Shown here: piece after piece, positions 1-64,000 of the stretch | Layout of the letters: each line of letters starts with the position of its first letter | How positions within the stretch are numbered: position 1 is the first letter of the stretch | Made by a program: the position numbers and the translations under genes | Source: Leptospiria bacterium | GTDB taxonomy: Bacteria; Spirochaetota; Leptospiria; Turneriellales; CBDBES01 | NCBI GenBank assembly: GCA_965262015.1 | Contig: OZ253494.1 | Location: 1,402,720-1,466,719 of the forward strand | Reading direction: 5' to 3' | Length of the DNA stretch: 64,000 nucleotides | The notes under the pieces: generated by a model | What the model was told of the DNA's origin: nothing | What the model saw: only the letters and a program-made list of their open reading frames with translations | The model's database searches: none

Positions 1-514
1 CTCGTTCAGTATCATGCTCAATTTTTTTAATAGTCTGGTTAGTATGTTTAACATAGAGTGCATTCACTAAAGTTTTAATGCGTATAATCTCATTTGATTG
101 TATTTCAATGTCAGAGGCTTGTCCAGAAGCACCTCCTAGGGGTTGATGCAACAGAATACGACTATTAGGTAGGCTAGTACGTTTGCCTGGGGTACCGCTA
201 GCCATAATTAAGGATGCAATATTAGATGCTTGTCCAATACAAACTGTACGAATGTTCGGACGAATATATTGCATTGTATCATATATCGCTAAACCAGCAG
301 AGATATACCCACCTGGAGAATTAATATAAATAAATATATCTTTTTCTGCATTGTCAGATTCTAGAAAAAGTAGCTGAGCAATTATAACATTGGCATATTC
401 ATCATTAATCCCATAACCTAGGAAGACAATTCTATCCTTTAATAATCGGGAGTATATATCATATTGTCGTTCACCACGACTAGTTTTTTCAATGACAATT
501 GGTGATAAAGGCAT
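1..514 (-). CDS. clpP: ATP-dependent Clp protease proteolytic subunit (N-terminal ~171 aa; 3' end cut by window edge)
   Basis: The reverse translation from the ATG at 514 reads [33 protein letters not shown]...IYINSPGG...[15 protein letters not shown], which are canonical ClpP motifs. The ORF is absent from the track because it runs off the edge. Confidence 0.9.
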
Positions 515-568
515 AGAGTTACTTATGGGTAACCCATTTGTATTTGTCCACTACTTTCTATTAGATTG

Positions 569-610
569 ATGTAGCACCCATGGAGATATGTTACAGTTGT
601 CCCCCTAAGC
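569..610 (+). repeat. Core of a short interspersed repeat whose inverted partner lies at 29264-29304
   Basis: ATGTAGCACCCATGGAGATATGTTACAGTTGTCCCCCTAAGC matches the reverse complement of 29264-29304 at about 37/42 positions. Weaker similarity continues about 25 nt on each side. Confidence 0.7.
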
Positions 611-636
611 CACCTTCGTAACCTTGTAATGGAAAG

Positions 637-1036
637 GTGAGCAGTTTCTCTTTGTAAAGAGCCTACACTATGTTATTGATCATAGTACAAAATCTAAATA
701 TATTTTTTTGTTTTAATGTCAGATAATATGTTTTTCTGTCAAAATATCTTCTTAGTTGTTTGATAGAGTTTTCTACTTGTCCCTTTTGCCAAGGTGAACC
801 TGGGCTACATGCATATATAGGAGTATGTAGCATTCCCTGTAAATTTCTAAATGATGTATTTTCAGTGTCCCTGTCACAGATGATAACCTGGATATTATCT
901 ATCTGAGAAAACAACTGTATATGTATCCATTATTCATAATAAATTTTCATTGGTCGTTCCCCTTACTTTTAATACTTTTTAAGAAAAACAGCTTATAAAT
1001 ACCTTAAACTATCCAGCTCTGGACTTGACTTTCCAA
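637..1036 (-). mobile_element. Decayed IS30-family element remnant (copy 1, right end eroded)
   Basis: It contains a transposase C-terminal fragment. The left-end region AAGAAAAACAGCTTATAAATACCTTAAACTATCCAG...GACTTTCC is homologous to the copies at 12151, 40444 and 52454. Confidence 0.7.
663..914 (-). pseudogene. IS30-family transposase C-terminal fragment
   Basis: This 83-aa ORF contains ICDRDTEN...ACSPGSPWQKGQVENSIKQLRRYF, which resembles the IS30 DDE C-terminal signature (P-W-Q-R-G-x-N-E-N...R-x-Y-F-P-K). The N-terminal two-thirds of the protein are missing. Confidence 0.7.
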
Positions 1037-1145
1037 TTAAATCTCCAAACTGTCCATAACTATACTTGATTTTCTAAATCACTTTTAAAGAATGAATAAA
1101 AAATGCTTGTCACTCTAAACTTTATATTCTGAGATAGGGAACGTT

Positions 1146-1562
1146 ATGTCTAAAAATAATAAACACGATTCAGTTATTGGTGAAGGTTCTGTCTTCACTG
1201 GCAAATTTTATGTTGATGGTGATCTCAAAATAGAAGGTTCTTTTGAAGGAGATATCAGGACAGACGAGTCTCTTATAGTTACAAATACTGGACGCGTAAA
1301 AACATCAAAAGTATCAGCAAAACGAATTGTCCTGAAAGGTATATTGATTGGTGATGTATATGCCAAGGAAGAGGTAAATTTAGAAAGTAGAGGTAAAATG
1401 CTGGGCAATATAGTTACACCTAATTTAGTTGTTTCACCTGGTGTTGTATATCGAGGTAATATTGATATTATAGGAGACTCTAAAAAAGATACCAAGCAGT
1501 TTATAGAAGATATTTATAATGCTGAAACAAAAAAGGCAAAATCTACCTCTCAAGAAAAATAA
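1146..1562 (+). CDS. Bactofilin (polymer-forming cytoskeletal protein)
   Basis: This 138-aa protein has the repetitive beta-helix pattern GKFYVDGDLKIEGSFEGDIRTDESLIVTNTGRVKTSKVSAKRIVLKGILIGDV typical of the DUF583/bactofilin family. Confidence 0.85.
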   Translation: MSKNNKHDSVIGEGSVFTGKFYVDGDLKIEGSFEGDIRTDESLIVTNTGRVKTSKVSAKRIVLKGILIGDVYAKEEVNLESRGKMLGNIVTPNLVVSPGVVYRGNIDIIGDSKKDTKQFIEDIYNAETKKAKSTSQEK

Positions 1563-1870
1563 TACTTAAATTGAGTTACTGCTACTTGGATAGCAAAAAA
1601 CAGAAAAACAATTGATTGAATATACTAGTAAACCGACAGATAAGTATAGGTAACTAAAAAATGAATTGGGATAAGTTAAAATATGGCCTAATTGTAAAAC
1701 ATTCTGATTTTGATCCTACAACTTACTCTATTAACTTATTCTTTATAAAAATTACGTATGTACCATTAAGAAAGATTTATTATTCTTATAAATTTAGAAA
1801 TTATATTCATATTCATTTTATTAATATTGAGCCTGTAATTAATTATATTCACAGAATAAATCCTACCCAC

Positions 1871-2830
1871 ATGAAAACATATATCCTCTATAAAAGTCCT
1901 CTATCTATTATAACATACTGCATTCTATTTACTGTATTAGCCTCTATATTATATTTTAATAATATAGACCCTATAAAAGAATTAAGTGAAATAGGGGGTT
2001 ATGGTGTTCGTGAATATGATAGTTTGCATCCAACTTCTAAAATAGATAATATCTTAGATCGAGATGAAAAGGAAAAAGATAACTTGCTTGGTATTAAGAC
2101 CAAGACAAATCATGGTACAAAAGATCGAGTTACCTATCAAGTAAAACCAGGGGATACATTATCTGAAATTTCTCAAAGATTCAAAATTTCTGCTGAATCT
2201 ATAGCTGGTTCCACAAATATTAGAACACTGGATACCATTAAAGTTGGTCAAATTTTAAAAATTCCTGCTAAGGAAGGTTTTTATTATAAGATTAAGAAAA
2301 ATGATCGTATTGTTAGCCTTGCTGCAAAATATTCTATTCCCCTGAGAGCTATATTCAATGAAAATCCCCATATCAATTCTGATTTTATTGAAGAGGGAGA
2401 GGAAATATTTTTACTTGGTGCAACCCCAAAAAATCTTATACGTGGTTGGTTATTACCTGTTGTAAGTAGAATAGTTACGAGCGGGTATGGGCGAAGAACA
2501 TGGCCACGTAGAGCATTTCACAAAGGATTAGATATGAGATCATATTATAGTCCTGTGAGGGCTACTAAACGTGGTATTGTTACCTTCTCTGGTACACTAG
2601 GTGGATATGGTAAGGTTGTTGTAATTAAACATTTAGGTGGTTATAAAAGCTTATATGCTCATTTAAGTAGAATTTATACTAGAACTGGTAGACGTGTTTT
2701 ACAAGGTACAATTATTGGCCGTTCTGGTAATACTGGTTACTCTTTTGGACCACATTTACATTTTGAATTAAGTCATAATGGTAGGCACATTAATCCAGGA
2801 AAAGTATTAAGAGGTCTCCGTTACAAGTAA
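1871..2830 (+). CDS. LysM-domain M23 family metallopeptidase
   Basis: It has LysM-like segments (YQVKPGDTLSEISQRF, YKIKKNDRIVSLAAKY) and an M23 core (HKGLDM...GNTGYSFGPHLHFEL). I prefer the internal start MKTYILYKSPL at 1871, which is followed by a TM helix, over the track start at 1661. Confidence 0.8.
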   Translation: MKTYILYKSPLSIITYCILFTVLASILYFNNIDPIKELSEIGGYGVREYDSLHPTSKIDNILDRDEKEKDNLLGIKTKTNHGTKDRVTYQVKPGDTLSEISQRFKISAESIAGSTNIRTLDTIKVGQILKIPAKEGFYYKIKKNDRIVSLAAKYSIPLRAIFNENPHINSDFIEEGEEIFLLGATPKNLIRGWLLPVVSRIVTSGYGRRTWPRRAFHKGLDMRSYYSPVRATKRGIVTFSGTLGGYGKVVVIKHLGGYKSLYAHLSRIYTRTGRRVLQGTIIGRSGNTGYSFGPHLHFELSHNGRHINPGKVLRGLRYK

Positions 2831-2845
2831 GTATGTGGTTGTCTA

Positions 2846-3811
2846 ATGATGCCCACAAGCCTTTCCCAAACTATTTGTATAAGAGATCGAAAGATTTCTA
2901 ATTCTGCAAAACCATTTCTTATAGCGGAGATTGGTCTTAATCATAATAACAACGTTAATTTTGCTAAACAAATTATAGTAGAAGCAATTAATGCAGGAGC
3001 TGATGCTATAAAAATACAATCCTATACTACTGACCAATTTATTAATATAAATCAAAATAAAATTAGTTTTTTTTATGATATTTTCAAAAAATATGAGCTA
3101 AGTTTATATAATCACCAGATTATAGATGCATTCTGTCAAGATAATGGTATACTATTTTTTTCAACACCTCTTTCACTAGATTGGGTTGATAAACTAGAAA
3201 CCTTAAATGTACCTATGTATAAAATAGCTTCAGGAGACCTAGAAAACTATTGGTTACTTAATAAAATAGCTTTATGTAAAAAGCCTATCTTTATTTCTAC
3301 GGGTGCTTCTCTTATGGCAAATATCAAAAATACTGTCCAGTTTTTACAGTCTAAAGAAATTAATGAAATAGTTATTTTTCATTGTATTTCATTATATCCA
3401 ACCCCCATAGAAAAAATAAATCTAAAAAGAATGCAGCAGATAAAAAATAATTTTTCTGCACTAGTAGGATTTTCTGATCATACCACAGGAGTAGATGCAT
3501 CTGCTTATGCTGTACTAATGGGAGCATCTGTAATTGAAAAACATTTTACAATAAATAAGAATGCAGATGGACCTGATCATAAATTAAGTGTTACACCTGA
3601 TGAATTAAAGCAAATTCGTCAAAAAATAGATGAAGCTTTTGAAATTCGTAATACCAATCAAGTGGATTCATGGAATCAAGAATTTAGTGGCGATTATTTT
3701 GGGAAAAGGAGTATGTATAAAATTAATAATAAATGGCTACCAATGAGGCCTAAAATTGATAATCTATATTCTCCATATGATTTTGATTTTTTCCAAGAAC
3801 ACCACACTTAA
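2846..3811 (+). CDS. NeuB-family (sialic/pseudaminic/legionaminic acid-type) synthase, apparently lacking the C-terminal SAF domain
   Basis: The segment PFLIAEIGLNHNNNVNFAKQIIVEAINAGADAIKIQ...GFSDHT...VIEKHFT matches the NeuB TIM-barrel motifs. The 321-aa protein ends without a recognisable SAF/antifreeze-like domain. Confidence 0.65.
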   Translation: MMPTSLSQTICIRDRKISNSAKPFLIAEIGLNHNNNVNFAKQIIVEAINAGADAIKIQSYTTDQFININQNKISFFYDIFKKYELSLYNHQIIDAFCQDNGILFFSTPLSLDWVDKLETLNVPMYKIASGDLENYWLLNKIALCKKPIFISTGASLMANIKNTVQFLQSKEINEIVIFHCISLYPTPIEKINLKRMQQIKNNFSALVGFSDHTTGVDASAYAVLMGASVIEKHFTINKNADGPDHKLSVTPDELKQIRQKIDEAFEIRNTNQVDSWNQEFSGDYFGKRSMYKINNKWLPMRPKIDNLYSPYDFDFFQEHHT

Positions 3812-3948
3812 AAAAGATTCACATTTGATTCACAATTATATTATAGAATATATGAAAATTTATTATGTTAAAGAAGCTAAATATCTTTAGATTCACATAA
3901 ATCACAATTTTACAAGTATATATATAATATAAATAATAAAGTTTAATT

Positions 3949-4962
3949 ATGAAAGATATAATAGGGTTAGGTATTGAAAGTAGTTGTGATGAGACATCTG
4001 TGGTTATGGTAAAAAATGGTAATGATATTATAGAAGACATGACGTATTCACAATTAGAGATACATCAAAATTATGGAGGTGTTGTTCCTGAACTAGCAAG
4101 TAGGAAACATTTAGAAAAAATTACGCATTTAATTTCTAAATGTATTAATGGTAATAAAATAGATTATTTAGCTGTTACTGTAGAACCTGGTTTGATTGGT
4201 TCATTACTTATAGGTTATAATACTGCAATGGCAGTTTCACTCTCATATAATATTCCTGTTATACCAGTCAATCATTTAGAAGCACATTTATATGCTATTT
4301 TATTGGATAAACATATAATTGATTATCCCTTTTTAGGTTTATTAGTTTCAGGAGGTAATACAGTGCTTTGTTTGATTAATTCTTTAGGTGATATTTCTCA
4401 AATTGGGGATACATTAGATGATGCTTGTGGAGAAGCTTTGGATAAAGTATCACAATTACTTGGTTTACCTTATCCTGGTGGACCAAAGCTTGAAAAGTTA
4501 GCTTTACAATTTAATAAACCAATACAAGGTAAAAATCCCTTCCCTATTATTTTAAAGGATCAAAAATCAAATGATCTCAATTTTTCATTTAGTGGCATTA
4601 AAACTTCTTTGCTGTATTTCTTGCAAGGTAAAGATAATGTTGATAAATCTGAAGTAGCATATTATTTTCAGGAGCGTGTATTTGACGTAATTGTTAGAAA
4701 TACAATAAAGGCTTTAAATCATAATAAAGTTCCTCTTGTAGTGGCTGCTGGTGGTGTTATGGCAAATAATATTCTGAGAAGTAAACTTTCTAATGCTATT
4801 GAAAAGTATAATGTTAAATTCCTTACGCCACAACCAGTTTATTGTACTGATAATGGTGCTATGGTAGCAGCATTAGGATATTGCTATTTCATGAGAAACA
4901 GTTGGCCAAAGGCAAATTGTATTTCTTCTGACAGTGACTTTACTAAATGGAAAGCTATTTAA
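3949..4962 (+). CDS. tsaD: tRNA N6-adenosine threonylcarbamoyltransferase
   Basis: The segment GIESSCDETSV...YGGVVPELASRKH...VNHLEAH...VSGGNT is the canonical Kae1/TsaD pattern. Confidence 0.9.
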   Translation: MKDIIGLGIESSCDETSVVMVKNGNDIIEDMTYSQLEIHQNYGGVVPELASRKHLEKITHLISKCINGNKIDYLAVTVEPGLIGSLLIGYNTAMAVSLSYNIPVIPVNHLEAHLYAILLDKHIIDYPFLGLLVSGGNTVLCLINSLGDISQIGDTLDDACGEALDKVSQLLGLPYPGGPKLEKLALQFNKPIQGKNPFPIILKDQKSNDLNFSFSGIKTSLLYFLQGKDNVDKSEVAYYFQERVFDVIVRNTIKALNHNKVPLVVAAGGVMANNILRSKLSNAIEKYNVKFLTPQPVYCTDNGAMVAALGYCYFMRNSWPKANCISSDSDFTKWKAI

Positions 4963-6514
4963 CTTTAAATACTACAAGAGTCATATCATCATGTTGAGGA
5001 GCATTATTAATAAACTGATCCAAATCTCGTACAATATTTTGTGTTATTATTTCAGCATTTTCTTTAGAATACTCTATTAGTTTGTTTGTTATTTGAATAA
5101 GAGAATATTCATCTTTATTTGGATTCCTGGCTTCATTAATACCATCTGTAAAAAGAATAACAATATCCCCAGATTCCATTTTAATTTTTGCTAGACTATA
5201 TTCACTATCTTCATCAACACCTATGGGAAGACCAGGTAATTTCGACAAAGTACACACATTTTGTTTATTCCTATAAACAAGTAGAGGGCCATGTCCCCCA
5301 TTTGTAAATTCGATTTCTCTTGTTTTGGGATCATAAATTAGAAAGAAAAAAGTTGCAAATTTATCAATATGACTTTCTCCACAAATAACTGTATTGATAG
5401 ATTTTCCTATAATATCGCCTCTAAATTTCTTGAATATTTTAAAATACATTACAACAACTGTCTTAATGATTACCATTACAAGTGAAGCTGATATAGACTT
5501 ACCGGATACGTCAGAAATTAATACTGCCACCTTTTTATCAGGCATTTCGTAAATATCAAAATAATCACCACCCACCCCTTTTGCTGCTCTAGTAAAACCT
5601 TTAATTTCATATTCATCAGTATTAAAAAAATTAATGGGATTCATACCTTCTTGTATTTCTTGTGCTTGTTTAACTTGCTCATTAAGAACAATATGATCTT
5701 TTTTAACTTGTTCTGCTTCAAGTAAATTTGATGTCATTGCATTAAATTGATCAGCTAATTCACCAAGTTCATCCTTACCTATGTGTGGTAGTTTATGTTG
5801 TAGGTTACCTTGACCTACTATCATTGCACCTTCAGATAAAAGTTTTATAGGTCTAGTTATAATGGTACCTAGAATCAATGACAAGGCGAATGATATTATC
5901 CAAAATATGATTCCTAGTATAATAAGAGTTATTCGATTATCAGCTATTTTCTGGTTAATAAACTCATTAGAGAATGCGATTTGGACTAACCCCATAAGTT
6001 GAGGTTTTTTTGTAAGAAAAGGGTGATAAATGGGTGCATGGAAAAGAAATAGTTCAGTACCCTTATTAACTGGATTAATAATATCAATTTTAGAAATATT
6101 ATTCCTTTTTTCATAGGTAACATTATTCCATATTGGTTTTAGTTCTTTCCGCCATGTAGTTTCCAAAGTTTTTTGAGAATCTAATTTAATTCGTTTATCA
6201 TATGATTCAACAATTGTTACTTTGTTATTTCCTGAAATTACTCTAGCATAAGTAAAACCATCTAGTGTATTAAGATTTTTCAAACTATCCAGTATTACTA
6301 GATCATCATCAGCAATCATAGCTCTTGAATCTAAGTAAACAATACTTTGTGCTTCTCGCATAACACTATTGACCATGGTCTGTAGCAGCAGATTAGTTTG
6401 TTGTTTCTCTACTATAATACCAATGATAGAGATAATACTAGTTACTAAAATAAGTATTAGACCTGTAATCTTCCACTTAATACTATAAAAAATATTTTTA
6501 ATTTCCACCTTCAT
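4955..6514 (-). CDS. Membrane HAMP-domain PP2C/SpoIIE-family serine phosphatase (RsbU-like)
   Basis: It has two TM segments, a HAMP-like region (RPIKLLSEGAMIVGQGNLQHKLP...DELGELADQFNAMTSNL), and a PP2C core (GGDYFDIY...DVSGKSISASL...FTDGINEA...DDMTLVVFKV). Confidence 0.85.
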   Translation of the reverse strand: MKVEIKNIFYSIKWKITGLILILVTSIISIIGIIVEKQQTNLLLQTMVNSVMREAQSIVYLDSRAMIADDDLVILDSLKNLNTLDGFTYARVISGNNKVTIVESYDKRIKLDSQKTLETTWRKELKPIWNNVTYEKRNNISKIDIINPVNKGTELFLFHAPIYHPFLTKKPQLMGLVQIAFSNEFINQKIADNRITLIILGIIFWIISFALSLILGTIITRPIKLLSEGAMIVGQGNLQHKLPHIGKDELGELADQFNAMTSNLLEAEQVKKDHIVLNEQVKQAQEIQEGMNPINFFNTDEYEIKGFTRAAKGVGGDYFDIYEMPDKKVAVLISDVSGKSISASLVMVIIKTVVVMYFKIFKKFRGDIIGKSINTVICGESHIDKFATFFFLIYDPKTREIEFTNGGHGPLLVYRNKQNVCTLSKLPGLPIGVDEDSEYSLAKIKMESGDIVILFTDGINEARNPNKDEYSLIQITNKLIEYSKENAEIITQNIVRDLDQFINNAPQHDDMTLVVFKVK

Positions 6515-6608
6515 AGTCTATTTATTTTGAATTTTTCGAGTAAAGTCTTTTTTAAACTATATCTCGTAAAGAAAGAACTATTTAGTGGACGATATCTATT
6601 TGTTGATT

Positions 6609-7718
6609 ATGGGAAGTAATACCATTGGAGATTTATTTCAGGTTACTACTTTTGGTGAATCACATGGTCATTCTATAGGTTGTATAGTTGACAATTGTCC
6701 ATCTGGAGTAAGCATATCTGAAAATGAGATTCAGAAAGAACTAGATAGAAGAAAGCCTGGCCAAAGTAAAATTAGCACTCCCAGACAAGAACCAGATAAA
6801 GTAAAAATTATTTCAGGTATTTTTGAAGGTAAATCCATGGGGACTCCCATTACAATGATAGTGGAAAATGAAAATGCTTCATCAAAAGACTATACAAACT
6901 TTTCTAATATCTATCGGCCATCTCATGCTGATTATACATATGATATTAAATATAAGCATCGCACCCCTTTAGGGGGTGGCCGTGCTTCGGCTAGAACTAC
7001 CATTGGTGTGGTGGCTGCTGGTGCTATTGCTAAAAAAATTTTACATATTAAATTAGGTGTAAAAATTGTAGGTTATGTTTCGCAAGTTTATAAGCATAAA
7101 CTTCCTGCAGATTATTATATAGATGATATAAATCTTTTACAAAAAATGGCAGAGTCGCATCCTACTAGATGTCCAGATAAAACACTAGCTGAAGATATTT
7201 ATAAACTTATACAAGAGACTAGACGTAAAGGTGATTCACTAGGTGGGGTAGTAAACGTTCGTATAGATAATATACCTCCTGGTATTGGTGATCCTGTTTT
7301 TAAACGTTTAGATGCTTTACTAGCTTACGCAATGTTATCTATACCTGCATCCAAAGGAGTAAGTTTTGGGACGGGGTTTGAATCCGCTGAGCTATACGGT
7401 TCAGAACATAATGATATTTTTTATGTCAATAATAATGATCAGGTGAGAACTAAAACAAATCATTCAGGTGGTATTCAAGGTGGTATTAGTAATGGAGAAT
7501 CTATCAATATGTCAATTGTGTTTAAACCAACGGCCACAATATCTAAAGAGCAAGATAGTATTACTACGGATAATAAAAAAACAAAATTAAAAGTGAAAGG
7601 TAGGCATGATCCTTGTGTACTACCTAGAGCTGTGCCTATTGTAGAGGCGTTTTCTGCCATCATTTTACTAGATCGTTATCTATCTTTTCAACTATCCCGG
7701 CTTGATCAGTTACAGTAA
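6609..7718 (+). CDS. aroC: Chorismate synthase
   Basis: The segments FQVTTFGESHG...GRASARTT...GRHDPCV are canonical. I prefer the ATG at 6609 to the GTG at 6585. Confidence 0.95.
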   Translation: MGSNTIGDLFQVTTFGESHGHSIGCIVDNCPSGVSISENEIQKELDRRKPGQSKISTPRQEPDKVKIISGIFEGKSMGTPITMIVENENASSKDYTNFSNIYRPSHADYTYDIKYKHRTPLGGGRASARTTIGVVAAGAIAKKILHIKLGVKIVGYVSQVYKHKLPADYYIDDINLLQKMAESHPTRCPDKTLAEDIYKLIQETRRKGDSLGGVVNVRIDNIPPGIGDPVFKRLDALLAYAMLSIPASKGVSFGTGFESAELYGSEHNDIFYVNNNDQVRTKTNHSGGIQGGISNGESINMSIVFKPTATISKEQDSITTDNKKTKLKVKGRHDPCVLPRAVPIVEAFSAIILLDRYLSFQLSRLDQLQ

Positions 7719-7729
7719 TATATTATTTT

Positions 7730-8722
7730 ATGTCCTTTAGAAATAGTATATTATGTATTCTTTTACTTTTCCATTTTGTAAATTGTGCTTCATATTCTCC
7801 TCAACTTATTAATCGTACAAATAATTTTATTCCAAAAAATTATGTAAAAAAACAATTTAAATTTTTCCCTTTTACCATTGATTTATACGCAACAGAATTT
7901 GTACAAGGCAATGTTGTTTATATAGAAATACTAGCTATAAAACAACATTTAGAAATATTAAGTGATCTTTCTTGTAACTACCAAGGTAAAACGGTACCTC
8001 TATCTTCCAGAGATTGGGGTTATCGAGGTTTTATTGCCATAAAATCTAATAGTAAAGTAGGACGGCATAATGTTTTCTTGTCTTATATTTATGCTGGAAA
8101 AAGATATGATAAAAGATTACTAATCTATATAAAAAAATCTAGATTCCTAAAAAACGAATCTTTTCAAGCATTTGTTGCTTCCTCAAGAGATAAAAAGAAA
8201 GACCAAGAAACACTTAAAATTATCCACAAAGGTATTATCCAGAAAAAAGAAGCATTTGCTATTTATAGCAAAGATAAAATAAAAAATATACTTTCTCATC
8301 CTACGAATAAACATTATATTACTTCTCCATTTTGGGTACAACGCATAAGAAAAATTTATCAGATGAAAAATAATAAAAAACATATCATAAGTAAAAAAAT
8401 TAGTTATCATAAAGGTGTTGATCTACGTGGTGGTGTGGGTAGTCCAGTGTATGCGATAGCAAATGGACGAGTTGTTTTAGCAGATCATTTATTTTTTGAG
8501 GGGAAATTTAGTATTATTGATCATGGACACGGCATTTTTTCAGGTTATATGCACCAATCCAAGCTTTATGTTTATAAAGGCGAAAGAGTGAAGGCAGGAG
8601 AGCTAATTGGCCTAGTTGGTAAAACTGGTCGAGTAACGGCACCACATCTACACCTTTTTTTAAGAATACAGGATACCTATATAAATGCCCTTAGTATACT
8701 TTCATTACCTGTTAGAAATTAA
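7730..8722 (+). CDS. M23 family peptidase, probable lipoprotein
   Basis: The signal peptide ends in HFVNC, a spirochaete-style lipobox with Asn at -1. The C-terminal M23 core reads HKGVDLRG...GKTGRVTAPHLHLFL. Confidence 0.8.
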   Translation: MSFRNSILCILLLFHFVNCASYSPQLINRTNNFIPKNYVKKQFKFFPFTIDLYATEFVQGNVVYIEILAIKQHLEILSDLSCNYQGKTVPLSSRDWGYRGFIAIKSNSKVGRHNVFLSYIYAGKRYDKRLLIYIKKSRFLKNESFQAFVASSRDKKKDQETLKIIHKGIIQKKEAFAIYSKDKIKNILSHPTNKHYITSPFWVQRIRKIYQMKNNKKHIISKKISYHKGVDLRGGVGSPVYAIANGRVVLADHLFFEGKFSIIDHGHGIFSGYMHQSKLYVYKGERVKAGELIGLVGKTGRVTAPHLHLFLRIQDTYINALSILSLPVRN

Positions 8723-8727
8723 AACGT

Positions 8728-10122
8728 TTATCTTTTTAAAGTTAATAGCTCTTGTAGCATCTGGTCTGATGTTGTTATAGCTTTAGAATTAGCTTGAAAA
8801 CCTCTTTGGGTGACAATCATATCTGTAAATTGTTCAGCGAGATCTACATTACTCATTTCAAGCATTCCTGCATGAATTTCACCTAAACCCTGTAGATTGG
8901 CTTCAGAAATCAAAGCTATACCCGAATTATTAGACAACTCAAAATTATTAGATCCTTTTTTAGTTAATCCTTCTGGGTTTGTAAAATTTGCCAGAGCAAC
9001 TTTTGCCAGTATTTCTTGCTCTCCATTAGAGAATACCCCAGTGATACTACCAGAAGAATCAATTTGAAATGACTCTAAATATCCCATAGATTTACCATCT
9101 TGCTCAACAGCTTTTGTGGTAAAAGGCGAAGCAAACTGGGTGATGCCTTCTATGCTACCAGCCTCTCCAAAATTTAGTGCTATATTTTGTATAGCAGGAT
9201 TACCTGGTAATCTAAAAGATAAATTAGCTGATAGATTGCCCTGGTTCTGCGTATTTGTTCCATCAGAAACAAAATTAAGCTTACCATCTGGCGAAAATCC
9301 TAGATTCAGTTGTGTATTGGATGGAAGGTTAACATTTGGTGTTACTTGATTGCTAGTATTGACAGTTAATTGTTCAGCCTCTTCCATAGATATGGATGCA
9401 CTCCATAAATTTTCTTTATCTTTCCACATAACTAATCTTACTTTATGTTGGTTTCCCTGGTCATCAAATACATTAATACTGGTTACATGTCCCTGCTTAT
9501 TCTCATAATTACTATTTGTGATTTGATTTATTTTATCCTGGATACTCAAATTTACTGGCATAGGTTTAGTGGTTGCATCAAGATTACTTTTAAATGCAAT
9601 AAAAGAAGTTGGATTGGCAGCTTCTTTTGAATAAAGAGGAATAAAAATATTCTCAGCATCTGAACTAGCGTTAAGCGTACGGGTACCATCTACGTTTTTA
9701 TTTGAGTTCCACCCTTGTACTTTCATTCCATTAGACGGATTAACTAAATTACCTTGTTTATCTATATCAAAGTTTCCACTACGTGTATAATAATTTTTAC
9801 CCCCATCCGCTAGTACAAAAAAACCTTCTCCTGAAATAGCTAGGTCTGTTCCTTTTCCTGTAGTTTGTAAGGCACCCTGTGTCATTACCTTATCAATGGA
9901 AGCTATGGTCATACCTAAGCCAACTTGTTTTGGGTTAACACCCCCTATATTTTCTTTTGGTGCAGCAGCCCCTTGTAAAGATTGTGATATCATATCTTGA
10001 AACAAGGCCCTTTCATACTTAAAGCCATTAGTGTTGACATTGGATATATTATTACCAATAACATCCATTCTAACCTGATGATTTTTTAGCCCGGCCACAC
10101 CGGAATACAAAGCTCGCATCAT
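8728..10122 (-). CDS. flgE: Flagellar hook protein FlgE (spirochaete type)
   Basis: The N-terminus [35 protein letters not shown] and the C-terminus [30 protein letters not shown] are canonical. An AAGGAGA SD precedes the start. The protein has no Cys, and it carries Ser179 in the FKSNLD motif. Confidence 0.95.
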
Positions 10123-10153
10123 AAAATTTTATCTCCTTTCTACTATTTTATTT

Positions 10154-10630
10154 TTATTTTGTTTCACGTGAAACAATTTCTGGTTTGTTATTTTGTTTAC
10201 TGCCACTAACACTAATTATATCTTGCAGTTTAATGTTTCTATTATTTACTTTTAAGAATGCTTGTTTAGAGCTATCAAAGAAAACTTGTTTCACAGTACC
10301 TGTTATATTTTCTCCAGTTATAAAATCTTTTCCTGTGATTGTTTTTCCAATTAATAAATTAGCTTGAAATCCTTTTAGTGAATTAATGGAAGAAGCCACA
10401 TTATGCATTTGTTCCAACGCAGAGAACTGTGCCATTTGTGAAATGAATTCACGGTCATTTACTGGATTAAGTGGATCCTGGTGTTCTAATTGTTTAATCA
10501 GTAATTTTAAAAAGCTTGCTTTATTTAATTCATCATTTCTCCGGCCAGTAACAATAGTTTTCCGATAAGAATTATTAAAATTACTTTTTACATCATTTAC
10601 ATTAACATTATATTGCTGTACACTAGGCAT
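10154..10630 (-). CDS. flgD: Flagellar hook assembly/capping protein FlgD
   Basis: The segment FLKLLIKQLEHQDPLNPVNDREFISQMAQFSALEQ is the FlgD N-terminal signature. I chose the start at 10630 because a GGAGG SD lies 6 nt upstream, and this start overlaps the fliK stop. Confidence 0.85.
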   Translation of the reverse strand: MPSVQQYNVNVNDVKSNFNNSYRKTIVTGRRNDELNKASFLKLLIKQLEHQDPLNPVNDREFISQMAQFSALEQMHNVASSINSLKGFQANLLIGKTITGKDFITGENITGTVKQVFFDSSKQAFLKVNNRNIKLQDIISVSGSKQNNKPEIVSRETK

Positions 10631-11948
10631 ACAAACCTCCTTGTATTTCTTCTGTGTTAGTAAGATTATAAGAAATACCATCAATCATATTATTATTCTC
10701 ATTTTGTTTTTGATTAGAATTAGTATGATGTTCCAACTCATTATTAGAATTATCTAGATTAACATCAAACTGTTTAATGTCATAGCCATCTTCTTTAAGA
10801 TGATTAAGTAAAGTTTCCATTCTGCCTAATAATTCTTTTTGGACGATCGTATTTTCTACCAAAAAATTTCCATTTAAACTACCATCCACTAAAGATAGTT
10901 TCATTGAAATTTTACCTAATTCTTTGGGATATAGTTGGGCACTAAACATAGCATTATCTTTATCTTTGACCAACATTTTTGATTTTAAAATAAAACTTTG
11001 TAGTTGCTTACCTATCTCGCTACTAGTAAACTTATTATTCATTAATTGTTTGAATAGTGGTTGCATTATCTTTTGTTTGCCTTGCATAATATTAATGGCA
11101 CCATATGCTTTTATACTATTTTTCACTCTAGCAATATTATTTTTAAAGAATTCATTATGTTCTTGATTGCCACTTTTATTAGAGTTAGTGGAAGGATTAT
11201 CCATATTCATGGCCATCATATTTGTTTCACGTGAAACATTTTGAGTTATTTCTGGAACAAACAAACTATTTTTATTCTTTGTTTTATGTGATGAATTATT
11301 AGAACTATCCTCAGTAGTTATCTGTGTAGCTATTGTATTAAATATTTTTTTAGATGCTTGCTGAATAACTTTATGATCTTTATTAGATATGTCTGTGTGG
11401 TTTTCATTTATCTCTATACCATTAGGATCTTCTTTATCTACTTGGTTAGATTTTATATGTGTTTCTAGATCTTCAATAGACGTATGAACAATTGCGTTAG
11501 CCTTAATCTCATTATGTTTTTGCATTGTGACTTCTGGCGTATGTTTTTGCACTGTGACTTCTGGCATATGTTTATGTGCTGTGACTTCTGGCGTATGTTT
11601 GTGTTGTGTTTTGATGGTAGTTGATTGTGGTGCATCTTCATTAGGTATTTTTTGCTTTGTAGCTATTGGAGTATTGTCTATATTTTGTTTTAGAATATCT
11701 GAATCGTTGATAGGTTCCCGCACATTATTATTTTTATCAGCGACTAAATTATGAAAATACGAATCTTGATTTTTTTCAGATATACTATTATTGTTCTTTA
11801 GGTTTTCGCTCTGTATCATTGTTATAAATGAGAGAGGGTTCATAGTAGTTTCCCATTTTGTACGAACCTTGCGTTCTTTGGTAATTTTATTAAGATCTAG
11901 TTGTAGATGATTCTCTTGTTCTACCTTATGTGACAAAGTCTGTACCAT
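10623..11948 (-). CDS. fliK: Flagellar hook-length control protein FliK-like
   Basis: It sits upstream of flgD-flgE and has a low-complexity N/Q/S-rich body. The C-terminal region LYPKELGKISMKLSLVDGSLNGNFLVENTIVQKELLGRMETLLNHLKEDG resembles the Flg_hook domain. Confidence 0.7.
   Translation of the reverse strand: MVQTLSHKVEQENHLQLDLNKITKERKVRTKWETTMNPLSFITMIQSENLKNNNSISEKNQDSYFHNLVADKNNNVREPINDSDILKQNIDNTPIATKQKIPNEDAPQSTTIKTQHKHTPEVTAHKHMPEVTVQKHTPEVTMQKHNEIKANAIVHTSIEDLETHIKSNQVDKEDPNGIEINENHTDISNKDHKVIQQASKKIFNTIATQITTEDSSNNSSHKTKNKNSLFVPEITQNVSRETNMMAMNMDNPSTNSNKSGNQEHNEFFKNNIARVKNSIKAYGAINIMQGKQKIMQPLFKQLMNNKFTSSEIGKQLQSFILKSKMLVKDKDNAMFSAQLYPKELGKISMKLSLVDGSLNGNFLVENTIVQKELLGRMETLLNHLKEDGYDIKQFDVNLDNSNNELEHHTNSNQKQNENNNMIDGISYNLTNTEEIQGGLYA
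11527..11607 (-). repeat. 3 x 27-nt in-frame tandem repeat inside fliK
   Basis: GTGACTTCTGGCRTATGTTTWTGYRCT occurs three times and encodes (H/Q)KH(T/M)PEVT(A/V/M). Confidence 0.85.
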
Positions 11949-12150
11949 ATCCGCCAGCTATCGGCATTTATTTATTTTATTTAACAAAAAATTATATGTA
12001 GTAGATTCTATTTGAATGATGGTGGTTTAATTTAGTTATATTTTTTAAAAATTATATCTCATGAAAGAGAAATACATAGAATCCTTGAATAAGATCAAGA
12101 AGAGTTTACGATATTACAAAGATAATGAGATTCATAAAAAAGCAGGGATT

Positions 12151-12645
12151 GAAGAGCCAGTACCATCTCTGTACAAAATAAACTTGGTTAGCGGTTTTCC
12201 ATTGTAAAGATGGCTTACACATGTTATTAATTATGGTACAAGATCTAAATATATTTTTTTATTTGAACACCTGATCATCTGCCTTTCTGTTAAAATATTT
12301 TTTTAGTTGTTTGATAGAGTTTTTAACCTGCCCTTTTTGTCATGATAAACCCATAGCCAATACATATACAGGAGCATATAGCATTTTCTGTAAATTTATA
12401 AATGATATATTTTCAGTTCCCCTATCACAAATTATCACCCGTATATTTGCCACTCAAGAAAATAAATATTTTCATGTTATATATAAACCTAAAATAAATG
12501 TATATATGAGCTATTTTTCAATAGCTCATATTCTCTAATAAATACTTCTGCATATTTTCATTAGTCATTCTCCTTATTTTTCATCTTTTTAAGAAAAACA
12601 GCTCATGAATACCTTAAACTGTCCAGGGTTGAACTGGCCTTTCAA
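12151..12645 (-). mobile_element. IS30-family remnant (copy 2), internally deleted; forms the left boundary of the array
   Basis: The right-end IR-like GAAGAGCCAGTACCATCTCTGTACAAAATAAACTTGGTTAGC aligns over 42 nt with copy 4 at 52454. It carries a degraded transposase C-terminal region, and the left-end region ends at ...CCAGGGTTGAACTGGCCTTTCAA. Confidence 0.7.
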
Positions 12646-12692
12646 CCAGTTACATAATTTCTTGACTATACACACCTACATCAGATTTATAT

Positions 12693-12727
12693 TTTTCTAA
12701 ATAGGCAGAGCATGCCTATTTAGAAAA
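12693..12727 (+). promoter_or_regulatory. Conserved palindrome/hairpin (15-bp stem, 5-nt loop) ending 8 nt before the start codon of paralog 1
   Basis: The sequence is TTTTCTAAATAGGCA-GAGCA-TGCCTATTTAGAAAA. Copies lie upstream of all four paralogs, and no Shine-Dalgarno is visible between the palindrome and the ATG. Confidence 0.55.
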
Positions 12728-12734
12728 TACAAAT

Positions 12735-14615
12735 ATGAAATACATAAAAAATATGAACACTACGTTAATGAATAGCGTCAATTGGCATCCAAGATGGTCA
12801 TTAGTTATGTGTGTTGGTCTTATGGTATTTATGATCTTTGGCGTATCTCTGTCTACAGGATGTTCTATCACCTTTCCAGGTAGAATAGTCAATCCCCCTC
12901 CCCTCCCTGATATAGATTGCCCTACAGGTATGGCTCGCCTTGCAAATACTTCTAAAAAAACTACAGACACCTGCATGCTTGATGCCGGTGGTGATGGTAT
13001 TCCTAATTCCACGGATACTGATGGCGATGGTATTCCTGATTCCATGGATGTAGATGCTGATGGTGATGGTTTGATAGAGATAAAAACTGCTGAGATGCTA
13101 GATAACATGCGCTATGATTTGGCGGGAACAAGCTATAAGACCTCGGCGACACAAACAACAGGTAATACAGATGGTTGCCCTGCTGTTGGCAGTGGTGGTT
13201 GTAACGGCTACGAACTAACGGCCGACATTGATCTTTTGAGCTTGCTTGATGCCAACGGTAATGGGATGATCGATACGACGATGGAGGGCATTGATAAAAA
13301 TGCCGACGGCGATACTACAGATATCGGTGAGCAAATAACAGTTATTGATACTACTGCAGATACAAGCTGGATGCCTATTGGTGATAATTCGACAAATGAT
13401 GACATAACTCGCTTCACAGGCACTTTTGAGGGCAACAACCATACTATCGCCAACCTTTGGGTGAATATCTCTTCTTCTGCCTCTAACGCCTATGCGGGTT
13501 TGTTTGGCGTGACGGGTGGCACGGTGACCATTCGCAACCTGGAGATTATCGACGGCTCAATTTATTCTTATTCCACGGGTTCTAATTTTAATCCTGTCTC
13601 TGGCGGTCTGGTGGGACTTTCTGCTGCTTCTTTGATGATTATGAATAGTACTTTTAGTGGGTCTGGTGGAGTCTTTTCTTCTGCCGCTGCTAATTCTACT
13701 AATACTCTTTCTCGCTCAGGTGGCATGGTAGGGCAGGCTGATAATACTTTGACGATCATCAAGTGTATTTTTAGTGCATCTGGTGGAGTCTCTTCTTCTT
13801 CTACTAATTCTTCTTCCCGTTCTGATTCTGGTGGTCTAGTGGGTACTTCTTCGTCTTTAACAATAACCAATAGTACTTTTAGTGGGTTAGGTGGGGTTTC
13901 TTCTTCCTCTACCGCTACTACTACTCTTCGTGATTCTCTTGCAGGCGGTATTGTTGGTTTTCCTACTGGTATCTCAACTATCACCAATTCGTATTTTAGT
14001 GGATCTGGTGGAGTCTCTTCTTCTTCTACGACTACCGATTCTTATGTTGGCGGTCTGGTGGGGACTAGTAATGCTTCTTTCATGATCAAAAATAGTTATT
14101 TTTCTGGGTTTGGTGATATCTTTTCTTTTGCTTCTGGTGGGTCGTCTATATCAGGTGGTCTGGTTGCTCACAGTCACCATGGCACTCCTTTAACGATCAT
14201 CAATAGTTATTTTAGTGGATCTGGTAAAGTCTCTTCTTCTACCTCAGGTTCTGTATCTTATTCAGGTGGTCTGGTGGGTCGTTCTACTGCTTCTTTGACG
14301 ATCACAAACAGTTATTGGAATACAGAGACATCTCAAAGTGTGGGAGGCTCTCCCCAAAACCCAAAACGGGCACAGGGTAATGCTGCGATGAACCCATCAG
14401 GCACAACTGGCCTCACCTTAGTGCAACTGCAAGCTATCACTGGCATACACCCATCTGGTCTGCCACATAGTGCCACCGACGACACCAAAGCGTGGGACCT
14501 TGGCACCGATATGCAATTACCTGCGGTTAAGCTGTGTATCCCCACGATCACAAGCGGTGTCGCTAACTGGGCGATATGTGCATCATACGGCACTCTGCTT
14601 GCCGGGCAAAGATAG
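12735..14615 (+). CDS. Surface lipoprotein paralog 1: TSP3-like Ca-binding module plus 7 GLUG-type repeats
   Basis: This 626-aa protein has a signal peptide ending LSTGC (Cys43). It carries one DCPTGMARLANTSKKTTDTC loop and the DTDGDGIPDSMDVDADGDG motif, then a core FTGTFEGNNHTIANLW...GLFG. Seven GG(L/M/I)VG...I.NS.FSG.G repeats follow, and the C-terminus is NSYWNTET...WDLGT..QLPAVKLC...LLAGQR. Confidence 0.85.
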   Translation: MKYIKNMNTTLMNSVNWHPRWSLVMCVGLMVFMIFGVSLSTGCSITFPGRIVNPPPLPDIDCPTGMARLANTSKKTTDTCMLDAGGDGIPNSTDTDGDGIPDSMDVDADGDGLIEIKTAEMLDNMRYDLAGTSYKTSATQTTGNTDGCPAVGSGGCNGYELTADIDLLSLLDANGNGMIDTTMEGIDKNADGDTTDIGEQITVIDTTADTSWMPIGDNSTNDDITRFTGTFEGNNHTIANLWVNISSSASNAYAGLFGVTGGTVTIRNLEIIDGSIYSYSTGSNFNPVSGGLVGLSAASLMIMNSTFSGSGGVFSSAAANSTNTLSRSGGMVGQADNTLTIIKCIFSASGGVSSSSTNSSSRSDSGGLVGTSSSLTITNSTFSGLGGVSSSSTATTTLRDSLAGGIVGFPTGISTITNSYFSGSGGVSSSSTTTDSYVGGLVGTSNASFMIKNSYFSGFGDIFSFASGGSSISGGLVAHSHHGTPLTIINSYFSGSGKVSSSTSGSVSYSGGLVGRSTASLTITNSYWNTETSQSVGGSPQNPKRAQGNAAMNPSGTTGLTLVQLQAITGIHPSGLPHSATDDTKAWDLGTDMQLPAVKLCIPTITSGVANWAICASYGTLLAGQR

Positions 14616-14700
14616 ACGACTGCCATCCAGTGATGCTCTACTCGCTGGGCGAAGATAAGCATTACCGACAATAGTACTGAGGATAAAGTAACCAAAGGGC

Positions 14701-15066
14701 TTGCTAGGATTAAAAGAAACTGGTGTTTCAGCACCCACGACAAGTTATGGATTCGGCACTGCAACTGGAGAAATGGATGGTGGATATGGTACCTCCATTC
14801 CATCAAGCATAGGTAGTGCAGGAACTGCAACGGAGCGTGCTGCTAAGTTGACGTCAAGCGACGTTGATGTATCATCGTGGAATGATGTTAGTCAAAACAC
14901 CAAAGGTGCTTGGAACTTCGGTACCCTTATGCAAATCCCTGCCCTTAAATACGCCGACTATGACGGTACTGGTACTATATTCTATTGCAACAGTGTTATG
15001 TCTACACCTACAACTGGAATTCCTATTCCTAACTGTGGTGAATTCATCCCTGGACAGGCTAGGTAG
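14701..15066 (+). CDS. Hypothetical 121-aa ORF homologous to the C-terminal domain of the lipoprotein paralogs (possible domain relic)
   Basis: It has a TTG start. Its C-terminus TKGAWNFGTLMQIPALKYADYDGTG..FYC...IPNCGEFIPGQAR parallels TKAWDLGTASQLPAVKLC...CASYGALLAGQR. An identical copy lies at 23702-24067. Confidence 0.35.
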   Translation: MLGLKETGVSAPTTSYGFGTATGEMDGGYGTSIPSSIGSAGTATERAAKLTSSDVDVSSWNDVSQNTKGAWNFGTLMQIPALKYADYDGTGTIFYCNSVMSTPTTGIPIPNCGEFIPGQAR

Positions 15067-15130
15067 AAGGTGGTGAAAGAGATCATATCACCTTCTGCTT
15101 AAGAATATATCTGCAGGGCTTTAAGGAATT

Positions 15131-15175
15131 GAGCGTTAGAGCTGAACAGAGCCAAAACAATAGACCTGGCTTAGC
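15131..15175 (-). repeat. Extra solo copy of the IS right-end IR-like sequence
   Basis: GAGCGTTAGAGCTGAACAGAGCCAAAACAATAGACCTGGCTTAGC resembles the IR region CTGGACAGAATAGACTTGGTTAGC of copy 4. It recurs at about 21261 and about 24140. Confidence 0.5.
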
Positions 15176-15215
15176 TATTATTTGCAAAATTTAGATTAGA
15201 TTTTTATTTTCTTTT

Positions 15216-15245
15216 AACGGTGTTGGTTCTTGTACCAACACCGTT
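15216..15245. repeat. Perfect 12-bp-stem hairpin (AACGGTGTTGGT-TCTTGT-ACCAACACCGTT) inside the inter-IR segment
   Basis: I read it directly, and copies lie at 21346-21375 and 24217-24246. It is absent from the unit 2/3 junction. Confidence 0.8.
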
Positions 15246-15271
15246 ATTCATGTTGATTGATCCTGTAAAAT

Positions 15272-15505
15272 CGAGAAATTAGCATTTGCTCTGGACAGAA
15301 ATAGGCCTGGCTTAGCCTAGTATCTTTATCTCATAAAAGACAGCAGATTTTGATAGATTTATTTTATGAGCTATTTTTCAATAGCTCATATTCTCTAATA
15401 AATACTTCTGCATATTTTTATTAGTTATTCTCCTTATTTTTCATCTTTTTAAGAAAAACAGCTCATGAATACCTTAAACCGTCCAGGGTTGAACTAGCCT
15501 TTCAA
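15272..15505 (-). mobile_element. MITE-like IS30 derivative at the unit 1/2 boundary
   Basis: The right-end IR-like ...CTCTGGACAGAAATAGGCCTGGCTTAGCC is joined directly to the IS 5' region (GAGCTATTTTTCAATAGCTC...AAGAAAAACAGCTCATGAATACCTTAAACCGTCCAGGGTTGAACTAGCCTTTCAA). There is no transposase ORF. Confidence 0.6.
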
Positions 15506-15550
15506 CCAGTTACACAATTCTTGACCATACACATCTACTTAGGTGCATGG

Positions 15551-15583
15551 CTTCTAAATAGGCAGAGTATGCCTATTTAGAAG
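15551..15583 (+). promoter_or_regulatory. Conserved leader palindrome (14-bp stem) upstream of paralog 2
   Basis: The sequence is CTTCTAAATAGGCA-GAGTA-TGCCTATTTAGAAG. The outer stem pair C:G replaces the T:A of units 1 and 3, so both arms changed. Confidence 0.55.
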
Positions 15584-15591
15584 ATACAAAT

Positions 15592-18111
15592 ATGAAATAC
15601 ATAAAAAATATGAACACTACGTTAATGAATAGCGTCAATTGGCATGCAAGATGGTCATTAGTTATATGTGTTGGTCTTATGGTATTTATGATCTTTGGCG
15701 TATCTTTGTCTACAGGATGTTCTATCACCTTTCCAGGTAGAATAGTCAATCCCCCTCCCCTCCCCGATGTAGATTGCCCTACAGGTACGGCTCGCCTTGC
15801 AAATACTTCTAAAAAAACTACAGACACCTGCATGCTTGATGCTGATTCCGATGCTCCTGATGTAGATTGCCCTACGGGTATGGCTCGCCTTGCAAATGCT
15901 TCTAAAAAAACTACAGACACCTGCATGCCCGATACTGATGGTGACGGTACTCCTGATGTAACTTGTCTTATGGGCACCATTCGTTTGGCAGGTACTTCTA
16001 TAAATACTATGGACACTTGTGTCCCCGATGATGACGGCGATGGTATTCCTGATTCCATGGATGTAGATGCTGATGGTGATGGTTTGATAGAGATAAAAAC
16101 TGCTGAGATGCTAGATAACATGCGCTATGATTTGGCGGGAACAAGCTATAAGACTAAGGCTCAGGACTTAGCGGGTGAAGATGGTAATACAGATGGTTGC
16201 CCTGCTGTTGTTAGTAGCAGTGGAGATTGTAACGGCTACGAACTAACGGCCGACATTGATCTTTTGAGCTTGCTTGATGCAAATGGCAATGGGATGATTG
16301 ATACGACGATGGAGGGCATTGATAAAAATACTGACGGCGATACAACAGATGCAGGTGAGCAAATAACAGTTATTGATATAGGTACGGGCAAAGACAAAAG
16401 TTGGGTGCCCATTGGTACTACTGGCACGGAGAACAGCTTCACAGGCACTTTTGAAGGCAATAACCACACCATCGCTAACCTTTGGGTGAATATCTCTTCT
16501 TCTAGCTCTACTGTTTATGCGGGTTTGTTTGGTCTAGCGGGTGGCCCGAGCATTCGTAATGTGGGGGTTATTTCAGGTTCAATTCACGCTTTTTCTTCTG
16601 ATTCTTCTTCTGAGTCTTATTCAGGCGGTTTGGTGGGTTATTCTGGGAGTACTTTGAGTATTACGAATAGTTATTTTAGCGGTGGGGGTGGAGTTTCTTC
16701 TAATTCTTATTCTAATTCAGGCGGTTTGGTGGGTTATTCTGGGAGTACTTTGACAATAACGAATAGTTATTTTAGCGGTGCGGGTGGAGTTTCTTCTGCT
16801 TCTTCTTCAGGCGGTTTGGTGGGTTATTCTGGGAGTACTTTGAGTATTACGAATAGTTATTTTAGTGGTGTGGGTGGAGTTTCTGATTCTTCTGCTTTTC
16901 GTTCTTCTTCAGGCGGTTTGGTGGGTTATTCTGTGGGGAGTACTTTGAGTATTACGAATAGTTATTTTAGCGGTGGGGGTGGAGTTTCTTCTTCTACTTC
17001 TTCTAGTTCCTCTGAGTCTTATTCAGGCGGTTTGGTGGGTTATTCTAGAAGTACTTTGATAATAACGAATAGTTATTTTAGCGGTGGGGGTGGAGTTTCT
17101 ACTTCTTCTGCTTTTCGTTCTTCTTCAGGCGGTTTGGTGGGTTATTCTGAGAGTACTTTGAGTATTATGAATAGTTATTTTAGCGGTGTGGGTGGAGTTT
17201 CTTCTGATTCTTCTTCTTCTAATTCAGGCGGTTTGGTGGGTTATTCTGGGAGTACTTTGAGTATTACGAATAGTTATTTTAGCGGTGCGGGTGGAGTTTC
17301 TTCTGCTTCTTCTTCAGGTGGTTTGGTGGGTTATTCTGGGAGTACTTTGAGTATTACGAATAGTTATTTTAGTGGTGTGGGTGGAGTTTCTGATTCTTCT
17401 GCTTTTCGTTCTTCTTCAGGCGGTTTGGTGGGTTATTCTGGGAGTACTTTGAGTATTACGAATAGTTATTTTAGCGGTGGGGATGGAGTTTCTTCTAATT
17501 CTACTACTTCTTCTTCTAATTCAGGCGGTTTGGTGGGTTATTCTCAGAGTGGGAGTACTTTGATGATTATGAATAGTTATTTTAGCGGTGGGGGTGGAGT
17601 TTCTTCTAATTCTACTACTTCTTCTTCTAATTCAGGCGGTTTGGTGGGTTATTCTGTGGGGAGTACTTTGAGTATTACGAATAGTTATTTTAGCGGTGGG
17701 GGTGGAGTTTCTTCTAATTCTACTACTTCTTCTTCTAATTCAGGCGGTTTGGTGGGTTATTCTGTGAGTACTGTGAGTACTTTGACGATTACGAATAGTT
17801 ATTGGGACAACAGTGTGCCTCAAAGTGTAGATGGCTCTCCCCAAAGTCTGCGGGTCGTGGGTAGCTCTTCGACGAATCCAATGGGTGCAACTGGTCTCAC
17901 CTTAACGCAACTACAAGCTATCACTGTTAGCACTACAAGTGCCCCATCCCCATCTGGTTTGCCACATAGTGCCACTGATAATACCAAATCTTGGGACCTA
18001 GGCACCGCAAGCCAGCTACCTGCGGTTAAGTTATGCGTTAGCCCCACGGTTAGCAGCACCAACGTTGTAACATGTGCGTCATACGGTGCTCTGCTTGCCG
18101 GGCAACGATAG
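15592..18111 (+). CDS. Surface lipoprotein paralog 2: three Cys-loop/TSP3-like modules plus 12 GLUG-type repeats
   Basis: This 839-aa protein has the same signal peptide and LSTGC as paralog 1. It carries three (V/I)DCPTG.ARLAN.SKKTTDTC-type modules and 12 copies of GGLVGYS.STL.I.NSYFSG.GGVS with Ser-rich spacers. Confidence 0.85.
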   Translation: MKYIKNMNTTLMNSVNWHARWSLVICVGLMVFMIFGVSLSTGCSITFPGRIVNPPPLPDVDCPTGTARLANTSKKTTDTCMLDADSDAPDVDCPTGMARLANASKKTTDTCMPDTDGDGTPDVTCLMGTIRLAGTSINTMDTCVPDDDGDGIPDSMDVDADGDGLIEIKTAEMLDNMRYDLAGTSYKTKAQDLAGEDGNTDGCPAVVSSSGDCNGYELTADIDLLSLLDANGNGMIDTTMEGIDKNTDGDTTDAGEQITVIDIGTGKDKSWVPIGTTGTENSFTGTFEGNNHTIANLWVNISSSSSTVYAGLFGLAGGPSIRNVGVISGSIHAFSSDSSSESYSGGLVGYSGSTLSITNSYFSGGGGVSSNSYSNSGGLVGYSGSTLTITNSYFSGAGGVSSASSSGGLVGYSGSTLSITNSYFSGVGGVSDSSAFRSSSGGLVGYSVGSTLSITNSYFSGGGGVSSSTSSSSSESYSGGLVGYSRSTLIITNSYFSGGGGVSTSSAFRSSSGGLVGYSESTLSIMNSYFSGVGGVSSDSSSSNSGGLVGYSGSTLSITNSYFSGAGGVSSASSSGGLVGYSGSTLSITNSYFSGVGGVSDSSAFRSSSGGLVGYSGSTLSITNSYFSGGDGVSSNSTTSSSNSGGLVGYSQSGSTLMIMNSYFSGGGGVSSNSTTSSSNSGGLVGYSVGSTLSITNSYFSGGGGVSSNSTTSSSNSGGLVGYSVSTVSTLTITNSYWDNSVPQSVDGSPQSLRVVGSSSTNPMGATGLTLTQLQAITVSTTSAPSPSGLPHSATDNTKSWDLGTASQLPAVKLCVSPTVSSTNVVTCASYGALLAGQR
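16621..17805 (+). repeat. Intragenic near-identical 90-114-nt tandem repeats (12 units) with a 507-nt higher-order duplication
   Basis: The unit TCAGGCGGTTTGGTGGGTTATTCTGGGAGTACTTTGAGTATTACGAATAGTTATTTTAGCGGTG.GGGTGGAGTTTCT recurs. Repeats 2-3 (from 16717) recur almost base-for-base as repeats 7-8 (from 17224). Confidence 0.9.
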
Positions 18112-18125
18112 ACGACTGCCATCCA

Positions 18126-18229
18126 GTGATGCTCTACTCACTGGGCAAAGATAAGCATTGCCGACCGATAGTACTGAGTGATGCTCTATTCACTGGGCGA
18201 AGATAAGCACTGCCGACCGATAGTACTGA
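18126..18229 (+). repeat. 2 x 52-nt tandem copy of a stop-containing tail motif derived from the gene 3' terminus
   Basis: GTGATGCTCTAYTCACTGGGCRAAGATAAGCAYTGCCGACCGATAGTACTGA occurs twice here. Single copies lie in units 1, 3 and 4. It encodes SDAL(L/F)TG(Q/R)R*, compare the gene end YGALLAGQR*. Confidence 0.8.
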
Positions 18230-18407
18230 GGATAAAGTAACCAAAGGTGCTTGGAATTTTGGCACCCTTATGCAAATCCCTGCCCTTAAATACGCCGACT
18301 ATGACGGTACTGGTACTATATTCTATTGCAACAGTGTTATGTCTACACCTACAACTGGAATTCCTATTCCTAACTGTGGTGAATTCATCCCTGGACAGGG
18401 TCGGTAG
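18207..18407 (+). pseudogene. Truncated relic of the downstream C-terminal-domain module (unit 2)
   Basis: It reads ...STEDKVTKGAWNFGTLMQIPALKYADYDGTGTIFYCNSVMSTPTTGIPIPNCGEFIPGQGR*. It lacks the 208 nt present in units 1 and 4 between the direct repeats ACCAAAGG, and it has no usable start codon. Confidence 0.6.
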
Positions 18408-18470
18408 AAGGTGGTGAAAGAGATCATCACCTCCTGCTTAAGAATATATCTGCAGGGCTTTAAGAAATTA

Positions 18471-18702
18471 AGCATTAGAGCTGAACAGAGCCAAAACAAT
18501 AGACCTGGCTTAGCCTAGTATCTTTATCTCATACAGGACAGTAGATTTTGATAGATTGATTTTTTGAGCTATTTTTCAATAGCTCATATTCTCTAATAAA
18601 TACTTCTGTATATTTTGATAAGCTGTTCTTCCTGAATCTTATTATTTAAGAAAAACAGCTCATGAATACCTTAAAACATCCAGGGTTGAACTTGCCTTTC
18701 AA
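18471..18702 (-). mobile_element. MITE-like IS30 derivative at the unit 2/3 boundary (single IR copy, hairpin segment deleted)
   Basis: AGCATTAGAGCTGAACAGAGCCAAAACAATAGACCTGGCTTAGCCTAG is followed directly by the IS 5' region, ending ...CCAGGGTTGAACTTGCCTTTCAA. Confidence 0.6.
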
Positions 18703-18749
18703 CCAGTTACATAATTTCTTGACTATACACACCTACATCAGATTTATAT

Positions 18750-18784
18750 TTTTCTAAATAGGCAGAGCATGCCTATTTAGAAAA
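18750..18784 (+). promoter_or_regulatory. Conserved leader palindrome (15-bp stem) upstream of paralog 3
   Basis: The sequence TTTTCTAAATAGGCA-GAGCA-TGCCTATTTAGAAAA is identical to the unit 1 copy. Confidence 0.55.
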
Positions 18785-18791
18785 TACAAAT

Positions 18792-20936
18792 ATGAAATAC
18801 ATAAAAAATAAGAATACTACGTTAATGAATAGCGTCAATTGGCATCCAAGATGGTCATTAGTTATGTGTGTTGGTCTTATGGTATTTATGATCTTTGGCG
18901 TATCTTTGTCTACAGGATGTTCTATCACCTTTCCAGGTAGAATAGTCAATCCCCCTCCCCTCCCTGATATAGATTGCCCTACGGGTATGGCTCGCCTTGC
19001 AAATACTTCTAAAAAAATTACAGACACCTGCACGCTTGATGCCGATTCCATTAATACGGATGATGACGGCGATGGTATTCCTGATTCCATGGATGTAGAT
19101 GCTGATGGTGATGGTTTGATAGAGATAAAAAATGCCGTGATGCTAGATAACATGCGCCATGATCTATCGGGTACCAGCTATAAGACTAAGGCTCAGGACT
19201 TAGCGGGTGAAGATGGTAATACAGATGGTTGCCCTGCTGTTGTTAGTGGCAGTGGTGGTTGTAACGGCTACGAACTAACGGCCGATATTGATCTTTTGAG
19301 TTTGCTTGATGCCAACGGTAATGGGATGATCGATACGACGATGGAGGGCATTGATAAAAATGCTGACGGCGATACGACAGATGCAGGTGAGCAAATAACA
19401 GTTATTGATATAGGTACGGGAAAAGATAAAAGTTGGGTGCCCATTGGTACCGTTGGCACGGGGAAAAGCTTCACAGGCACTTTTGAAGGCAATAACCACA
19501 CCATCGCTAACCTTTGGATGAATAGCTCTAATGTCTATACGGGCTTATTTGGTGTAACGGGTGGCACGGTGGCCATTCGCAATGTGGGGGTTATTTCAGG
19601 TTTAATTCACGTTTCTTCTTCTAATTCTGGTTCAGGCGGTTTGGTGGGTTATTCTGGGAGTGGGAGTACTTTGACAATAACGAATAGTTATTTTAGTGGT
19701 GCGGGTGGAGTTTCTTCTCCTTATTCTGCTTCTTATTCAGGCGGTTTGGTGGGTTATTCTGGGAGTGGGAGTACTTTGACAATAACGAATAGTTATTTTA
19801 GTGGTGCGGGTGGAGTTTTTTCTGCTTCTGGTTCAGGCGGTTTGGTGGGTTATTCTGGGAGTACTTTGACAATAACGAATAGTTATTTTAGCGGTGGGGG
19901 TGGAGTTTCTTCTTCTAATTCTTCAGGCGGTTTGGTGGGTGTTTCTGAGAGTACTTTGACAATAACAAATAGTTATTTTAGCGGTGGGGGTGGAGTTTCT
20001 TCTGTTTCTTCTTCTTCTAATTCTTCAGGCGGTTTGGTGGGTTATTCTGGGAGTATGAGTACTTTGATAATAACGAATAGTTATTTTAGCGGTGGGGGTG
20101 GAGTTTCTTCCTCCTCTTCTTCTTATTCTTATTCAGGCGGTTTGGTGGGTTTTTCTGAGAGTACTTTGAGTATTACGAATAGTTATTTTAGCGGTGGGGG
20201 TGGAGTTTCTTCCTCCTCTTCTTCTTATTCTTATTCAGGCGGTTTGGTGGGTTTTTCTGGGAGTACTTTGAGTATTACGAATAGTTATTTTAGCGGTGGG
20301 GGTGGAGTTTCTTCCTCCTCTTCTTCTTCTGTTGCTACTGCTTCTTCTTCTTCAGGCGGTTTGGTGGGTTTTTCTGGGGGTACTTTGAGTATTGCGAATA
20401 GTTATTTTAGTGGTGAGGGTGGAGTTTCTACTACTACTTCTTCTTCTTCTTCTTATTCAGGCGGTTTGGTGGGTTATTCTGGGAGTACTTTGAGTATTAC
20501 GAATAGTTATTTTAGCGGTGGGGGTGGAGTTTCTTCCTCCTCTTCTTCTTCTTCTCATTCAGGCGGTTTGGTGGGTTCTTCTCAGAGTGGGAGTACTTTG
20601 ATGATTATGAATAGTTATTGGAACACAGACGCCCCTCAAAAAATAACTAATGGAATGACTGATCAAAGCCCAAAGCTGGCAGTGGGTAACTCTTCGACGA
20701 ATCGAATGGGTACAACTGGTCTCACCTTAACGCAACTACAAGCTATCACTGTTAGTACTACAAGTGCCCCATCCCCATCTGGTTTGCCACATAGTGCCAC
20801 TGATAATACCAAAGCTTGGGACCTAGGCACCGCAAGCCAGCTACCTGCGGTTAAGTTATGCGTTAGCCCCACGGTTAGCAGCACCAACGTTGTAACATGT
20901 GCATCATACGGTGCTCTGCTTGCCGGGCAACGATAG
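18792..20936 (+). CDS. Surface lipoprotein paralog 3: one Cys-loop/TSP3-like module plus 10 GLUG-type repeats
   Basis: This 714-aa protein has the same signal peptide and LSTGC. It carries 10 copies of GGLVG(Y/F/V/S)S..STL.I.NSYFSG.GGVS. Its C-terminal 90 aa are nearly identical to paralog 2. Confidence 0.85.
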   Translation: MKYIKNKNTTLMNSVNWHPRWSLVMCVGLMVFMIFGVSLSTGCSITFPGRIVNPPPLPDIDCPTGMARLANTSKKITDTCTLDADSINTDDDGDGIPDSMDVDADGDGLIEIKNAVMLDNMRHDLSGTSYKTKAQDLAGEDGNTDGCPAVVSGSGGCNGYELTADIDLLSLLDANGNGMIDTTMEGIDKNADGDTTDAGEQITVIDIGTGKDKSWVPIGTVGTGKSFTGTFEGNNHTIANLWMNSSNVYTGLFGVTGGTVAIRNVGVISGLIHVSSSNSGSGGLVGYSGSGSTLTITNSYFSGAGGVSSPYSASYSGGLVGYSGSGSTLTITNSYFSGAGGVFSASGSGGLVGYSGSTLTITNSYFSGGGGVSSSNSSGGLVGVSESTLTITNSYFSGGGGVSSVSSSSNSSGGLVGYSGSMSTLIITNSYFSGGGGVSSSSSSYSYSGGLVGFSESTLSITNSYFSGGGGVSSSSSSYSYSGGLVGFSGSTLSITNSYFSGGGGVSSSSSSSVATASSSSGGLVGFSGGTLSIANSYFSGEGGVSTTTSSSSSYSGGLVGYSGSTLSITNSYFSGGGGVSSSSSSSSHSGGLVGSSQSGSTLMIMNSYWNTDAPQKITNGMTDQSPKLAVGNSSTNRMGTTGLTLTQLQAITVSTTSAPSPSGLPHSATDNTKAWDLGTASQLPAVKLCVSPTVSSTNVVTCASYGALLAGQR
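19632..20622 (+). repeat. Intragenic near-identical tandem repeats (10 units) with (TCT)n-rich spacers
   Basis: The repeat consensus is the same as in paralog 2. Spacers contain TCTTCTTCTTCT... runs of variable length. Confidence 0.9.
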
Positions 20937-21000
20937 ACGACTGCCATCCAGTGATGCTCTACTCACTGGGCAAAGATAAGCATTGCCGACCGATAGTACT

Positions 21001-21197
21001 GAGGATAAAGTAACCAAAGGGCTTGGAGCTTTGTCACTGGTAAAATCCCTGCCCTTAAATACGCCGACTATGCAGACTATGACGGTACTGGTACTACATT
21101 CTATTGCAACAGTGTTATGTCTACACCTGCAACGGGAATGGGAATGCCCATGCCCATTCCTAACTGTGGTGAATTTATCCCTGGACAGGGTCGGTAG
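21001..21197 (+). pseudogene. Frameshifted relic of the downstream C-terminal-domain module (unit 3)
   Basis: The homologous frame reads ...IPALKYADYADYDGTGTTFYCNSVMSTPATGMGMPMPIPNCGEFIPGQGR*. A 4-nt length difference upstream breaks the frame, so the track ORF 20983-21207 is in a different frame. Confidence 0.55.
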
Positions 21198-21401
21198 AAG
21201 GTGGTGAAAGAGATCATCACCTTCTGCTTAAGAATATATCTGCAGGGCTTTAAGGAATTGAGCGTTAGAGCTGAACAGAGCCAAGAAAGGTAGACCTGGC
21301 TTAGCTATTATTTGCAAAATTTAGATTAGATTTTTATTTTCTTTTAACGGTGTTGGTTCTTGCACCAACACCGTTGTTCATGTTGATTGATCTTGTAAAA
21401 T

Positions 21402-21634
21402 CAAGAAATTAGCATTGGCTCTGGACAGAAATAGACCTGGCCTAACCTCGTATCTTTATCTCATAAAAGACAGCAGATTTTGGTATATGTATATATGAGC
21501 TATTTTTCAATAGCTCATATTCTCTAATAAATACTTCTGCATATTTTTATTAGTTATTCTCCTTATTTTTCATCTTTTTAAGAAAAACAGCTCATGAATA
21601 CCTTAAACCGTCCAGGGTTGAACTAGCCTTTCAA
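21402..21634 (-). mobile_element. MITE-like IS30 derivative at the unit 3/4 boundary
   Basis: It has the same architecture as 15272-15505, and an extra IR copy lies at about 21261-21305. Confidence 0.6.
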
Positions 21635-21679
21635 CCAGTTACACAATTCTTGACCATACACATCTACTTAGGTGCATGG

Positions 21680-21712
21680 CTTCTAAATAGGCAGAGTATG
21701 CCTATTTAGAAG
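21680..21712 (+). promoter_or_regulatory. Conserved leader palindrome (14-bp stem) upstream of paralog 4
   Basis: The sequence CTTCTAAATAGGCA-GAGTA-TGCCTATTTAGAAG is identical to the unit 2 copy. Confidence 0.55.
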
Positions 21713-21720
21713 ATACAAAT

Positions 21721-23616
21721 ATGAAATACATAAAAAATATGAACACTACGTTAATGAATAGCGTCAATTGGCATCCAAGATGGTCATTAGTTATGTGTGT
21801 TGGTCTTATGGTATTTATGATCTTTGGCGTATCTTTGTCTACAGGATGTTCTATCACCTTTCCAGGTAGAATAGTCAATCCCCCTCCCCTCCCCGATGTA
21901 GATTGCCCTACAGGTACGGCTCGCCTTGCAAATACTTCTAAAAAAACTACAGACACCTGCATGCTTGATGCCGATTCCGATGCTCCTGATGTAGATTGCC
22001 CTACGGGTATGGCTCGCCTTGCAAATGCTTCTAAAAAAACTACAGACACCTGCATGCCCGATACTGATGGTGACGGTACTCCTGATGTAACTTGTCTTAT
22101 GGGCACCATTCGTTTGGCAGGTACTTCTATAAATACTATGGACACTTGTGTCCCCGATGATGACGGCGATGGTATTCCTGATTCCATGGATGTAGATGCT
22201 GATGGTGATGGTTTGATAGAGATAAAAACTGCTGAGATGCTAGATAACATGCGCTATGATTTGGCGGGAACAAGCTATAAGACCTCGGCGACACAAACAA
22301 CAGGTAATACAGATGGTTGCCCTGCTGTTGGCAGTGGTGGTTGTAACGGCTACGAACTAACGGCCGATATTGATCTTTTGAGTTTGCTTGATGCCAACGG
22401 TAATGGGATGATCGATACGACGATGGAGGGCATTGATAAAAATGCTGACGGCGATACGACAGATGCAGGTGAGCAAATAACAGTTATTGATACTACTGCA
22501 GATACAAGCTGGATGCCTATTGGTGATAATTCGACAAATGATGACATAACTCGCTTCACAGGCACTTTTGAGGGCAACAACCACACCATCGCCAACCTCT
22601 GGGTGAATATTTCTTCTTCGGATAACGCCCATGCGGGTTTATTTGGCGTAACGGGTGGAACAACGGTGACCATTCGCAATGTGAGTGTCATTTCAGGCTC
22701 AATTCATTCTTCTGCTACTTCTGCTTCTGGTCAATCTAATGCAGGCGGTTTGGTGGGACTTTCTACTGCTTCTTTAATAATAAGTGATTGTACTTTTTCT
22801 GGATCGCTTGGGGTCTCTACTTCTAATAATGCTGGCGGTCTAGTGGGTGCGTCTGGTGCTCCTTTAATAATAAGCAATTGTACTTTTTTGGGGTCGGGTG
22901 ATATCTCTTCTTCTAATCAAAGTGGTTCTTCTGCTGGTGGTCTGGTGGGGTGGATTAGTTCTTCTTTGACAATCACTAATTCCATTTTTTCTGGGTCGGG
23001 TGATATCTCTGCTTCTGCTTCTAATGGTTCTACTCATTCTGGCGGTCTGGTGGGGTGGATGAGTTCTTCTTTGACAATCACTAATTGCATTTTTTCTGGG
23101 TCGGGTGATATCTCTGCTTCTTCTCCTTCTGCTTCTAATAGTTCTATTGTTGGCGGTTTGACTGGTCACGCTTACTCTACCTCTCCCGTTTCTTGGACAA
23201 TTACTAATTGCAGTTTCTTTGGCTCTGGTCAAATCTCTTCTATGGGTACTAATAGTTTTACTGTTGGCGGTTTGATTGGAACTACTAACAGTTCTTTGAC
23301 GATAAGAAACAGTTATTGGAACAAAGATGCCATCCAAAGAGTGGGTGGCTCTAACCAAAGCCCCAAGAGGGCGAAGGGTGACGCTTCTTCAGATCCATCT
23401 GGCACGATTGGCCTCACCTTAGTAGAACTGCAAGCTATTACTGGCATACACCCATCTGGTTTGCCACATAGTGCCACCGACAGCACCAAAGCTTGGGACC
23501 TAGGCACTGCAAGCCAGCTACCCGCTATTAAGCTGTGTATTCCCACCATCACAAGCGGTGTCACCGATTGGACGATGTGTGCGTCATACGGTGCTCTGCT
23601 TGCTGGGCAACGATAG
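21721..23616 (+). CDS. Surface lipoprotein paralog 4 (chimeric): three Cys-loop/TSP3-like modules plus 6 divergent GLUG-type repeats
   Basis: This 631-aa protein has a 5' part of about 470-560 nt almost identical to paralog 2. Its central region is of the paralog 1 type with a paralog 3 patch. It carries six GGL(V/T/I)G...I(S/T)N(C/S).F.GSG.IS repeats. Confidence 0.85.
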   Translation: MKYIKNMNTTLMNSVNWHPRWSLVMCVGLMVFMIFGVSLSTGCSITFPGRIVNPPPLPDVDCPTGTARLANTSKKTTDTCMLDADSDAPDVDCPTGMARLANASKKTTDTCMPDTDGDGTPDVTCLMGTIRLAGTSINTMDTCVPDDDGDGIPDSMDVDADGDGLIEIKTAEMLDNMRYDLAGTSYKTSATQTTGNTDGCPAVGSGGCNGYELTADIDLLSLLDANGNGMIDTTMEGIDKNADGDTTDAGEQITVIDTTADTSWMPIGDNSTNDDITRFTGTFEGNNHTIANLWVNISSSDNAHAGLFGVTGGTTVTIRNVSVISGSIHSSATSASGQSNAGGLVGLSTASLIISDCTFSGSLGVSTSNNAGGLVGASGAPLIISNCTFLGSGDISSSNQSGSSAGGLVGWISSSLTITNSIFSGSGDISASASNGSTHSGGLVGWMSSSLTITNCIFSGSGDISASSPSASNSSIVGGLTGHAYSTSPVSWTITNCSFFGSGQISSMGTNSFTVGGLIGTTNSSLTIRNSYWNKDAIQRVGGSNQSPKRAKGDASSDPSGTIGLTLVELQAITGIHPSGLPHSATDSTKAWDLGTASQLPAIKLCIPTITSGVTDWTMCASYGALLAGQR

Positions 23617-23701
23617 ACGACTGCCATCCAGTGATGCTCTACTCGCTGGGCGAAGATAAGCATTACCGACAATAGTACTGAGGATAAAGTAACCAAAGGG
23701 C

Positions 23702-24067
23702 TTGCTAGGATTAAAAGAAACTGGTGTTTCAGCACCCACGACAAGTTATGGATTCGGCACTGCAACTGGAGAAATGGATGGTGGATATGGTACCTCCATT
23801 CCATCAAGCATAGGTAGTGCAGGAACTGCAACGGAGCGTGCTGCTAAGTTGACGTCAAGCGACGTTGATGTATCATCGTGGAATGATGTTAGTCAAAACA
23901 CCAAAGGTGCTTGGAACTTCGGTACCCTTATGCAAATCCCTGCCCTTAAATACGCCGACTATGACGGTACTGGTACTATATTCTATTGCAACAGTGTTAT
24001 GTCTACACCTACAACTGGAATTCCTATTCCTAACTGTGGTGAATTCATCCCTGGACAGGCTAGGTAG
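23702..24067 (+). CDS. Hypothetical 121-aa C-terminal-domain-like ORF (identical copy of 14701-15066)
   Basis: The protein sequence in the track is identical to that of 14701-15066. Confidence 0.35.
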   Translation: MLGLKETGVSAPTTSYGFGTATGEMDGGYGTSIPSSIGSAGTATERAAKLTSSDVDVSSWNDVSQNTKGAWNFGTLMQIPALKYADYDGTGTIFYCNSVMSTPTTGIPIPNCGEFIPGQAR

Positions 24068-24272
24068 AAGGTGGTGAAAGAGATCATATCACCTTCTGCT
24101 TAAGAATATATCTGCAGGGCTTTAAGGAATTGAGCGTTAGAGCTGAACAGAGCCAAAACAATAGACCTGGCTTAGCTATTATTTGCAAAATTTAGATTAG
24201 ATTTTTATTTTCTTTTAACGGTGTTGGTTCTTGTACCAACACCGTTGTTCATGTTGATTGATCCTGTAAAAT

Positions 24273-24506
24273 CGAGAAATTAGCATTTGCTCTGGACAGA
24301 AATAGGCCTGGCTTAGCCTAGTATCTTTATCTCATACAGGACAGTAGATTTTGATAGATTGATTTTTTGAGCTATTTTTCTATAGCTTATATGTTCTAAT
24401 AAATCCTTCTGTATATTTTTATTGGCTGTTCTACTTATTTTTCATCTTTTTAAGAAAAACAGCTCATGAATACCTTAAACCGTCCAGGGTTGAACTGGCC
24501 TTTCCA
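24273..24506 (-). mobile_element. MITE-like IS30 derivative closing the array
   Basis: It has the same architecture as the other boundary elements but is more diverged (GAGCTATTTTTCTATAGCTTAT). It ends ...CCAGGGTTGAACTGGCCTTTCCA. No leader palindrome follows it. Confidence 0.55.
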
Positions 24507-24587
24507 GATTTTTCAATAGTTTCTGTACAATATAGATAAAAAAATCTTGTCAAAATGCTAAAATATTTAAATTGATTACTAATCTTG

Positions 24588-25508
24588 ATGTATAAAGCTG
24601 TTGTATTTACGGGACAAGGTTCACAACGCCCTGGTATGGGTAAGGATTTCTATGAAAACTTCCCAAGGGCAAAGGAGATTTTTGATCAAGCATCTGAAAA
24701 TCTTGGAATTGATATTCCTGAGTTATGTTTTACAGAGAATACCCAAGTTAATCTTACTGAATATACCCAACCAAGTATTCTTACAGTAGAAATCGCCATA
24801 TATGAAGTTTTAAAACAACAATATAATTTTACGCCTGAATGGTTTGCCGGGCATAGCCTTGGTGAATATGGAGCTCTTTATGCAGCTGGTGTGCTTCCAT
24901 TCCCAGAAGTCATTTCTATTGTGCGTGAAAGAGGCAGACTCATGCAAAATGCTGTCCCAAAGGGTAAAGGTGCCATGTCTGCTTTAATTCGTGATAATAT
25001 TACAGAATTAGATTACGAGTCTGTTGTTTTGTCGACAGGTGCCGAGATCGCTAATTACAATTCTACTAATCAAGTTGTCATAAGTGGTTCTATGGAGTCT
25101 GTTACTCAGGCAAATGAGTTAATTCATTCACAATTTTCTGATGTAAGAGTTGTACCCCTTAATGTCAGTGCTCCCTTCCATTCAAGCTTAATGCAACCTA
25201 TTGAGGCAGAATTTAGTTCTTATCTTGAAGGGTTATCATCTACGTTTAACCTAGAAAAAAGTTGTAAGGTATTATCAAACTATACGGGAAAATTACATCA
25301 GCCTGAACTTATGATAAAAAATCTGGTTGCACAAATTAGTGGAAGTATCAGATGGATGCAAAACATGGAATATCTGGCAAAACATGCACAAGATATCTAT
25401 GAAATAGGGCCCAATCGTATTTTGACTGGTTTTTTTAACAGTATAGATGTTAAGGTTAGGGCCATTATTAACGTACGGGCTTTACGTAAAATATTTGAGG
25501 AGAACTAA
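24588..25508 (+). CDS. fabD: Malonyl-CoA:ACP transacylase
   Basis: The motifs FTGQGSQRPGMG, GHSLGEYGAL and APFHS are present. The ATG at 24588 lies one codon inside the track TTG start. Confidence 0.85.
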   Translation: MYKAVVFTGQGSQRPGMGKDFYENFPRAKEIFDQASENLGIDIPELCFTENTQVNLTEYTQPSILTVEIAIYEVLKQQYNFTPEWFAGHSLGEYGALYAAGVLPFPEVISIVRERGRLMQNAVPKGKGAMSALIRDNITELDYESVVLSTGAEIANYNSTNQVVISGSMESVTQANELIHSQFSDVRVVPLNVSAPFHSSLMQPIEAEFSSYLEGLSSTFNLEKSCKVLSNYTGKLHQPELMIKNLVAQISGSIRWMQNMEYLAKHAQDIYEIGPNRILTGFFNSIDVKVRAIINVRALRKIFEEN

Positions 25509-26443
25509 TGAGTTTTAAAAATAAATGGGCTTTAATTTTAGGTGGTTCTAGTGGGTTTGGTTTGCAAACAGCTAAAAAACTTAGTAGCCAGGGCATGAAT
25601 ATTTGTGTTGTACATCGTGATCGACGTGGTGCAATGGAAAGAATTAATAAAGAATTTCAAGAGATTCGTGATAATAAGGTAAAACTTATCTCCTATAATG
25701 AAAATGCTCTAGAGAAAGAAGTACAAGAAAAGATCTTAGATGATTTTACCAAACAAGTAGGGAAAGGTCAAATAGGTTTGCTCATGCACTCGATAGCATT
25801 AGGAAATTTAAAATTACTAGCCCCTAGAAAACAAACTATTTCACCTAATCAAATGGCCGTAGGAAAGCTAGCCGAAGCATTACAAATCTCTGAAAAACAA
25901 TTACAGACACAAATCAATACTCTTTTTGAACAAGGTCTGTATTCTTTCCATTCTTTATCAGAAAGTCCAGTGTATAATGATGAGTTATTGCTAGGTGATG
26001 AAGATATTGCAAATACTGCCTATGCTATGGGAACTAGTTTGATCACTTGGGTTCAAGAACTTTTTACAAGAGAATTATTTGCAGATTATGTACAAGTCGT
26101 TGGTTTAACTAGCGAAGGTAATGAAGTAGCATGGTTAGGATATGCAGCTGTTAGTATTGCAAAATGTGCATTAGAAGCTGCCTCACGAAGTATTGCAAGA
26201 GAGTTTGCTCCTTATGGCATTCGTTCAAATATTATTCAGGCAGGTGTTACTTACACACCCGCCTTACAATTTATACCAGGTAGCTCTCATATTGTAGCCA
26301 AAGCTTTTCTTTCTCAACCTGGCGGGCGTCTTACTCAACCATCTGATGTGGCCAATGTAATATCTTTGTTGTGTACACAAGAAGCCTACTGGATTAATGG
26401 TAGTTTAATTAAGGTGGACTGTGGAGAAAGTATTTCCAAGTAA
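25508..26443 (+). CDS. SDR-family enoyl-ACP reductase-like protein (FabI/FabL-like with a ~60-aa insertion)
   Basis: It has an N-terminal ILGGSSGFG nucleotide-binding loop. The Y-x6-K spacing in YAAVSIAKCALEAASRSIAREFAPYGIRSNIIQAG matches the enoyl reductase pattern rather than the classic Y-x3-K. The start overlaps the fabD stop (TAATG) and follows a GAGGAG SD. Confidence 0.55.
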   Translation: MSFKNKWALILGGSSGFGLQTAKKLSSQGMNICVVHRDRRGAMERINKEFQEIRDNKVKLISYNENALEKEVQEKILDDFTKQVGKGQIGLLMHSIALGNLKLLAPRKQTISPNQMAVGKLAEALQISEKQLQTQINTLFEQGLYSFHSLSESPVYNDELLLGDEDIANTAYAMGTSLITWVQELFTRELFADYVQVVGLTSEGNEVAWLGYAAVSIAKCALEAASRSIAREFAPYGIRSNIIQAGVTYTPALQFIPGSSHIVAKAFLSQPGGRLTQPSDVANVISLLCTQEAYWINGSLIKVDCGESISK

Positions 26444-26452
26444 GGGGGAGAT

Positions 26453-27187
26453 ATGCCAGATAAAGTAGCATTAGTTACAGGTGGTAGCGGTGCAATTGGT
26501 TTTGCATGTTGCCAAGCGTTATCAAACCTTGGTTTTAAGATAGTATTACACTATAAATCTTCTCAAGAAAAAGCGGAAAAATTGGCAAGCACCTTGCAAA
26601 ATGTTGAGTTATTGCAGGCTAATCTTGAACAAACAGATGATATAGATAAAGTTTATAATTATTTTAAAACAAGCCAATCAGGTAATATTGATGTACTTGT
26701 TAATAATGCTGGTATTGCCATTGATAATCCATTTTTTAGTGCAAGTCTAAAAGACTATGAAATGACAATGAATACAAACACACGAGCTACCTGGTACCTC
26801 ACAAAACGATTATCTCGTTTTATGATACGAAAAAAAGCAGGTAGAATTATTAATATTTCTAGCGTGATTGGCAGTATCCCTAATCCTACCCAATCTATTT
26901 ATTCAATGAGCAAGGCAGCTATTAATGCTTTTACAAGAACGGTTGCTTTAGAAATGGCACCCTATAATATTTTAGTTAACAGCGTTGCACCAGGTTTTAT
27001 TGAATCTGATATGACGGTAAATACGATCAAGGGTGAACATAAAGATATGGTGCTAAATAATATACCACTTCATCGAATAGGCCAGCCAGAAGAGGTTGCA
27101 CAATGTGTTGCTTTTTTATCCAATTCAGCAACATACTGTACAGGCAGTGTATTGCATGTCAATGGTGGCTTATTCTGTAATAGCTAG
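26453..27187 (+). CDS. fabG: 3-oxoacyl-ACP reductase
   Basis: The segments ALVTGGSGAIG, NNAG, and S...YSMSKAAINAFTRTVALEMAPYNILVNSVAPGFIESDM give the classic SDR Y-x3-K pattern. Confidence 0.85.
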   Translation: MPDKVALVTGGSGAIGFACCQALSNLGFKIVLHYKSSQEKAEKLASTLQNVELLQANLEQTDDIDKVYNYFKTSQSGNIDVLVNNAGIAIDNPFFSASLKDYEMTMNTNTRATWYLTKRLSRFMIRKKAGRIINISSVIGSIPNPTQSIYSMSKAAINAFTRTVALEMAPYNILVNSVAPGFIESDMTVNTIKGEHKDMVLNNIPLHRIGQPEEVAQCVAFLSNSATYCTGSVLHVNGGLFCNS

Positions 27188-27205
27188 GGAGATATATGCA
27201 TAGAC

Positions 27206-28498
27206 ATGAGTAATCTTGCACAAAATAATCGTAGAGTTGTAATCACTGGAATGGGTGTTATAACTTCTAATGGGCATGGTCTCAAAGAGTTTGAAAAATC
27301 ACTCCGTAATTCTATTAGTGGAATTCGTTTTGTAGATAAAATGGCCGAGCTTAATTTTCGTTGCCATGTTGCTGGAAAGATACAAAACTTAGAAGCTAAA
27401 CTCGGAGATTATTTTACTCCTGATGATCTGTTAGGCATGGATAAAGCAATGTGTTATACCAGTATGGCTGGTATGGATGCTTGGCGAGATGCTGGTTTGA
27501 TAATTGATCGTGATTCTAGCAAAGAAGCCCATTCAGATACTGGTTGTATTGTTGGTTGTGGCATAAGTGGTGTGGATGTCATGATTAATGAGCTTGCCCC
27601 TAAAGTAAATAGTGCTAAAATACGTCGCGCTGGATCAACACTCGTAGAGAGAATTATGGCCAGTGGACCTTCAGCTAAGTTAGGTGGCATATTGGGGATA
27701 GGTGGCCAATTAACTAGTAATAGCAGTGCTTGTACAACAGGTGTTGAGTCAGTTATAGATGGATTTTATAAAATTAAGTACGGTTTATTTGATAGGGCAT
27801 TAGTTGGCAGTGGAGAAAATGATTCTATCTATGTGCATGGTGCCTTTGATGCAATGAGGGTACTCAATTCAAATAATAATGATGCACCAGAGAAGGCATC
27901 TCGTCCTTTAAGCCAGAGTGCTGGTGGTTTTATCCCAGGTTCAGGTTCAGGCAGTTTATTTTTAGAAACGTTAGAAAGTGCTAAACAACGAAATGCTAGA
28001 ATCTATACTGAAATTATAGGGGCCTCTATCAATTGTGGTGGCCAGAGACAGGGGGGCTCCATGACAGCTCCCAACATGCATGCCGTACAAAAATGTATAC
28101 GAAGTGCAGTGGACTATGCCCAAATCAAAAGTACAGATATTGATTATATTAATGGTCATTTAACAGCAACCATGGCCGATCCATTTGAAATTAATAATTG
28201 GAAAGAGGCGTTGTCTCTAGAACCCTCTAATTTTCCCTATGTTAATTCTACAAAATCTTTAATTGGACATGCTCTTGGTGGGGCAGGTAGTATAGAATTA
28301 GTGGCTACTATTTTACAGATGCATAATTCCTTTATACACAAATCCCTTAACTGTGAAGATATACATGAAAAAATATTACCCTACGAAAAAAGTATTGTGC
28401 GAGAAACCAGAGAGCATAATATTAATATTGCAGCAAAAGCAAGCTTTGGCTTTGGTGATGTAAATGGTTGTGTTATCTTGAAAAAATGGGATGGTTAG
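27206..28498 (+). CDS. Beta-ketoacyl synthase (KAS I/II-type, divergent)
   Basis: It has RVVITGMGVITSNG, an active-site Cys in NSSACTTG, a His in NGHLTAT, and a second His in IGHALGGAGSIE. It is divergent from canonical FabF, which has HGTGT. Confidence 0.8.
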   Translation: MSNLAQNNRRVVITGMGVITSNGHGLKEFEKSLRNSISGIRFVDKMAELNFRCHVAGKIQNLEAKLGDYFTPDDLLGMDKAMCYTSMAGMDAWRDAGLIIDRDSSKEAHSDTGCIVGCGISGVDVMINELAPKVNSAKIRRAGSTLVERIMASGPSAKLGGILGIGGQLTSNSSACTTGVESVIDGFYKIKYGLFDRALVGSGENDSIYVHGAFDAMRVLNSNNNDAPEKASRPLSQSAGGFIPGSGSGSLFLETLESAKQRNARIYTEIIGASINCGGQRQGGSMTAPNMHAVQKCIRSAVDYAQIKSTDIDYINGHLTATMADPFEINNWKEALSLEPSNFPYVNSTKSLIGHALGGAGSIELVATILQMHNSFIHKSLNCEDIHEKILPYEKSIVRETREHNINIAAKASFGFGDVNGCVILKKWDG

Positions 28499-29219
28499 TA
28501 GGCGTTTTGTTGGTAATGATCTAGTCGATTTATCTGATACTGATACCCCATACAAAGTAGACGATATTCGTTATTGCCAGCGTATTTTTAACCAAGATGA
28601 ACGATTACAGATAGCGGATGCCACTGACCCCCATATAACATTATGGACTTTTTGGGCACTTAAAGAAGCTGCCTATAAAGCTTTAAAGCAGTATGATAAC
28701 AAAATAATATTTATACCTAAACAGTTGTATATATTGGTAAATAAATCTCTTGTTTGCTATAAAGATATGGCTATGCAATATCATATAGAACACATGCCAA
28801 ATCAATATATCCATGTTATTGTACAATTGAATAGGCCTGCATATAATAAGCAAGAAAACTGGTGGCCTGCATTACTTGTCATAGATACAATAGAAAATAT
28901 AAAATTACATATGAAAGGTATTAATGCCTTAGATAAATATACACATCTTTATCTAAGTGATTTTTTTATTAAAAAAAATATAGCTTTATTATTTGGTGAG
29001 TTAGTAAATGATATGCTAATTAAACGTGTTGCTCGTATCCCTCAGTTATTTTGGAAAGAGCCAAAAGGCACTGATCTTGTTTCCTCTAGCATATCTTTTT
29101 CTTTAAGTCATCACGGTATTTATATTAGTTTTGTAATTTTATTAAACTTATCTGGTACACACACTACGGTTGGAGAGTTAGCTATCGGTTCTGGACAAAA
29201 AGACCATACTTCTCTTTAA
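28491..29219 (+). CDS. 4'-phosphopantetheinyl transferase superfamily protein
   Basis: The N-terminal GNDLVDL and the segment WTFWALKEAAYKAL match PPTase motifs. The gene overlaps the KS gene by 8 nt. Confidence 0.55.
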   Translation: MVSRRFVGNDLVDLSDTDTPYKVDDIRYCQRIFNQDERLQIADATDPHITLWTFWALKEAAYKALKQYDNKIIFIPKQLYILVNKSLVCYKDMAMQYHIEHMPNQYIHVIVQLNRPAYNKQENWWPALLVIDTIENIKLHMKGINALDKYTHLYLSDFFIKKNIALLFGELVNDMLIKRVARIPQLFWKEPKGTDLVSSSISFSLSHHGIYISFVILLNLSGTHTTVGELAIGSGQKDHTSL

Positions 29220-29263
29220 ACTTTTTGACACCACATGAAAAATCTTACGAATCTATGAAAGTA

Positions 29264-29304
29264 GCTTAGGGGACAAGTGTAACATATCTCCATAGGTTCT
29301 ACAC
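29264..29304 (-). repeat. Inverted partner of the 569-610 repeat core
   Basis: The reverse complement GTGTAGAACCTATGGAGATATGTTACACTTGTCCCCTAAGC matches 569-610 at about 37/42 positions. The adjacent 29333-29388 is about 77% similar to 55588-55645. Confidence 0.7.
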
Positions 29305-29393
29305 ATAAAAGTATTAGGCTACTTGACATCCAATGAGGTATTTAAAGAGTGAAGACAATTTTTGTACTCTAAAATAGAACTTACAAATTATTT

Positions 29394-29570
29394 ATGAAAG
29401 AGACTACACAATATAAATTTCTTAGTTGCCAAAAGTGTAATGCTATTGTAGATAAAGTGTACCAAAGTTTTTATTGTAAAAAATGTTTACTAAAATCATT
29501 TGAAAAATTAAGACCACTCCTGACTAAAGCACATGCTTTACAAGATACTAGTATAAACAAATCTGGTTAG
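29394..29570 (+). CDS. Small (58 aa) putative zinc-ribbon protein, below the ORF-track length cutoff
   Basis: My own translation is MKETTQYKFLSCQKCNAIVDKVYQSFYCKKCLLKSFEKLRPLLTKAHALQDTSINKSG. It contains two CxxC pairs 13 residues apart and ends 7 nt before ybaB. Confidence 0.35.
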   Translation: MKETTQYKFLSCQKCNAIVDKVYQSFYCKKCLLKSFEKLRPLLTKAHALQDTSINKSG

Positions 29571-29577
29571 ATTCTTT

Positions 29578-29898
29578 ATGAATAGTTTTTTTGACATGAA
29601 GTCTTTGTTGTCTCAGATAGGCCCTTTGCAGAAGTATGCTAGTAAATGGGAAAGTACTTTAAAAAATATTACAGCTAAATCCGAGACAGGTGGTGGCATG
29701 GTGAAGGTTGTAGTAAATGGTGAAGGTCACTTGATAGATTTGGTAATTGATACCCAATTACTAGAAAAAGATGAAATAGTTGTTTTACCCCGCCTTATTA
29801 AAGAAGCTATTAATGACGCACAAACAAAAGTTAAACAAGAAGTGAATAATAAATTAAAAGATTTGGCGACTGAATTACCTTTTAATATGACTTCATAA
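29578..29898 (+). CDS. ybaB: Nucleoid-associated protein YbaB/EbfC
   Basis: This 106-aa protein contains GGGMVKVVVNGEGHLIDLVID and lies immediately upstream of recR, which is the conserved pairing. Confidence 0.85.
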   Translation: MNSFFDMKSLLSQIGPLQKYASKWESTLKNITAKSETGGGMVKVVVNGEGHLIDLVIDTQLLEKDEIVVLPRLIKEAINDAQTKVKQEVNNKLKDLATELPFNMTS

Positions 29899-30507
29899 AT
29901 GTTATCTGATTTTTTACATACAGCTAAATTTTTTTCCTCATTGCCTGGTATTGGGCATGCATCAGCTTACAGGATAGCATTTTATTTATTAAAACAACCT
30001 CAAAAAAATATTCAGCACTTCGCCGACCAGCTTGTTAAATTTCATGCGAATATTCAATATTGTGTTATATGTGGTGCTTTAAAGGAGACAATGCAAAAAT
30101 GTGTATATTGTTGCTCTGAAGAAAGGGATAAAACAATTCTTTGTGTCGTCGAAGAACCCTCAGATATCTACCTAATAGAAGAGACAAATATTTTTCGAGG
30201 AATTTATCATGTAATCATGGGAGCTTTGTCTCCAATAGAAGGTATAACACCAGAGGATTTACGCATCAAAGAACTTATCTATCGTGTAAAAGAAGAATCA
30301 CCTATTGAAGAGATAATTTTAGCAACCAATCCAACTATAGAAGGCAATGCCACAGCATACTATATCATAGAAACGTTAAAGCAATACAAGCCTAATATGC
30401 GTTTCAGCCGCATTTCTAGTGGTCTGGCCATGGGATCTAAGCTTGATTACGCTGATGTTCATATATTAGCTGATTCTATAGAAAATCGCAATATTATTCA
30501 TGTCTGA
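29899..30507 (+). CDS. recR: Recombination protein RecR
   Basis: It has LPGIG, the zinc finger CVICGAL...CVYC, and a Toprim-like region ILCVVEEPSD. Confidence 0.9.
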   Translation: MLSDFLHTAKFFSSLPGIGHASAYRIAFYLLKQPQKNIQHFADQLVKFHANIQYCVICGALKETMQKCVYCCSEERDKTILCVVEEPSDIYLIEETNIFRGIYHVIMGALSPIEGITPEDLRIKELIYRVKEESPIEEIILATNPTIEGNATAYYIIETLKQYKPNMRFSRISSGLAMGSKLDYADVHILADSIENRNIIHV

Positions 30508-31198
30508 TATTATAAGTATTATTATACCAGCTTTTAATGAAGAAGAATCAATTGGTAAAGTTATCCAAGAACTAAAAAAAACAGGGTATAATCTTCATAT
30601 CATTGTATGTAATAATAATTCTACAGATAACACGGTAGTAGTTGCCCAACAATATGGAGCGTTTGTAATAGATGAGCCACGTAGGGGTTATGGTTCTGCC
30701 TGTTTAAAGGGGATGTCTGTTATACCTGAAAAATCCCAAATTGTTGTTTTTATAGATGCTGATTATTCTGATTATCCCGAAGAATTACCTAAATTACTAT
30801 TACCTATCTTAGAAGATAAAGCAGACATAACGATTGGTTCCCGTAATTACGATCAACTGTCTCGCAAGGCTGTACCAACTCAAGCTAGATGGGGTAATGC
30901 TCTAGCAACTTATTTAATTTATTTATTCTGGGGGAAAAAATACTTAGACCTAGGTCCTTTTAGAGTTATCAAGAAAGATAAATTATTTGCATTGAATATG
31001 CGAGATACAAGTATGGGATGGACAGTTGAGATGCAAATTAAAGCTATTCTCAATCAATTACGAATAGTTGAAGTACCTGTTCGCTACCGTTCTAGGATAG
31101 GAATATCAAAAATTTCTGGTACCATCAAGGGTACCATTAAAGCAGGTATTAGTATTCTTCGGATTATTTTTATGTATAAAATTTTGAATTATTTATGA
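30500..31198 (+). CDS. Glycosyltransferase family 2
   Basis: It has ISIIIPAFNEEESIGKVI and the DADYSD (DxD) motif. It overlaps recR by 8 nt. Confidence 0.75.
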   Translation: MSDIISIIIPAFNEEESIGKVIQELKKTGYNLHIIVCNNNSTDNTVVVAQQYGAFVIDEPRRGYGSACLKGMSVIPEKSQIVVFIDADYSDYPEELPKLLLPILEDKADITIGSRNYDQLSRKAVPTQARWGNALATYLIYLFWGKKYLDLGPFRVIKKDKLFALNMRDTSMGWTVEMQIKAILNQLRIVEVPVRYRSRIGISKISGTIKGTIKAGISILRIIFMYKILNYL

Positions 31199-32202
31199 AA
31201 GCTTTTGCATTACAAAACTCTTTTGGTCTCTCTAATTTATGCATGGTAGAGGTTGATGATCTGCCTTTGCAAGCTAATGAAGTAAAAATAAAATTTCAAT
31301 CGCAGTCCATTAATTATAGAGATTTACTTATGATAGAAGGCCTTTATAATCCAAGGATTAAGTTACCTCTCATTCCACTATCCGATGGATCTGGTGTAGT
31401 TTGTGAAGTAGCTCCAGGGATATCCCAGTTTCAAGTGAATGATAAGGTTAGTCCTATCTTTGTCCAAAATTGGTTTCAGGGTAAGCTACCCTCTGATGCA
31501 ATGAAGTATACATTAGGCGGACCACTTAGAGGTACTTTGTCAGAATATGGTGTCTATAACGTAGATAATATAGTAAAAATACCTAATTATTTATCCTTTG
31601 AAGAGGCTGCAGCTCTACCCTGTGCCGCTCTTACTGCATGGAGTGCCTTGGTAACACATGCCCAAATTAAAAAGAATGATTATGTTTTGATACTTGGAAC
31701 AGGTGGTGTAGCTTTATTTGCCTTGCAAATCGCTAAAGCATTTGGGGCAAAAACGATTATTACATCAAGTAAGAAGGATAAATTTCCATTATTAACTGAT
31801 TTAGGAGCCAGCCATATTATTGATCGTAAACAATATCCTAATTGGTCAAAAGTTGTAAGAGAGATTACAGGTAAGCAAGGGGTTGATATTGTTGTTGAAT
31901 TAGGTGGACCAGGTACACTGCAACAATCCATTCAAGCTGTTCAAAATGGTGGTCATATTAGCTTAATTGGTGTTCTAAGTAATTCAAATGAAGTGCCTGC
32001 TCTATTACCAGTAATTATGCGTAATATTACGATACAAGGTATTTTAGTTGGTAACAAAAAACAGTATGTAGAAATGAATGAATTTTTTACAAAACATAAA
32101 TTACGTCCTATCATTGACCAGGCATTCTCTTTTGCACAATCACTTGAGGCTTTACAATATTTAAAATCACAGTCTCATTTTGGTAAAGTGTGCATTCACT
32201 AA
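31195..32202 (+). CDS. Zinc-type alcohol dehydrogenase/NADPH:quinone oxidoreductase family protein
   Basis: It is MDR-family, with the GTGGVALFALQIAKAFGA Rossmann motif. An ATGA overlap joins it to the upstream GT2 gene. Confidence 0.75.
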   Translation: MKAFALQNSFGLSNLCMVEVDDLPLQANEVKIKFQSQSINYRDLLMIEGLYNPRIKLPLIPLSDGSGVVCEVAPGISQFQVNDKVSPIFVQNWFQGKLPSDAMKYTLGGPLRGTLSEYGVYNVDNIVKIPNYLSFEEAAALPCAALTAWSALVTHAQIKKNDYVLILGTGGVALFALQIAKAFGAKTIITSSKKDKFPLLTDLGASHIIDRKQYPNWSKVVREITGKQGVDIVVELGGPGTLQQSIQAVQNGGHISLIGVLSNSNEVPALLPVIMRNITIQGILVGNKKQYVEMNEFFTKHKLRPIIDQAFSFAQSLEALQYLKSQSHFGKVCIH

Positions 32203-32289
32203 TTAAAGTCTGCTAAAATTATTTTTGGAATTACTATCGTATTAGAGAATATTTCTTGTAATTCTTATGTAATATAATTAGGATTACAT

Positions 32290-33264
32290 ATGCCGAATAT
32301 ATCAGTAAGAGAAGCACTTAATCAGGCACTTGACGAAGAATTAGCAAGAGATGAAAAAGTTTTTATTATAGGCGAAGAAGTAGGCCATTATCATGGGGCC
32401 TACAAAGTTACACAGGGCTTAATAGATAAATATACAGATAAACGTATTATTGACGCCCCAATTGCAGAGTCTGGTTTTGCAGGCCTAGGTATAGGTGCTG
32501 CTATGATTGGATTAAAGCCAATAGTAGAATTTATGACATGGAATTTTTCTCTGGTTGCCATTGATCAAATTATTAATAATGCCGCCAAGGTGCGATATAT
32601 GTCAGGCGGACAATTCTCTCTCTCTATTGTATTTAGAGGTCCCCAGGGAGCTGGTGGATATTTAGCAGCACAGCATTCACAAATTTTTGAAAACTACTAT
32701 GTGTATACGCCTGGACTAAAAGTCATTGCTCCTTCTACACCCTATGACTTTAAGGGCTTACTTAAAACATCTATTCGTGATAATAACCCCATTATTTTTT
32801 TGGAATCAGAAAAAATATACGCTAACACTGGCGATGTACCTGATGAAGAGTATACTATCCCTTTGGGCAAAGCTGATATTAAACAAGAAGGTTCAGATGT
32901 TACCATTATCGCTTGGTCTTTAATGTATTATGTAGTATTAGAAGCAAATGAAGAATTAAAAAAACGTAGTATTTCAGCTGAAATTATTGATCTCCGGTCT
33001 TTGTATCCGCTTGACATGGATACTATTTTGCAATCAGTCAAACACACTAATCATTTAGTGATTGTTCAAGAAGCGTGGCTTAAGTGCTCTATGGCAGAAC
33101 ATATTGCTTTTGAAGTAACGCAAAGAGCCTTTGATGACTTAGATGCTCCAATTGAAATTGTATGCACAGCTGACCGTCCAATGCCTTATGCCTTTGCACT
33201 GGAAGATATGACATTACCAACACCCCCTTCTGTCGTGAAAGCTGTGGAAAAATCTCTACGATAG
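32290..33264 (+). CDS. pdhB: 2-oxoacid (pyruvate/acetoin) dehydrogenase E1 component beta subunit
   Basis: The segments REALNQALDEELARDEKVFIIGEEVG...VIDAPIAESGFAG...PLD are typical of E1-beta. No E1-alpha or E2 gene is adjacent. Confidence 0.8.
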   Translation: MPNISVREALNQALDEELARDEKVFIIGEEVGHYHGAYKVTQGLIDKYTDKRIIDAPIAESGFAGLGIGAAMIGLKPIVEFMTWNFSLVAIDQIINNAAKVRYMSGGQFSLSIVFRGPQGAGGYLAAQHSQIFENYYVYTPGLKVIAPSTPYDFKGLLKTSIRDNNPIIFLESEKIYANTGDVPDEEYTIPLGKADIKQEGSDVTIIAWSLMYYVVLEANEELKKRSISAEIIDLRSLYPLDMDTILQSVKHTNHLVIVQEAWLKCSMAEHIAFEVTQRAFDDLDAPIEIVCTADRPMPYAFALEDMTLPTPPSVVKAVEKSLR

Positions 33265-34167
33265 TTAGGCAGATATAGTTTGATCTAGTGTAAAATATTT
33301 ACTGCTTGCGTATACTATAAGTACACCAAGCACAATAAAAAATAAACTATATAGAATAGAAGACGTATAGATATAATTTACTAGACAATCTGGTACATAT
33401 TTATAAGGCCATATTTTTATAAGACTACCTTGCATAATTCCAATTAGAGCAGTCATCGTGTATAGATAATACTTGGAAAGAAAGTAACGCACTATTCTAG
33501 TAAATAATAATATGCCTGCAACAGCACCTAATATAAATGCAAATAAAATATCCCAATGGAATGCATGTAATGCCTTAATAATTCGTTTATATTGTCCTAA
33601 TAAGAGAAGAATATAGGCACCTGAAATACCAGGTAGCATCATGGCACAGATAGCAAACAAACCAGAGACAGTAATTAGAATATAACTTGTATCCCCGGAA
33701 TAAGGAGATGTAGTCTCTAAAAGGGCAAATGATAAAAAAGTAAATATAATAAATAATAAAATACTTATTTTGTTATGGGACAAACGAGAGAGTAAAAGAT
33801 ATACAGATGCACTGATAATACCAAAGAAAAAAGAGTAACAATACACTTGATATTTACCTAAAAAATAAGTTATTACATAAGACATGAAAAATATTCCTGA
33901 TACAATACCTAAAATAACAGGTATTAAGAATAAAAAAGGTATTTTATGATAGAGGCTTTTCCAAGTAGCTTTCTTATTCTCACGTATATATAAATATTTT
34001 AAAGTAAAAACTATCCATACTTGAACTGCATTAATGGCTTCTAATAAACGACCATAGATGCCTGTAATTAAAGCAATTGTACCTCCTGAAACACCAGGTA
34101 TGATATCTGCCATCCCCATAAACATACCTCTAATGTATAGAGAGCTGAGTTCTTTTAATTTCATCAT
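33265..34167 (-). CDS. DUF368 family polytopic membrane protein
   Basis: It has the twice-repeated motif IPGVSGGTIALITG / LPGISGAYILLLLG and about 8 TM helices. Confidence 0.7.
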   Translation of the reverse strand: MMKLKELSSLYIRGMFMGMADIIPGVSGGTIALITGIYGRLLEAINAVQVWIVFTLKYLYIRENKKATWKSLYHKIPFLFLIPVILGIVSGIFFMSYVITYFLGKYQVYCYSFFFGIISASVYLLLSRLSHNKISILLFIIFTFLSFALLETTSPYSGDTSYILITVSGLFAICAMMLPGISGAYILLLLGQYKRIIKALHAFHWDILFAFILGAVAGILLFTRIVRYFLSKYYLYTMTALIGIMQGSLIKIWPYKYVPDCLVNYIYTSSILYSLFFIVLGVLIVYASSKYFTLDQTISA

Positions 34168-34202
34168 ATCATTTGTAAACCTATGTCAATAACTAACATT
34201 AC

Positions 34203-34802
34203 TTAATACTGTAGATGTTTAAGTACCATATTCATATCGTCTACTACATGTTGATACACATTACTATTCTCTCCACCATTTCTTAAGAGATAGCTTGGAT
34301 GAAATGTTGGCATTACATCAATGGCTTGAAATTTATGCCAAGTGCCTCTAATCGAGCTAATAGCAACTTGTGTTTGTAAAATAAATTTAGTAGAAGGTCC
34401 TCCTAAGGTAATAATTATCTTAGGTTGAATAATATTAATTTGCTGGAATAATAATGTCTTACATGCCTCTACTTCATCTGCTTGAGGTGGTCTATCTTTT
34501 TGCATAAGTAAATCTATTGATGGACGGCACTTGACAATATTAGCAATATAAACATCAGAACGCTCCATGTTCATATGTGTTTTAAGCATATCCGTTAATA
34601 AAATACCTGCTCGGCCAACAAAAGGATGCCCAGTAAGATCTTCCTGCTTACCAGGGCCTTCACCAATAAACATAATATCTGCATCGATGTTACCTTCCCC
34701 AAAAACCACCTGATTTCGAGTAATGGCTAATTTACATTGATTACACTGTTGAGCATAGCTCTTTAATTTTTGGTAATTAGATAGTTTATCATTTCCTTGC
34801 AT
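34203..34802 (-). CDS. Uracil-DNA glycosylase, family 4
   Basis: The motifs GEGPGKQEDLTGHPFVGRAGILL and HPSYLLR are present, and the N-terminal Cys residues are consistent with the family-4 Fe-S type. Confidence 0.8.
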   Translation of the reverse strand: MQGNDKLSNYQKLKSYAQQCNQCKLAITRNQVVFGEGNIDADIMFIGEGPGKQEDLTGHPFVGRAGILLTDMLKTHMNMERSDVYIANIVKCRPSIDLLMQKDRPPQADEVEACKTLLFQQINIIQPKIIITLGGPSTKFILQTQVAISSIRGTWHKFQAIDVMPTFHPSYLLRNGGENSNVYQHVVDDMNMVLKHLQY

Positions 34803-34803
34803 A

Positions 34804-36414
34804 CTAATCTATTTTGTAGTGTAGCCCTACACTCGTTTTTCTTTTTATTGCTGCTTGTAATATTAATCTAGCTCCAAGACACATATTACGTACTTCCAGT
34901 AAGATGCAATTAACATAGTTAGGTTGTAAAAAATCTTCTAGTTTTTCTTCTATTATCTTTATAGCGTTTAGGCCTTGTTTTAAGCCTGTGCTTGTACGCA
35001 AGATGTTAGCATATTCATGCATAATAGTTTGTATTTGTTTTTTATAATCTTCTATCTGCTGAATTTTATCCAAGCTAAAATCAAACTCTCTAGTCTTATA
35101 TTTATTTTTTAGTTTAACCATATCCAGTTTAGGTGCTAATTTAGTCAGATTTACTGTATACTTGTTGCGAATAGATAGATAGGCACGATGAGAAAAAACA
35201 AGTGCCTCTAATAAAGAGTTAGATGCTAATCGGTTAGCCCCATGTACACCAGTACAAGCATTTTCACCAACGGCATAAAGAGACTTGAGACTAGTTTGGC
35301 TTCTAAAGTTTACTTTAATCCCTCCACATAGATAGTGTGCAGCGGGTGCCACTGGTATGGGTATTTGTGTCATATCTAAATCAAATTTTTCTTTAAGTGT
35401 AGTAAATATCATCGGAAAGCTGGTCTTAATCTTTTCTTTGGGTAGATGTGTCATATCCAAATAAACAAATTTCTCTTTGCGATTCTGAAGCTCCGTTGCA
35501 ATGGCATAGGCAATTATATCTCTGGAAGCTAACTCACCCCTTACATCATACTTTTCCATAAAATAAGTACCATCTTGTAAATATAATCTAGCTCCTACAC
35601 CACGCAATGCTTCAGTTAATAAAAACGAAGAGCTTATATTATAATATAGGGCGGTAGGATGGAATTGCATGAATTCTAAATCTTTTGTCTGACATGATGC
35701 TCTATGAGCAATAGCAATGCCATCTCCTGTACTTACCATGGGATTAGTAGTATTAAGGTATAGTTGACCAATGCCACCAGTTGCTAAGCAAGTATAGTCA
35801 GCTAAGAGTATCTTCATTTTTTTTGTCTTCATATCTATAGCATATAAACCGCAACATTGCCTGCTTATTCCTTTTTTGAATAGTGACAATAGTTTGTATA
35901 AAAGTTTTGTAAGAAGTATTCCTTGTCTTGGAGCTGTAATCAATTCAAGTAACATATGATTATCCCAGAATGTGATATTCTTATTCTTACTACTACGTTC
36001 TAGTAAAATGTCTAGCATAGCTTTCCCTGTATGATCTTTTACATGAGCAATCCTGTGAATGCTATGTCCTCCCTCTTTATGCAGATCTAGGGTATTATCA
36101 TATTTTTTAGTGAACTCCAATCCTAACGCCACAATCTCTTGCATTCTTTCTACACCTTCATGACAAAGTATTTTCACAGATTTACGATTATTAAAATAAG
36201 AACCTGCTCGTAATGTGTCGTCAATATGACTTTGTATTGAATCTAATTCACCAGATGCAACCGCCATACCACCCTGAGCATAATAGCTTGCAGATTCTTT
36301 TCTATTACTTTTATTAATAACACACACTTTACCTAAATTAGCCAATCGAAGTGCTAATGACAAACCCGCTACACCAGAGCCAACAATCACAAAAGGGAAG
36401 TAGTTAGTATCCAT
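34804..36414 (-). CDS. nadB: L-aspartate oxidase
   Basis: The segments VIVGSGVAGLS, HPTAL and GLYAVGENACTGVHGANRLASNSLLE are characteristic. Confidence 0.9.
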   Translation of the reverse strand: MDTNYFPFVIVGSGVAGLSLALRLANLGKVCVINKSNRKESASYYAQGGMAVASGELDSIQSHIDDTLRAGSYFNNRKSVKILCHEGVERMQEIVALGLEFTKKYDNTLDLHKEGGHSIHRIAHVKDHTGKAMLDILLERSSKNKNITFWDNHMLLELITAPRQGILLTKLLYKLLSLFKKGISRQCCGLYAIDMKTKKMKILLADYTCLATGGIGQLYLNTTNPMVSTGDGIAIAHRASCQTKDLEFMQFHPTALYYNISSSFLLTEALRGVGARLYLQDGTYFMEKYDVRGELASRDIIAYAIATELQNRKEKFVYLDMTHLPKEKIKTSFPMIFTTLKEKFDLDMTQIPIPVAPAAHYLCGGIKVNFRSQTSLKSLYAVGENACTGVHGANRLASNSLLEALVFSHRAYLSIRNKYTVNLTKLAPKLDMVKLKNKYKTREFDFSLDKIQQIEDYKKQIQTIMHEYANILRTSTGLKQGLNAIKIIEEKLEDFLQPNYVNCILLEVRNMCLGARLILQAAIKRKTSVGLHYKID

Positions 36415-36487
36415 AAAACCTATTCTTTAGTAGATGTAGTATAAAGTAGTTATTAACGTATTATGTATCTACAATCAATACTTCATA

Positions 36488-37369
36488 TCAAAAATGGATT
36501 TTTTTTATCAGAGATAAGATAGCTTCATTTACAAACTTGGGGCTTTCGACTTGAGGCAAATGACCTATATCAGGTATGGTTGTGAATGTACTGTTACTTA
36601 ATTTGGAGTGTAGTTCATAACCAGATTGTATAGGCAAAACTCTGTCTTTTTCTCCCCATATAAGAGAGACTGGTATATAAATTTCTGGTAAAATAGTATT
36701 TAACATACTCCATTTTGTTAGATTTCTTGAGACACTAAAAAAGTTATCTAAAGCTATTTGATTTTCATAGAATGAGATAAGCTTTTCTTTAAAGTTTATT
36801 GTTTCGAGTGCTTTAAAAGATTTTTCAAAGGATAAGGAAAAAAATAGCCTAAGCATGTTTTTTATAGGCATCCACGGTGCTATCATTTGAGAAGCATTAA
36901 AAACCTTAGGCATTTTAGTAAATAAAATAGCCAGCCTTTTTAGAACTCCAAAATCAAGAGCAGAACGGCTAAGAGGAGCTATCAATATTGCACCATGGAT
37001 AATGTTAGATAGTGATACCAAGACACTTAATGCGACAGCTCCTCCTAATGAATTACCTACTACAATAATTTTTTTGAGTTTATTTTTTTGGATAAAGGCG
37101 GTAATGATAGTCTGGTAATACTTGGGTTCTAAAGTTACGTTGCTTTTACTTAAAGAGCCACCAAAACCAGGTAGATCTGGTGCAATTAAAAGGTATTTAT
37201 CTTGAAAATAGTCCCACTGATATTGCCATATCGTACTATCTAGAGCAAATGGATGTAAAAAAAGAATACAAGGCTGTTTTCTATTAAAGAGGTTTAAGTT
37301 AGGAATAGATTGTAAGTAGGTAATTTTCTGTTCACCAATATACATGGTTTTTTTGTACATATTTTTCAT
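36488..37369 (-). CDS. Alpha/beta-fold hydrolase
   Basis: It has the nucleophile elbow GNSLGG, ILFLHPF, and a C-terminal IGHLP. Confidence 0.7.
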   Translation of the reverse strand: MKNMYKKTMYIGEQKITYLQSIPNLNLFNRKQPCILFLHPFALDSTIWQYQWDYFQDKYLLIAPDLPGFGGSLSKSNVTLEPKYYQTIITAFIQKNKLKKIIVVGNSLGGAVALSVLVSLSNIIHGAILIAPLSRSALDFGVLKRLAILFTKMPKVFNASQMIAPWMPIKNMLRLFFSLSFEKSFKALETINFKEKLISFYENQIALDNFFSVSRNLTKWSMLNTILPEIYIPVSLIWGEKDRVLPIQSGYELHSKLSNSTFTTIPDIGHLPQVESPKFVNEAILSLIKKIHF

Positions 37370-37446
37370 AGCAAGGTCATTAGGTTAAATAAACGCTAAG
37401 ATCATTTATCCGTGAAATGATAGAGAGTGTACAGTAATTCTTTCAT

Positions 37447-38859
37447 TTAGAAACCTTCTTCAAATAGATTATTTTGTTGTAGTTGTGTTTCGTAGGATGT
37501 GGAATCTATTTTTACTGGATATTTACCACTAAAACATGCGGTACAAAGGCCATGTTGACTATTAATAGCACGTTTCATGCCTGCGATAGATAAAAATGCA
37601 ATGGTGTCAACATTAATATATTGAGCAAGTTCTTTAAGATTATATGTAGTGGCTACTAATTCTTTATTAGTGGGAATATCAATACCATAGTAACAAGCAT
37701 ATTTTGTTGGTGAAGATGATATACGCATATGTATTTCTTTTGCTCCAGCCTTGCGCAACATTGTAGTAATTTTTTTTGATGTGGTTCCTCTTACAATACT
37801 ATCATCAATAACAGTAATTCGCTTATTTGCCACTACTGAACTAATCGCATTATACTTGATTTTAGTACCAAAATCTCTTATTTCTTGTTCGGGTTCAATA
37901 AAAGTTCTTCCAATATAGTGTGATCTAATTAAACCCAAATGGTAAGGTATCTTACTTTTACTAGAATAACCCAATGCTGCAACATTGGAAGAGTCGGGTA
38001 CAGAGATCACAATATCACTATCCGTTGGTGATTCTTCAGCTAGAATTTCTCCCAATTTAAAACGTACATCATAAACTGGTTGTTCAAATATATGAGAATC
38101 TGGCCTAGAAAAATAAATAAATTCAAAAATACACATACTCGTGACGCATTTTTTAAAAGGGAAATGAGAAGATAAACCATTTGCATTGACAACTAACAGT
38201 TCACCTGGGACAATATCTCGTATATATTCAGCATCCATAATATCTAAAGCACATGTTTCTGAAGCAAATACCCATCCATTATCTTTTTTACCCATCACAA
38301 GGGGTCTAAATCCATGTGGATCTCGCACCACATAAAGATTATCTTGAGTTAGAATAACTAGGGAGAATGCACCTTCTACTTGACGTAGGGCATCTATAAG
38401 TGCATATAATTCATCTTTTGCAGGAGAGTGTACCATCAAGTGAAAAATAACTTCTGTATCAACAGTTGTTTGAAAAATAGTACCCTTTTGTTCCAGCTTA
38501 TTTTTAATTGTATATACGTTACTAATATTACCATTATGAGCTAAGGACATGTATCCCAATTTTGATTGCATACAAATAGGTTGTATATTTCTTAAAAAGT
38601 TATGTCCAGTTGTACTATAACGATTGTGGGCAATTGCAATATCTCCTTTCAGGTTGTTTAATTTAGCTTTATTAAAGCTCTCTATTACTTTACCCATACT
38701 AGCACTGCGATAAAATTTTTCCCTGTCAAAAGAAACAATACCAGTACCTTCTTGTCCTCGATGTTGTAGGGCATAAATACCTAAATAAGCCAAAAACGAT
38801 GCGGAAGGAATATTATAGAGTGCAACTACACCGCACTCTTCTTTAGGATAAGTATTCAT
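37447..38859 (-). CDS. purF: Amidophosphoribosyltransferase
   Basis: It has the N-terminal ...ECGVVALY (Ntn Cys), HRGQEG, RYSTTG, and the DDSIVRGTT PRPP loop. Confidence 0.92.
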   Translation of the reverse strand: MNTYPKEECGVVALYNIPSASFLAYLGIYALQHRGQEGTGIVSFDREKFYRSASMGKVIESFNKAKLNNLKGDIAIAHNRYSTTGHNFLRNIQPICMQSKLGYMSLAHNGNISNVYTIKNKLEQKGTIFQTTVDTEVIFHLMVHSPAKDELYALIDALRQVEGAFSLVILTQDNLYVVRDPHGFRPLVMGKKDNGWVFASETCALDIMDAEYIRDIVPGELLVVNANGLSSHFPFKKCVTSMCIFEFIYFSRPDSHIFEQPVYDVRFKLGEILAEESPTDSDIVISVPDSSNVAALGYSSKSKIPYHLGLIRSHYIGRTFIEPEQEIRDFGTKIKYNAISSVVANKRITVIDDSIVRGTTSKKITTMLRKAGAKEIHMRISSSPTKYACYYGIDIPTNKELVATTYNLKELAQYINVDTIAFLSIAGMKRAINSQHGLCTACFSGKYPVKIDSTSYETQLQQNNLFEEGF

Positions 38860-38998
38860 ACGTGTTGTGTTTATAGTTCATTGTCTAAAGTACAATCCAA
38901 AATTTTTTTTAGACTTTAAAGTTAATAAAGTGTATGTAAGTTCCATTTTGAAGTGAAAAATTAGGTTCCATTTTAGAGTGCATATGTTTACAAATTTC

Positions 38999-39961
38999 TT
39001 ATGAAAAAATTGCAGATTTATTTTGCAAATATCCATTTATAAAGTCTTTTCCAGTAATTTTTTTCTTACCTGGTAATTGTATATGAGAGATTGGTAGCAA
39101 ATATTGATCCCCGCAAACTACTTTTAGTATGTGAGTAGAATCTATAGATATACTTCCACTTGGTTGGTTAACTTTTGAACTATATAATTCTTTTTCTGGG
39201 ACATTAAAATCACAAAAAATACGTATACGTAAGCCTTTCCATGAAGTAAAACTGCCTGGCTTCTTATTAAATGCCCTGCAAAGATTACGTATAGATATAA
39301 TATCCTTATCCCATGATATTTGACCAGATTGTGTATATATTTTATGACAATAACTTGTTTGACCTTCTTCTTGTTTTGTTTCGCCTAACAGTCCACTATA
39401 TAATTTATCCAAAACATCCAACCCATGTTGAATAAGATTTATCTCTAACTTATGCCACAAAGAAGCTTGCTCATCTGTCCATTCTATATCAATTCTAGAT
39501 TGATGAAAAATATTACCCGTATCTATTGTTTCGTTAATCTTTTGTAAAGTCCATCCAGTAGTTAAGTGGCCATGTAATAAAACACATTCAATGGGTGAGG
39601 CCCCTCTCAATAGAGGCAAAAGACTAGCATGGAAATTAAAAGTCCCATGTGTTGGCATATTAAAACATACAGAAGGGATCATTTTTCCATAAGCAACAAC
39701 AATATTGAAGGTAACCGCATACTGGGCTAACTGTGATTGAAATTCCTTATCTTGTAACGATGTTGGAGACAAACATGGTATCTGAGTTTCTTGACATAGT
39801 TGTTTTACATGAGAAGGTAGAATGGTTCTACCACGTTTAGATCGTGGTTTATCTTCTTTAGTAACGGCAAAGACAACATTATACCGTGGATCATTTATCA
39901 ATGCCGTAAGTAGACTAGCAGAGATACTAGGTGTACCCCAAAAACCTAGGTTGATATGCAT
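38999..39961 (-). CDS. fmt: Methionyl-tRNA formyltransferase
   Basis: The segments FWGTPSISA, HASLLPLLRGASPIE and the C-terminal domain are present. Confidence 0.88.
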   Translation of the reverse strand: MHINLGFWGTPSISASLLTALINDPRYNVVFAVTKEDKPRSKRGRTILPSHVKQLCQETQIPCLSPTSLQDKEFQSQLAQYAVTFNIVVAYGKMIPSVCFNMPTHGTFNFHASLLPLLRGASPIECVLLHGHLTTGWTLQKINETIDTGNIFHQSRIDIEWTDEQASLWHKLEINLIQHGLDVLDKLYSGLLGETKQEEGQTSYCHKIYTQSGQISWDKDIISIRNLCRAFNKKPGSFTSWKGLRIRIFCDFNVPEKELYSSKVNQPSGSISIDSTHILKVVCGDQYLLPISHIQLPGKKKITGKDFINGYLQNKSAIFS

Positions 39962-39970
39962 TGATTAAAT

Positions 39971-40381
39971 TCAGGTTCTAAATAAATCTTGTAGCTCGTT
40001 TGCTTTAGCCGCCACATAAAATAATGATTTAATAAACCTTTCAGGATCTAAATCTTTTACAAAATAAGTCTGGTGTATCACTAACATTTCTTCCATAAGA
40101 GCAATAGAACCATAATCTAGTGATAAGTTTAACTCTAAGGCATTCAACAATGTAGTAACCTCATCAGTATTTATCTTACATATAACAGAATAATAATTAA
40201 CTGTTGAATCACCTGTACTATCCTCATCTAAAAACACTAAAACTTTTTGCAGTCGTTCGCCTTCAAAAGGGATGTCAGCAAAATATCTGTTTTCAGTCTC
40301 CTTAATAAAATGGATATTCATTTCTACCTGAATGGCAGCAATAAATCCATCGAAAATTTCTAATAGAGCTACTTTTTTCAT
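39971..40381 (-). CDS. Hypothetical protein (possibly YbjN-like)
   Basis: This is a 136-aa acidic soluble protein with no diagnostic motif. The family guess rests only on size and pattern. Confidence 0.35.
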   Translation of the reverse strand: MKKVALLEIFDGFIAAIQVEMNIHFIKETENRYFADIPFEGERLQKVLVFLDEDSTGDSTVNYYSVICKINTDEVTTLLNALELNLSLDYGSIALMEEMLVIHQTYFVKDLDPERFIKSLFYVAAKANELQDLFRT

Positions 40382-40443
40382 ATAAACGCTACTAAGTATA
40401 TACTTATGTCTCTTATGTATATTACTTTATTTTATAGTGTATT

Positions 40444-41051
40444 GGAGAGTCTGGAGTTGGACAGTTTAAGGTGTTCATAAGCCGTTTTTCTTAAAAGTAT
40501 TAAGACTTAGGAGGAATAGTTTATGAAAATATACAACGAAAAGCAGATATTTATTTTAGGTCTATTCATAGCATAACAAATAGTATGAAAAAAGCATTTG
40601 GAGTATGGAAAATAGACACCATGTACATACAAAATGAGTATATTGCTGTGGCTGTAGAACAGTATTTCGAAAAATTATAGTAATACTGATACTTAATCTA
40701 AAAGCAGAAACATGATTAGAAGCATGGAAACAGTTGTTTTCTCGAGTGGAAAATATACGGGCTATCGTTTATGGCAGGAGGAATTGAAAATATATCATTT
40801 AGAAATTTATAGAGAATGCTAAATATAGTAGTCTATGCATGCAACCCAGGTTCACCATGGCAAAAAGAACAGATTGAGGATGCCATCAAATAAGATAGGA
40901 AGATATTTTGACAGAAAGACAGATTATCAGACATTAAAACAAAAAAATATATTTAGATCTTGTACTATGATCAATAACATGTACAAGCTTATTGTTGTAA
41001 GGGGAAACTGCTGACCAAGTCTATTCTGTCTAGCTCCGGTGCTGACTCTCC
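40444..41051 (+). mobile_element. IS30-family remnant (copy 3), both termini preserved, body collapsed to 608 bp
   Basis: It carries terminal inverted repeats GGAGAGTC (40444) and GACTCTCC (41044-41051). The interior holds transposase fragments interrupted by stops (..ACNPGSPWQKEQIEDAIK*..). Confidence 0.75.
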
Positions 41052-41132
41052 AGATATTATGTAGTTTTTTATAAAAATTGTACTTGTTTTAGAACTGAAA
41101 AAATAGTAAGATCACCCCTTTAGAGGCATGGT

Positions 41133-41789
41133 ATGATAGGGATTATTTATCAGATTAAGAAAGGATTACGTGAATCTCTATTGCTGTATATACTTTCAGA
41201 ATATGGTAAATTAAGCAAGATTAATTTACCTGGTATTATTAAATCAAAAAGAAGATCATCTATGTTTTTTGTACAGGGTACGATTTGGGATTTTACCCTG
41301 CCCCATAAAAAATCTAAAATAGTTATACCAAAAGAGACACGTTTATTATATACTCCTGTAAACACAAAGTCTTCCTATGAAGATTTGTGTAAGGTAGATA
41401 GTTTATTAAAACCCTTAGAGACGCTTTGGTTAGGAGAGAGCTATACATTTATCTATGATATTTTGTTTCAAGTACTTAAGGAGTGGTCTAGCTTGGACGC
41501 CCTTGAGAAAGAAATGAGAATTAATTATTTTTATGTAAAAATCTTGACCTTACTTGGTCATTTGCCTTTAAATGAAGTTATGCTAACCAATAAGCAAAAT
41601 TATAGGGCATTTTTTTTAGGTTATGGTTTGGTTGATAGTCATTTAGAACAATATGCGAGTGTTTACCAAGAAAGCTATATTTCTATGAGATGGTTGTTGA
41701 GTGGTATAAAGTTAAAATCTTGTGTAGAAGAAAGTGGTAATAATACTATTTATCGTAATCGTATTATCCAGTTTCTTAATATGAAATAG
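41133..41789 (+). CDS. recO: DNA repair protein RecO-like
   Basis: The call rests on size, an N-terminal OB-like segment and a helical C-terminal half. The similarity is weak, so this is tentative. Confidence 0.45.
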   Translation: MIGIIYQIKKGLRESLLLYILSEYGKLSKINLPGIIKSKRRSSMFFVQGTIWDFTLPHKKSKIVIPKETRLLYTPVNTKSSYEDLCKVDSLLKPLETLWLGESYTFIYDILFQVLKEWSSLDALEKEMRINYFYVKILTLLGHLPLNEVMLTNKQNYRAFFLGYGLVDSHLEQYASVYQESYISMRWLLSGIKLKSCVEESGNNTIYRNRIIQFLNMK

Positions 41790-41800
41790 GGAAGATTTTT

Positions 41801-42742
41801 ATGGATGTTTTACAAAAAAGCAAAAAGTTGCAAGATATATTTAAAGTATTTATTTACTATATAAAAAAATCTTCAAGCTCATTGGCATATTCACCAAAAT
41901 ATCTTAATTATACAGGAATTGTCTTTTTAATGCTCGGATTAGGTAAGTTATTTACTATACTTTTGTTACATTTGTACATACCTACTATCATCCCACGTGG
42001 GGATGTACAACGTAATACATCAGCTAATTTTAAAAAGCCAACCCATATTGATTCTGTCAATCTAACTCAAATTTTAGATGGTATTTTATATAAATCAGCA
42101 AGCATTAAAATAAATGAAGAAGAAGAATTTATAAAGGAAGTAAAAGATTATCAGTTACTTGGCACATTAGATGGACATCCATCATTTGCACGAGCTGTTA
42201 TAAAACTTTTAGATGGCAAGGGGCCTACGCAAGAGTATGCAATAGGGAATATTATTGGGATAGATAGAATTTTATGGATTGGTAGAGAGTATATTATCTT
42301 TAGGCGAGAGGAGGATAAGGTAAAGCTCAAAGTTGGTGAAACTACAAAGGAAGCACTTGAAGTGCATCTTCAAGATAAGAGTCTTACAGATACAACGAGT
42401 AGTGATGGTAATACAGTTTATAAAGTTTTTTCCAGACAGGAGCTAAATAAAATTGTTAAGGGAAATACCGCCCAGATATACAAGAACGCTTCTTTTGGTC
42501 CAATGCTTGATAGTAATGATAAGATTATTGGTTATCGATTGCATAGTATTGGTAGAGGTCATATTTTTAGTAAATTAGGTGCTAAATCAGGTGATGTTGT
42601 TAAGAAAGTTAATGGTTATACTCTAGAAGATACTGAAAGAATGTTTGAGTTATGGCGTACCATAGGTAGTGCTGACAAAATTATAATCAAGCTAGATAGA
42701 GGTGGAAAGCCATTAACTTACCACTTTAAAATTAAAAACTAA
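41801..42742 (+). CDS. GspC-like protein (N-terminal TM, HR-like domain, C-terminal PDZ)
   Basis: It has a TM helix (GIVFLMLGLGKLFTILLLHLYI). The segment YQLLGTLDGHPSFARAVIKLL...YAIGNIIG...ILWIGREYIIFRRE resembles the GspC HR domain. A PDZ-like region LGAKSGDVVKKVNG lies at the C-terminus. No other gsp genes are adjacent. Confidence 0.5.
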   Translation: MDVLQKSKKLQDIFKVFIYYIKKSSSSLAYSPKYLNYTGIVFLMLGLGKLFTILLLHLYIPTIIPRGDVQRNTSANFKKPTHIDSVNLTQILDGILYKSASIKINEEEEFIKEVKDYQLLGTLDGHPSFARAVIKLLDGKGPTQEYAIGNIIGIDRILWIGREYIIFRREEDKVKLKVGETTKEALEVHLQDKSLTDTTSSDGNTVYKVFSRQELNKIVKGNTAQIYKNASFGPMLDSNDKIIGYRLHSIGRGHIFSKLGAKSGDVVKKVNGYTLEDTERMFELWRTIGSADKIIIKLDRGGKPLTYHFKIKN

Positions 42743-44142
42743 TAGTGCTTCTTGCGAACAGGCTTAGTAATTTCAGATCTATTATGGGGATATCGTCTTC
42801 TATTGCCGTGTCCAATGTCTTGATCTTGCAGTACTCTATTAACTTGTCTAATGTGGCCAGGTAACTTTTTTCGTAGACCAATTTCCCAGAATAAAGCCAT
42901 CTGAATTGCTGCATGATCTTTCTGGGCTCTAGCATTTATTTTGTAATGTATAAACGATTCAAGAAAATAATTTTTTTCTTTGAACTTGGTTATCCACCCT
43001 TGTTTTTTAGAAGTTGACTGTGAAAACAAATGTTGGGTAGAAAAGATATATGATAAGGCGTCGCATTCTTTTCGAGTTAAAGCCATTTCTTTCGCAATAG
43101 GAGCTAGTTTCTCTTGGATTTTATCGATCATCATAGTATCATGCAAAGATACAGTAGCATCTGTAGAAATATAGTCTTGAAAGATATCTCTGATTAATAA
43201 ACTATAATAAATGACAATATTAATATCTTCATGTTCTGAAATCATTCTATCACCTAATAATAGCCTTTGATAAATTTCTGTTTGTATGAATTGTTTATTC
43301 CAATTAACACCATATTTTGCTAGTATTTGGTTTGTTTTAGGGAAAATGGCCTCAAGGAATCTCATTTCCGATAAATTTTTAAAAACAATAGAACTAAACC
43401 CTGTTCGAAAAATTTTATTAAATTCTTCACGTAGTCGGTTATTGGATACTTTTTTAATATGATTGCGATTTTTTTTAATAGATTTTAATGTAGCATTTTC
43501 AATAGAAAAATTAAGAGTACTAGAAAATTTAATAGCACGCAACATCCTAACTGGATCTTCTGGTAAGGATGTATCTGGATTACCAATTACTCGAATAATT
43601 TTATTTTCTATATCAGAAAATCCACCTGTATAGTCTAAAATAACCATACTACGAGAATCAAGTAATAAAGAATTAATTGTAAAATCTCTACAAGCGATAT
43701 CCTCCCTTAAATTACCATATTGATTATCTCTCTCCAGATAAGGGCTTCTTTTACTTTTTGTATTTTTTTGTTTCAACAACGATCGTGTAGTTGAAACTTC
43801 AATAATTTTTCCATCTCGGAACATAACATGGACCAGCTTAAATCGCTTACCTATAATACAACTATTGCTAAATAAATAACGTATTCTTTTGGGTTCGGCT
43901 GTGGTAACAACATCAAAATCCTTAGGTGTTTTACCTAACAGCAAATCTCTGAGGCTTCCACCTACTACCCACGCCTGCTGTTTATGTTGTTGTAATCTAT
44001 TAATTATTTTAAGGGCGTTAGCATCAATATGATGTTTTTTGATAGGGTGGAAATCTTTATAATACCTCTTACCGTCAGGGTACTTTAGGATTTGATTAAC
44101 TGAGAATTCTTTACCCAGCAAACTACTTAAAAATCCAAACAT
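42739..44142 (-). CDS. pcnB: Poly(A) polymerase / tRNA nucleotidyltransferase family protein
   Basis: The segment VVGGSLRDLLLGKTPKDFDVVTTAEPKRIRYLFSNSCIIGKRFKLVHV matches the PcnB head domain. I prefer the start MFGFLSS at 44142. Confidence 0.75.
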   Translation of the reverse strand: MFGFLSSLLGKEFSVNQILKYPDGKRYYKDFHPIKKHHIDANALKIINRLQQHKQQAWVVGGSLRDLLLGKTPKDFDVVTTAEPKRIRYLFSNSCIIGKRFKLVHVMFRDGKIIEVSTTRSLLKQKNTKSKRSPYLERDNQYGNLREDIACRDFTINSLLLDSRSMVILDYTGGFSDIENKIIRVIGNPDTSLPEDPVRMLRAIKFSSTLNFSIENATLKSIKKNRNHIKKVSNNRLREEFNKIFRTGFSSIVFKNLSEMRFLEAIFPKTNQILAKYGVNWNKQFIQTEIYQRLLLGDRMISEHEDINIVIYYSLLIRDIFQDYISTDATVSLHDTMMIDKIQEKLAPIAKEMALTRKECDALSYIFSTQHLFSQSTSKKQGWITKFKEKNYFLESFIHYKINARAQKDHAAIQMALFWEIGLRKKLPGHIRQVNRVLQDQDIGHGNRRRYPHNRSEITKPVRKKHY

Positions 44143-44298
44143 GAAAATCCTTAATTTATTGTGTTGACGTAGAATCAACGAAAATTATATTTTATGGGTC
44201 ATTATGCCTTTTATTGTTAATTTTTCTGGGAAAATAGCTGCTTAACACAAGTGTTATTTCTAATACTTTATTAAACTTGTTTTTTATTATGCTTTTTT

Positions 44299-45099
44299 AT
44301 GAAATATAATTTTTTCACGGTAGATACAATTCAATGTTCTGTTACTAAGGATGTGCAAGTTGATGTGTTACGTGTAACGATTGATAATCCTCCTGTTAAT
44401 GCACTTAGTAGTGGTATTTTGAAAGAATTGGATGTATTACTTGATGAGTTAATAAAGCAAAAAGTACAAGCCTTTATATTCACTGGGAAAGGTAGGGCTT
44501 TCATAGCAGGTGCAGACATCAAGGAGATGCAGAATTTTGGTGTTGAAGAGGCCCGTTTATTTGCTATGGAAGGACATAAAGTTTTTAAAAAGTTAGAAAA
44601 TATGGATAGTATTTCAGTCGCTATGTTAAATGGTGTGACAATGGGGGGGGGCTTAGAGTTAACTTTAGCGTGTGATATTCGTATTGCCAGTGAAAACGTA
44701 TTAATGGGTTTGCCAGAAGTTACCTTGGGTCTTATTCCAGGTTTTGGTGGTACTCAAAGATTAACACGGCTTATAGGTACAAGCCTGGCAAAATATCATA
44801 TTCTTACTGGTACTCCAATAGATTTACAGAAAGCTCTAGAGAATAACCTAGTTCACCGCATTGTTACAGAGGAGCATCTAGAAGAAGAAACTTGCAAAAT
44901 TATTGTAAAACTTTTACGAAATGGTCCCACTGGTATTTTACATGCTAAACATTTGATTAATTCATATAATAGTGAAACACTACAAAGTGGTTTACATCAA
45001 GAAGTGGATTTATTTGCATCTCTATTCAAAGGTACAGAACCTAGCATCGGTTTACGTGCTTTTCTTGCTAAAGAAATTCCTCAATATGAAACAGATTAA
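44299..45099 (+). CDS. Enoyl-CoA hydratase/isomerase family protein
   Basis: The crotonase-fold motifs FIAGADIKEM and GVTMGGGLELTLACDIRIAS are present. Confidence 0.85.
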   Translation: MKYNFFTVDTIQCSVTKDVQVDVLRVTIDNPPVNALSSGILKELDVLLDELIKQKVQAFIFTGKGRAFIAGADIKEMQNFGVEEARLFAMEGHKVFKKLENMDSISVAMLNGVTMGGGLELTLACDIRIASENVLMGLPEVTLGLIPGFGGTQRLTRLIGTSLAKYHILTGTPIDLQKALENNLVHRIVTEEHLEEETCKIIVKLLRNGPTGILHAKHLINSYNSETLQSGLHQEVDLFASLFKGTEPSIGLRAFLAKEIPQYETD

Positions 45100-45976
45100 A
45101 ATCTGGTTTATTACAATAAGACCCATTACACTATTAGCTTCAATCTCTCCCGTACTTGTAGGGAGTAGTTTAGCATATTATTATCTTCATGTTCAGGGAA
45201 ACATTCTGATTTTATTACTGATTACTAGTGCACTTATACAAGTGTTTACTAATTTAGTGAATGATTATTATGATTTTATAAATAATATTGATGGTGAAGA
45301 TAGACTTGGACCCAAACGAGGTCTACAGTTAGGTCAGATTAGCTTAACAGAGATGTCCAGAGCAATTTACATTGTCCTATTTCTGATTATTTTTTTAGGT
45401 GCTTTAATTGTTTTTAAGACAGATATTTATATTCTCATCATTGGTTTGTTCTCTTTACTATTTGCTTACCTCTATACTGCTCCATTTTTTTCTCTATCAA
45501 GACGAGGTTTAGCAGATATATTTGTTTTTATTTTTTTTGGTCCAGTAGCAGTGTTAGGGACATACTATGCACATACACAACTTATACCAACATTATACCC
45601 TATCCTTGTAAGTAGCTTACCTGGCTCTTTGTCTGTTACTATCTTAATGATAAATAATATTAGAGATTACGAAACAGATACCAAAGCAGGTAAAAAAACA
45701 TTAGTTGTAAAATTAGGTGTAAGTAAAGTAAAATTGATCTATGTATGTATGTTTATCCCTTGCTTTGTTATCCCAATTTTACTATTCTCAATATTGGGTT
45801 TTTGGGCTTACCTGCCTCTTGCAACAATTCCTATTATTTATTTTAGTGTAAAAAATACTTGTGGTGAAAAAAAAAATAGTGTGAGTTTTAATTATATTTT
45901 AGCCAGTAACGCTGTTCTTCTCTTTTCATATTGTTGCTTACTGTCACTAGGGTTTATATTGCCAGTACTTTTTTAG
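45086..45976 (+). CDS. menA: 1,4-dihydroxy-2-naphthoate polyprenyltransferase
   Basis: It is a UbiA-family protein with NLVNDYYDF and the second Asp-rich motif NNIRDYETD. I chose the start MKQIKIW at 45086, which overlaps the upstream stop, rather than the track start at 44972. Confidence 0.8.
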   Translation: MKQIKIWFITIRPITLLASISPVLVGSSLAYYYLHVQGNILILLLITSALIQVFTNLVNDYYDFINNIDGEDRLGPKRGLQLGQISLTEMSRAIYIVLFLIIFLGALIVFKTDIYILIIGLFSLLFAYLYTAPFFSLSRRGLADIFVFIFFGPVAVLGTYYAHTQLIPTLYPILVSSLPGSLSVTILMINNIRDYETDTKAGKKTLVVKLGVSKVKLIYVCMFIPCFVIPILLFSILGFWAYLPLATIPIIYFSVKNTCGEKKNSVSFNYILASNAVLLFSYCCLLSLGFILPVLF

Positions 45977-45993
45977 TTATTAATTAATAAATT

Positions 45994-46683
45994 ATGAATT
46001 TAATAGTTACTATAGATGGTCCAGCTGGTTCAGGTAAATCTGCTGTAAGCAATATCGTGGCTAAAAAATTTAGTTTGTATGTATTAGATTCTGGTGCTAT
46101 ATATCGTGCGATAACAATTTTAGGTTTGCGTTTTGCAGATAAACATGATACTTCTGTGGAAGAGATCATTCAAACAAGCTCTTTTAGAAGTTATTTATCT
46201 GATCTATCTTTTGAACTTATATTTCAACAATATGAACAAACTATTGTGGTAGAAGGAGATGCTATGGGTGAACAGTTATATCAACCAAATATCACTAGGC
46301 AGGTAAAAAATATAGCAAATGTAATATTTTTACGTGATTTTGTTAATCAAAAGCTTATTGCTATTGCTAAACAGTATGATGTTATTGCTAATGGAAGAGA
46401 TATGAGTACGATAGTATTTCCCGATGCCCCACTTAAATTTTTTTTAACGGCAGATGTTACTATGCGTAGTAAAAGGAAATATCAAGAACTTTTAGCTTCA
46501 AATCCTAATATAGAGTGTGAGCAGGTATTACAAGATATGATTGATAGAGACAAACAAGATCGTAATAGAAAAGTTGGTGCCTTGAAAATAAGCAAGGATG
46601 TAATTTTCATTGACACAACCTATCTAACACTAGAGCATGTAGTTGGCGTTGTTGGAGATCATATTATGGATTTTAAAGGTTGA
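45994..46683 (+). CDS. cmk: Cytidylate kinase
   Basis: It has the IDGPAGSGKS P-loop and DSGAIYR, and it shows the classic cmk-rpsA adjacency. Confidence 0.9.
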   Translation: MNLIVTIDGPAGSGKSAVSNIVAKKFSLYVLDSGAIYRAITILGLRFADKHDTSVEEIIQTSSFRSYLSDLSFELIFQQYEQTIVVEGDAMGEQLYQPNITRQVKNIANVIFLRDFVNQKLIAIAKQYDVIANGRDMSTIVFPDAPLKFFLTADVTMRSKRKYQELLASNPNIECEQVLQDMIDRDKQDRNRKVGALKISKDVIFIDTTYLTLEHVVGVVGDHIMDFKG

Positions 46684-46698
46684 ATGCAATAGTAATTT

Positions 46699-48420
46699 AT
46701 GTCGTCTATCCTATTTGAAGATATTAATGGTAATATGGCAGATTTGCTTGCTGCCAATGAGGATGCTTTTGTTAGTAATCCCCAGAAAGATGAGATAATT
46801 GTATGTCGGGTTATATCTGCTGGCCCCAAAAGTGTATTAGTTTCCACTAGTGCTAAAATAGAAGGTATTATACCATCCACCGATTTTGATACATTACCTG
46901 AGACAGGTGAGGAATTAGAAGTTCTTGTTAAGGGTCTTAGTAAAGAAACAGGTCTTGTTGATCTGTCTAAGAAGGAATTGGATATTGAAAAAGGCATGCG
47001 TATTATTAACGAAGCTATGGATGCTAATTTACCTGTTAGAGGAAAAGTTATTAGGCGAGCTAGCCAAGGCTATATGGTAAATATCGAGAATATTGAAATG
47101 TTCTTACCCATGTCACAGGTGGGATTTTTATTTGCGGATGAGGAAAATAAAAGTGTAGGTAAAGATTTTACAGGTTTTTCATGTCTATATAAAGTACTTA
47201 AAATTGATCGCAGGGGTAAAAGTGGTGTAGTCTCTAGGAAACAATATCAAGATGATATAAACAAAGTAGCTTGGTCTAATATTGTTGATAATAGACAGGT
47301 TGGTGATGAAGTAGAAGGAATGGTAATGAAGTGTACTTATCATGGAGTTTATGTTATGGTAGATGAATTTTTAGGTTTTGTTCATCGTACTAATATTTCA
47401 TGGGCAAGAATTGCAAAAAATGTGACAAATCACATTCCTATTAACTCAAAAATTAGAGTTCGTATATTAGACATTAATCCTGAAGTCATGCGGTTATCTT
47501 TGGGTATTAAACAATTAACAGAAGATCCTTGGGAGAATATACTAGAAACATATTTGATAGGAGATGTGGTTAATGGTACGGTCACTTTTCTTTCTAAACA
47601 ATTTGCTTTTATTTCACTTCAAGACTCTTCCATAGAAGCTATGATGTTTGTTTCTGAAATAAGTTGGAGTAAAAAGGTGACAGATGCCCGTTCTCTTTTA
47701 AGGGTTGGTAGTGAAGTACAGGGTAAAATTTTGAGTATTAATATTGAAGAGCGAAAGATCTTTATTGGCATGAAGCAACTTGAAAATGATCCATGGCTTA
47801 CTATTGCTAATAAGATCCAAGTTAATGATAAACAGACAGGAGTGGTTACTAGTATTACTGAATTTGGTATTTTTGTTGAGATTGAGAAATATATAGATGG
47901 TTTAGTCCCTAATGAAAACATAGACTGGTTCAAGAGGACATTTAGTTTATCTTCCCTTAAGAAAAAATATAATGTGGGTAAAACCGTTGATTTTCAGATT
48001 GTGTCTATTGATCCAGACGCCAAGAAAATAGTATGTAGTTTTAAGCATATAGAGTTAAATCCATACGAATCAATAAAGAGTAAGTTTGTTAAAAATCAAT
48101 TAACAACAGGTGTTATAAGTAAAATTGCTCAATTTGGTATGTTTATTACGATTGATGGTAAATTAGATGGACTATTGCATACAAATGATATGTATAAAGA
48201 TCATGCAGGTAAGCTTACTTCTAAATATAAAGTAGGTGAAGAAATAGAGGTAGTCGTTGTTAATGTTGAGCCTGAAAAGTCTAGAATTCGATTATCCCAA
48301 CGAGCTATTAAAAATATTGTAGTGTCCAAAGAAAGGTCAAAATATATTAGTAATGCAAATGAGTTGTTAACAGATTCCCCTTTTAAAAATTTACAACACC
48401 TTTTGTCGTCTGATAATTAA
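46699..48420 (+). CDS. rpsA: 30S ribosomal protein S1
   Basis: This 573-aa protein has six S1-domain repeats (G.V....FG.FV...G..G). Confidence 0.9.
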   Translation: MSSILFEDINGNMADLLAANEDAFVSNPQKDEIIVCRVISAGPKSVLVSTSAKIEGIIPSTDFDTLPETGEELEVLVKGLSKETGLVDLSKKELDIEKGMRIINEAMDANLPVRGKVIRRASQGYMVNIENIEMFLPMSQVGFLFADEENKSVGKDFTGFSCLYKVLKIDRRGKSGVVSRKQYQDDINKVAWSNIVDNRQVGDEVEGMVMKCTYHGVYVMVDEFLGFVHRTNISWARIAKNVTNHIPINSKIRVRILDINPEVMRLSLGIKQLTEDPWENILETYLIGDVVNGTVTFLSKQFAFISLQDSSIEAMMFVSEISWSKKVTDARSLLRVGSEVQGKILSINIEERKIFIGMKQLENDPWLTIANKIQVNDKQTGVVTSITEFGIFVEIEKYIDGLVPNENIDWFKRTFSLSSLKKKYNVGKTVDFQIVSIDPDAKKIVCSFKHIELNPYESIKSKFVKNQLTTGVISKIAQFGMFITIDGKLDGLLHTNDMYKDHAGKLTSKYKVGEEIEVVVVNVEPEKSRIRLSQRAIKNIVVSKERSKYISNANELLTDSPFKNLQHLLSSDN

Positions 48421-48499
48421 AAAATTACTTATTCCTAAAAAGGAAGGATTATGTGTAAGTTTTTAGAGTTGTTTTGAATTATATCATGCTATTTAAATT

Positions 48500-49894
48500 A
48501 TGGAATATAGAATAGAGAAAGATAGTATGGGCAATGTAAAAGTTCCTGAAAATAAGTATTGGGGAGCTCAAACTCAACGCTCATTAGAAAATTTCAAAAT
48601 TAGTGACCAAAAAATGCCTAGAGAGGTAATAGAGTCTTTTTCTGTATTAAAAGAGGCAGCAGCAAAGACCAATTATGAATGCAATATTTTCTCCAAAGAA
48701 AAGATGGAAGTTATTACACAAGTCTGTGAAGAGATACGTGAGGATAAGCTTGCTGAACATTTCCCTTTGGTAGTTTGGCAAACGGGATCAGGGACACAAA
48801 GCAACATGAATGTCAATGAAGTCATTGCTAATAGAGGTCATGTTCTTCATGGTGGTAAATTACAAGATGAAGTTAAGTTTTTACATCCCAATGATGATGT
48901 AAATAAGTCACAGTCATCTAATGATACCTTCCCAACAGCAATGAATATTGCAAGCTATAGGGTTCTGCATACAAAAACGTTACCTAGTTTAGAAAAATTA
49001 CAAAGTACTCTAGAGAAAAAATCTAAAAAATTTAAAGATATTATTAAAATAGGTAGAACACATTTTATGGATGCTACACCCCTCACTTTAGGACAAGAGT
49101 TTTCAGGATATGCTTCTCAGATAGAACATGGTGTTATTAAATTAAGGGATAGCATGCAACATTTACAAGAATTAGCTTTAGGAGGTACTGCTGTTGGGAC
49201 AGGTATAAATACACCAAAGGGGTATTCTACTACAGTTGCTAAATATATTTCTCAATTAACGGGGTTGCCCTTTATAAGTGCTATAAATAAATTTGAGTCT
49301 TTGGCAGCCAATGATGCCATTGTGTCTACTTCTGGTGCACTCAAAACTTTAGCAGTTAGCTTAATGAAAATTGCTAATGATATACGCATGTTAGCTTCTG
49401 GTCCACGTTCTGGAATTGGTGAAATTTATATTCCAGCAAATGAACCAGGTTCTTCTATTATGCCAGGCAAGGTGAATCCTACACAGTGCGAGGCATTGAC
49501 AATGGTATGTGCACAAGTCATTGGAAATGATGTTGCTATAAGTATAGGAGGGATGAATGGTCATTTTGAACTCAACGTCTTTAAACCTATGATTATATTT
49601 AATTTTTTAATGGCGGCAAATAATATGGCTGACGCTGTCCTTTCTTTTACCGATAATTGTGTTGTTGATATTGAGCCAAATTTATCTATTATTACTAAAA
49701 ATCTTGAAAATTCACTAATGCTTGTTACCGCTTTAAATACACATATTGGTTATGATAATGCAGCTAAAATTGCAAAAAAAGCTTATAGTGATAATACAAC
49801 TTTAAAGGTTGCAGCTCTTAAGTTGGATTTACTTACAGAAGCTGAATTTGATCAATGGGTGAAACCTGAAAATATGATAGGTAATAATCCATAA
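48500..49894 (+). CDS. fumC: Class II fumarate hydratase
   Basis: The segments EKDSMG...YWGAQTQRS and [16 protein letters not shown] are the family signature. Confidence 0.95.
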
Positions 49895-49916
49895 TTTATT
49901 TGTGTGGAATTAATGC

Positions 49917-50519
49917 GTGCATCCTTTCCTCGAAATTTTCCGTAAAAAACGGTCTTATCGCTTTAAAATTCCTCAGAATCTTATTAATCAAGTAATTAAG
50001 CGTTCATTATATAATGTTGCTAAATCACCACATTCTTTGGAGATAGAATTACATGATCAAATAATTATTTTAAAAGGGCTTGTTGATAAGCCGGATTATA
50101 TGATTCCTAGCATACGAGATACCGTTTTTTTTGATATTTGCTTGAAGATGGATCACCTGAAAGATGGAATTTTAACTTTATCTATCAAGGATGTACAGGT
50201 ATATGATGCTAGCCATTTAGATGTATTAAAACTCTTAAGTAAATATACGAATATCACAAAAAAATATTTATTGGATGATATTTTTCATGATTCTTTAGAT
50301 TTTATTAATTTAAGTCCATCTTATGAATATATTACTATTCACATATCTGATCTTAGTAATTATTTTCTTAAAAAAGTACGCTTACATAATCAAATTGAGA
50401 TTACTTCTGTACAACTGCGTGAGGAATTCTTGGAATTTTATTCTGATAGTAATGTCATGGTTTATGGTGTAATAAAAACTCTTTTGTCTCGGATCGATAA
50501 AAAATTAAATAAAAATTAA
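49917..50519 (+). CDS. Hypothetical protein
   Basis: This is a 200-aa ORF with a GTG start and no recognisable motif. Confidence 0.35.
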   Translation: MHPFLEIFRKKRSYRFKIPQNLINQVIKRSLYNVAKSPHSLEIELHDQIIILKGLVDKPDYMIPSIRDTVFFDICLKMDHLKDGILTLSIKDVQVYDASHLDVLKLLSKYTNITKKYLLDDIFHDSLDFINLSPSYEYITIHISDLSNYFLKKVRLHNQIEITSVQLREEFLEFYSDSNVMVYGVIKTLLSRIDKKLNKN

Positions 50520-51760
50520 GGACAAGTACAAGCTGTGGCACTTGTTGCAGTTGTTTCTTTTTCTTTAATAGAAATATTATTTTGACATAGTTGAAAAGAC
50601 TCTGGAAAACCATCCTGACCATCTACAATTCCTGTTGCATTATATCTTTGTTTGTCTTGTGTAACGTATAAAGCATATTGGCCAGGCTGTATATTTATAA
50701 TTTGTGCATTTGTATTAATACGGGTAGCTAACAGGGGGAAAGTAGTTTGAGTATATTTTTGCTCTTGTGGAATAAGTACAAAATAAGATAAACCAGGAGG
50801 TGCACATGATGCTGTATTAAAACTTGTAATTTGGAGCATACCCACAATGTCTGGTTCATAAGCCCGTGCCATGATTATAGTATTACCTCCCAGACGTTGA
50901 TTGTTTGTAGGTGAAGATTGATTATTATCATAAGCATGATCTAGTAACCAGTCTGATGGCCCTACAAAAGATTCCCATCTTTGGGTTTCAGTGCCATATT
51001 GATTGACATGTTTCATAAGTAAGTTTTTAAAAAAAATACGCACTTCTATCACAGTATCCTGCTCATGTGTATTAATATTAATATTAGTATTCTGTAAATA
51101 CAGAGGGGAAAATCGTGATTCTTGCTCTGTAGGATTATCAGAAGTCTTAAGTGAATAAAATTCTCCTATATCTTTACCTTGTACTCTTTCGTTATCAAAT
51201 ATATTTTCTTGGATGGTTTCTTGAAGGGTATTATCATATAGCTTACTGGGAAATATTACCATGCGTCTAATTAAAACAGATATAGAGTTATACTTTTTAA
51301 TTTCTAAATCTGATACATTAGAATAATTAAAGCCTTCTTCAAAAAAGTTTTTTAATTTATTTATACCGTCACTATTACTACAGTTGCGTAATAGGCGATT
51401 ATTAATAGTGGTTACAGAAGAACATAAAATTTCTCGATTTAAAGCAAAATTACTTAAAGATTGTTTAGGAAGATTTTTAAACTGTTGCACAGATTGATCT
51501 GATATAATAACCCGAGCAAAATCAATATAAAACTTTATGTCTTCAAAAGGGATGGTTGTATTTAAAGGTGCTGGTAAATTAGCTATATAATCATTATTAT
51601 AAATATTTACGTTCCATGGATAGGGTGAATTACTTTCATATGTACCTTTCATCTTGAGCGATAGTCTGGAATGTAATACTTCTGATAAAACAGGTGATTG
51701 GGTACAGTTTATAGTATAAAATAAACTAATGCCTAAAAGAACGTAATATAACTTTTTCAT
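50516..51760 (-). CDS. Hypothetical lipoprotein
   Basis: The signal peptide MKKLYYVLLGISLFYTINC has a lipobox-like TINC with Asn at -1. I see no recognisable domain. Confidence 0.5.
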   Translation of the reverse strand: MKKLYYVLLGISLFYTINCTQSPVLSEVLHSRLSLKMKGTYESNSPYPWNVNIYNNDYIANLPAPLNTTIPFEDIKFYIDFARVIISDQSVQQFKNLPKQSLSNFALNREILCSSVTTINNRLLRNCSNSDGINKLKNFFEEGFNYSNVSDLEIKKYNSISVLIRRMVIFPSKLYDNTLQETIQENIFDNERVQGKDIGEFYSLKTSDNPTEQESRFSPLYLQNTNININTHEQDTVIEVRIFFKNLLMKHVNQYGTETQRWESFVGPSDWLLDHAYDNNQSSPTNNQRLGGNTIIMARAYEPDIVGMLQITSFNTASCAPPGLSYFVLIPQEQKYTQTTFPLLATRINTNAQIINIQPGQYALYVTQDKQRYNATGIVDGQDGFPESFQLCQNNISIKEKETTATSATACTCP

Positions 51761-51762
51761 TA

Positions 51763-52368
51763 TTATTTTTTAATGTTAAAACTTAAAGAAAGTCCTATAT
51801 TAATAAAATGTCCGTTATGGATACGTAGATCCGTATTAATAGTACTTGTATCCAGATAACTTTCAAAGACAGCGTAGTAGTCTATCCTTAGGCCTATATT
51901 TACGTAGGTCCCCGCAGGAAAAAACATATGATAACCAATAAAGATGGCTGGATGGGTATTCTTATTATTCTCTGGTTTATTTCTAAAATAATTAAAACCT
52001 AAGCCTAATTTAAATAGAAAAGAAATAGGTAGCTCAATAGGTAATTTATAGACAATTGATCCATAGGTAGGTAAGGAATACAAGCGGACAGTAATATTAG
52101 AATCATAATAATTAAGAGATGTACCAGCCTCTATCATCCATACATTTGTTGGAAAATTTGTTCTAATAAATAGCCCTCCACCAAGATTAGTTTTTAAGAT
52201 AGAAGAATATACTGTATTCGGGAAAGGAGCTACAGGGCCAAACCACATACCAATAACAGGAAATATATTCCATTTACTAATTTCATAGTCTGCTTGCCTG
52301 TTTTGTACTAGAATTAATAAAAAACAGCATGGTATCAAAAGGTATGTATAAATTTTATATCTTAACAT
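51763..52368 (-). CDS. Hypothetical outer-membrane beta-barrel-like protein
   Basis: It has an N-terminal hydrophobic segment, alternating hydrophobic and aromatic beta-strand patterns, and a C-terminal ...IGLSLSFNIKK. It lies 2 nt upstream of the lipoprotein gene, so they probably form an operon. Confidence 0.4.
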   Translation of the reverse strand: MLRYKIYTYLLIPCCFLLILVQNRQADYEISKWNIFPVIGMWFGPVAPFPNTVYSSILKTNLGGGLFIRTNFPTNVWMIEAGTSLNYYDSNITVRLYSLPTYGSIVYKLPIELPISFLFKLGLGFNYFRNKPENNKNTHPAIFIGYHMFFPAGTYVNIGLRIDYYAVFESYLDTSTINTDLRIHNGHFINIGLSLSFNIKK

Positions 52369-52453
52369 TTAAATAATATACCAGAATAATAAATAATAAA
52401 ATTAGAGAGTCATGTTTGCAATCAGATATTTTAGTTATTATGGAAAGTCCAGT

Positions 52454-52975
52454 GGAGAGTCCATATCAGTTCTGGACAGAATAGACTTGGTTAGCTGTTT
52501 TTCCTTGTAAGGAACGGCCTATACATATTATTCATCATAGCACAAAATCTAAATATGTTTTTTGTTTGTAACATGCAATAATCTGTTTCCTCTTAAAATA
52601 TCTTCTTAGTTATTTGATAGTGTTCTCACCTGTCCTCTATCACAAATTATCGTCTGTATATTTCCCGCTCAAGAAAATAAATATTTCCATGAAGCGAATA
52701 ATGTTTCTGTTCTTGAATTAGGTATAGGCATTGCCATCATTTTTTAAGGTATCGTTCTACAGCTACAGCGATATAACCATTCTTAATAAATGGTGTCTAT
52801 TTCCCGTACTTCAAATATTTTTTTCATGCTAAATCAACCTAAGATATTTTTTTAGAGCTATAGATTGGCCCTAAGATGCCTTTTTTTCAACCACGATATA
52901 TTGATACCATATTCCAAAATACCGTGAATAATAAGCTGTACACCCTAATGCCATAAAAGGTACCGGCATTATAGA
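52454..52975 (-). mobile_element. IS30-family remnant (copy 4); right coordinate end uncertain
   Basis: It starts with the IR GGAGAGTCCATATCAGTTCTGGACAGAATAGACTTGGTTAGC. It carries degraded C-terminal and N-terminal transposase segments; the reverse complement of 52790-52850 (..MKKIFEVREIDTI..) parallels copy 3 (MKKAFGVWKIDTM). Confidence 0.6.
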
Positions 52976-52999
52976 GTCATTTTAAATGACTTAAAACTA

Positions 53000-53605
53000 A
53001 TGTTGATTTTAATTGGGATCTTTATGATCTCTTGTAGTGCTGACAATCCTGGAGGGGCCGAAGCTGAAAAATGTAAAGCTGAAGAGTTTTACGCCGATGG
53101 TTCTATTAGGGTAGTAAGAGAATGTCATGACAATGGTAAAGTCTCAAAACTAACTGAATATAGTGGCATAGGCAAATCTACCACAGATAACCCCGATAGA
53201 TTCAAGGCAGAGAACCCTAAGAAGGACCCTATAAGCGTTGACCCTGTAAACGGGTACAAGTCCTTAGAGACTACTTATAATGAAGAGGGTGTTAGAACGG
53301 GATCAGTAACCTTTTATGCTGATGGGAAAGTTCAAAAAACAACAACTTACACCTCAGATGGAGTAAATGAAGGCGAGGTGACGTCTACGAATAGGGATGG
53401 TAAGAATACCGTCACTATGAACCTATACCGCTCGGATGGAAAATTAAGAAAACGTATAAGGACGGGCCCAGAAGAAGGTGTGAAGCGGACAAGCTACTAT
53501 GACGAAAACGGCAATGAATGTGGTCTACGGGATTCAGATGGCCGGGAGATCTCACCCCGCATCAACGATGGAACTACAAAATGTGTAGCTGCCGATGCAG
53601 AATAA
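53000..53605 (+). CDS. Putative lipoprotein with YD/MORN-like short repeats, compositionally atypical
   Basis: It begins MLILIGIFMISC, a short signal peptide with no charged n-region. It carries repeats such as FYADGSIRV, FYADGKVQKTTTY, LYRSDGKLRK and SYYDENGNECG. It looks visibly GC-richer than its neighbours. Confidence 0.55.
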   Translation: MLILIGIFMISCSADNPGGAEAEKCKAEEFYADGSIRVVRECHDNGKVSKLTEYSGIGKSTTDNPDRFKAENPKKDPISVDPVNGYKSLETTYNEEGVRTGSVTFYADGKVQKTTTYTSDGVNEGEVTSTNRDGKNTVTMNLYRSDGKLRKRIRTGPEEGVKRTSYYDENGNECGLRDSDGREISPRINDGTTKCVAADAE

Positions 53606-53759
53606 ATAAAGATTAAATAACTAAATAAAAATAAACCGTCAGTTTACATGAAAAAGCTGGCGGTTACCAAAACAATAATCAAAATACAAAAAATAGTCTT
53701 TATGGCTTGTGGTAGCTGGTATGATCAAGGGGCTAGTCTTGACATCGCTCAAGCAATAG

Positions 53760-54008
53760 CCAGCTTACAAGAACAAGTAAATGTTTTAGAGAATCAGATG
53801 ATTGATTTTATCTTTATTTCATAAAAGACAGCAGATTTTGGTATATTTATTTTATGAGTTATTTTCTATAGCTCATATCCTCTATTAAATACTTCTGTAT
53901 AAGTATTTATTTTTCGTTATATATTTTGTTGGTCATCCTCTAAGTATCATTACTTAAGAAAAATAGCTTGTGGATAAATAAACTGTCCAGCTCGATACTT
54001 GACTTTCC
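53760..54008 (-). mobile_element. MITE-like IS30 derivative upstream of exbB
   Basis: The sequence ATCTTTATTTCATAAAAGACAGCAGATTTTGG...GAGTTATTTTCTATAGCTCAT...AAGAAAAATAGCTTGTGGATAAATAAACTGTCCAG...GACTTTCC is homologous to the array boundary elements. Confidence 0.6.
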
Positions 54009-54063
54009 AAGTAAGTCTTTGAAAAAGACTTGTCAGTCAAAGATATATATTATTTTATGAAGC

Positions 54064-54696
54064 ATGTCTAATATATTTATAGGTTTTCCTTCTTGGATTA
54101 TACCAACTTTAATCCTGCTAATTTCTATTGCCTCTTTAACCATTATACTAGAACGTCTGTGGTATTTGAATAATCGATTGCATTTATTACAGCCAGAAGA
54201 TAAGAATCAGCTTCTAGATTATGTGCAAAAAGGCAATGTAGATGGTGCTATTTCCCTTTGTCAAGTACTGAAACATCCTGCTTCTAGCATTGCCATTGCA
54301 TTACTTGCTCATAAAGATAAGTCTAATAATCAATCTGATTTAAATTATACTGTTAATGATACTATTGTAATAGAGACAAGACGCTTGGAGCAGTATCTCA
54401 GTGCTTTAGGTAATATTAGTACTATTGCCCCTCTACTGGGTTTACTGGGTACGGTAACAGGTATGATAAAAGCTTTTAAAGCATTTGAATTAAATATCAG
54501 TAAAAATACACAACTTTTTAGTGGTATTGATGAAGCTCTGATTACCACTGCCCTTGGATTGATTGTTGCGGTACCGTCATTGACAATGTATAATTATTTT
54601 GTTAATCGGGTGAATATGTACTTACAGGATGTTTTTCTTATTGTAAAGGCTATCGCTAACAAGCTTAAATTAGATATAGAAATAGATGCTAAATAG
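54064..54696 (+). CDS. exbB: MotA/TolQ/ExbB proton-channel family protein
   Basis: It has three TM helices and the segment LGNISTIAPLLGLLGTVTGMIKAF. Confidence 0.85.
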   Translation: MSNIFIGFPSWIIPTLILLISIASLTIILERLWYLNNRLHLLQPEDKNQLLDYVQKGNVDGAISLCQVLKHPASSIAIALLAHKDKSNNQSDLNYTVNDTIVIETRRLEQYLSALGNISTIAPLLGLLGTVTGMIKAFKAFELNISKNTQLFSGIDEALITTALGLIVAVPSLTMYNYFVNRVNMYLQDVFLIVKAIANKLKLDIEIDAK

Positions 54697-55087
54697 GACT
54701 CACCTAAAACCTAAACGTGTTATTGACCTAGCTAGCATGGTAGATATTGTTCTGCTTATGCTAACTTATTTTCTAATTAACACAACCTTATCTAAGCAAG
54801 CTGCTATTAAAATACAGTTACCCCATTCCAGTAGTTTTAATACAGAACAAGATAATAAAATTATAATTTATGTTACACGGGATAATAAAATTATTCTTAA
54901 TGATGTACCAGTCACTTTAAACCAAATTGGTACCGAGCTAAAGAAGAAAGTTGCAGATACATCTAATTACCATATTACCATACAAGGTGATCAACAAGCA
55001 GAATATCAAACTATTATTTCAGTCATGGATACACTCAATCAACTTGGTATGACACATTTTAATTTATCTACCCAAAAATCCCCTTAA
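54686..55087 (+). CDS. exbD: ExbD/TolR family protein
   Basis: It has a single N-terminal TM (SMVDIVLLMLTYFLI) and a periplasmic domain, and it overlaps exbB by 11 nt. Confidence 0.85.
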   Translation: MLNRTHLKPKRVIDLASMVDIVLLMLTYFLINTTLSKQAAIKIQLPHSSSFNTEQDNKIIIYVTRDNKIILNDVPVTLNQIGTELKKKVADTSNYHITIQGDQQAEYQTIISVMDTLNQLGMTHFNLSTQKSP

Positions 55088-55285
55088 AGTTTCACAAGGA
55101 TATCAAGGTAGCGTAGAGTATTATATATTTCCGATGGGTTTCACACTAACATACAAAAAGTAACTTGACGTTATGGAATAATAAACAGATAAGAGTGAGC
55201 TTGGTGTTTTGGAATAGATAGATATGTTTTGTTAACTTAATTTGGTTAAGGTAGATCGTTCGAATAATAACAAGAGAGGTTTTGC

Positions 55286-55534
55286 ATGAATGAACAAGAA
55301 ATTTTTAATACAGTCAAGGGTCTTATTAAGCCTTATGTCGCTGATGCCGGTACATTAGACACAGCTACCCTGGATACAAAAGTCGTAGAAGATTTACATG
55401 TGAATTCTGCTAGAATCGTAGATATCATTTTAGCTATTGAAGATGAGTTTGATATTGAGATTGGTGATGATGAAATAGAAGTAATTAATAGTCTTGGCGG
55501 AGTTGTATCTCTAGTCTCATCTAAATTAAATTAA
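55286..55534 (+). CDS. Acyl carrier protein (non-AcpP type), stand-alone
   Basis: This 82-aa acidic protein contains EDLHVNSARIVDIILAIEDEF, which aligns to the ACP motif LGADSLDTVELVMALEEEF. Ser41 is the putative phosphopantetheine attachment site. Confidence 0.7.
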   Translation: MNEQEIFNTVKGLIKPYVADAGTLDTATLDTKVVEDLHVNSARIVDIILAIEDEFDIEIGDDEIEVINSLGGVVSLVSSKLN

Positions 55535-55774
55535 TTTTTTGTAGGTTGGCTTTTCTTGGCCAGCCATCCTGGCTTCCTAAATACCTGATGAGGTATTTAA
55601 AGAATAAATCTTATTTTTACACTTTAAAAGGGAACTTATAGATTTTCCAACCATACTAATGTGTTTCCCCTTTGTATGCATTTGTAACCATATGCACGTT
55701 TAGTATGGTATTATATTATTATACCAAATTAATGTACCAATTGTGATATAGAAATTTAATATAAAATGTATGTG

Positions 55775-58700
55775 TTAGTAAGCGAGATGAGAATGGATAT
55801 TTTTTTCTGCTTTGTCTAGTGTAATATCTTGCCTATCAGCATAATTCTGTACTTGCTCTTGAGTTATTTTACCAACTGTAAAATATCGTGAATCAGGATG
55901 AGAAAAATACAATCCACTTACAGCTGCGGTTGGCATCATGGCATAGTTTTCAGTCAGTTCAACACCTATGTTTTTCTCTGCTTGCAAAAGATTAAAAAGA
56001 GTTTTTTTGGCACTGTGATCTGGACAAGCAGGGTAACCAATGGCAGGACGAACTCCCTGATAGCGTTCACGAATAAGATCTCTAGGAACTAGTTTTTCAT
56101 GGTCTGCGTAGCCCCAGTATATTTTTCTAACCTGAAAATGCATATACTCTGCTAAAGCTTCAGCTATACGATCTGCAATGATTTTTACCATAATGGCATT
56201 ATAGTCATCATGCTGAGCTTGGTAATGCTCCACTATTTCATCTACTCCGTGTCCTGCTGTAACAGCAAAAAATCCCATATAGTCTGTGAATCCTGTTTTC
56301 TTGGGAGCAATAAAATCAGATAAACAATAATTAATTTGTTGGTTTTGCTTTTTAAATTGTTGTCGCAAGAAATAGAATGTAGCTATTTTTTTCGTATATG
56401 TTTCATCATAAACATATACATCATTATCTTCACTATTGGCGGGGAACAACCCCACAACAGCCTTGGCCTGGAATAGCTTATCTTGAATAATTTTATTTAA
56501 CATGTCAGAGGCATCTTTATAAAGTTCCCTAGCCTGCTCACCATAAACCTGATCATCTAGTACTCTAGGAAATTTACCTGGCAACTCCCATGCAAAGAAA
56601 AAAGGAGTCCAATCTATGTAGTGCATTAAGACATCCAATGGAATAGAATCAATAGTAATTAATCCTGTTTGCTTAGGCGTGTATATCTTTTCTAGAGTCC
56701 AATCAATTTGTGGAGCATTCTCTCGAGCACGAGACAAATTTAATAGTTTTTTAGCTTTGCTTTCTTTTTCAAATTTTTCTTTTAACTTAATCTGTTCTAA
56801 AGTATTTTCTTTTGCAAATTGCTTTGTATTTTTTCCAAAAACTTGATTTAAGATATTAATTACCTTAGAAGCATCAGGCACATAGACAACACTAGACTGG
56901 TATTGGGGGGCAATACGTATGGCGGTATGTATTGGGCTGGTTGTGGCACCACCAATCAGAAGAGGTACTTTAAAACCATTGCGTTCTAGCTCTGAGGCCA
57001 CATGGGTCATCTCATCTAAGGAAGGAGTAATTAATCCACTCAAGCCAATTACATCTACTTTCTCTTCTTTCGCACATTTTAGTATCTTCTCGGGGGGTAC
57101 CATCACGCCAAGATCAATTACTTGATAATTATTGCACTCTAGAACAACCGAAACAATATTTTTACCAATGTCATGAACATCACCTTTCACTGTTGCGATT
57201 AAAAATTTTTTTTGGCTACGCTTTGTATTTTTCTGATCAAGTTTCTTCTCAGAGACAGGTTTATTTTCAATTAGAGGTAAAAGATATGAGACAGATTTTT
57301 TCATGACTCTGGCAGATTTAACCACTTGTGGCAAAAACATTTTACCTTCTCCAAAAAGATCTCCTACAACATTCATCCCACTCATTAATGGGCCTTCAAT
57401 CACTTCTAGCGGTGTATCAAATTGTTCCAATGCCTCTTTAATGTCTTGTTCAATATAATCTAATATACCCTTGACTAGGGCGTCTTCAATACGTTTTACT
57501 ATACTGATATTTTCTCTAGGAATACTATCTTCTACTATAGTACTAACTGTTTTCTGTTTACTTTTATAATTTGCAGCATATTGAATAAGGTTTTCTGTGG
57601 CTTCTTCATTACGATTCAGAATAACATCTTCTACTAATTTTAACAAGGATGCTTCAATGTCTTCATAGACCATAAGCATTTTAGGATTCACAATCCCCAT
57701 ATCCATGCTATTCTGTACGGCGTAATATAGAAAAACAGCATGCATGGCTTCACGAATAGGCTGGTTACCACGAAAAGAGAAAGAGACGTTACTTACTCCT
57801 CCACTGATGCGTACAAAAGGGCATGCTATTTTAATGGCTTGAATAGATTCAATAAAATCTAGTGCATAACGATTATGCTCTGACATACCTGTTGCAACGG
57901 TTAATATATTTGGATCAAAAATAATATTTTCTGGGGCAGTACCAATAGATAGTAATAATTGGTATGCACGTTTACAAATAGATATTTTCTCTTCTTTGGT
58001 TGCGGCTTGCCCTTTTTCGTCAAACGCCATCACCACCACGGCAGCACCATATTGGTTGATCAATTGGGCTTTTTTTAAAAAGTCTTGTTCACCCTCTTTT
58101 AAACTAATGGAATTAACGATTCCTTTACCTTGTAAACACTTTAAACCAGCCTCCAAAATAGACCATTTAGAACTATCAATCATAATGGGAACACGGGCGA
58201 TATCTGGTTCAGAAGCAATAAGGTTAATGAACTGGTGCATTAATTTCTCACCATCTAATAAAGCTTCATCAAAACATATATCAATGATATTCGCACCATT
58301 TTCAATTTGCTCTTTGGCAACAGAAAGAGCCTCTTCCATTAAGTTATTCTGCACAAGATTTTTGAATTTAATAGAACCCATTACATTAGTACGTTCACCA
58401 ATCATAGCAAAACCCATGTTTTGGTCTATGTTTAGAGGCTCTAAACCACTAAGTTTTAGTATAGAGGAATTTTTACTAGAGGGTTTTCTTGGAGGAAGAT
58501 CTTTTACCGCATTTGTAATCGCCTGGATATGTGCGGGTAGTGTACCACAACAACCACCAACAATATTTAACCATCCTTGCTGGCCAAAATGACGTACATG
58601 GCTGGCTAACTCTTCTGGACTCTGTTCATATTCTCCAAAGGCATTAGGTAAACCAGCATTGGGATAACAACTAACGTAGGTATGGCATATATTAGATAAC

Positions 58701-59476
58701 TGCTTTAGGTAGGGTGCCATTTCTTCTGCACCTAAAGCACAATTGAGTCCAACAGTTAAAGGATTTACATGTTCTATAGAATACCAAAAAGCATCTATGG
58801 TTTGACCAGATAAAGTTCTACCAGAGGCATCTGTGATGGTAACGGAGATTGAAATAGGTAAGGTTTTACCTGTATCTATAAATAAAGTCTTTGTTGCAAA
58901 TAAGGCTGCCTTGAGATTCAAGGTGTCAAAAACTGTTTCAAATAATAGTAAATCACAACCTGCTTGTAGTAAGTGATTTGCCTGTTCATAATAGGCTTCA
59001 AATAGTTCATCAAATGATATATTTCTAAAATCAGGACGATTAACGTCTGGGGAGAGTGAAGCAGTACGATTGGTAGGCCCAAGTGCACCAGCAACAAAGC
59101 AAGGTTGATCTGCATTCTCAGACCGGAATTTTTGGATACTAGATTTAGCAATATTTACAGACGCTTGATTCATCTTAGGTACAAGGTTCACCAGATCATA
59201 ATCTTTCTGCGATATACGATTAGCACTAAATGTATTTGTCTCAATAATATTAGCTCCTGCCCGTAAAAATTGCAGATGGATATCTTCAATTATGTGTGGT
59301 TGGGTAAGAGATAATACATCAGTATTATTTTTTAGTAAGTGCTTATGGTCTTTTAAAAGAGTACCACGGTAATCTTCTTCTTGCAGACCATAGGTCTGTA
59401 CAGTTGTACCCATGGCACCATCAATAATAACAATATAATTATCTAGAAGCTGTTGTAAACTATTGTGCACTGGCAA
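55775..59476 (-). CDS. metH: Cobalamin-dependent methionine synthase
   Basis: This 1233-aa protein has Hcy-binding, pterin-binding, B12-binding ([13 protein letters not shown]) and AdoMet-activation domains in the canonical order. Confidence 0.95.
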
Positions 59477-61151
59477 TGTGTTGTGAAGTATTAGGCACTA
59501 AAGCCTGTTGAGAGAATAAAATAGCATTTGCAATAAAATCCTTAAAAAGGGGATGAGGCCGTAATGGTGAAGATTTAAATTCAGGATGAAACTGGGTAGT
59601 TACAAACCATGGATGTAAGTTTTCAGATAGTTCCAGGGCATTAAGAGAGGTACCATCTTGAGAGTATGCACTAGGTATCATGCCATTCGTGATAAAATCA
59701 TTTTGATATTTCATGTTGAATTCAAAACGACGACGGTACCTCTCTTGTATGTGATTCTTCTGGTAAGCACGGTAAAGTAATGAATTATCTTGAATCTGTA
59801 TTGGGAAAGCACCAAGATGCATGGTACCACCTTTTTTTGATACATTTATCTGGCTTCCCATCATGTGTATAACAGGATGAGAGGTTGTTGAATTAAATTC
59901 TGTTGAATTAGCATTTTTCCAACCTATGACATTTCTAGCAAATTCAATTGTAGCACAATGCATACCTAAACAGATCCCTAGAAAAGGTATTTTATTTTCT
60001 CGTGCAAAAGTGATTGCATTGAGTTTAGAACTATGGCCACCATCTCCAAAACCACCAGGCACCAAGATACCAGATACATCATTTAAATAACTTAATAAGG
60101 CATCATCTTGATGTTTGCAGGCATCCACTTGAACAAATTCAACAAAACAATTATTTACGATACCACCATGCGATAAAGCTTCATAAATACTTCGATAAGC
60201 ATCACTCACGGTCATATACTTACCAACTACAGCAATTTTAATAGAGATTTCTGGATTTTTTAATGTGTTAACAACAAAATTCCAGCTTTGTATAATGGGA
60301 CTCCAGTTTTCACCCAATAGATCAGTTGAATCTTTCATATGAAAAAAACGTAGTATCTGTCGATCTATACCTTCTTTTTTAAAAATAAGTGGAACCTCAT
60401 AAATGGTAGTTTTGGTATCAGGAGCTGATATTACACATTCTGGCGAAACGTTACAAAATAAGGCAATTTTTTGTTTGATCTCATCCGTCAAAAAGCTTTC
60501 TGCCCTACAAATTAATATGTCTGGTTGAATACCAACTTTAAGTAATTCTTTAACGGAATGCTGGGTAGGCTTTGTTTTAATTTCACCTGATACATTTAAT
60601 TTAGGCAATAAAGTAACATGAATATATAATACATTGTCATGGCCAATATCTAATCTGAGCTGACGGATAGACTCTAGGAAGGGAACAGATTCAATGTCAC
60701 CCACTGTACCTCCTATTTCAACGATGACAAAATCAATGTCTTCGTCTGCTTGCTTCTCTAAAATTAATATTCTTTTTTTGATCTCATTTGTGATATGAGG
60801 TATGATTTGTACAGTTGCACCTAGGAACTTTCCTTCTCGTTCTTGACGTATTACCGTGTCATAAATTTGACCTGTACTCACTGAGTTAGCCGCTGTTAAG
60901 GTGGAATTTGTGAACCTTTCATAATAACCCAGGTCTAGGTCAGTCTCAGCACCATCATCCGTAACATAGACCTCACCATGTTGCTGGGGACTCATGGTTC
61001 CGGGATCAATATTAAGGTAAGGATCTAACTTTTGAAGAGTAACTTTGTATTCATAAGCTTCTAACAAAGAACCTATAGATGCAGCACTCACTCCCTTACC
61101 CAGGGAACTACTCACTCCCCCCGTAATAAAAATATACTTAGCTTTTGACAC
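59460..61151 (-). CDS. pyrG: CTP synthase
   Basis: It has [15 protein letters not shown] and the glutaminase segment GICLGMH. Its 3' end overlaps the metH start by 17 nt. Confidence 0.95.
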
Positions 61152-61178
61152 GCAGAATATTGTTATTGTACTTATTTA

Positions 61179-61394
61179 TCATTTCCAATGAATACATTCA
61201 CCAGGGCAATCATCAATGGCTTCTTGTATTTTATCTTTGGCAGTCTCTTCTACAATCGCATCATTTGTACTGCTCCCTTGATTATGACTCTCTGCCAAAT
61301 CATCATTATCCATTCTAAAATAGTCTGGTAATGTGTCAGCACAAAGCGAACAGCTTGTACAATCATCCTTGTCAACATAAACATTCTTAGACAT
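61179..61394 (-). CDS. Small single-cluster ferredoxin
   Basis: This 71-aa protein has CTSCSLC...CPGEC cysteine spacing. Confidence 0.7.
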   Translation of the reverse strand: MSKNVYVDKDDCTSCSLCADTLPDYFRMDNDDLAESHNQGSSTNDAIVEETAKDKIQEAIDDCPGECIHWK

Positions 61395-61721
61395 AGTTTA
61401 ACATACTCCTTGCGATAGAATTTATTTCTCTCATGGATGGAAGGTACCAAGACACATTCCATTCGTCAAATAATTTAATCTAATAATGTGTGGAACCCAT
61501 CTTTCCCACCATAAACATAAGCTGATACCAAACAGCTACAATCATCTATGCAAGTGACAGCATACATCTTATGGTCAAATTTATTAACTATATTCAAGCC
61601 AACTGTATCAAATTGTACTCTATCCAATGCATTAGACTTAGAATAACGTTTTGTATGTATTCTATTTCGTTTACATTATACTTTACAAATTATATATGTC
61701 GTCTAATAATAGCGGGGTCTA

Positions 61722-63398
61722 ATGATGCGAGAGTATTCTTCTAAAATAGTTGATGGTGTGGACAGAGCTCCTAGTCGGGGCATGTTACGTGCTACTGGTT
61801 TTAAGAAAAAAGATTTTTTAAAACCTCAGATAGGTGTTGTTTCGATGGGGTCCCAAATAACGCCATGTAATATGCATCTTGATGCATTAGCTAAACGAAT
61901 CTTAGTATCAGTAAATCGTAATAATGGTAAAGGTGTACCATTCAGTACAATTACTATCTCGGATGGTATATCTATGGGGACGGAAGGAATGAAATACTCT
62001 CTCGTCTCAAGAGAAGTTATTGCTGATTCTATTGAAACAGTTGCAGGTTGCCAGGGTTTTGATGGCTTAGTTGTACTTGGCGGTTGTGATAAAAACATGC
62101 CAGCAGCAGTTATGGCTTTATGTAGATTAAATAGGCCATCTTTATTTGTATATGGTGGCACAATATTACCAGGTCGATACAAAGGACAGAATATTGATAT
62201 TGTGTCTATATTTGAGGCAGTTGGCCAGTATACTAAGCGGGAAATTAATAAAAAAACATTGAATGCAATTGAGGAACGTGCTATTCCTGGACCAGGTTCT
62301 TGTGGAGGCATGTATACTGCCAATACCATGGCTTGTGCAATTGAAGCATTGGGGCTAAGCTTACCATATAGTTCTACGCAGACTGCTGTTTCGATGGAAA
62401 AAAAAAGAGATGCACAGACAGCAGGGAAGATAGTCTTAAATTTAATTAAAAATAAAATCCGTCCCTTAGACATTATTACTAAAAAATCACTTGAGAATGC
62501 TTATACCGTGGTATGTGCTTTAGGAGGCTCTACTAACGCTATTTTACATTTGTTAGCTATTGCTCATTCTGCTAATATTAGGTTTACGTTAAAAGACTGT
62601 GCAAAGATTGGAAAACGCGTGCCAGTATTAGCAAATTTGAAACCTAGTGGGAAATATCATATGGCTGAGCTTACTGCTCAAGGGAAGGGTATTCTACCTA
62701 TAATGAAGGTATTACTAGACAAAAATTTAATTCACCCTGATTGCCTTACAGTTACCAGTCGAACTATTGCAGAAGTATTGTATAAGGTAGAGCCGTACCC
62801 TACTACTCAAGATGTCGTTTATTCTATCTCTAGCCCCTTAAAACGGAGTAGTGCTTTAGTTATTTTATATGGAAATCTTGCTCCAGAAGGTGCAGTTGCA
62901 AAGATATCTGGACAAGAAAGTGAGTTTTTCTCTGGGAAAGCCCGAGTTTTCAATTCTGAAGAAAGTGCTATGACTGCTATTTTAAATAAAAAAATAAAAG
63001 AAGGAGATGTGATCATTATACGTTATGAAGGACCTAAAGGAGGCCCGGGTATGAGAGAGATGCTGGGACCAACATCAGCTCTTGTAGGTCAAGGTTTGTC
63101 TAACAAGGTGGCTTTAATTACAGATGGTCGTTTTTCTGGTGGGAGCCATGGTTTTGTAGTAGGGCATGTGTCTCCAGAAGCATATGTGGGCGGCACATTA
63201 GCCCTTGTGAACAATGGTGATATTATTGAAATTGATATTAAAAAACAGACAATTAATCTAAAGATATCTACACAAGAACTTAGTACAAGACAAAAGCAAT
63301 TCAAAACGCCTAAACCAACCTATAAAAAAGGCGTTTTAGCAAAGTATGCACATAGCGTGAGTTCTGCTTCTTTAGGTGCCGTTACAGATAATGCATGA
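61722..63398 (+). CDS. ilvD: Dihydroxy-acid dehydratase
   Basis: The segments [41 protein letters not shown] and TDGRFSGG are characteristic. Confidence 0.95.
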
Positions 63399-64000
63399 GA
63401 GATAAGTTGTATGTTAATGTTAAACATGCTAGTTACTATATTACTTTTTGTGATAGCTTAGTATTTATTAAACAATGTATTAAAACACATAGTAGTAATA
63501 AGTTAATTTTTCTAATTACTAATCATGATCTTTATAAAATTTATGAAGATCTTTTAATTGATCTTGTACCGCCATCTAATATCCTTTTTATCGAGGAAGG
63601 GGAAAAGAGTAAGAGCTTAGAAACAATCAAATATCTGGCTAATGAATTAATGCATAAAAAAGCCAATCGCCATAGTCTACTTATCGCTTTTGGTGGCGGT
63701 GTAATCGGTGATATCACAGGTTTTTTAGCATCTATTTTTATGAGGGGTATTAGCTATATCCAAATTCCAACTTCTTTACTATCTATGGTTGATTCCTCTA
63801 TTGGTGGTAAAACTGGTGTGAATTTATCTTTGGGTAAAAATATGCTTGGTACTTTTTATCAACCTAAGTTAGTTATTATATGTACCCAATTTTTGAGTAC
63901 ATTGTCTAATCGAGAATTTAAATGTGGGCTAGCTGAAATTATTAAAACTGCGTTGATCAAAAATAAAAACCTTTTAAACTACATAGGCCAGCAAACAGAA
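63395..64000 (+). pseudogene. aroB: 3-dehydroquinate synthase, apparently frameshifted at an A5 run (63656-63660); 3' end beyond window
   Basis: By my own translation, the frame starting at ATG 63395 (an ATGA overlap with the ilvD stop) reads [18 protein letters not shown]...FIEEGEKSKSLETIKYLANELMHKK and then hits a stop at 63701-63703. The AroB core (ANRHSLLIAFGGGVIGDITGF...IPTSLLSMVDSSIGGKTGVN) continues in another frame from 63661 to the window end. The 5' open frame is not listed in the supplied ORF track. Confidence 0.55.

Follow-up and report, generated by a model that had tools for sequence, protein, structure and literature searches.

Organisation of the array

Four head-to-tail units of 2860, 3198, 2931 and 2872 bp, each with one intact gene, lie within the window (the whole 64,000-nucleotide stretch of DNA analysed) between the fliK/flgD/flgE genes and a FabD-SDR-SDR-KS-PPTase operon. 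The landmark GAGCTATTTTTCAATAGCTC is found exactly at 12508, 15368, 18566 and 21497 and with two mismatches at 24369, with no matches in shuffled sequence. The first landmark is at 12508 and not, as given in a preliminary description of this DNA, at 12499, and unit 1 is therefore 2860 bp rather than 2869 bp; the remaining landmark sites and the sizes of 3198, 2931 and 2872 bp stand as described. The recurring landmark and the open reading frames of 626, 839, 714 and 631 residues show that the four-gene tandem array described there is real.

12735 to 14615, plus strand: gene 1, 626 aa; lipobox LSTGC, one Cys-loop, core, seven diverged GLUG coils, C-terminal cap
15592 to 18111, plus strand: gene 2, 839 aa; three Cys-loops, 12 nearly identical GLUG coils
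18792 to 20936, plus strand: gene 3, 714 aa; one Cys-loop, ten nearly identical GLUG coils
21721 to 23616, plus strand: gene 4, 631 aa; three Cys-loops, six diverged GLUG coils

The region is repetitive, and neither an independent assembly nor reads of the same organism were found, both of which could favour a wrong expansion of one gene, or of fewer than four, by the assembler. However, the units are 70–95% identical to one another and differ in length and in Cys-loop and coil number, all four reading frames are intact, and comparable arrays are present in separately assembled related MAGs, one of them a four-gene array without IS pieces or palindrome. An assembly artefact is highly improbable.

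The units had been described as bounded by IS30-derived fragments. IS30-family pieces are indeed present at every boundary, but the transposase remnant is found at the left edge only; elsewhere they comprise the terminal ~137–140 bp of the decayed element, with which each unit opens and a fifth copy of which ends the array.

12148 to 12646, minus strand: IS30-family remnant, internally deleted and non-autonomous, with both terminal inverted repeats
12169 to 12444, minus strand: transposase C-terminal pseudogene with two stop codons, inside the IS30-family remnant
12507 to 12646, minus strand: IS terminal piece, copy 1; direct repeat bounding the units (blastn and alignment)
15367 to 15506, minus strand: IS terminal piece, copy 2; 97% identity to copy 1
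18565 to 18703, minus strand: IS terminal piece, copy 3; 88% identity to copy 1
21496 to 21635, minus strand: IS terminal piece, copy 4; 97% identity to copy 1
24368 to 24504, minus strand: IS terminal piece, copy 5, closing the array; 90.5% identity over 137 bp

The inverted repeats of the remnant (12148–12174 and the reverse complement of 12620–12646) agree at 20 of 27 positions. With its two stops replaced, the 92-residue conceptual translation of 12169–12444 matched annotated IS30 family transposases on plasmids in tblastn (33% identity, E=3e-8); such matches were found in 356 plasmid records, the best covering 96% of the query, while Pfam gave no match to this remnant. Units 2–4 have one IS end only. 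The homology of copy 5 breaks off ~3 bp before the IS outer end and is followed by unique sequence upstream of the FabD-like operon. Similar decayed copies at 636–1033, 41052–40458 and 52453–52691/53853–53901 adjoin unrelated genes, and all copies within the window are internally deleted, at 400–640 bp, with none intact or autonomous.

IS ends flanking each gene and the same remnant scattered through the window would be in keeping with a composite transposon, or a mobile cassette, still active in carrying the gene to new places in the genome. The helix body of gene 1 has, in addition, 72.5–80% identity with proteins from other organisms of a single metagenome, whereas MetH, in the one comparison possible, has only 59.5%; this could reflect horizontal movement. 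Against a mobile cassette, there is no intact transposase in the window, the coding remnant carries stop codons, and the flanking pieces are direct rather than inverted, with one IS end each. We regard it as very unlikely.

What had been described as a reiterated 3′ tail does recur after each gene, though it proves to be a pseudogene remnant of the C-terminus of another paralogue.

14701 to 15066, plus strand: tail remnant after gene 1, 121 codons; C-terminus pseudogene of a different GLUG subfamily (P0116-like)
18240 to 18404, plus strand: shortened tail remnant after gene 2 (tblastn, 98% over 55 aa)
21021 to 21194, plus strand: shortened, more diverged tail remnant after gene 3 (tblastn, 73% over 59 aa)
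23702 to 24067, plus strand: tail remnant after gene 4, like that of gene 1
15215 to 15246, plus strand: terminator-like hairpin with a 13-bp stem, in a ~140-bp element flanked by ATAGxCCTGGCTTAGC direct repeats
21345 to 21376 and 24216 to 24247, plus strand: further terminator-like hairpins

The remnant after gene 1 is 58% identical to residues 565–684 of P0116 (E=1e-33), and the whole tail after gene 4 (23617–24368) is 99.2% identical to that after gene 1 (14616–15367). The ~140-bp element with the hairpin is missing after gene 2.

Leader palindromes and expression signals

The palindrome with a 14–15-bp stem reported in the conserved leader is perfect in all four units; it has a 5-nt loop and ends 8 nt upstream of the ATG.

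12693 to 12727, plus strand: leader palindrome of gene 1, 15+15 nt, loop 5; RNA hairpin ~-19 kcal/mol, z=-6
15551 to 15583, plus strand: leader palindrome of gene 2, 14+14 nt; outer pair C:G instead of T:A
18750 to 18784, plus strand: leader palindrome of gene 3, 15+15 nt
21680 to 21712, plus strand: leader palindrome of gene 4, 14+14 nt

The lone compensatory change, T:A to C:G, agrees as well with an RNA hairpin as with a DNA operator, and the palindrome might act as either a 5′-UTR hairpin or an operator. Its arms are adjacent, with no promoter flanked by them. A -35 box within the IS inverted repeat could conceivably form part of a hybrid promoter; promoter-like sites in the region are rarer than in shuffles, and units 2 and 4 have a degenerate -10 box. 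Each gene has three in-frame ATGs as possible starts, and no Shine-Dalgarno sequence is evident at the gene starts. Each copy has retained its own leader.

Architecture and fold of the proteins

All four proteins contain the sequence MIFGVSLSTGC ending at Cys43. Counted from the first ATG the lipobox cysteine is residue 43, from the second 37 and from the third 32, where the PROSITE PS51257-type pattern, a lipobox preceded by an uncharged hydrophobic stretch, asks for a cysteine within ~35 residues of the start. There are one, three, one and three Cys-loops in genes 1–4, respectively, two to three DxDxDG motifs per protein, and 7, 12, 10 and 6 GLUG coils with a consensus common to all four. 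These coil counts, the LSTGC/Cys43 signal, the conserved core and C-terminus and, more generally, the picture of conserved ends around a variable number of coils are as first described. The assignment to GLUG and TSP3 domains is borne out in part. GLUG (PF07581) scores above the cut-off of 20.5 bits in gene 1 (39 bits) and gene 2 (28 bits) and just under it in gene 3 (19.8 bits) and gene 4 (18.6 bits), but TSP_3 (PF02412) is not significant, with a best match, in gene 1 only, of E=0.4 and 10.9 bits against a cut-off of 25.

The AF2 model of gene 1 (pLDDT 82, pTM 0.80) has a continuous β-helix from residue 105 to 560, with residues 1–83 disordered. The top Foldseek matches are 3n6z (E=1.7e-4) and the GLUG domains of IgA1 proteases, 6xja and 7uvk; a family profile searched against the PDB likewise finds IgA1 proteases at E ~4e-9, the matches being confined to the helix region. 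Each protein would consist of a predicted lipoprotein signal peptide, a disordered Pro-rich tether with one to three putatively disulfide-bonded Cys-loops and calcium-type DxDxDG motifs, and a rigid right-handed β-helix made up of a conserved cap (the core), 6–12 GLUG coils and a C-terminal cap, apparently without a catalytic domain.

The right-handed β-helix is also the fold of pectate lyases, tailspikes and similar enzymes, and such entries are present in the Foldseek list. The proteins might then be enzymes that attack host or algal glycans, such as polysaccharide lyases or hydrolases, or else S-layer-like coat subunits, rather than adhesins, with the array raising dosage, for which tandem amplification is commonly selected. 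The enzyme matches are, however, non-significant (E>0.6, TM<0.2), while the significant ones are to non-catalytic GLUG domains. Neither the M26 catalytic domain with its HExxH zinc site nor a peptidase or other catalytic family of Pfam or NCBIfam was matched in the four proteins, the coils are Gly/Ser-rich, and a conserved acidic/basic catalytic cluster was not seen. This alternative seems unlikely. Judged by lipobox and fold, these are most likely surface-displayed binding or coat proteins, with coil number setting their reach.

Exchange between copies and expansion of the coils

All 17 sites that group units 1 and 3 against 2 and 4 lie 5′ of position 13013 of unit 1, and all 39 that group units 1 and 4 against 2 and 3 lie 3′ of 13142, a switch of signal at 13013–13142 that is supported by a maximum chi-square permutation test (p<5e-5). 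The breakpoint falls sharply at the conserved DGDGLIEI...YKT junction, the border between tether and helix. Tracts of at least 98% identity are patchy: units 2 and 4 share the first ~700 nt, units 1 and 3 250 nt of leader, units 1 and 4 ~350 nt of core and the last ~650 nt, and units 2 and 3 150 nt of 3′ coding sequence, against a background identity of 70–85% outside these tracts. Consistent with this, dS is 0–0.05 in the first 60 codons and reaches 0.74 in the C-terminus. The exchange of sequence between copies that had been proposed is upheld by the breakpoint and the tracts, which clearly point to recombination between copies, by gene conversion or unequal crossing-over. Within each gene, nearest-neighbour coils are 93–99% identical in genes 2 and 3 and 70–76% identical in genes 1 and 4, showing recent coil expansion inside genes 2 and 3. 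In the alignable parts dN/dS is 0.1–0.4, with one pair at 0.74, which indicates at the sequence level that these parts are under purifying selection.

Recent conversion tracts, a pseudogene tail beside each gene and a perfect palindrome at each start, together with a conserved leader and signal preceding a variable repeat body as in mycoplasma vsp/vlp, are features that a programmed antigenic- or phase-variation locus might have. One or a few copies would be expressed at once, with the tails or neighbouring genes serving as donor cassettes and the palindrome or an IS end as the switch or recombination site. However, each of the four copies is full-length and has the same leader architecture, so that there is no asymmetry of expression site and silent cassettes. 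The tails derive from another subfamily, and their divergence is too great for conversion of the resident C-termini. Among the Pfam-scanned open reading frames of at least 120 aa, a few of which matched nothing, there was no invertase, Xer-type recombinase or reverse transcriptase; frame-shifting simple repeats are absent too, the only simple repeats being in-frame (TTC)n serine runs. The purifying selection and the lack of a promoter flanked by the palindrome also argue against such a locus. We consider it improbable, and the candidate surface-variation locus of the preliminary description bears no mark of a dedicated system: all copies are complete with the same leader, and no silent cassettes, frame-shifting repeat or, among the frames scanned, recombinase were found.

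Origin of the array

The locus is probably a GLUG lipoprotein family that was amplified in tandem between IS pieces and is evolving by gene conversion. It would be a four-copy amplification from a large family of predicted lipoproteins belonging to one lineage of uncultured marine Leptospira-class spirochaetes. The anatomy suggests an ancestral gene flanked on both sides by direct copies of the terminal ~140 bp of a decayed IS30-family element; unequal homologous recombination between these copies would have given n genes and n+1 IS pieces, and five pieces are observed for four genes. Amplification could instead have started from an illegitimate junction rather than from two pre-existing IS pieces. 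Given the tracts left by conversion or crossing-over and the coil expansion, diversity would therefore have arisen by ordinary recombination on evolutionary time scales, without a dedicated switch. IS-flanked tandem amplification is well established; the locus, a clear but ordinary case of surface-protein diversification in host-associated bacteria, reveals no new mechanism.

Relatives and wider significance

The domain combination had been thought unfamiliar. It is not exotic, since the core and GLUG β-helix module is present in ~15,000 cluster representatives (E<=1e-10) and the lipoprotein form is common in related spirochaete MAGs, with dozens of paralogues per genome. At least 779 homologues were found, many on single contigs of 1.9–2.1 Mb. 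For one of the distant homologues, P0106, a precomputed match to PF02412 is given.

On a broader and improbable reading, the array would be one part of a system that diversifies surfaces by recombination in uncultured spirochaetes, probably living with invertebrates. Uniform, locus-specific leader/signal/tether cassettes would be joined to β-helix bodies shuffled at the DGDGLIEI junction, some of them from co-resident species, with the IS-end/palindrome leader giving coordinated or mutually exclusive control. If this were true, the module, which is present in sponge-associated bacteria of many phyla, would serve generally as a device at the host or phage interface.

Read as a tandem amplification, the locus shows with unusual clarity how a family of surface proteins may grow and diversify in a spirochaete that is uncultured and has a reduced genome. 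Amplification would have used dead IS fragments as its substrate, the anchor and leader end would be kept uniform while much older helix bodies are recombined at one conserved junction, and intragenic expansion would alter coil number and hence the length of the rod. For the field of marine invertebrate symbiosis, it flags a very large, essentially unannotated family as a candidate component of the host or phage interface.

Comparison with known systems

The closest structural relatives are the GLUG domain of the M26 IgA1 proteases (PDB 6XJA, 6XJB, 7UVK) and BACOVA_03286 (3N6Z), with which the array proteins have in common the repeat family and fold, the cap motif ...Y.L..DIDL...W.PIG..F.G.F.GN.HTI.NL...GLFG and the C-terminal cap. 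In contrast to the IgA1 proteases they lack the M26 metalloprotease domain, LPXTG and G5 modules, and their helix stands alone as a predicted lipoprotein, with a Cys-loop/DxDxDG tether and a cap that carries an EF-hand-like insertion. The giant GLUG proteins of marine and sponge-associated bacteria, each built of many modules (L014, L054, L059, L066, L071), share the core and GLUG helix module at 30–45% identity, in many iterations. There the modules are fused in single open reading frames, of 2,700–6,100 aa in the loci read and up to 7,800 aa in the library, whereas the spirochaetes have one separate lipoprotein gene per module.

The mycoplasma loci (M. bovis vsp, M. hyorhinis vlp and M. pulmonis vsa) consist of clustered lipoprotein paralogues with a conserved 5′ leader and signal peptide, variable in-frame repeats and recombination between copies, features that the array shares. 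They have a defined switch, either a promoter poly-A tract or a site-specific invertase, and their repeats are largely unstructured; in the array no switch element was found, and the repeats are unrelated and predicted to form a folded β-helix. Borrelia vlsE/vls and vmp and Treponema pallidum tprK combine one expression site with promoterless, truncated donor cassettes. The array resembles them as a spirochaete multigene family of surface proteins or lipoproteins with gene conversion, but has four complete, equally equipped copies and no kinship in sequence or fold.

In resistance-gene amplifications bounded by IS26 or IS1, direct IS repeats bound the units, and unequal homologous recombination gives n genes and n+1 IS copies. 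The array has the same IS direct repeats at unit borders, n+1 copies and signs of recombination, although its repeats are ~140-bp dead fragments and not whole active IS copies, and, compared with those cases, it is old enough for its units to have diverged to 70–85% identity and to have been partly re-homogenised.

Organisation of the array

The four genes for predicted GLUG lipoproteins lie head to tail in a region where the G+C content, ~32% across the window, rises to 42-46% (over 12-24 kb).

Array genes and flanking genes (window coordinates, strand, description)
12735-14615, +, gene 1 ORF, 626 aa
15592-18111, +, gene 2 ORF, 839 aa
18792-20936, +, gene 3 ORF, 714 aa
21721-23616, +, gene 4 ORF, 631 aa
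one flank of the array, -, fliK-flgD-flgE
other flank, 24585-29219, +, FabD-like/SDR/SDR/ketosynthase/PPTase operon

The landmark, a short sequence from which the units are measured, is exact at 12508, 15368, 18566 and 21497 and has two mismatches at 24369, with no matches in shuffled sequence; the units are therefore 2860, 3198, 2931 and 2872 bp long. The values of 12499 for the first landmark and 2869 bp for unit 1 in the preliminary description were small slips. The feature itself is real and was accurately described, with flagellar hook genes on one side and a FAS-like operon on the other. The latter is a compact operon immediately 3' of the array, with one of its two SDRs enoyl-reductase-like, and may specify a small FAS/PKS-like lipid pathway. 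At 2846-3811 there is a NeuB-family gene (sialic/legionaminic/pseudaminic acid synthase-like), which in this reduced genome may have a bearing on glycosylation of flagellin or of the surface. Scanning the window for Rfam families and tRNAs gave no matches, its FliK has no relative at E<=1e-10 and a JGI metagenome scan returned 30%-identity matches only. Genes 1, 3 and 4 are present in the protein database, exactly or with a shifted start (P0001, P0007 and P0002). The 839-aa gene 2 product, expected to be high-scoring, is absent among the 120 matches listed for the search with gene 1, which may be due to a differing gene call or a candidate-selection limit.

Predicted proteins

The sequence MIFGVSLSTGC, with Cys43, is common to all four proteins. 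Each has 2-3 DxDxDG motifs, with 1, 3, 1 and 3 Cys-loops and 7, 12, 10 and 6 GGLVG...I.NSYFSG coils in genes 1-4. Of the GLUG and thrombospondin-type-3 similarity proposed from the sequence, the GLUG part holds, with genes 1 and 2 over the Pfam cut-off and genes 3 and 4 slightly under it; the other part does not, the best match to Pfam TSP_3 not being significant (E=0.4). NCBIfam gave noise only on the array proteins (BamM and Csf2, far under cut-offs). In an AlphaFold2 model of the gene 1 product, built from 73 family sequences (pLDDT 82, pTM 0.80), residues 1-83, comprising the signal peptide, Pro-rich linker and Cys-loop, are disordered and residues 105-560 form a single continuous beta-helix, followed by a lower-confidence C-terminal cap. 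The closest solved structures are BACOVA_03286 (3n6z, E=1.7e-4) and the streptococcal and Gemella IgA1 proteases, in their helix domain; the family profile also matches the sequences of these proteases, with E about 4e-9. No protease or other catalytic domain was found in the array proteins. Taken with the Pfam result, the model and the structural matches, this points to tethered, rod-like GLUG beta-helices, the length of which would be set by the number of coils. Both lipidation and surface exposure are predictions.

An IS30-family remnant and probable amplification of the array

On the minus strand of the spacer 5' of gene 1 there is a conceptual peptide with two stops (...DRGTEN...QKGQVKNSIKQLKKYF...NNMCKPSLQWKTANQVY). 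Pfam finds no transposase domain in six-frame translations of this first spacer. The assignment to IS30 rests on a tblastn search of plasmids; with the two stops replaced by W and E, the peptide matched annotated IS30 family transposases in 356 records (best E=3e-8, 33% identity). The remnant, of ~500 bp and internally deleted, occupies 12148-12646 between imperfect terminal inverted repeats in which 20/27 positions match. Dispersed remnants, at least three within 64 kb, adjoin unrelated genes (bactofilin, formyltransferase, exbB/exbD).

Dispersed IS30-family remnants, decayed and internally deleted (window coordinates, strand)
636-1033, +
41052-40458, -
52453-52691/53853-53901, +

No intact transposase is present in the 64-kb window, and the scattered dead copies suggest past proliferation of the IS followed by decay. 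Such proliferation and decay are seen in host-restricted genomes.

Within the array just the terminal 137-140 bp of the remnant recurs, in five copies for four genes. The fifth stops ~3 bp from the outer end of the IS and is followed by unique sequence upstream of the FabD-like gene. The units are thus bounded by IS30-derived fragments, as had been noted, but the coding remnant is present once rather than in all four. Having n+1 direct repeats for n genes is the hallmark left when a pair of flanking repeats undergoes unequal homologous recombination; here two flanking IS pieces would have recombined unequally to give tandem copies of the gene.

Exchange between copies

In an alignment of the 5' regions of the four units, from the landmark to GLFG, the sites that group units 1+3 vs 2+4 (17/17) all lie before position 13013 of unit 1, and those that group 1+4 vs 2+3 (39/39) all lie after position 13142, giving a breakpoint with a maximum chi-square of 56 (permutation p<5e-5). 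The grouping of the 5' sites is shared by a 156-nt insertion with two additional Cys-loops, and that of the 3' sites by the long tail. The breakpoint lies within the DNA for DGDGIPDSMDVDADGDGLIEIK...YKT, a junction more conserved than any other in the family, at which homologues from other organisms have wholly different N-termini, for example FN3 domains. Sliding identity shows tracts at least 98% identical against a background of 70-85%.

Tracts of at least 98% identity between units
u2 and u4, first ~700 nt
u1 and u4, ~350 nt of core and last ~650 nt; tails 99.2% identical over 752 nt
u1 and u3, 250 nt of leader
u2 and u3, 150 nt of 3' coding sequence

Together, the breakpoint and these patchy tracts bear out the earlier proposal that sequence has been exchanged between copies. 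Synonymous divergence rises from 0-0.05 over the first 60 codons to 0.1-0.4 in the core, and at the C-terminus it reaches 0.74. All four copies are under constraint, because dN/dS is 0.1-0.4 in almost every comparison (0.74 in one pair). In genes 2 and 3 nearly every coil has a counterpart within its own gene to which it is 93-99% identical, gene 2 containing a duplicated three-coil block; for the coils of genes 1 and 4 the corresponding identity is 70-76%.

The helix body of gene 1 shares 80% identity with P0004 and 72.5% with P0005, two homologues from a different metagenome sample, where their contigs belong to one or two other spirochaetes. For MetH, the sole comparison possible, the P0005-carrying organism shows 59.5% identity to the window. 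The body types therefore either predate the array or have moved between species, the 5' ends being homogenised locally. Relatives of the gene 1 body at L080 and L081, two loci from ENA sample ERZ26693861, have FN3-type N-termini fused at the DGDGLIEI junction. The pattern of matches suggests body swapping or transfer among co-resident species.

The GC3 of the array genes is 0.32-0.36, compared with 0.16-0.27 in the flanks, and reaches 0.39-0.49 in the core and C-terminus. This might be read as horizontal transfer, but it is not decisive because in three related organisms the family genes likewise exceed the genes around them, making it a property of the family in 4/4 genomes examined (the window, L001, L080 and L081). 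Possible causes are GC-biased gene conversion, a bias in codons or amino acids, and a foreign origin.

Tails, leaders and the search for a switch

Genes 1 and 4 are each followed by a 121-codon ORF with 58% identity (E=1e-33) to the C-terminal part of P0116, a same-genome paralogue from a different subfamily; the copies behind genes 2 and 3 are shortened. This tail ORF is a pseudogene remnant carried within each unit, because it has neither a signal peptide nor an ATG start, and it is too unlike the resident C-termini to act as a conversion donor. A ~140-bp element also lies 3' of three of the genes.

Tail element, ~140 bp (window coordinates)
within 15161-15362, after gene 1
within 21291-21492, after gene 3
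within 24162-24363, after gene 4

The element has a terminator-like hairpin with a 12-13-bp stem (AACGGTGTTGGT/ACCAACACCGTT), is flanked by 15-bp direct repeats, ATAGxCCTGGCTTAGC, and is precisely missing after gene 2. This could be explained by a MITE-like insertion or by loss through deletion between the direct repeats.

Perfect palindromes with 14-15-nt arms and a 5-nt loop end 8 nt before the ATG of each of the four genes and are found, in the available sequence, in these leaders only. As a hairpin the palindrome has a predicted energy of about -20 kcal/mol (z about -6), and the leader types differ in it by one compensatory pair, T:A to C:G; it could serve as a 5'-UTR hairpin or an operator. 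A candidate hybrid promoter, TTGAAC-N18-CATAAT, lies at 12629-12658 with its -35 box inside the IS inverted repeat, CACAAT replacing CATAAT in units 2 and 4. This assignment is a suggestion only, because promoter-like sites in a sigma-70 scan are fewer than in shuffled sequence.

Each of the four copies is complete, and none is equipped differently from the others. Among the ORFs of at least 120 aa scanned with Pfam there was no recombinase, invertase or reverse transcriptase; a few of these ORFs had no match and those matched have housekeeping functions only. Simple repeats are limited to in-frame (TTC)n runs encoding serine. With gene content, simple repeats and copy structure examined, no switch element was found at the locus, and the reading of the array as a surface-variation system exceeds the evidence.

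Family size and distribution

The search with gene 1 gave at least 779 homologues, many co-occurring on a single contig, either the 1.92-Mb one of the source genome or one of 2.13 Mb; those on the 1.92-Mb contig are genes 1, 3 and 4 and two further paralogues, P0017 and P0116. In a genome scan the nearest carriers are MAGs of "Leptospiria bacterium", "Spirochaetota bacterium" and Leptonemataceae. Distant carriers, at 30-45% identity, include Porisulfidus, Porifericomitales, Dehalococcoidia, Binatia, Latescibacterota, Thalassolituus, Teredinibacter and others. A sponge genome project is the source of such Porisulfidus MAGs (PMC12988363). When the 164-position core, the conserved helix cap, was used as a profile in an exhaustive search, it matched 51,897 cluster representatives at E<=0.001, 15,242 at 1e-10 and 2,323 at 1e-30, the top matches having 2-20 modules each, mostly at least four, in proteins of up to 7,800 aa. 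The core and GLUG module is common, and is found over many phyla of marine MAGs, largely sponge-associated.

Multiple core matches per locus in distant MAGs might be taken for tandem gene arrays; ORF calling ruled this out, placing the modules within giant single ORFs. These are of 2,700-6,100 aa with 6-12 tandem core and GLUG helix modules, in MAGs of Porifericomitales, Porisulfidus, Azotimanducaceae, Aldehydirespiratoraceae and Dehalococcoidia (L014, L054, L059, L066 and L071). Tandem separate lipoprotein genes are a spirochaete habit. L001 has four, with a 2.7-2.9-kb period, ~140-bp spacers and a common signal peptide, and no IS piece or palindrome; L080 has three.

Comparison with known systems

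No published description of this lipoprotein family or its arrays was found in searches for GLUG with symbiont, lipoprotein, sponge or Leptospira, or for sponge spirochaetes. The array is a clean evolutionary example and draws attention to a family that is very large and unannotated in the genomes of marine symbionts. Its features are of known kinds, namely a multigene family of GLUG surface proteins, tandem amplification mediated by IS sequence, and mosaicism through gene conversion. The proteins belong structurally to the GLUG beta-helix family and the amplification mechanism is of the familiar IS-flanked type. The vlsE and tprK systems have an expression site plus donor cassettes, and the array is built unlike either. 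Closest in architecture are the mycoplasma vsp/vlp clusters, which share a conserved leader and signal peptide with a variable body of in-frame repeats; these have switches, which the array lacks, and no sequence is common to the two.

Follow-up and report, generated by a model that had tools for sequence, protein, structure and literature searches.

The window analysed here, a stretch of 64 kb from a contig with a G+C content of 35%, carries a tandem array of four paralogs on the forward strand, all encoding putative lipoproteins that have GLUG repeats (PF07581) and LSTGC at the end of a lipoprotein-type signal. Paralog 1 (12735..14615; lipobox LSTGC) encodes a protein of 626 aa, followed by paralog 2 (15592..18111) with 839 aa, paralog 3 (18792..20936) with 714 aa, and paralog 4 (21721..23616) with 631 aa. 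The array is flanked by a fliK-like gene, flgD, and flgE on one side and by fabD, fabG, and fabF on the other, and AroC displays 58-62% identity to Leptospiraceae and Turneriella proteins, which, together with FlaA on a related contig, identifies the source as an uncultured member of the Leptospirales. An exact look-up of the four paralogs in the protein collection revealed no entries, and no match to the N-terminal 99 aa emerged from a further protein search. The greater length of paralogs 2 and 3 can be attributed to at least ten near-identical internal repeats of 90-117 nt (16590-17785 and 19604-20604), which encode S-rich GLUG units. Behind the last ~40 nt of each paralog (...LLAGQR stop), this tail recurs in one or two degenerate tandem copies (14577-14699, 18073-18247, 20898-21020, and 23578-23700; repeat families D17 and D20).

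A preliminary description of this DNA had regarded the spacers between the genes as IS fragments, but they turned out to be remnants of the C-terminus of a second GLUG subfamily. The only sizeable spacer ORF (14701-15066, repeated at 23702-24067) matches the C-terminus of P0035, a GLUG paralog of this second type from the same genome, with 71% identity over 107 aa (E 2e-47), and neither a Pfam transposase match to the spacer ORF nor a plasmid match to the spacer was found. Partial copies of the remnant are located at 18240-18427 and 21150-21284. Probably, the body of a P0035-like gene was replaced first and the resulting unit was then duplicated, which gave rise to the array. In the scanned ORFs of the 64 kb window, no transposase or recombinase domains were detected, and no regulator gene was found adjoining the array.

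Ahead of all four genes lies a conserved leader block on the forward strand (12505..12734 before unit 1; 15366-15591, 18566-18791, and 21494-21720 before units 2-4). Across this leader of ~230 bp and the first 250 bp of the coding sequence, units 1 and 3 share 98% identity and units 2 and 4 share 100%. A fifth, truncated leader copy (24369-24505) ends before the TTGAC box and the palindrome described below, which agrees with the earlier statement that the element is absent after the fifth fragment. The leaders also contain a second conserved hairpin, ATATGAGCTATT-TTTC-AATAGCTCATAT, with a stem of 10-12 bp about 200 nt upstream of each paralog (12504-12531, 15365-15390, and 21493-21520; in unit 3 near 18569-18592), of which a degenerate fifth copy is found at 24369-24392. 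In the leader block, a short ORF on the minus strand (MTNENMQKYLLENMSY, identified by eye) was discarded as a candidate, its start and Shine-Dalgarno (SD) sequence not being conserved in unit 3.

The palindrome at the four gene starts

Immediately upstream of each of the four genes, the forward strand carries a perfect palindrome, which exists in two classes. Units 1 (12693..12727) and 3 (18750..18784) have the same class A sequence, TTTTCTAAATAGGCA-GAGCA-TGCCTATTTAGAAAA, with a perfect 15-bp stem (arms 12693-12707/12713-12727 and 18750-18764/18770-18784) and the loop GAGCA. Units 2 (15551..15583) and 4 (21680..21712) share the class B sequence, CTTCTAAATAGGCA-GAGTA-TGCCTATTTAGAAG, with a perfect 14-bp stem (arms 15551-15564/15570-15583 and 21680-21693/21699-21712) and the loop GAGTA. 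The palindrome can also be written as TCTAAATAGGCA-N5-TGCCTATTTAGA. Its presence before the four lipoprotein genes is real. The core TAAATAGGCA-N5-TGCCTATTTA occurs four times in the window (12698, 15555, 18755, and 21684) and not once in dinucleotide-preserving shuffles of it, and perfect stems of at least 10 bp, of which a shuffled window contains about one, lie nearly all within the lipoprotein array in the real window. Owing to the within-pair identity of 98-100%, the four copies represent only two independent sequences; the palindrome of 14-15 bp formerly noted before every paralog is thus borne out as four perfect stems, but in two distinct sequences.

All pairs of the stem are Watson-Crick pairs, with no G:U among them, and folding of the 35-mers as RNA, a check already envisaged in the preliminary description, gave -18.7 and -20.7 kcal/mol with a z of about -7. 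The right arm ends 7 nt before the ATG in units 1 and 3 (TACAAAT) and 8 nt before it in units 2 and 4 (ATACAAAT), so that the uniform distance of 8 nt given before holds for the latter pair only. As had been stated, there is no SD between the right arm and the ATG in any of the units 1-4. The contrast drawn at that time with clear SDs of neighbouring genes was selective, for an SD-like motif precedes only about 7-10 of the 44 other ORFs in the window (longest-ORF starts), and the source genome appears to rely largely on SD-independent initiation. The gene for ribosomal protein S1 is located at 46699-48420.

A strong hairpin between tandem genes might serve as a terminator or insulator, or might represent a small mobile palindromic element (REP, MITE, or IS end), in line with the IS-derived repeats proposed earlier; we consider this very improbable. 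An intrinsic terminator was rejected, as no T-run follows the stem (the tail is TACAAAT on the plus strand and ATATAAAT on the minus strand), and no terminator-like sites were called in 11900-12900. Separate terminator-like hairpins of 12-13 bp, richer in G+C, already follow three of the four genes, namely units 1 (15215-15246), 3 (21346-21375), and 4 (24217-24246), with none called between units 2 and 3, which suggests that at least those three genes are separately terminated transcription units. A mobile element would be expected to show transposase or IS similarity, of which none was found, and to be dispersed; copies in the 64 kb window are confined to the four gene starts, and the five related loci introduced below have none. 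The dispersed IS repeat that would have spoken against the original claim is therefore not what the window and the related contigs contain.

A scan of a genome collection (without the source genome) for TAAATAGGCA-N3-7-TGCCTATTTA returned 61 loci, which were rejected as relatives and hence give no support to a mobile element either: they comprise Clostridium-type terminator hairpins and a repeat of a gammaproteobacterial MAG, with other loops and flanks. Scans of JGI metagenomes revealed no match to the palindrome, and two metagenome matches to the TTGACA box pattern were set aside because of their unrelated contexts. The gammaproteobacterial repeat, built around TAAATAGGCA-N4-TGCCTATTTA, is present in at least eight copies on contig OZ251218.1 (L007, L014, L017, L025, L034, L042, L049, and L053), has conserved flanks (ATTGCCATGTTAATA... 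and ...CGCCCAATAAAATTCGGCGCAATTC), and resembles a MITE or IS end. With the palindrome studied here, to which it is unrelated, it has only the 10-bp arms in common. The covariance models of Rfam 15 produced no gathering-level match in the whole window and, in 12200-12900, only chance-level matches of miRNA-type hairpins far below threshold.

The four genes are mosaics of one another. Leader and 5' coding sequence are shared by units 1 and 3 (12588-12887/18645-18944) and by units 2 and 4 (15365-15664/21494-21793), and ~300 nt further in the partners are units 1 and 4 (13014-13313/22156-22455) and units 2 and 3 (16027-16326/19059-19358), which points to gene conversion among the four paralogs. 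A hairpin or cruciform at the 5' border of each gene that stalls replication or is nicked could seed such conversion or unequal exchange and in this way promote surface-protein diversity. Besides the mosaic itself, the remnants of the other GLUG subfamily among which the genes sit are consistent with this idea, as are an octamer tract in the signal-peptide region of a relative, which suggests a variable family, and the inverted repeats of Borrelia vlsE, which always lie beside the expression site and are thought to help gene conversion (PMC11499132). Nevertheless, the identity breakpoints (~12590-12650 and ~+250-290 of the coding sequence) do not coincide with the palindrome, and the window contains no recombinase gene, so we deem a role as a recombination aid distinctly improbable. 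Moreover, 35 bp is small for a nuclease-targeted palindrome. A site-specific recombination switch of the Xer/invertase or Mycoplasma vpma/vsa type was likewise rejected: no recombinase domain was detected, and the four sites are in direct orientation, so that site-specific exchange would only delete genes. Every paralog also keeps its own TTGAC box, unlike the single shared promoter of such switches.

Promoter candidates and the two palindrome classes

Upstream of the unit 1 palindrome, a candidate -35 element is the TTGACT box at 12662..12667 on the forward strand, a homologue of the TTTCTTGACA box found in all related leaders. It recurs as TTGACT in unit 3 (18719-18724) and as TTGACC in units 2 and 4 (15521-15526 and 21650-21655). 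Downstream of the box, neither class has a convincing sigma-70 -10 hexamer, class B being the poorest. An alternative promoter-like site, TTGAAC-N18-CATAAT, is located at 12629..12658 on the same strand and, if used, would place the whole palindrome in the transcript. Should the TTGAC box be the -35 element, the expected start of transcription is at about 12697-12699. The RNA would then lack the outer pairs, the covarying one among them, and an operator or cruciform acting at the DNA level would be favoured.

Control of this kind, by an operator for a dimeric regulator or by a supercoiling-sensitive cruciform that modulates promoter activity, with co-regulation of the four genes, appears rather unlikely to us, though a number of features fit it. 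Counted from the TTGAC box, the palindrome begins 25 nt downstream and, with the box as the -35 element, would cover the start site, the classic position of a repressor; in the form of an operator, the inner half-sites would be TAGGCA-N5-TGCCTA with centres 11 bp apart, and the palindrome would overlap or abut the core promoter or start. The dyad symmetry is perfect and free of G:U, and a stem consisting of Watson-Crick pairs throughout is more typical of a DNA-level palindrome, or of a recent inverted copy, than of an RNA stem under long selection. Folding of the 35-mers with DNA parameters gives about -13.6 kcal/mol, and the ColE1 cruciform (13-5-13) has shorter arms. On the other hand, few natural operators show perfect symmetry over 15 bp, contacts as far as 13-14 bp from the dyad are uncommon, and a compensated change that far out is not expected for a protein site. 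There is no regulator gene beside the array, the half-site is not enriched elsewhere in the window and is missing from the related loci, and control at the DNA level leaves the loss of the SD, described below, unexplained.

The compensated change emerges from a comparison of the two classes, whose 35-mers differ at four of 35 columns (1, 2, 19, and 34). Columns 2 and 34 form the second-from-outer pair, T:A in units 1 and 3 and C:G in units 2 and 4; the change in both arms formerly described is therefore genuine, but it affects the second and not the third pair. In column 1, units 2 and 4 have G opposite A and lack the outermost pair, and column 19 is a position of the loop. Because units 1/3 and 2/4 are recent copies, the covariation from T:A to C:G counts as a single event, and the covariation base for a structured RNA amounts to two distinct sequences with one compensated pair. 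As compensatory support, the use to which it had been put, this change carries less weight, and it is by itself no proof of selection, as template switching can produce such changes too.

The classes diverge more strongly in the palindrome (4/35) than in the 5' coding sequence (6/258), and the chance of keeping a stem of at least 14 bp under random substitution is 0.003-0.01. That the stem was kept despite the greater divergence suggests either selection on pairing or templated mutation, and the palindrome may be seen as a natural test case for these two sources of compensatory stem changes. Directly 5' of the core lies a hypervariable patch (12680..12694, forward strand), in which seven of 14 aligned positions differ between class A and class B (12680-12692) and from which the divergence continues into stem positions 1-2 (12693-12694). 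In class A, this patch belongs to an extended inverted repeat (12681..12738, forward strand) of 24 pairs with three 1-nt interruptions: 12681-12707 pairs with 12713-12738, and the right arm takes in the start codon at 12735-12737. Unit 3 has the same extended repeat at 18738-18795, whereas in the class B counterpart of the patch (15537-15551) the outer helix is gone. The predicted probability of an unpaired AUG at 37 C is 0.30 for class A and 0.58 for class B; in silico, heating above 45-55 C gradually opens the extension over the AUG. In stem positions 1-2, it is class B that is similar to L067 g3, the closest related leader, but in the patch it is class A that is similar to the remaining related leaders, and the two similarities point in different directions for the polarity of the change between the classes.

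Homologous leaders in related Leptospirales contigs

A protein search led to contigs of ENA analysis ERZ26693861, one of which encodes the spirochaete protein FlaA, and five loci were compared. Of the handles L062-L067 used below, L065, L066, and L067 refer to long-read contigs of 2x coverage that may contain errors. The closest homologues of the protein body, L062 and L063, have different N-termini and no palindrome. A homologous N-terminus (M-Q/E/K-Y/C-I-K-K/N/R-M...) together with a homologous leader was found in seven genes, namely those of L064, L065, and L066 and genes g1, g2, g3, and g5 of L067. All seven leaders keep the TTTCTTGACA (TTGACA) box, and five of them carry the strong SD GGGGGA 5-6 nt before the first ATG; g5 of L067 has GGGAGA, and g3 has AAGGGA at the SD position and ACG in place of the first ATG. 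This placement of the SD supports the first ATG (12735) as the ancestral start of the studied genes.

The palindrome of the array is absent from all seven homologous leaders. The closest of them, that of L067 g3, aligns without gaps and shares the loop and inner right arm (GAGCATGCCT) as well as CAAATA, but at the position of the palindrome it forms only seven of 15 Watson-Crick pairs, in a contig of 2x coverage, and its AAGGGA corresponds to AGAAAA or AGAAGA in the array. From the alignment with the SD-bearing leaders it follows that the outer right arm occupies the former SD site. Judging from this alignment, the perfect palindrome and the loss of the SD are linked, derived features of the array. 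In L067 g3 itself (11660-11680), GCATGCCT pairs with AAGGGATGC in a small hairpin that would extend over the SD but whose fold is not significant (z -1.3).

A perfected stem of this kind may also be a neutral by-product. The leader would then be a quasi-palindrome hotspot, in which template switching could have perfected the inverted repeat and extended it over the old SD, and duplication and gene conversion could have spread the result to four genes; we rate this reading as plausible but rather unlikely. Template switching is described to create perfect stems in one event, along with multibase 'compensatory' changes (PMC8794818; PMC7202029). The clustered differences between classes A and B, in the patch abutting the stem, are the pattern that such events leave, the closest outgroup leader is imperfect, and neither the homologous leaders found nor public collections contain the element; active gene conversion is evident from the mosaic paralogs. 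The change in both arms would then be a templated correction and not a trace of selection. What argues against neutrality is that a hairpin of about -20 kcal/mol located 7-8 nt from the starts of intact ORFs of 626-839 aa is unlikely to be without effect, that the stem survived more sequence divergence than its flanks, and that the relatives repeatedly have a second, unrelated palindrome at a comparable position.

This second palindrome, differing in sequence from that of the array, is situated between box and SD: its stem is a perfect 10 bp in L065 (ACTTGACCTA/TAGGTCAAGT), has nine of ten pairs in L066 and eight of nine pairs in L067 g5, and measures 7 bp in L067 g3. Since the palindromes of the relatives differ in sequence, structure is favoured over a sequence-specific protein site, and an operator would call for different regulators in the different leaders. 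The overlap of the relatives' palindrome with the predicted -10/+1 region nevertheless fits control at the DNA level. The palindrome of the array could, like those of its relatives, be a DNA-structure element, a hairpin or cruciform, that couples promoter output to supercoiling or seeds gene conversion, a reading that strikes us as improbable. If it were true, the element would be a counterpart of the ospC and vlsE inverted repeats in free-living Leptospirales and would suggest that variable spirochaete lipoprotein families use structure-prone leaders as a general device.

The related loci show further features of GLUG genes. L067:7929-17910 contains a tandem array of five GLUG paralogs, and in L066:5225-5352 about 16 tandem octamers CCTTACGT lie within the part of a homologous GLUG lipoprotein gene that codes for the signal peptide, forming a candidate tract for slipped-strand phase variation (in a 2x contig). 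In three of the related loci (L067:7929-17910, L065:1-7447, and L066:1856-5056), GLUG genes adjoin type I restriction-modification genes, with HsdR in all three and HsdM in two.

A proposed leader hairpin and its counterparts in other systems

Taken as a whole, the palindrome is probably an element of local expression control, known from one gene array. The explanation we prefer, with considerable reservation, is that of a hairpin in the transcribed leader which would restrict or gate initiation at the first AUG, thereby throttling translation, and which may protect the 5' end of the mRNA. In this reading, the palindrome is a lineage-specific cis element in the shared leader of four recombining GLUG-lipoprotein genes and most likely acts after transcription. 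In the 5' UTR it would form a stem-loop of about -19 to -21 kcal/mol, the 3' arm of which spans -8 to -22 and so takes the place of the homologues' SD. Because an SD is missing from most genes of this genome, it is presumably an open start region rich in A/U on which initiation depends, and a hairpin abutting the AUG should lower or gate initiation; the same hairpin may shield the mRNA 5' end. The helix of class A (units 1 and 3), running over 24 pairs, is predicted to bury the AUG, whereas in class B (units 2 and 4) the 14-bp core alone would form and leave the AUG free.

A 5'-UTR hairpin gating initiation had already been considered in the preliminary description, alongside an operator for a dimeric regulator; the arm at the SD site, the class A helix over the AUG, the recurrence of structure and not of sequence in related leaders, and the promoter-like site at 12629-12658 strengthen the hairpin proposal, but the arguments originally brought forward for it have become weaker. 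As the copies are homogenised by gene conversion and form a single array in one genome, their conservation is weak evidence. Furthermore, codons 7 and 12 are in-frame AUGs located in open sequence, and the annotated start of P0035 is the equivalent of codon 12, so that a block of the first AUG may matter little and only shift the start. If the hairpin is functional, a recombining surface-lipoprotein family would set different expression levels for near-identical paralogs, and a hairpin would have replaced the ribosome-binding site in a genome mostly without SD. The scope is narrow, covering one array in one genome of a little-known uncultured Leptospirales lineage.

Palindromes of this kind are known before spirochaete lipoprotein genes, and the one described here is a lineage-specific leader palindrome of a recombining lipoprotein family. 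The closest parallel to a leader hairpin is found within the same order, in L. interrogans, where the paralogous surface lipoprotein genes ligA and ligB have an identical leader through duplication, with a common stem-loop that sequesters SD and AUG and was validated by compensatory mutations (PMC7821625). Similarities include the location of the stem-loop at the ribosome-binding region and, for class A, a start codon within the helix. There is no sequence similarity. The lig stem masks an SD that is present and opens at the temperature of the host, whereas the array, known from sequence alone, has lost the SD, and its core is predicted to be folded up to 75 C. An RNA thermometer of the lig, ROSE, or fourU type was therefore rejected, the perfect core still being the minimum-energy structure at 75 C and no SD being present.

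For control at the DNA level, the parallel is B. burgdorferi ospC, which also has an inverted repeat before a spirochaete lipoprotein gene. For this operator, pairing potential was found to outweigh sequence in importance, and a mechanism based on DNA structure or supercoiling was proposed (PMC3700930). The ospC repeats lie upstream of the promoter, whereas the palindrome studied here lies between the candidate promoter and the ATG, and the sequences are unrelated. The Borrelia vlsE locus also combines a variable surface lipoprotein with gene conversion and inverted repeats, the latter being conserved between lineages in neither sequence nor position, and in one species a perfect 122-bp palindrome was reported at vls (PMC11499132). 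The vls system consists of one expression site and promoterless silent cassettes arranged head to head, with much longer repeats (PMC11499132), whereas our array comprises four complete genes in direct orientation, each with a palindrome of 35 bp. Quasipalindrome template switching (PMC8794818, PMC7202029) accounts for the perfect stems and for clustered and both-arm changes in one step; it concerns mutational origin and not function, and is compatible with any functional reading.

The CIRCE element, the operator of HrcA, is a near-perfect inverted repeat (TTAGCACTC-N9-GAGTGCTAA) between promoter and start codon, upstream of heat-shock operons, and acts both as DNA operator and as mRNA hairpin. 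Consensus and spacer differ from those of the palindrome, which has arms of 10-15 bp and N5, and CIRCE controls chaperones instead of lipoproteins; with the sequence TTCTAAATAGGCA-N5-TGCCTATTTAGAA ahead of lipoprotein genes, the palindrome deviates from the consensus, and CIRCE was rejected. A gene for a nucleoid-associated DNA-binding protein of the YbaB/EbfC type, followed by recR, is located at 29578-30507 of the window; in Borrelia, the palindromic binding sites of EbfC lie near the erp lipoprotein genes.

Follow-up and report, generated by a model that had tools for sequence, protein, structure and literature searches.

Fossil stumps of an IS30-family insertion sequence (IS) mark the boundaries of a tandem lipoprotein gene array in the window, i.e., the whole 64-kb stretch of DNA analysed here. 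These stumps were most likely spread along the array by unequal recombination between two copies that flanked an ancestral gene, a reading to which we assign a probability of roughly 0.78.

Boundary elements of the lipoprotein array

Four GLUG-motif lipoprotein paralogs, identified from the open reading frame (ORF) list and Pfam, lie in tandem on the + strand in units of 2.86-3.20 kb, which differ in the number of internal repeats (90-117 nt) carried by the genes. Alignment of the five inter-unit regions revealed a boundary repeat that lies upstream of all four paralogs and whose last 60 nt are nearly invariant. In the following list, IRL and IRR designate the left and right terminal inverted repeats (IRs).

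12149..12645, - strand: J0, decayed IS30-family copy with both IRs, upstream of paralog 1 (tblastn/HMM match at 12175-12474, E 1e-28)
12735..14615, + strand: paralog 1, GLUG-motif lipoprotein (ORF list; Pfam Glug, E 7.5e-10)
15120..15175, - strand: IRR1, solo right-end IR with a 9-bp insertion (blastn, motif search, alignment)
15271..15505, - strand: J1, mini-IS comprising IRR2 and the last codons, the first ~43 codons (HTH remnant), the 5'UTR and IRL
15592..18111, + strand: paralog 2, GLUG-motif lipoprotein (ORF list, Pfam)
18459..18702, - strand: J2, mini-IS with a hybrid IRR1/IRR2 right end, from which a 141-bp interval and its hairpin are deleted
18792..20936, + strand: paralog 3, GLUG-motif lipoprotein (ORF list)
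21404..21634, - strand: J3, mini-IS sharing 96% identity with J1 and resembling J0 in a short patch at ~21470-21496
21721..23616, + strand: paralog 4, GLUG-motif lipoprotein (ORF list)
24273..24506, - strand: J4, mini-IS closing the array, with unique fabD-upstream DNA beyond its IRL tip

Three strings typify the repeat: a 29-mer (AAGAAAAACAGCTCATGAATACCTTAAAC), a 20-nt hairpin (GAGCTATTTTTCAATAGCTC) and a 25-nt tip (GTCCAGGGTTGAACTAGCCTTTCAA). Each is present at all five array sites, where shuffled sequences lead one to expect none. The ~235-bp mini-elements occupy 15271/2-15505, 18498-18702, 21404-21634 and 24273-24506, a shift of only 0-27 nt from the coordinates given in a preliminary description of this DNA; the blastn match of the last one reaches 24504. 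Other parts of that description stand as well. All array elements share the same orientation (-), and at three junctions the right-end IR is duplicated, the second copy lying 141 nt upstream (15120-15175, 21249-21305 and 24121-24176; blastn and motif search). The unit 2/3 junction has one hybrid IR (18459-18514) into which both copies have merged, with a single right-end motif and a 141-bp gap that falls between AATAGACCTGGCTTAGC and AATAGGCCTGGCTTAGC. Recombination between the two right-IR copies, acting as short repeats, would have deleted this interval.

The proposed fusion of a right-end IR to the IS 5' end also holds, and runs from the IRR and last codons to the first ~43 codons, the 5'UTR and IRL. 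The minus strand of J1 reads ..MQKYLLENMSY*KIAHKINLSKSAVFYEIKILG and aligns with ..GVSYRKTAAELGLSKTAVYYEVQ of P0003, an intact relative described below, and the HTH remnants of J1, J2 and J4 read KIAHKINLSKSAVFYEIK. After codon ~43, J1-J4 switch directly to GCTAAGCCAGGCCTATTTCTGTCCAGAG, which corresponds by homology to the final codons and the right end of J0 and of two other IS remnants in the window, C and D (GCTAACCAAGTCTATTCTGTCCAGA). Because codon ~43 abuts the last codons and the right end, the boundary element is a fusion of two ends, with AAAGATA/CTAGGCTAAGCC as the deletion junction of J1-J4 and CCTGGCTTAGCCTAGTATCTTTATCTCAT as the junction string. The interior of J1 is 91% identical at the DNA level to copy D over 90 nt, which ties the J elements to the interior of the IS. 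By these alignments, the ~235-bp mini-element is a non-autonomous internal-deletion derivative of an IS30-family IS with its transposase on the minus strand.

J0 is a different deletion derivative, in which the 5'UTR, ~19 codons and transposase aa ~217-315 survive but aa ~20-43 are missing. The ~230-bp element that had been placed inside 12151-12645 is therefore only partly present there: J0 shares the IRR and the 141-bp IS 5' end (12505-12645, 97% identical to J1), whereas the full 235-bp element is absent. An IS origin of the 100-bp interval between IRR1 and IRR2 was considered and dropped, as no significant IS homology was detected in it and local alignments scored no better than shuffles.

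ORF-like tails follow the paralogs at 14701-15066 and 23702-24067, with shorter ones at 18247-18417 and 20983-21207. They encode ..AWNFGTLMQIPALKYADYDG.., which resembles the paralogs' own C-terminus ..AWDLGTDMQLPAVKL.., and are probably remnants of a truncated further paralog; Pfam gives no match for them. Models for FlgE, GspC_delta and Leptospira-type (LIC) surface proteins also match nearby, the matches to the LIC family in the window lying at 50516-51760 and 1661-2830.

Ends and transposase of a divergent IS30 lineage

Read inwards from the tip, every left and right end shows TGGAAAGTCAAGT, ~7 variable nt and CTGGACAG. The tips of these ends are set independently by four unrelated flanks, those of remnants A, C and D (listed below) and of the array. 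The right-end motif AATARRCYTGG(N0-1)TYAGC occurs eight times in the window against zero expected, always at predicted IS ends, and the coding remnant ANQVYFVQ of J0 continues into its IRR. In place of ISfinder entries, the reference for comparison was provided by the ends of two full-length uncultured IS30-family relatives, L011 and L012. These elements of ~1.1 kb (1,095 and 1,114 bp) end in IRs of 31 and 40 nt, and their transposase stop codon falls within the IRR. Their IRs read TGCAAACTCAAAT..TAGGACAC(TTTGAGG), and the tip 13-mer is identical to the window consensus at 10 of 13 positions. In the window and in the relatives, the subterminal GGACA-TTT-AGG block is equally far from the tip. 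The likeness to IS30-family ends on which the preliminary description had staked its assignment is thus found in both end architecture and tip sequence. As a side observation, the intact relative P0155 in L012 (ENA contig ctg14672) is located beside an IS5-like transposase (2552-3347) and a FlaA-domain gene (1-366), whose product we take to be a spirochaete-type flagellar sheath protein. With the LIC-type matches in the window, this setting may point to a spirochaete-like source.

Outside the array, the 29-mer recurs at 981-1009 (+) and 40464-40492 (-). Three further copies are each attached to a frame containing ..ICDRGTEN..PGSPWQKGQVENSIKQLRRYF.., on the strand opposite to the array genes. 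The remnants are as follows.

600..1035, - strand: IS remnant A, with IRL and transposase aa ~218-301 (= P0001) but no clear right end
40443..41052, + strand: IS remnant C, with both IRs and transposase aa ~143-314, in the orientation opposite to that of the array
52441..54009, - strand: IS remnant D, with its 5' part at 54009-53800 and its 3' part at 52830-52441

The two halves of D flank an unrelated + strand lipoprotein-like ORF (53000-53605, weak MORN_2 match), and the 12-nt tip of its right IR is tandemly duplicated (TGGAAAGTCCAG/TGGAGAGTCCAT). In total, the 64 kb contain nine IS30-derived pieces, none of them intact, and every IS copy in the window has stops or frameshifts. Clustered IS ends recall the insertion of IS30 beside its own IRs, a targeting reaction that gives abutted IRL-IRR junctions (PMC9333248). 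Here too, IS ends are found close together, but they consist of two right IRs in direct orientation 141 nt apart and, in D, of an IRR with a duplicated tip. Since the product of IR-targeting is an abutted IRL-IRR junction, this reaction was rejected as the source of the doubled right IR.

A protein search with the remnant retrieved only fragments, namely P0001 (83 aa) and its paralog P0002 (111 aa), both recorded on a contig of 1,922,353 bp. Pieces of these two types are annotated as short genes in the public record. The transposase fragments match the IS30-family model NF033563 of NCBIfam with E-values of 4e-16 (P0002, profile positions 165-264 of 267) and 1.5e-12, the next-best NCBIfam families being IS21 (~2e-6) and IS481 (0.002-0.05). 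They remain under the full-length cutoff of NF033563, as no more than the last third of the protein is left. Pfam returned only sub-threshold rve_3 matches for the fragments. Thirty-three residues separate the second D from the E in P0001, P0002 and P0003 (CD-33-E of VEN/VES), and this DD(33)E spacing is a typical hallmark of the IS30 family; the first catalytic D is missing from the fragments.

An exhaustive HMMER search yielded 869 relatives at E<=1e-3. P0003 (56% identity), P0006 and P0008 are the closest full-length ones, with 43-56% identity and, for the full-length set, a size of 317-326 aa. These three proteins carry rve and HTH_38 domains (PF13936 in the relatives) and are among the closest intact relatives, which pass the IS30 cutoff with 125-196 bits against 80; the three themselves score 125-147 bits. 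A profile HMM built from 12 relatives was run against the six-frame translation of the whole window, and intact relatives were used in tblastn. Matches were found only at predicted IS sites, the best unrelated one scoring -4.8 bits. C-terminal transposase matches (profile ~143-317) lie at 666-917, 12175-12474, 40503-41024 and 52472-52830; those of A, J0 and C have E-values of 1e-28 to 1e-32, and that of D reaches 7e-12 (52594-52830). N-terminal HTH matches (profile 4-42, 13.7-16.9 bits) lie at 15324-15419 in J1 (profile positions 10-41, 13.8 bits), 18519-18614 in J2 and 24325-24438 in J4, with a weak one at 53803-53883 in copy D.

The IS30-family origin put forward at the outset is thus upheld by the NF033563 match, the DD(33)E spacing, the HTH and the IRs with a stop in or at the IRR. 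As in IS30, IS1655, ISAba125 and ISApl1, the element combines a DDE transposase and an N-terminal HTH, its ORF spans the element as far as the right IR, in or at which it stops, its IRs measure tens of bp and its relatives ~1.1 kb. It differs from these in that all copies here are dead fragments and in that no target duplications of 2-3 bp are seen. The flanks of J0, J1, C and D were searched for such duplications, a check suggested by the preliminary description, and no matching flanks were found at any of the four. As a consequence, the transposition origin of each stump is argued entirely from IR and transposase homology. The absence of duplications weakens the IS30 assignment without excluding it, since they may have been lost through decay and later recombination.

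No intact transposase of this lineage is present in the window or among the proteins retrieved. The IS 5'-end pattern has no match in the genome contigs or in the metagenome contigs, P0002 finds only distant IS30 relatives (32-49% identity) in the genome contigs, and P0003 has no match in the metagenome contigs. Because its copies are disrupted and protein searches return no intact transposase, the lineage looks extinct in this genome, as far as the data reach. By sequence comparison it is a divergent IS30 lineage, whose nearest intact relatives, at the identities given above, come from uncultured metagenome contigs.

Probable co-amplification of genes and stumps

The array contains four genes and five elements, i.e., n genes and n+1 direct repeats. 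At its right edge, the homology of J4 to J1-J3 ends at the IRL tip (24505/6), where unique fabD-upstream DNA begins; at its left edge, J0 is homologous to J1-J4 from 12505 onwards, within the IS. The deletion junction is common to J1-J4 and differs in J0. A last element that stops at the IS tip, together with a first one whose left part is unique, indicates that the flanking stumps were already there as direct repeats.

We propose that an ancestral lipoprotein gene would have been located between two directly oriented stumps sharing the 141-bp IS 5' end, J0 upstream and a J4-type mini-IS downstream. Unequal homologous recombination in this shared segment would have led to the first duplication, and the internal junctions would then consist of the left part of J4, the shared segment and the right flank of J0. 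Later exchange anywhere in the ~3-kb units would have produced four genes and five elements, after which gene conversion would have homogenised the units. The earlier suggestion that the direct repeats can drive duplication and deletion of units is backed by the n+1 pattern and by the boundary positions, from which we infer the process rather than observe it.

Several tracts of identity cross the boundaries. Positions 14611-15245 and 23612-24246 are identical over 635 bp spanning element and flanks, and 15365-16154 and 21494-22283 are nearly so over ~790 bp across element and flank. The flanks downstream of the J0 and J2 tips are also identical, and gene 1 has a tract (13023-13225) in common with gene 4 (22165-22367). 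The head of unit 2 thus resembles that of unit 4, and the tail of unit 1 equals that of unit 4. Such long tracts indicate recent gene conversion among the paralogs. In and beside the shared 141 bp, J1-J3 show a patchy mosaic at the 18 sites that differ between J0 and J4. This patchiness led us to abandon the idea of a single clean crossover in the segment, and it hides the place of the original recombination.

It is unlikely that the stumps were pure passengers in an array that arose by IS-independent duplication. As soon as there are two units, their 3 kb of gene homology offer a much better substrate for exchange than 141 bp do, and the conversion tracts inside the genes show that such exchange happens. 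Nevertheless, a passenger role fits poorly with the presence of n+1 elements, with a last element ending exactly at the IS tip against unique DNA and a first one with a unique left part, and with the lack of any non-homologous join at the internal junctions. Under recombination between flanking stumps, we infer that the homology of the 3-kb units would likewise dominate exchange after the first duplication, so that the IS segment may have mattered only once. Today the elements are portable homology at most, and possibly part of the upstream region of the genes.

Tandem gene amplification by unequal crossing-over between direct IS copies is well established, and the array is most likely an ordinary case of this known process that reveals no new mechanism. 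It resembles other IS-flanked amplifications in its n/n+1 arrangement, in the unique flanks kept by its outer repeats and in the homogenisation of its units. It differs from them in that its repeats are fossils of 141-235 bp rather than intact ISs, and in that it is an old, diverged paralog family rather than a recent unstable amplification.

True MITEs that transposed separately into each intergenic region after mobilisation in trans by a full-length IS30-family copy are a highly improbable origin. With ~235 bp, both terminal IRs and derivation from an IS by internal deletion, the elements do have the required structure. Like MITEAba12 and the Correia elements, they are short, non-coding and intergenic, carry the IRs of their parent IS and possibly affect the expression of their neighbours. 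All four copies, however, occupy the same position in homologous flanks, identity tracts cover both element and flanks, no copy has a target-site duplication, the other four IS remnants in the window are structured differently, and an intact transposase of this lineage is missing from the window and the proteins retrieved. In contrast with MITEs, there is no sign of mobilisation here, and the copies are confined to one tandem array in which they multiplied with their flanks. No copy of the same structure was found outside the array in the 64-kb window, all four being array junctions. The term MITE-like used in the preliminary description is therefore apt for the structure, 235 bp from IRR to IRL, and inapt for mobility, given the lack of target-site duplications, of dispersed copies of the same structure in the window and of an intact transposase. 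The literature yielded nothing specific on IS30-derived MITEs.

That the repeat is not IS-derived but a conserved regulatory or leader region of the paralogs, as its presence upstream of every gene and its nearly invariant last 60 nt might suggest, can be dismissed from the transposase matches, the identity to IS copy D and the profile matches: transposase remnants are bordered by the same sequence at three unrelated loci, where it occurs in either orientation, an HTH remnant of IS30 type is encoded in it, and J4 carries it with no lipoprotein gene downstream.

Promoter-like sites, hairpins and significance

Of the -35-like hexamers that had been assigned to the outer tips of the elements, TTGAAC does lie inside IRL, 12 nt from the tip, whereas TTGACT/TTGACC is found 18 nt outside the element. 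Compatible with co-amplification, a putative promoter in which the TTGAAC of IRL serves as the -35 box and the flank supplies the -10 box could drive the lipoprotein genes; we consider this possible but doubtful. TTGAAC-N18-CATAAT is present at 12629-12658 and 18686-18715, upstream of paralogs 1 and 3, and TTGAAC is specific to the array, the other copies having CTGGAC or CGATAC at this position. IS30-family elements are documented donors of -35 boxes: the outward -35 of IS30 is located in IRR and belongs to the promoter formed at the IRR-IRL junction, and ISAba125 provides a -35 comparably (PMC9330008). Against this, the genes of the array adjoin IRL and not IRR, only two of the four have TTGAAC with CATAAT (paralogs 2 and 4 have CACAAT as the upstream -10 hexamer, which fails the scan), the match is 9/12 with a non-optimal spacer of 18 nt, and promoter-like sites are fewer than in shuffles (17 against 29.4).

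Two kinds of hairpin accompany the boundaries; Rfam identifies no family in the window.

15215..15246, 21345-21376 and 24216-24247, + strand: terminator-like hairpin with a 13-bp stem between the two IRR copies (dG -20.9, z -6.0)
12697-12724, 15551-15583 and the same position upstream of 18792 and 21721: palindrome (dG about -21, z -5.6 to -7.4)

The terminator-like hairpin is absent at junction 2/3, and paralogs 2 and 3 may for this reason be co-transcribed. The palindrome, TCTAAATAGGCA..TGCCTATTTAGA, forms a perfect 12-14-bp stem that lies outside the IS, ~10 nt upstream of every lipoprotein start codon, and could be a candidate operator or leader hairpin. No clear Shine-Dalgarno sequence is seen after it upstream of the lipoprotein starts. 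A more far-reaching and rather improbable idea, drawn from the sequence, is that the IS left end would have been domesticated, its array-specific TTGAAC box and the flank serving as promoter of a variable surface-lipoprotein family, that the stumps would act as recombination cassettes varying the number of paralogs and shuffling them for antigenic or phase variation, and that genes 2 and 3 would have become co-transcribed when junction 2/3 lost its hairpin.

The array provides a clean example, dated by its structure, of dead IS ends bounding and probably seeding a tandem family of surface lipoproteins, and its analysis establishes which ends and deletion derivatives belong to an IS30 lineage that is divergent and otherwise uncharacterised. 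It also calls for a correction of annotation, as short ORFs such as P0001 are transposase pseudogene fragments. Copy number and mosaic structure at the array locus likely vary from strain to strain, and the significance of the array would rise if an IR-derived promoter or programmed variation proved true.

Follow-up and report, generated by a model that had tools for sequence, protein, structure and literature searches.

Homogenised and diverged GLUG repeat arrays in a four-gene family of putative lipoproteins from an uncultured Leptospirales bacterium

What makes the units of a coding repeat nearly base-identical in two genes of a tandem cluster, while those of the other two paralogs have diverged? 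The question is raised by a stretch of 64,000 nucleotides from contig OZ253494.1 (hereafter, the window), which our analysis assigns to an uncultured Leptospirales bacterium with ca. 31% GC. The second of four tandem paralogs (P2) carries the longest array. Our preferred explanation, to which we give a probability of roughly 70%, is that P2 belongs to a four-gene family of probable lipoproteins whose GLUG arrays, predicted to form a beta-helix, have recently been reshaped by recombination in P2 and P3 and have diverged in P1 and P4.

The cluster and the P2 repeat array

The genes of the cluster and the array of P2 are the following:

12735–14615, + strand: paralog 1 (P1), 626 aa, with 7 diverged units (array at 13599–14318)
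15592–18111, + strand: paralog 2 (P2), 839 aa, second of the four tandem paralogs (from the ORF list and its translation)
16621–17805, + strand: P2 GLUG array, 12 in-frame units of 90–114 nt each
18792–20936, + strand: paralog 3 (P3), 714 aa, with a 10-unit array (19632–20621)
21721–23616, + strand: paralog 4 (P4), 631 aa, with 6 diverged units (array at 22741–23319)

Units were counted from the anchor xGG[LMI][VTI]G in each translation, and the resulting numbers for P1, P2, P3 and P4 (7, 12, 10 and 6) are those given in the initial annotation. P2 encodes a signal peptide with Cys43 (LSTGC), followed by three 31-aa Cys modules and an Asp-rich segment similar to TSP3. Then come a conserved cap domain (…FTGTFEGNNHTIANLW…), the 12 GLUG units and a conserved C-terminal domain of ca. 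100 aa that ends in LLAGQR. In the four proteins, this last domain contains two Cys and terminates in …ASYGALLAGQR.

Each unit of the P2 array is composed of the core peptide SGGLVGYSGSTLSITNSYFSGGGGVS and a spacer rich in Ser, Thr and Asn, and the last unit ends in NSYW. The units start at 16621, 16717, 16807, 16909, 17023, 17125, 17224, 17314, 17416, 17521, 17632 and 17740. They are 30–39 aa long, so the spacers span ca. 4–13 residues instead of the 6 to 15 initially described, and the core also contains small additional indels (YS-G/VG/QSG/VSTV-STL). Likewise, the core had been given as ca. 60 nt, although the sequence quoted for it is actually of 78 nt. Allowing up to 3 mismatches, we found 10 occurrences of this 78-nt core, versus 0 expected from shuffled sequences, and its copies at 16621 (P2) and 20457 (P3) do not differ at any base. 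The 51-nt 3' portion of the core is found 15 times. Tandem Repeats Finder, a check proposed with the initial annotation, retrieved arrays of period 102 both in P2 (16592–17779; 11.7 copies, 83% matches, 9% indels) and in P3 (19613–20619; ca. 9.4 copies).

Every unit is a multiple of 3 nt, unlike the frameshifting repeats of simple-sequence contingency loci. The earlier statement that all changes stay in frame is thus correct, but it follows trivially from an intact ORF. The only microsatellites in the window are (TCT)n runs; they are present in the spacers, as had been noticed, and are in frame, but they are short, with at most 5 copies, which makes classical microsatellite slippage a weak explanation here.

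Two sets of closely related units are located within the array of P2:

16710–16933, + strand: two-unit segment, source or copy A (units 2–3, spacers SSASS and DSSAFRSS)
17217–17440, + strand: two-unit segment, copy B (units 7–8)
17416–17739, + strand: local tandem triplet (units 9–11), period 105–111 nt, with the spacer SSNSTTSSSN common to all three

The first two segments lie 507 nt apart and differ by 4 mismatches in 224 nt (98.2% identity, including an exact run of 121 nt), so the recurrence of repeats 2–3 as repeats 7–8 held. Unit 2 is 97% identical to unit 7, and unit 3 is 99% identical to unit 8. However, the recent duplication of a five-repeat block that had been deduced from this offset did not hold: units 4, 5 and 6 share 87, 84 and 88% identity with units 9, 10 and 11, which is the background level, and the offset therefore corresponds to a two-unit copy and not to a preserved five-unit block. 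The event could be either a conversion or insertion patch of ca. 224 nt, or a five-unit duplication followed by the loss of three units. With units 7–8 removed, P2 would have as many units as P3 (10). In the triplet, units 9–11 are 91–96% identical in pair comparisons; Tandem Repeats Finder reports a period of 108 with 4.7 copies at 17300–17803, and there is an exact run of 88 nt at an offset of 108.

Homogenisation of the units at the DNA level

As the initial annotation had pointed out, the cores of P2 and P3 are nearly base-identical and those of P1 and P4 are much more diverged. The nucleotide identity of the cores, compared among units, amounts to 0.95 for P2 and 0.94 for P3, versus 0.73 for P1 and 0.76 for P4. 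Where two units encode the same amino acid, the codon is identical in 94–96% of cases within and between P2 and P3, and in only 60–63% in P1 and P4. The synonymous divergence between units (NG86 dS) is 0.057 in P2, 0.088 in P3 and 0.080 between P2 and P3, compared to 0.589 in P1 and 0.581 in P4. Exact repeats of at least 25 nt follow the same distribution: there are 77 in P2 and 34 in P3, versus 1 in P1 and 2 in P4. The units of P2 and P3 interleave in clustering, as members of one common pool (P2.2 and P3.3 are 96% identical).

Old, static arrays might also be kept uniform by selection, acting on the protein, codon usage or mRNA structure, and two results agree with such a constraint: the core peptide is ca. 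90–100% identical in amino acids across genomes, and the dN/dS of the cores lies below 1 (0.5–0.6 in every comparison). This ratio shows no sign of diversifying selection, and we discarded positive selection on the cores (dN/dS ca. 0.6). Nevertheless, synonymous homogenisation is confined to P2 and P3 of this genome (dS 0.06–0.09), whereas their cluster neighbours P1 and P4 reach a dS of ca. 0.58. Besides, the arrays of a relative (L081) have ca. 90% of the core residues in common with P2 and P3, but they encode this peptide with other codons, with a codon identity of only 0.50–0.56; codon usage alone predicts 0.375 in this control. In all, or almost all, 20 units, each of the seven Gly positions of the consensus core has a codon of its own (GGC, GGT, GGT, GGT, GGG, GGT and GGA), and position 21 is GGG whenever it encodes Gly, which points to identity by descent rather than to codon bias. 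Constraint without recombination was thus already disfavoured, and we consider it very improbable.

The four paralogs are also mosaics of one another, as seen in these tracts:

14611–15335, + strand: region downstream of P1, equal to the region downstream of P4 (23612–24336); 725 nt, 1 mismatch
15365–16154, + strand: inter-paralog conversion tract between P2 and P4 (21494–22283); 790 nt, 3 mismatches
17888–18178, + strand: inter-paralog tract at the 3' ends of P2 and P3 (20713–21003); 291 nt, 3 mismatches

The tract common to P2 and P4 spans the upstream region and the 5' coding part of P2, while the middle of P2 (16144–16485) is ca. 95% identical to P3 (19176–19517). An ORF in the region downstream of P1 (14701–15066) is a relic fragment similar to the C-terminal domain. 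None of the four genes is truncated at its 5' end, and they have a common upstream region, with no long homopolymer tract. The promoter −10 region differs between the upstream alleles of P1/P3 and those of P2/P4; the consensus scan is too weak for an interpretation of this difference.

Mosaicism among the paralogs supports recombination and gene conversion well. Together, the ten-fold lower dS between units of P2 and P3 than between those of P1 and P4, the preservation of the peptide with different codons in a relative and the exchange of long tracts among paralogs support that the near-identity of the P2 and P3 units reflects recent copying at the DNA level, by unequal recombination or gene conversion, and not protein constraint. 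Of the two processes proposed in the initial annotation, unequal recombination thus fits the synonymous divergence, the codons and the mosaics, while slippage at the (TCT)n runs is weakly supported.

The copying might have been a single episode: a fairly recent amplification with gene duplication would have given rise to both P2 and P3, which would not have changed since, their differences in copy number being fixed and without a role in variation. Collinear units (P2.2/P3.3, P2.4/P3.7 and P2.9/P3.9) fit descent from a common array, and we found no dedicated recombinase or switch element within the window. However, the events differ in age, from the 224 nt at 98.2% and the triplet at 91–96% to other unit pairs at 75–92%; the identities of the pairs thus range continuously from 75% to 99%, and at least two of the events are young and nested. 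Moreover, the inter-paralog tracts contain 1–3 mismatches in 725–790 nt and are therefore younger than most of the divergence among units, and long exact repeats are still abundant as substrate. We therefore regard a single past burst as unlikely.

The pattern could also have been created during assembly: repeat collapse or expansion, polishing or a chimeric join in a metagenome-assembled genome (MAG) would then account for the near-identity of the units, for the recurrence at 507 nt and for the tract common to P2 and P4. The sequence appears to come from a contig of the MAG type (1,922,353 bp), and the product of P2, the paralog with the longest array, is the only one of the four not found in the public protein collection, in exact look-ups that included three alternative starts; those of P1, P3 and P4 are present, and the product of P3 is identical to the public protein P0001 from Met12 on. 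A problem with annotation or assembly at precisely this locus, P2, could account for the missing product. Nonetheless, the four ORFs are intact and each has its own spacer order, and the copies are not perfect, but carry scattered substitutions. The 3' two-thirds of P2 are 92–99%, and not 100%, identical to P3 and contain private spacers, which does not correspond to a simple chimera, and independently assembled relatives share both the architecture and a low dS between units. An artefact is, in our opinion, quite improbable, even more so than a single burst.

Arrays of this kind are a feature of the whole family: its members in relatives have 2–14 units and lengths of 462–1435 aa; the dS in their arrays is 0.09–0.19, and one relative carries pure (TTC)9–12 tracts. 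A relative with a genome of 2.1 Mb has dozens of copies of the family. In 80 related genomes, no GLUG genes were found at the orthologous location beside flgE, and synteny stops at fliK-flgD-flgE. A metagenome scan with an exact 21-nt core pattern yielded 0 matches, and a profile scan of metagenomes retrieved only relatives at 28–40% identity. In our literature searches, no publication came up on GLUG in connection with Leptospira or with beta-helices.

Fold and class of the encoded proteins

The Pfam GLUG motif (PF07581; gathering cut-off 20.5 bits) was detected in P1 (39 bits) and P2 (28 bits), with P3 (19.8 bits) and P4 (18.6 bits) just under the cut-off. The Pfam scan did not reveal any other domain, including the Pmp repeat (PF02415) and autotransporter beta-barrels. 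A profile of the family matched the GLUG region of the Streptococcus pneumoniae IgA1 protease (residues 176–364, E = 1.9e-6); the single-sequence search of the PDB gave no matches, and the family profile was required to find one.

Structure prediction, another check proposed at the outset, modelled the repeats as a beta-helix. The AlphaFold2 (AF2) model of P2 shows three strands per unit, with a pLDDT of ca. 60–94 in the repeat region and of 64.9 for the whole model, in which the N-terminal 155 and the C-terminal 85 residues are unmodelled. With this model as a query, the top Foldseek match was 3N6Z (probability 1.0, TM-score of 0.54 on the target, 20% identity), and lower matches included tailspikes, autotransporter passengers (UpaB, pertactin and Hbp) and IgA1 proteases. 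The unit of ca. 34 aa, which corresponds to the GLUG motif, is thus predicted to form one three-stranded coil of a right-handed beta-helix, with the spacer as a variable loop. The repeats had previously been called a stalk; according to the model, they would instead be the coils of the beta-helix body, and the Ser/Thr/Asn-rich spacers its loops.

The N-terminus of P2 has a basic n-region and a hydrophobic core, followed by L-S-T-G-C43; inspected by eye, this does not match the strict pattern [LVI][ASTVI][GAS]C, and relatives have …FLFQC. Spirochaete lipoboxes are looser than the strict pattern. We regard the four products as putative lipoproteins. We did not find HExxH or LPXTG in any of the four translations, and an identity as IgA1 proteases was rejected because the catalytic domain is missing. 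A phage tail-spike origin was considered because the GLUG genes of a relative follow prophage head, neck and sheath genes; it was rejected in view of the lipoprotein-type signal peptides, the truncated state of that prophage, a weak match to PHROGs (function unknown) and weak matches to viral folds.

Possible mechanism, role and comparison with known systems

In the recombination model that we prefer, misaligned units would recombine homologously by unequal exchange and gene conversion, perhaps also with replication slippage, and the units of P2 and P3 would be near-identical in DNA because they were recently duplicated, deleted or overwritten. Recombination would also move tracts of 290–790 nt among the four paralogs. 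We call the arrays of P2 and P3 fluid because many exact repeats of 25–121 nt remain in them as recombination substrate; those of P1 and P4 would be frozen, having diverged beyond the point of usable exact repeats. The number of coils and the set of loops would change, with frame and fold maintained, and a change in the number of coils would therefore modify protein length. This would result in heritable variation in the length and the surface of a cell-envelope protein. The arrays were read in one genome, and the process may still be ongoing.

In all, this is a clear and conventional case of concerted evolution of a repeat protein: copying and shuffling of repeats is a well-known bacterial route to changes in protein length, and what is new to study is the protein family, which is expanded in a Leptospirales lineage. 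The proteins may be exposed on the surface, and might participate in antigenic variation and in the interaction with a host or its immune system. It is possible, though doubtful, that the four genes constitute a set of variable envelope proteins driven by recombination (P2 and P3 variable, P1 and P4 stable) in a perhaps host-associated lineage with a small genome, where whole coils would be gained, lost and converted to tune the length of the beta-helix and its loop repertoire. The family would then be the main surface-variation toolkit of the clade, similar in role to Vsa/Vlp or Tpr/Vls and built on a GLUG beta-solenoid.

If array length varies in populations, the cluster would offer a clean natural case of a folded beta-solenoid that gains or loses length coil by coil through recombination, and it would give a Leptospirales lineage that is known solely from metagenome-assembled genomes a candidate family for surface variation. 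The fluid and frozen arrays, side by side, illustrate the escape of repeats from concerted evolution when too little exact homology is left for recombination. The cluster is also a likely site of mis-assembly and mis-annotation, and could serve as a marker for strain typing.

P2 shares the motif GGLxG … N-S-Y/x-F/x-G with the GLUG beta-helix domains of the N-terminal region of streptococcal M26 IgA1 proteases (PDB 6XJA, 6XJB and 7UVL) and of Bacteroides ovatus BACOVA_03286 (3N6Z), and the family probably shares with GLUG proteins of the IgA1 protease type an extracellular or cell-envelope setting. Unlike the M26 proteases, it is devoid of a metalloprotease domain, with its HExxH, and of an LPXTG anchor, and it has a lipoprotein-type N-terminus and its own cap and C-terminal domains. 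Its arrays also show a much greater regularity than those of known GLUG proteins, and a homogenisation that extends to the DNA.

Chlamydial Pmp proteins and pertactin-type passengers are right-handed beta-helices of short Gly-rich motifs, as is predicted here, and resemble the family in their organization in tandem multi-gene families and in the polymorphism of surface repeats or loops. The Pmp motifs are GGA[ILV] and FxxN, and pertactin is polymorphic. In contrast to these families, Pfam detected no beta-barrel translocator in the proteins described here, which would presumably be anchored by lipid.

The Vsa proteins of Mycoplasma pulmonis and the Vlp proteins of M. hyorhinis are encoded by clustered paralogous lipoprotein genes, in which in-frame changes in repeat number modify protein length (PMC6080569). 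As in Vsa and Vlp, the arrays of P2 and P3 share repeat identity at the DNA level (dS 0.06–0.09, exact repeats of up to 121 nt) and a logic of recombination between paralogs. However, Vsa relies on a single expression site, silent genes truncated at their 5' ends and site-specific inversion, whereas here the four genes are complete. On/off switching of Vlp depends on a poly(A) tract in the promoter; in contrast, the upstream region common to the four genes contains no long homopolymer, and no recombinase gene is present in the window. In addition, the units repeated in the mycoplasma proteins are short and either extended or disordered, while those described here are predicted beta-helix coils.

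Intragenic coding repeats, such as those of spidroins and of microbial cell-surface genes, are homogenised by unequal recombination or gene conversion, with their non-repetitive termini being conserved (PMC3933166, PMC3899988). The cluster differs from spidroins and other concerted repeats in the class of protein and in the organism, and in that homogenised and escaped arrays are found side by side within a single cluster of four genes.

Four paralogs and their repeat arrays

The cluster consists of four neighbouring paralogous genes (P1 to P4) for probable lipoproteins, each with an in-frame array of GLUG repeat units:

P1: 12735-14615, + strand, 626 aa, 7 repeat units
P2: 15592-18111, + strand, 839 aa, 12 repeat units
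P3: 18792-20936, + strand, 714 aa, 10 repeat units
P4: 21721-23616, + strand, 631 aa, 6 repeat units

Counting xGGLVG anchors gave the same unit numbers as the initial annotation (7/12/10/6), and Tandem Repeats Finder recovered the arrays of P2 (period 102, 11.7 copies, 16592-17779) and P3 (period 102, ~9.4 copies, 19613-20619). The near-identical core described as ~60 nt does recur, but as quoted it measures 78 nt; it occurs 10 times at ≤3 mismatches, where shuffles predict 0, and the copies at 16621 (P2) and 20457 (P3) are identical; its 3' 51 nt occur 15 times. The (TCT)n runs noted in the spacers are present, but short (≤5 copies).

A 507-nt duplication of a five-repeat block had also been proposed for P2. 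At this offset, 16710-16933 and 17217-17440 differ at 4 of 224 positions across units 2-3 and 7-8 (97% and 99% identity); units 4, 5 and 6, however, are just 87, 84 and 88% identical to units 9, 10 and 11, which is the array background. The surviving copy is therefore two units long and lies five units away. Subtracting units 7-8 from P2 leaves 10 units, the number found in P3. Units 9-11, a local triplet with a common spacer (SSNSTTSSSN) and 91-96% identity, are a second young event.

Homogenisation of units within and between paralogs

Units were aligned codon by codon, and P1 and P4 units are indeed much more diverged than those of P2 and P3, as initially claimed.

Table. Comparison of all units over blocks SGGLVG, LSITNSYF and SGGGGVS: nucleotide identity; fraction of identical codons where the amino acid is the same; dS (NG86)
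P2 units: 0.95; 0.957; 0.057
P3 units: 0.94; 0.935; 0.088
P2 x P3 units: 0.95; 0.942; 0.080
P1 units: 0.73; 0.60; 0.589
P4 units: 0.76; 0.63; 0.581

The dN/dS ratio is 0.5-0.6 across all unit comparisons. Across the 20 P2 and P3 units, seven core Gly positions each keep their own codon (GGC, GGT, GGT, GGT, GGG, GGT and GGA) with few or no exceptions, and core position 21 is always GGG where the residue is Gly. As an outside control, the cores of two members of the family in a related genome (locus L081) have ~90% of residues in common with P2 and P3, but an identical-codon fraction of 0.50-0.56, with 0.375 predicted from codon usage alone. Since the same residues are encoded there by other codons, protein constraint cannot account for the identity of P2 and P3 units, and pure constraint is ruled out as its cause by these codon tests. 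The units owe their identity to recent shared descent, i.e. to concerted evolution. In clustering, P2 and P3 units interleave (for instance, the second unit of P2 with the third of P3, at 96%), and the longest exact stretch common to both arrays is 80 nt; the two arrays thus constitute one unit pool.

Direct repeats inside the arrays that are exact over 25 nt or more, taken as the substrate for recombination, are distributed as follows:

P2: 77 repeats, the longest of 121 nt
P3: 34 repeats, the longest of 85 nt
P1: one repeat, of 27 nt
P4: two repeats, of 34 nt at most

These counts offer a simple account of why P2 and P3 stay homogenised and P1 and P4 do not. Recombination depends on exact homology of some length, and units diverged below that length would leave homogenisation.

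Sliding-window comparison and a search for long near-identical stretches uncovered inter-paralog tracts that form a checkerboard across the cluster:

15365-16154 and 21494-22283: upstream and 5' region of P2 with P4, 790 nt, 3 mismatches
14611-15335 and 23612-24336: downstream of P1 with downstream of P4, 725 nt, 1 mismatch
13023-13441 and 22165-22583: middle of P1 with middle of P4, 419 nt, 7 mismatches
12622-12975 and 18679-19032: 5' region of P1 with that of P3, 354 nt, 6 mismatches
17888-18178 and 20713-21003: 3' region of P2 with that of P3, 291 nt, 3 mismatches

P2 therefore resembles P4 at its 5' end and P3 from ~16150 on. Taken by itself, the pattern inside the genes is weaker evidence than this mosaic that gene conversion is active in the cluster. 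That an assembly artefact produced the repeats and tracts is very improbable, because the ORFs are intact, each paralog has a private spacer order, the copies are imperfect and independent assemblies show the same pattern. Somewhat less remote, although still unlikely, is a past burst that left the arrays now static; the unit ages form a continuum and the inter-paralog tracts are very young, both of which argue for repeated events. Concerted evolution by homologous recombination is the best-supported account: unequal exchange and conversion would operate inside the arrays, and conversion tracts of 0.3-0.8 kb between paralogs, with whole helix coils gained or lost in frame and loops reshuffled. 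We found no dedicated switch (recombinase, silent cassettes or mutable homopolymer).

The locus, its intergenic elements and the family in relatives

Housekeeping genes flank the cluster, with fliK-flgD-flgE at one end and, at the other, fabD, an SDR gene, fabG and fabF. No species representative has an FlgE more than 67% identical to the one encoded here; 'Leptospiria' and Turneriellaceae MAGs match best, and Leptospira comes next. The four-gene block (11949-24584, intergenic DNA included) has a GC content of 38-54% versus 31-34% in the flanks, and a GC3 of 36-40% versus 19-27%; none of 80 related loci contains GLUG genes beside flgE. Both the composition and this absence fit a block that was inserted or recently acquired, and it may be a horizontally acquired island. 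From internal Met starts, P1, P3 and P4 are identical to public proteins of a 1,922,353-bp contig; the P2 product (15592-18111) had no entry in the public collection under the three starts tried; possible causes are that the gene was flagged as a pseudogene, was called differently or differs in sequence there.

A perfect 13-bp inverted repeat (TTCTAAATAGGCA-N5-TGCCTATTTAGAA) ends ~10 nt upstream of the ATG in all four paralogs (12695-12725, 15552-15582, 18752-18782 and 21681-21711 for P1 to P4). As RNA it reaches ~-21 kcal/mol (z-scores -4.3 to -7.4), and its 3' arm adjoins the probable region of ribosome binding. Possible roles are those of a hairpin acting on translation and of a palindromic operator. 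Before it stand two upstream 'alleles', TCAGATTTATATTTT in P1 and P3 (12640-12700, 18700-18752) and TTAGGTGCATGGC in P2 and P4 (15500-15552, 21630-21681). A promoter-like site, TTGAAC-18-CATAAT, occurs only in P1 and P3, in a consensus scan too weak to interpret the difference; the two pairs may be differently expressed. Downstream of each paralog, a fragment encoding KGAWNFGTLMQIPALKYADYDGTGTIFYCNSV…CGEFIPGQ (14701-15066 and 23702-24067, with shorter remnants in 18112-18500 and 20937-21300) resembles the C-terminal domain (AWDLGT..QLPAVKLC…C…GQR) and has no Pfam match; probably it is what remains of another family member, or else an alternative 3' cassette. A terminator-like hairpin with a 13-bp stem (TAACGGTGTTGGT-N6-ACCAACACCGTT) is conserved in three intergenic regions (15215-15246, 21345-21376, 24216-24247) and absent from the P2-P3 spacer, which is shorter; the transcription unit upstream of the hairpin probably ends there. 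Other tandem repeats are one of 27 nt x 3.3 at 11513-11600, within the minus-strand fliK-like gene at 10623-11948, and one of 52 nt x 2.0 at 18125-18230, P2-P3 intergenic and directly after the P2 stop codon.

A word-indexed search yielded 1133 family matches, with at least 37 of the best 120 on one 2.13-Mb contig; members have 2-14 units and 462 to 1435 aa. Exhaustive search retrieved 3608 cluster representatives at E ≤1e-3 (273 at E ≤1e-30), including giants of 2-7 thousand residues with many module copies. The arrays of relatives are likewise homogenised (dS 0.09-0.19, codon identity 0.87), so array turnover is a family trait, and their spacers contain pure (TTC)9-12 microsatellites.

One protein (P0003, 1028 aa) fuses two complete cap, GLUG array and C-terminal modules in one ORF, and the giants P0121-P0232 (2,000-7,000 aa) show up to ~30 matched stretches of this module; tandem genes and multi-module giants are two arrangements of one module. 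In L081 (1-14048; ENA ERZ25069296, contig of 734,679 bp), a run of prophage genes (head, protease, major capsid, neck and truncated tail sheath) is immediately followed by two genes for GLUG lipoproteins, at 7837-9654 and 10001-11776, with a DDE transposase after them. The family tends to be located in rearrangement hot-spots. In a second related genome (L161, 8490-14158; ENA ERZ26693861, 2,133,161 bp), a GLUG gene (10001-12139) has Transposase_31/Rpn-like genes (PF04754 with HTH_Rpn_C) on both sides, which looks like a composite-element arrangement; 14888-18774 holds two more large ORFs, the second (16615-18774) a confirmed family member.

Predicted fold and likeness to known systems

Pfam detected only the GLUG motif (PF07581, cut-off 20.5 bits), at 39 bits in P1 and 28 bits in P2, with P3 and P4 just under the cut-off; NCBIfam gave no meaningful match to the paralogs. 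The signal peptide ends in L-S-T-G-C43, which is lipoprotein-like and departs from the strict lipobox. Further parts are Asp-rich, TSP3-like motifs of calcium type and two conserved domains, one a cap, the other C-terminal, ~100 aa long and containing two Cys. The genes carry another intragenic repeat as well, a two-Cys module of 31 aa, or 93 nt (DVDCPTGxARLANxSKKTTDTCMxD; 15766-15939 in P2, 21895-22068 in P4), once in P1 and P3 and three times in P2 and P4, so N-terminal module number differs among paralogs too.

A single-sequence PDB search gave no match, and a 50-member family profile matched the IgA1 protease of S. pneumoniae in its GLUG region, at residues 176-364 (E = 1.9e-6). With the same 50-member alignment, AlphaFold2 produced a model of mean pLDDT 64.9, below 50 over the N-terminal 155 and C-terminal 85 residues and ~60-94 in the repeat region, with three short strands per unit. 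Its best Foldseek match in the PDB was 3N6Z, a B. ovatus 'putative IgA1 protease' (probability 1.0, TM-score 0.54 on target), followed by phage tailspikes, autotransporter passengers and IgA1 proteases. All are right-handed beta-helices, so the units are predicted to be beta-helix coils, with the Ser/Thr/Asn spacers as loops.

Neither an HExxH motif nor a protease domain was found in the four proteins (motif scan, Pfam), which rules out an IgA1 protease; autotransporter or Pmp was rejected as identity of the paralogs, and frameshift contingency locus as class for the arrays. Literature searches on GLUG with Leptospira or with beta-helix returned nothing, and the family therefore appears undescribed. 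The observation is solid and the mechanism conventional. The paralogs resemble size-variable mycoplasma lipoproteins (PMC6080569) in working principle, their arrays fit what variable coding tandem repeats generally do (PMC3899988, PMC3933166), and in fold, as predicted here, they are like GLUG and other adhesin-type beta-helices.
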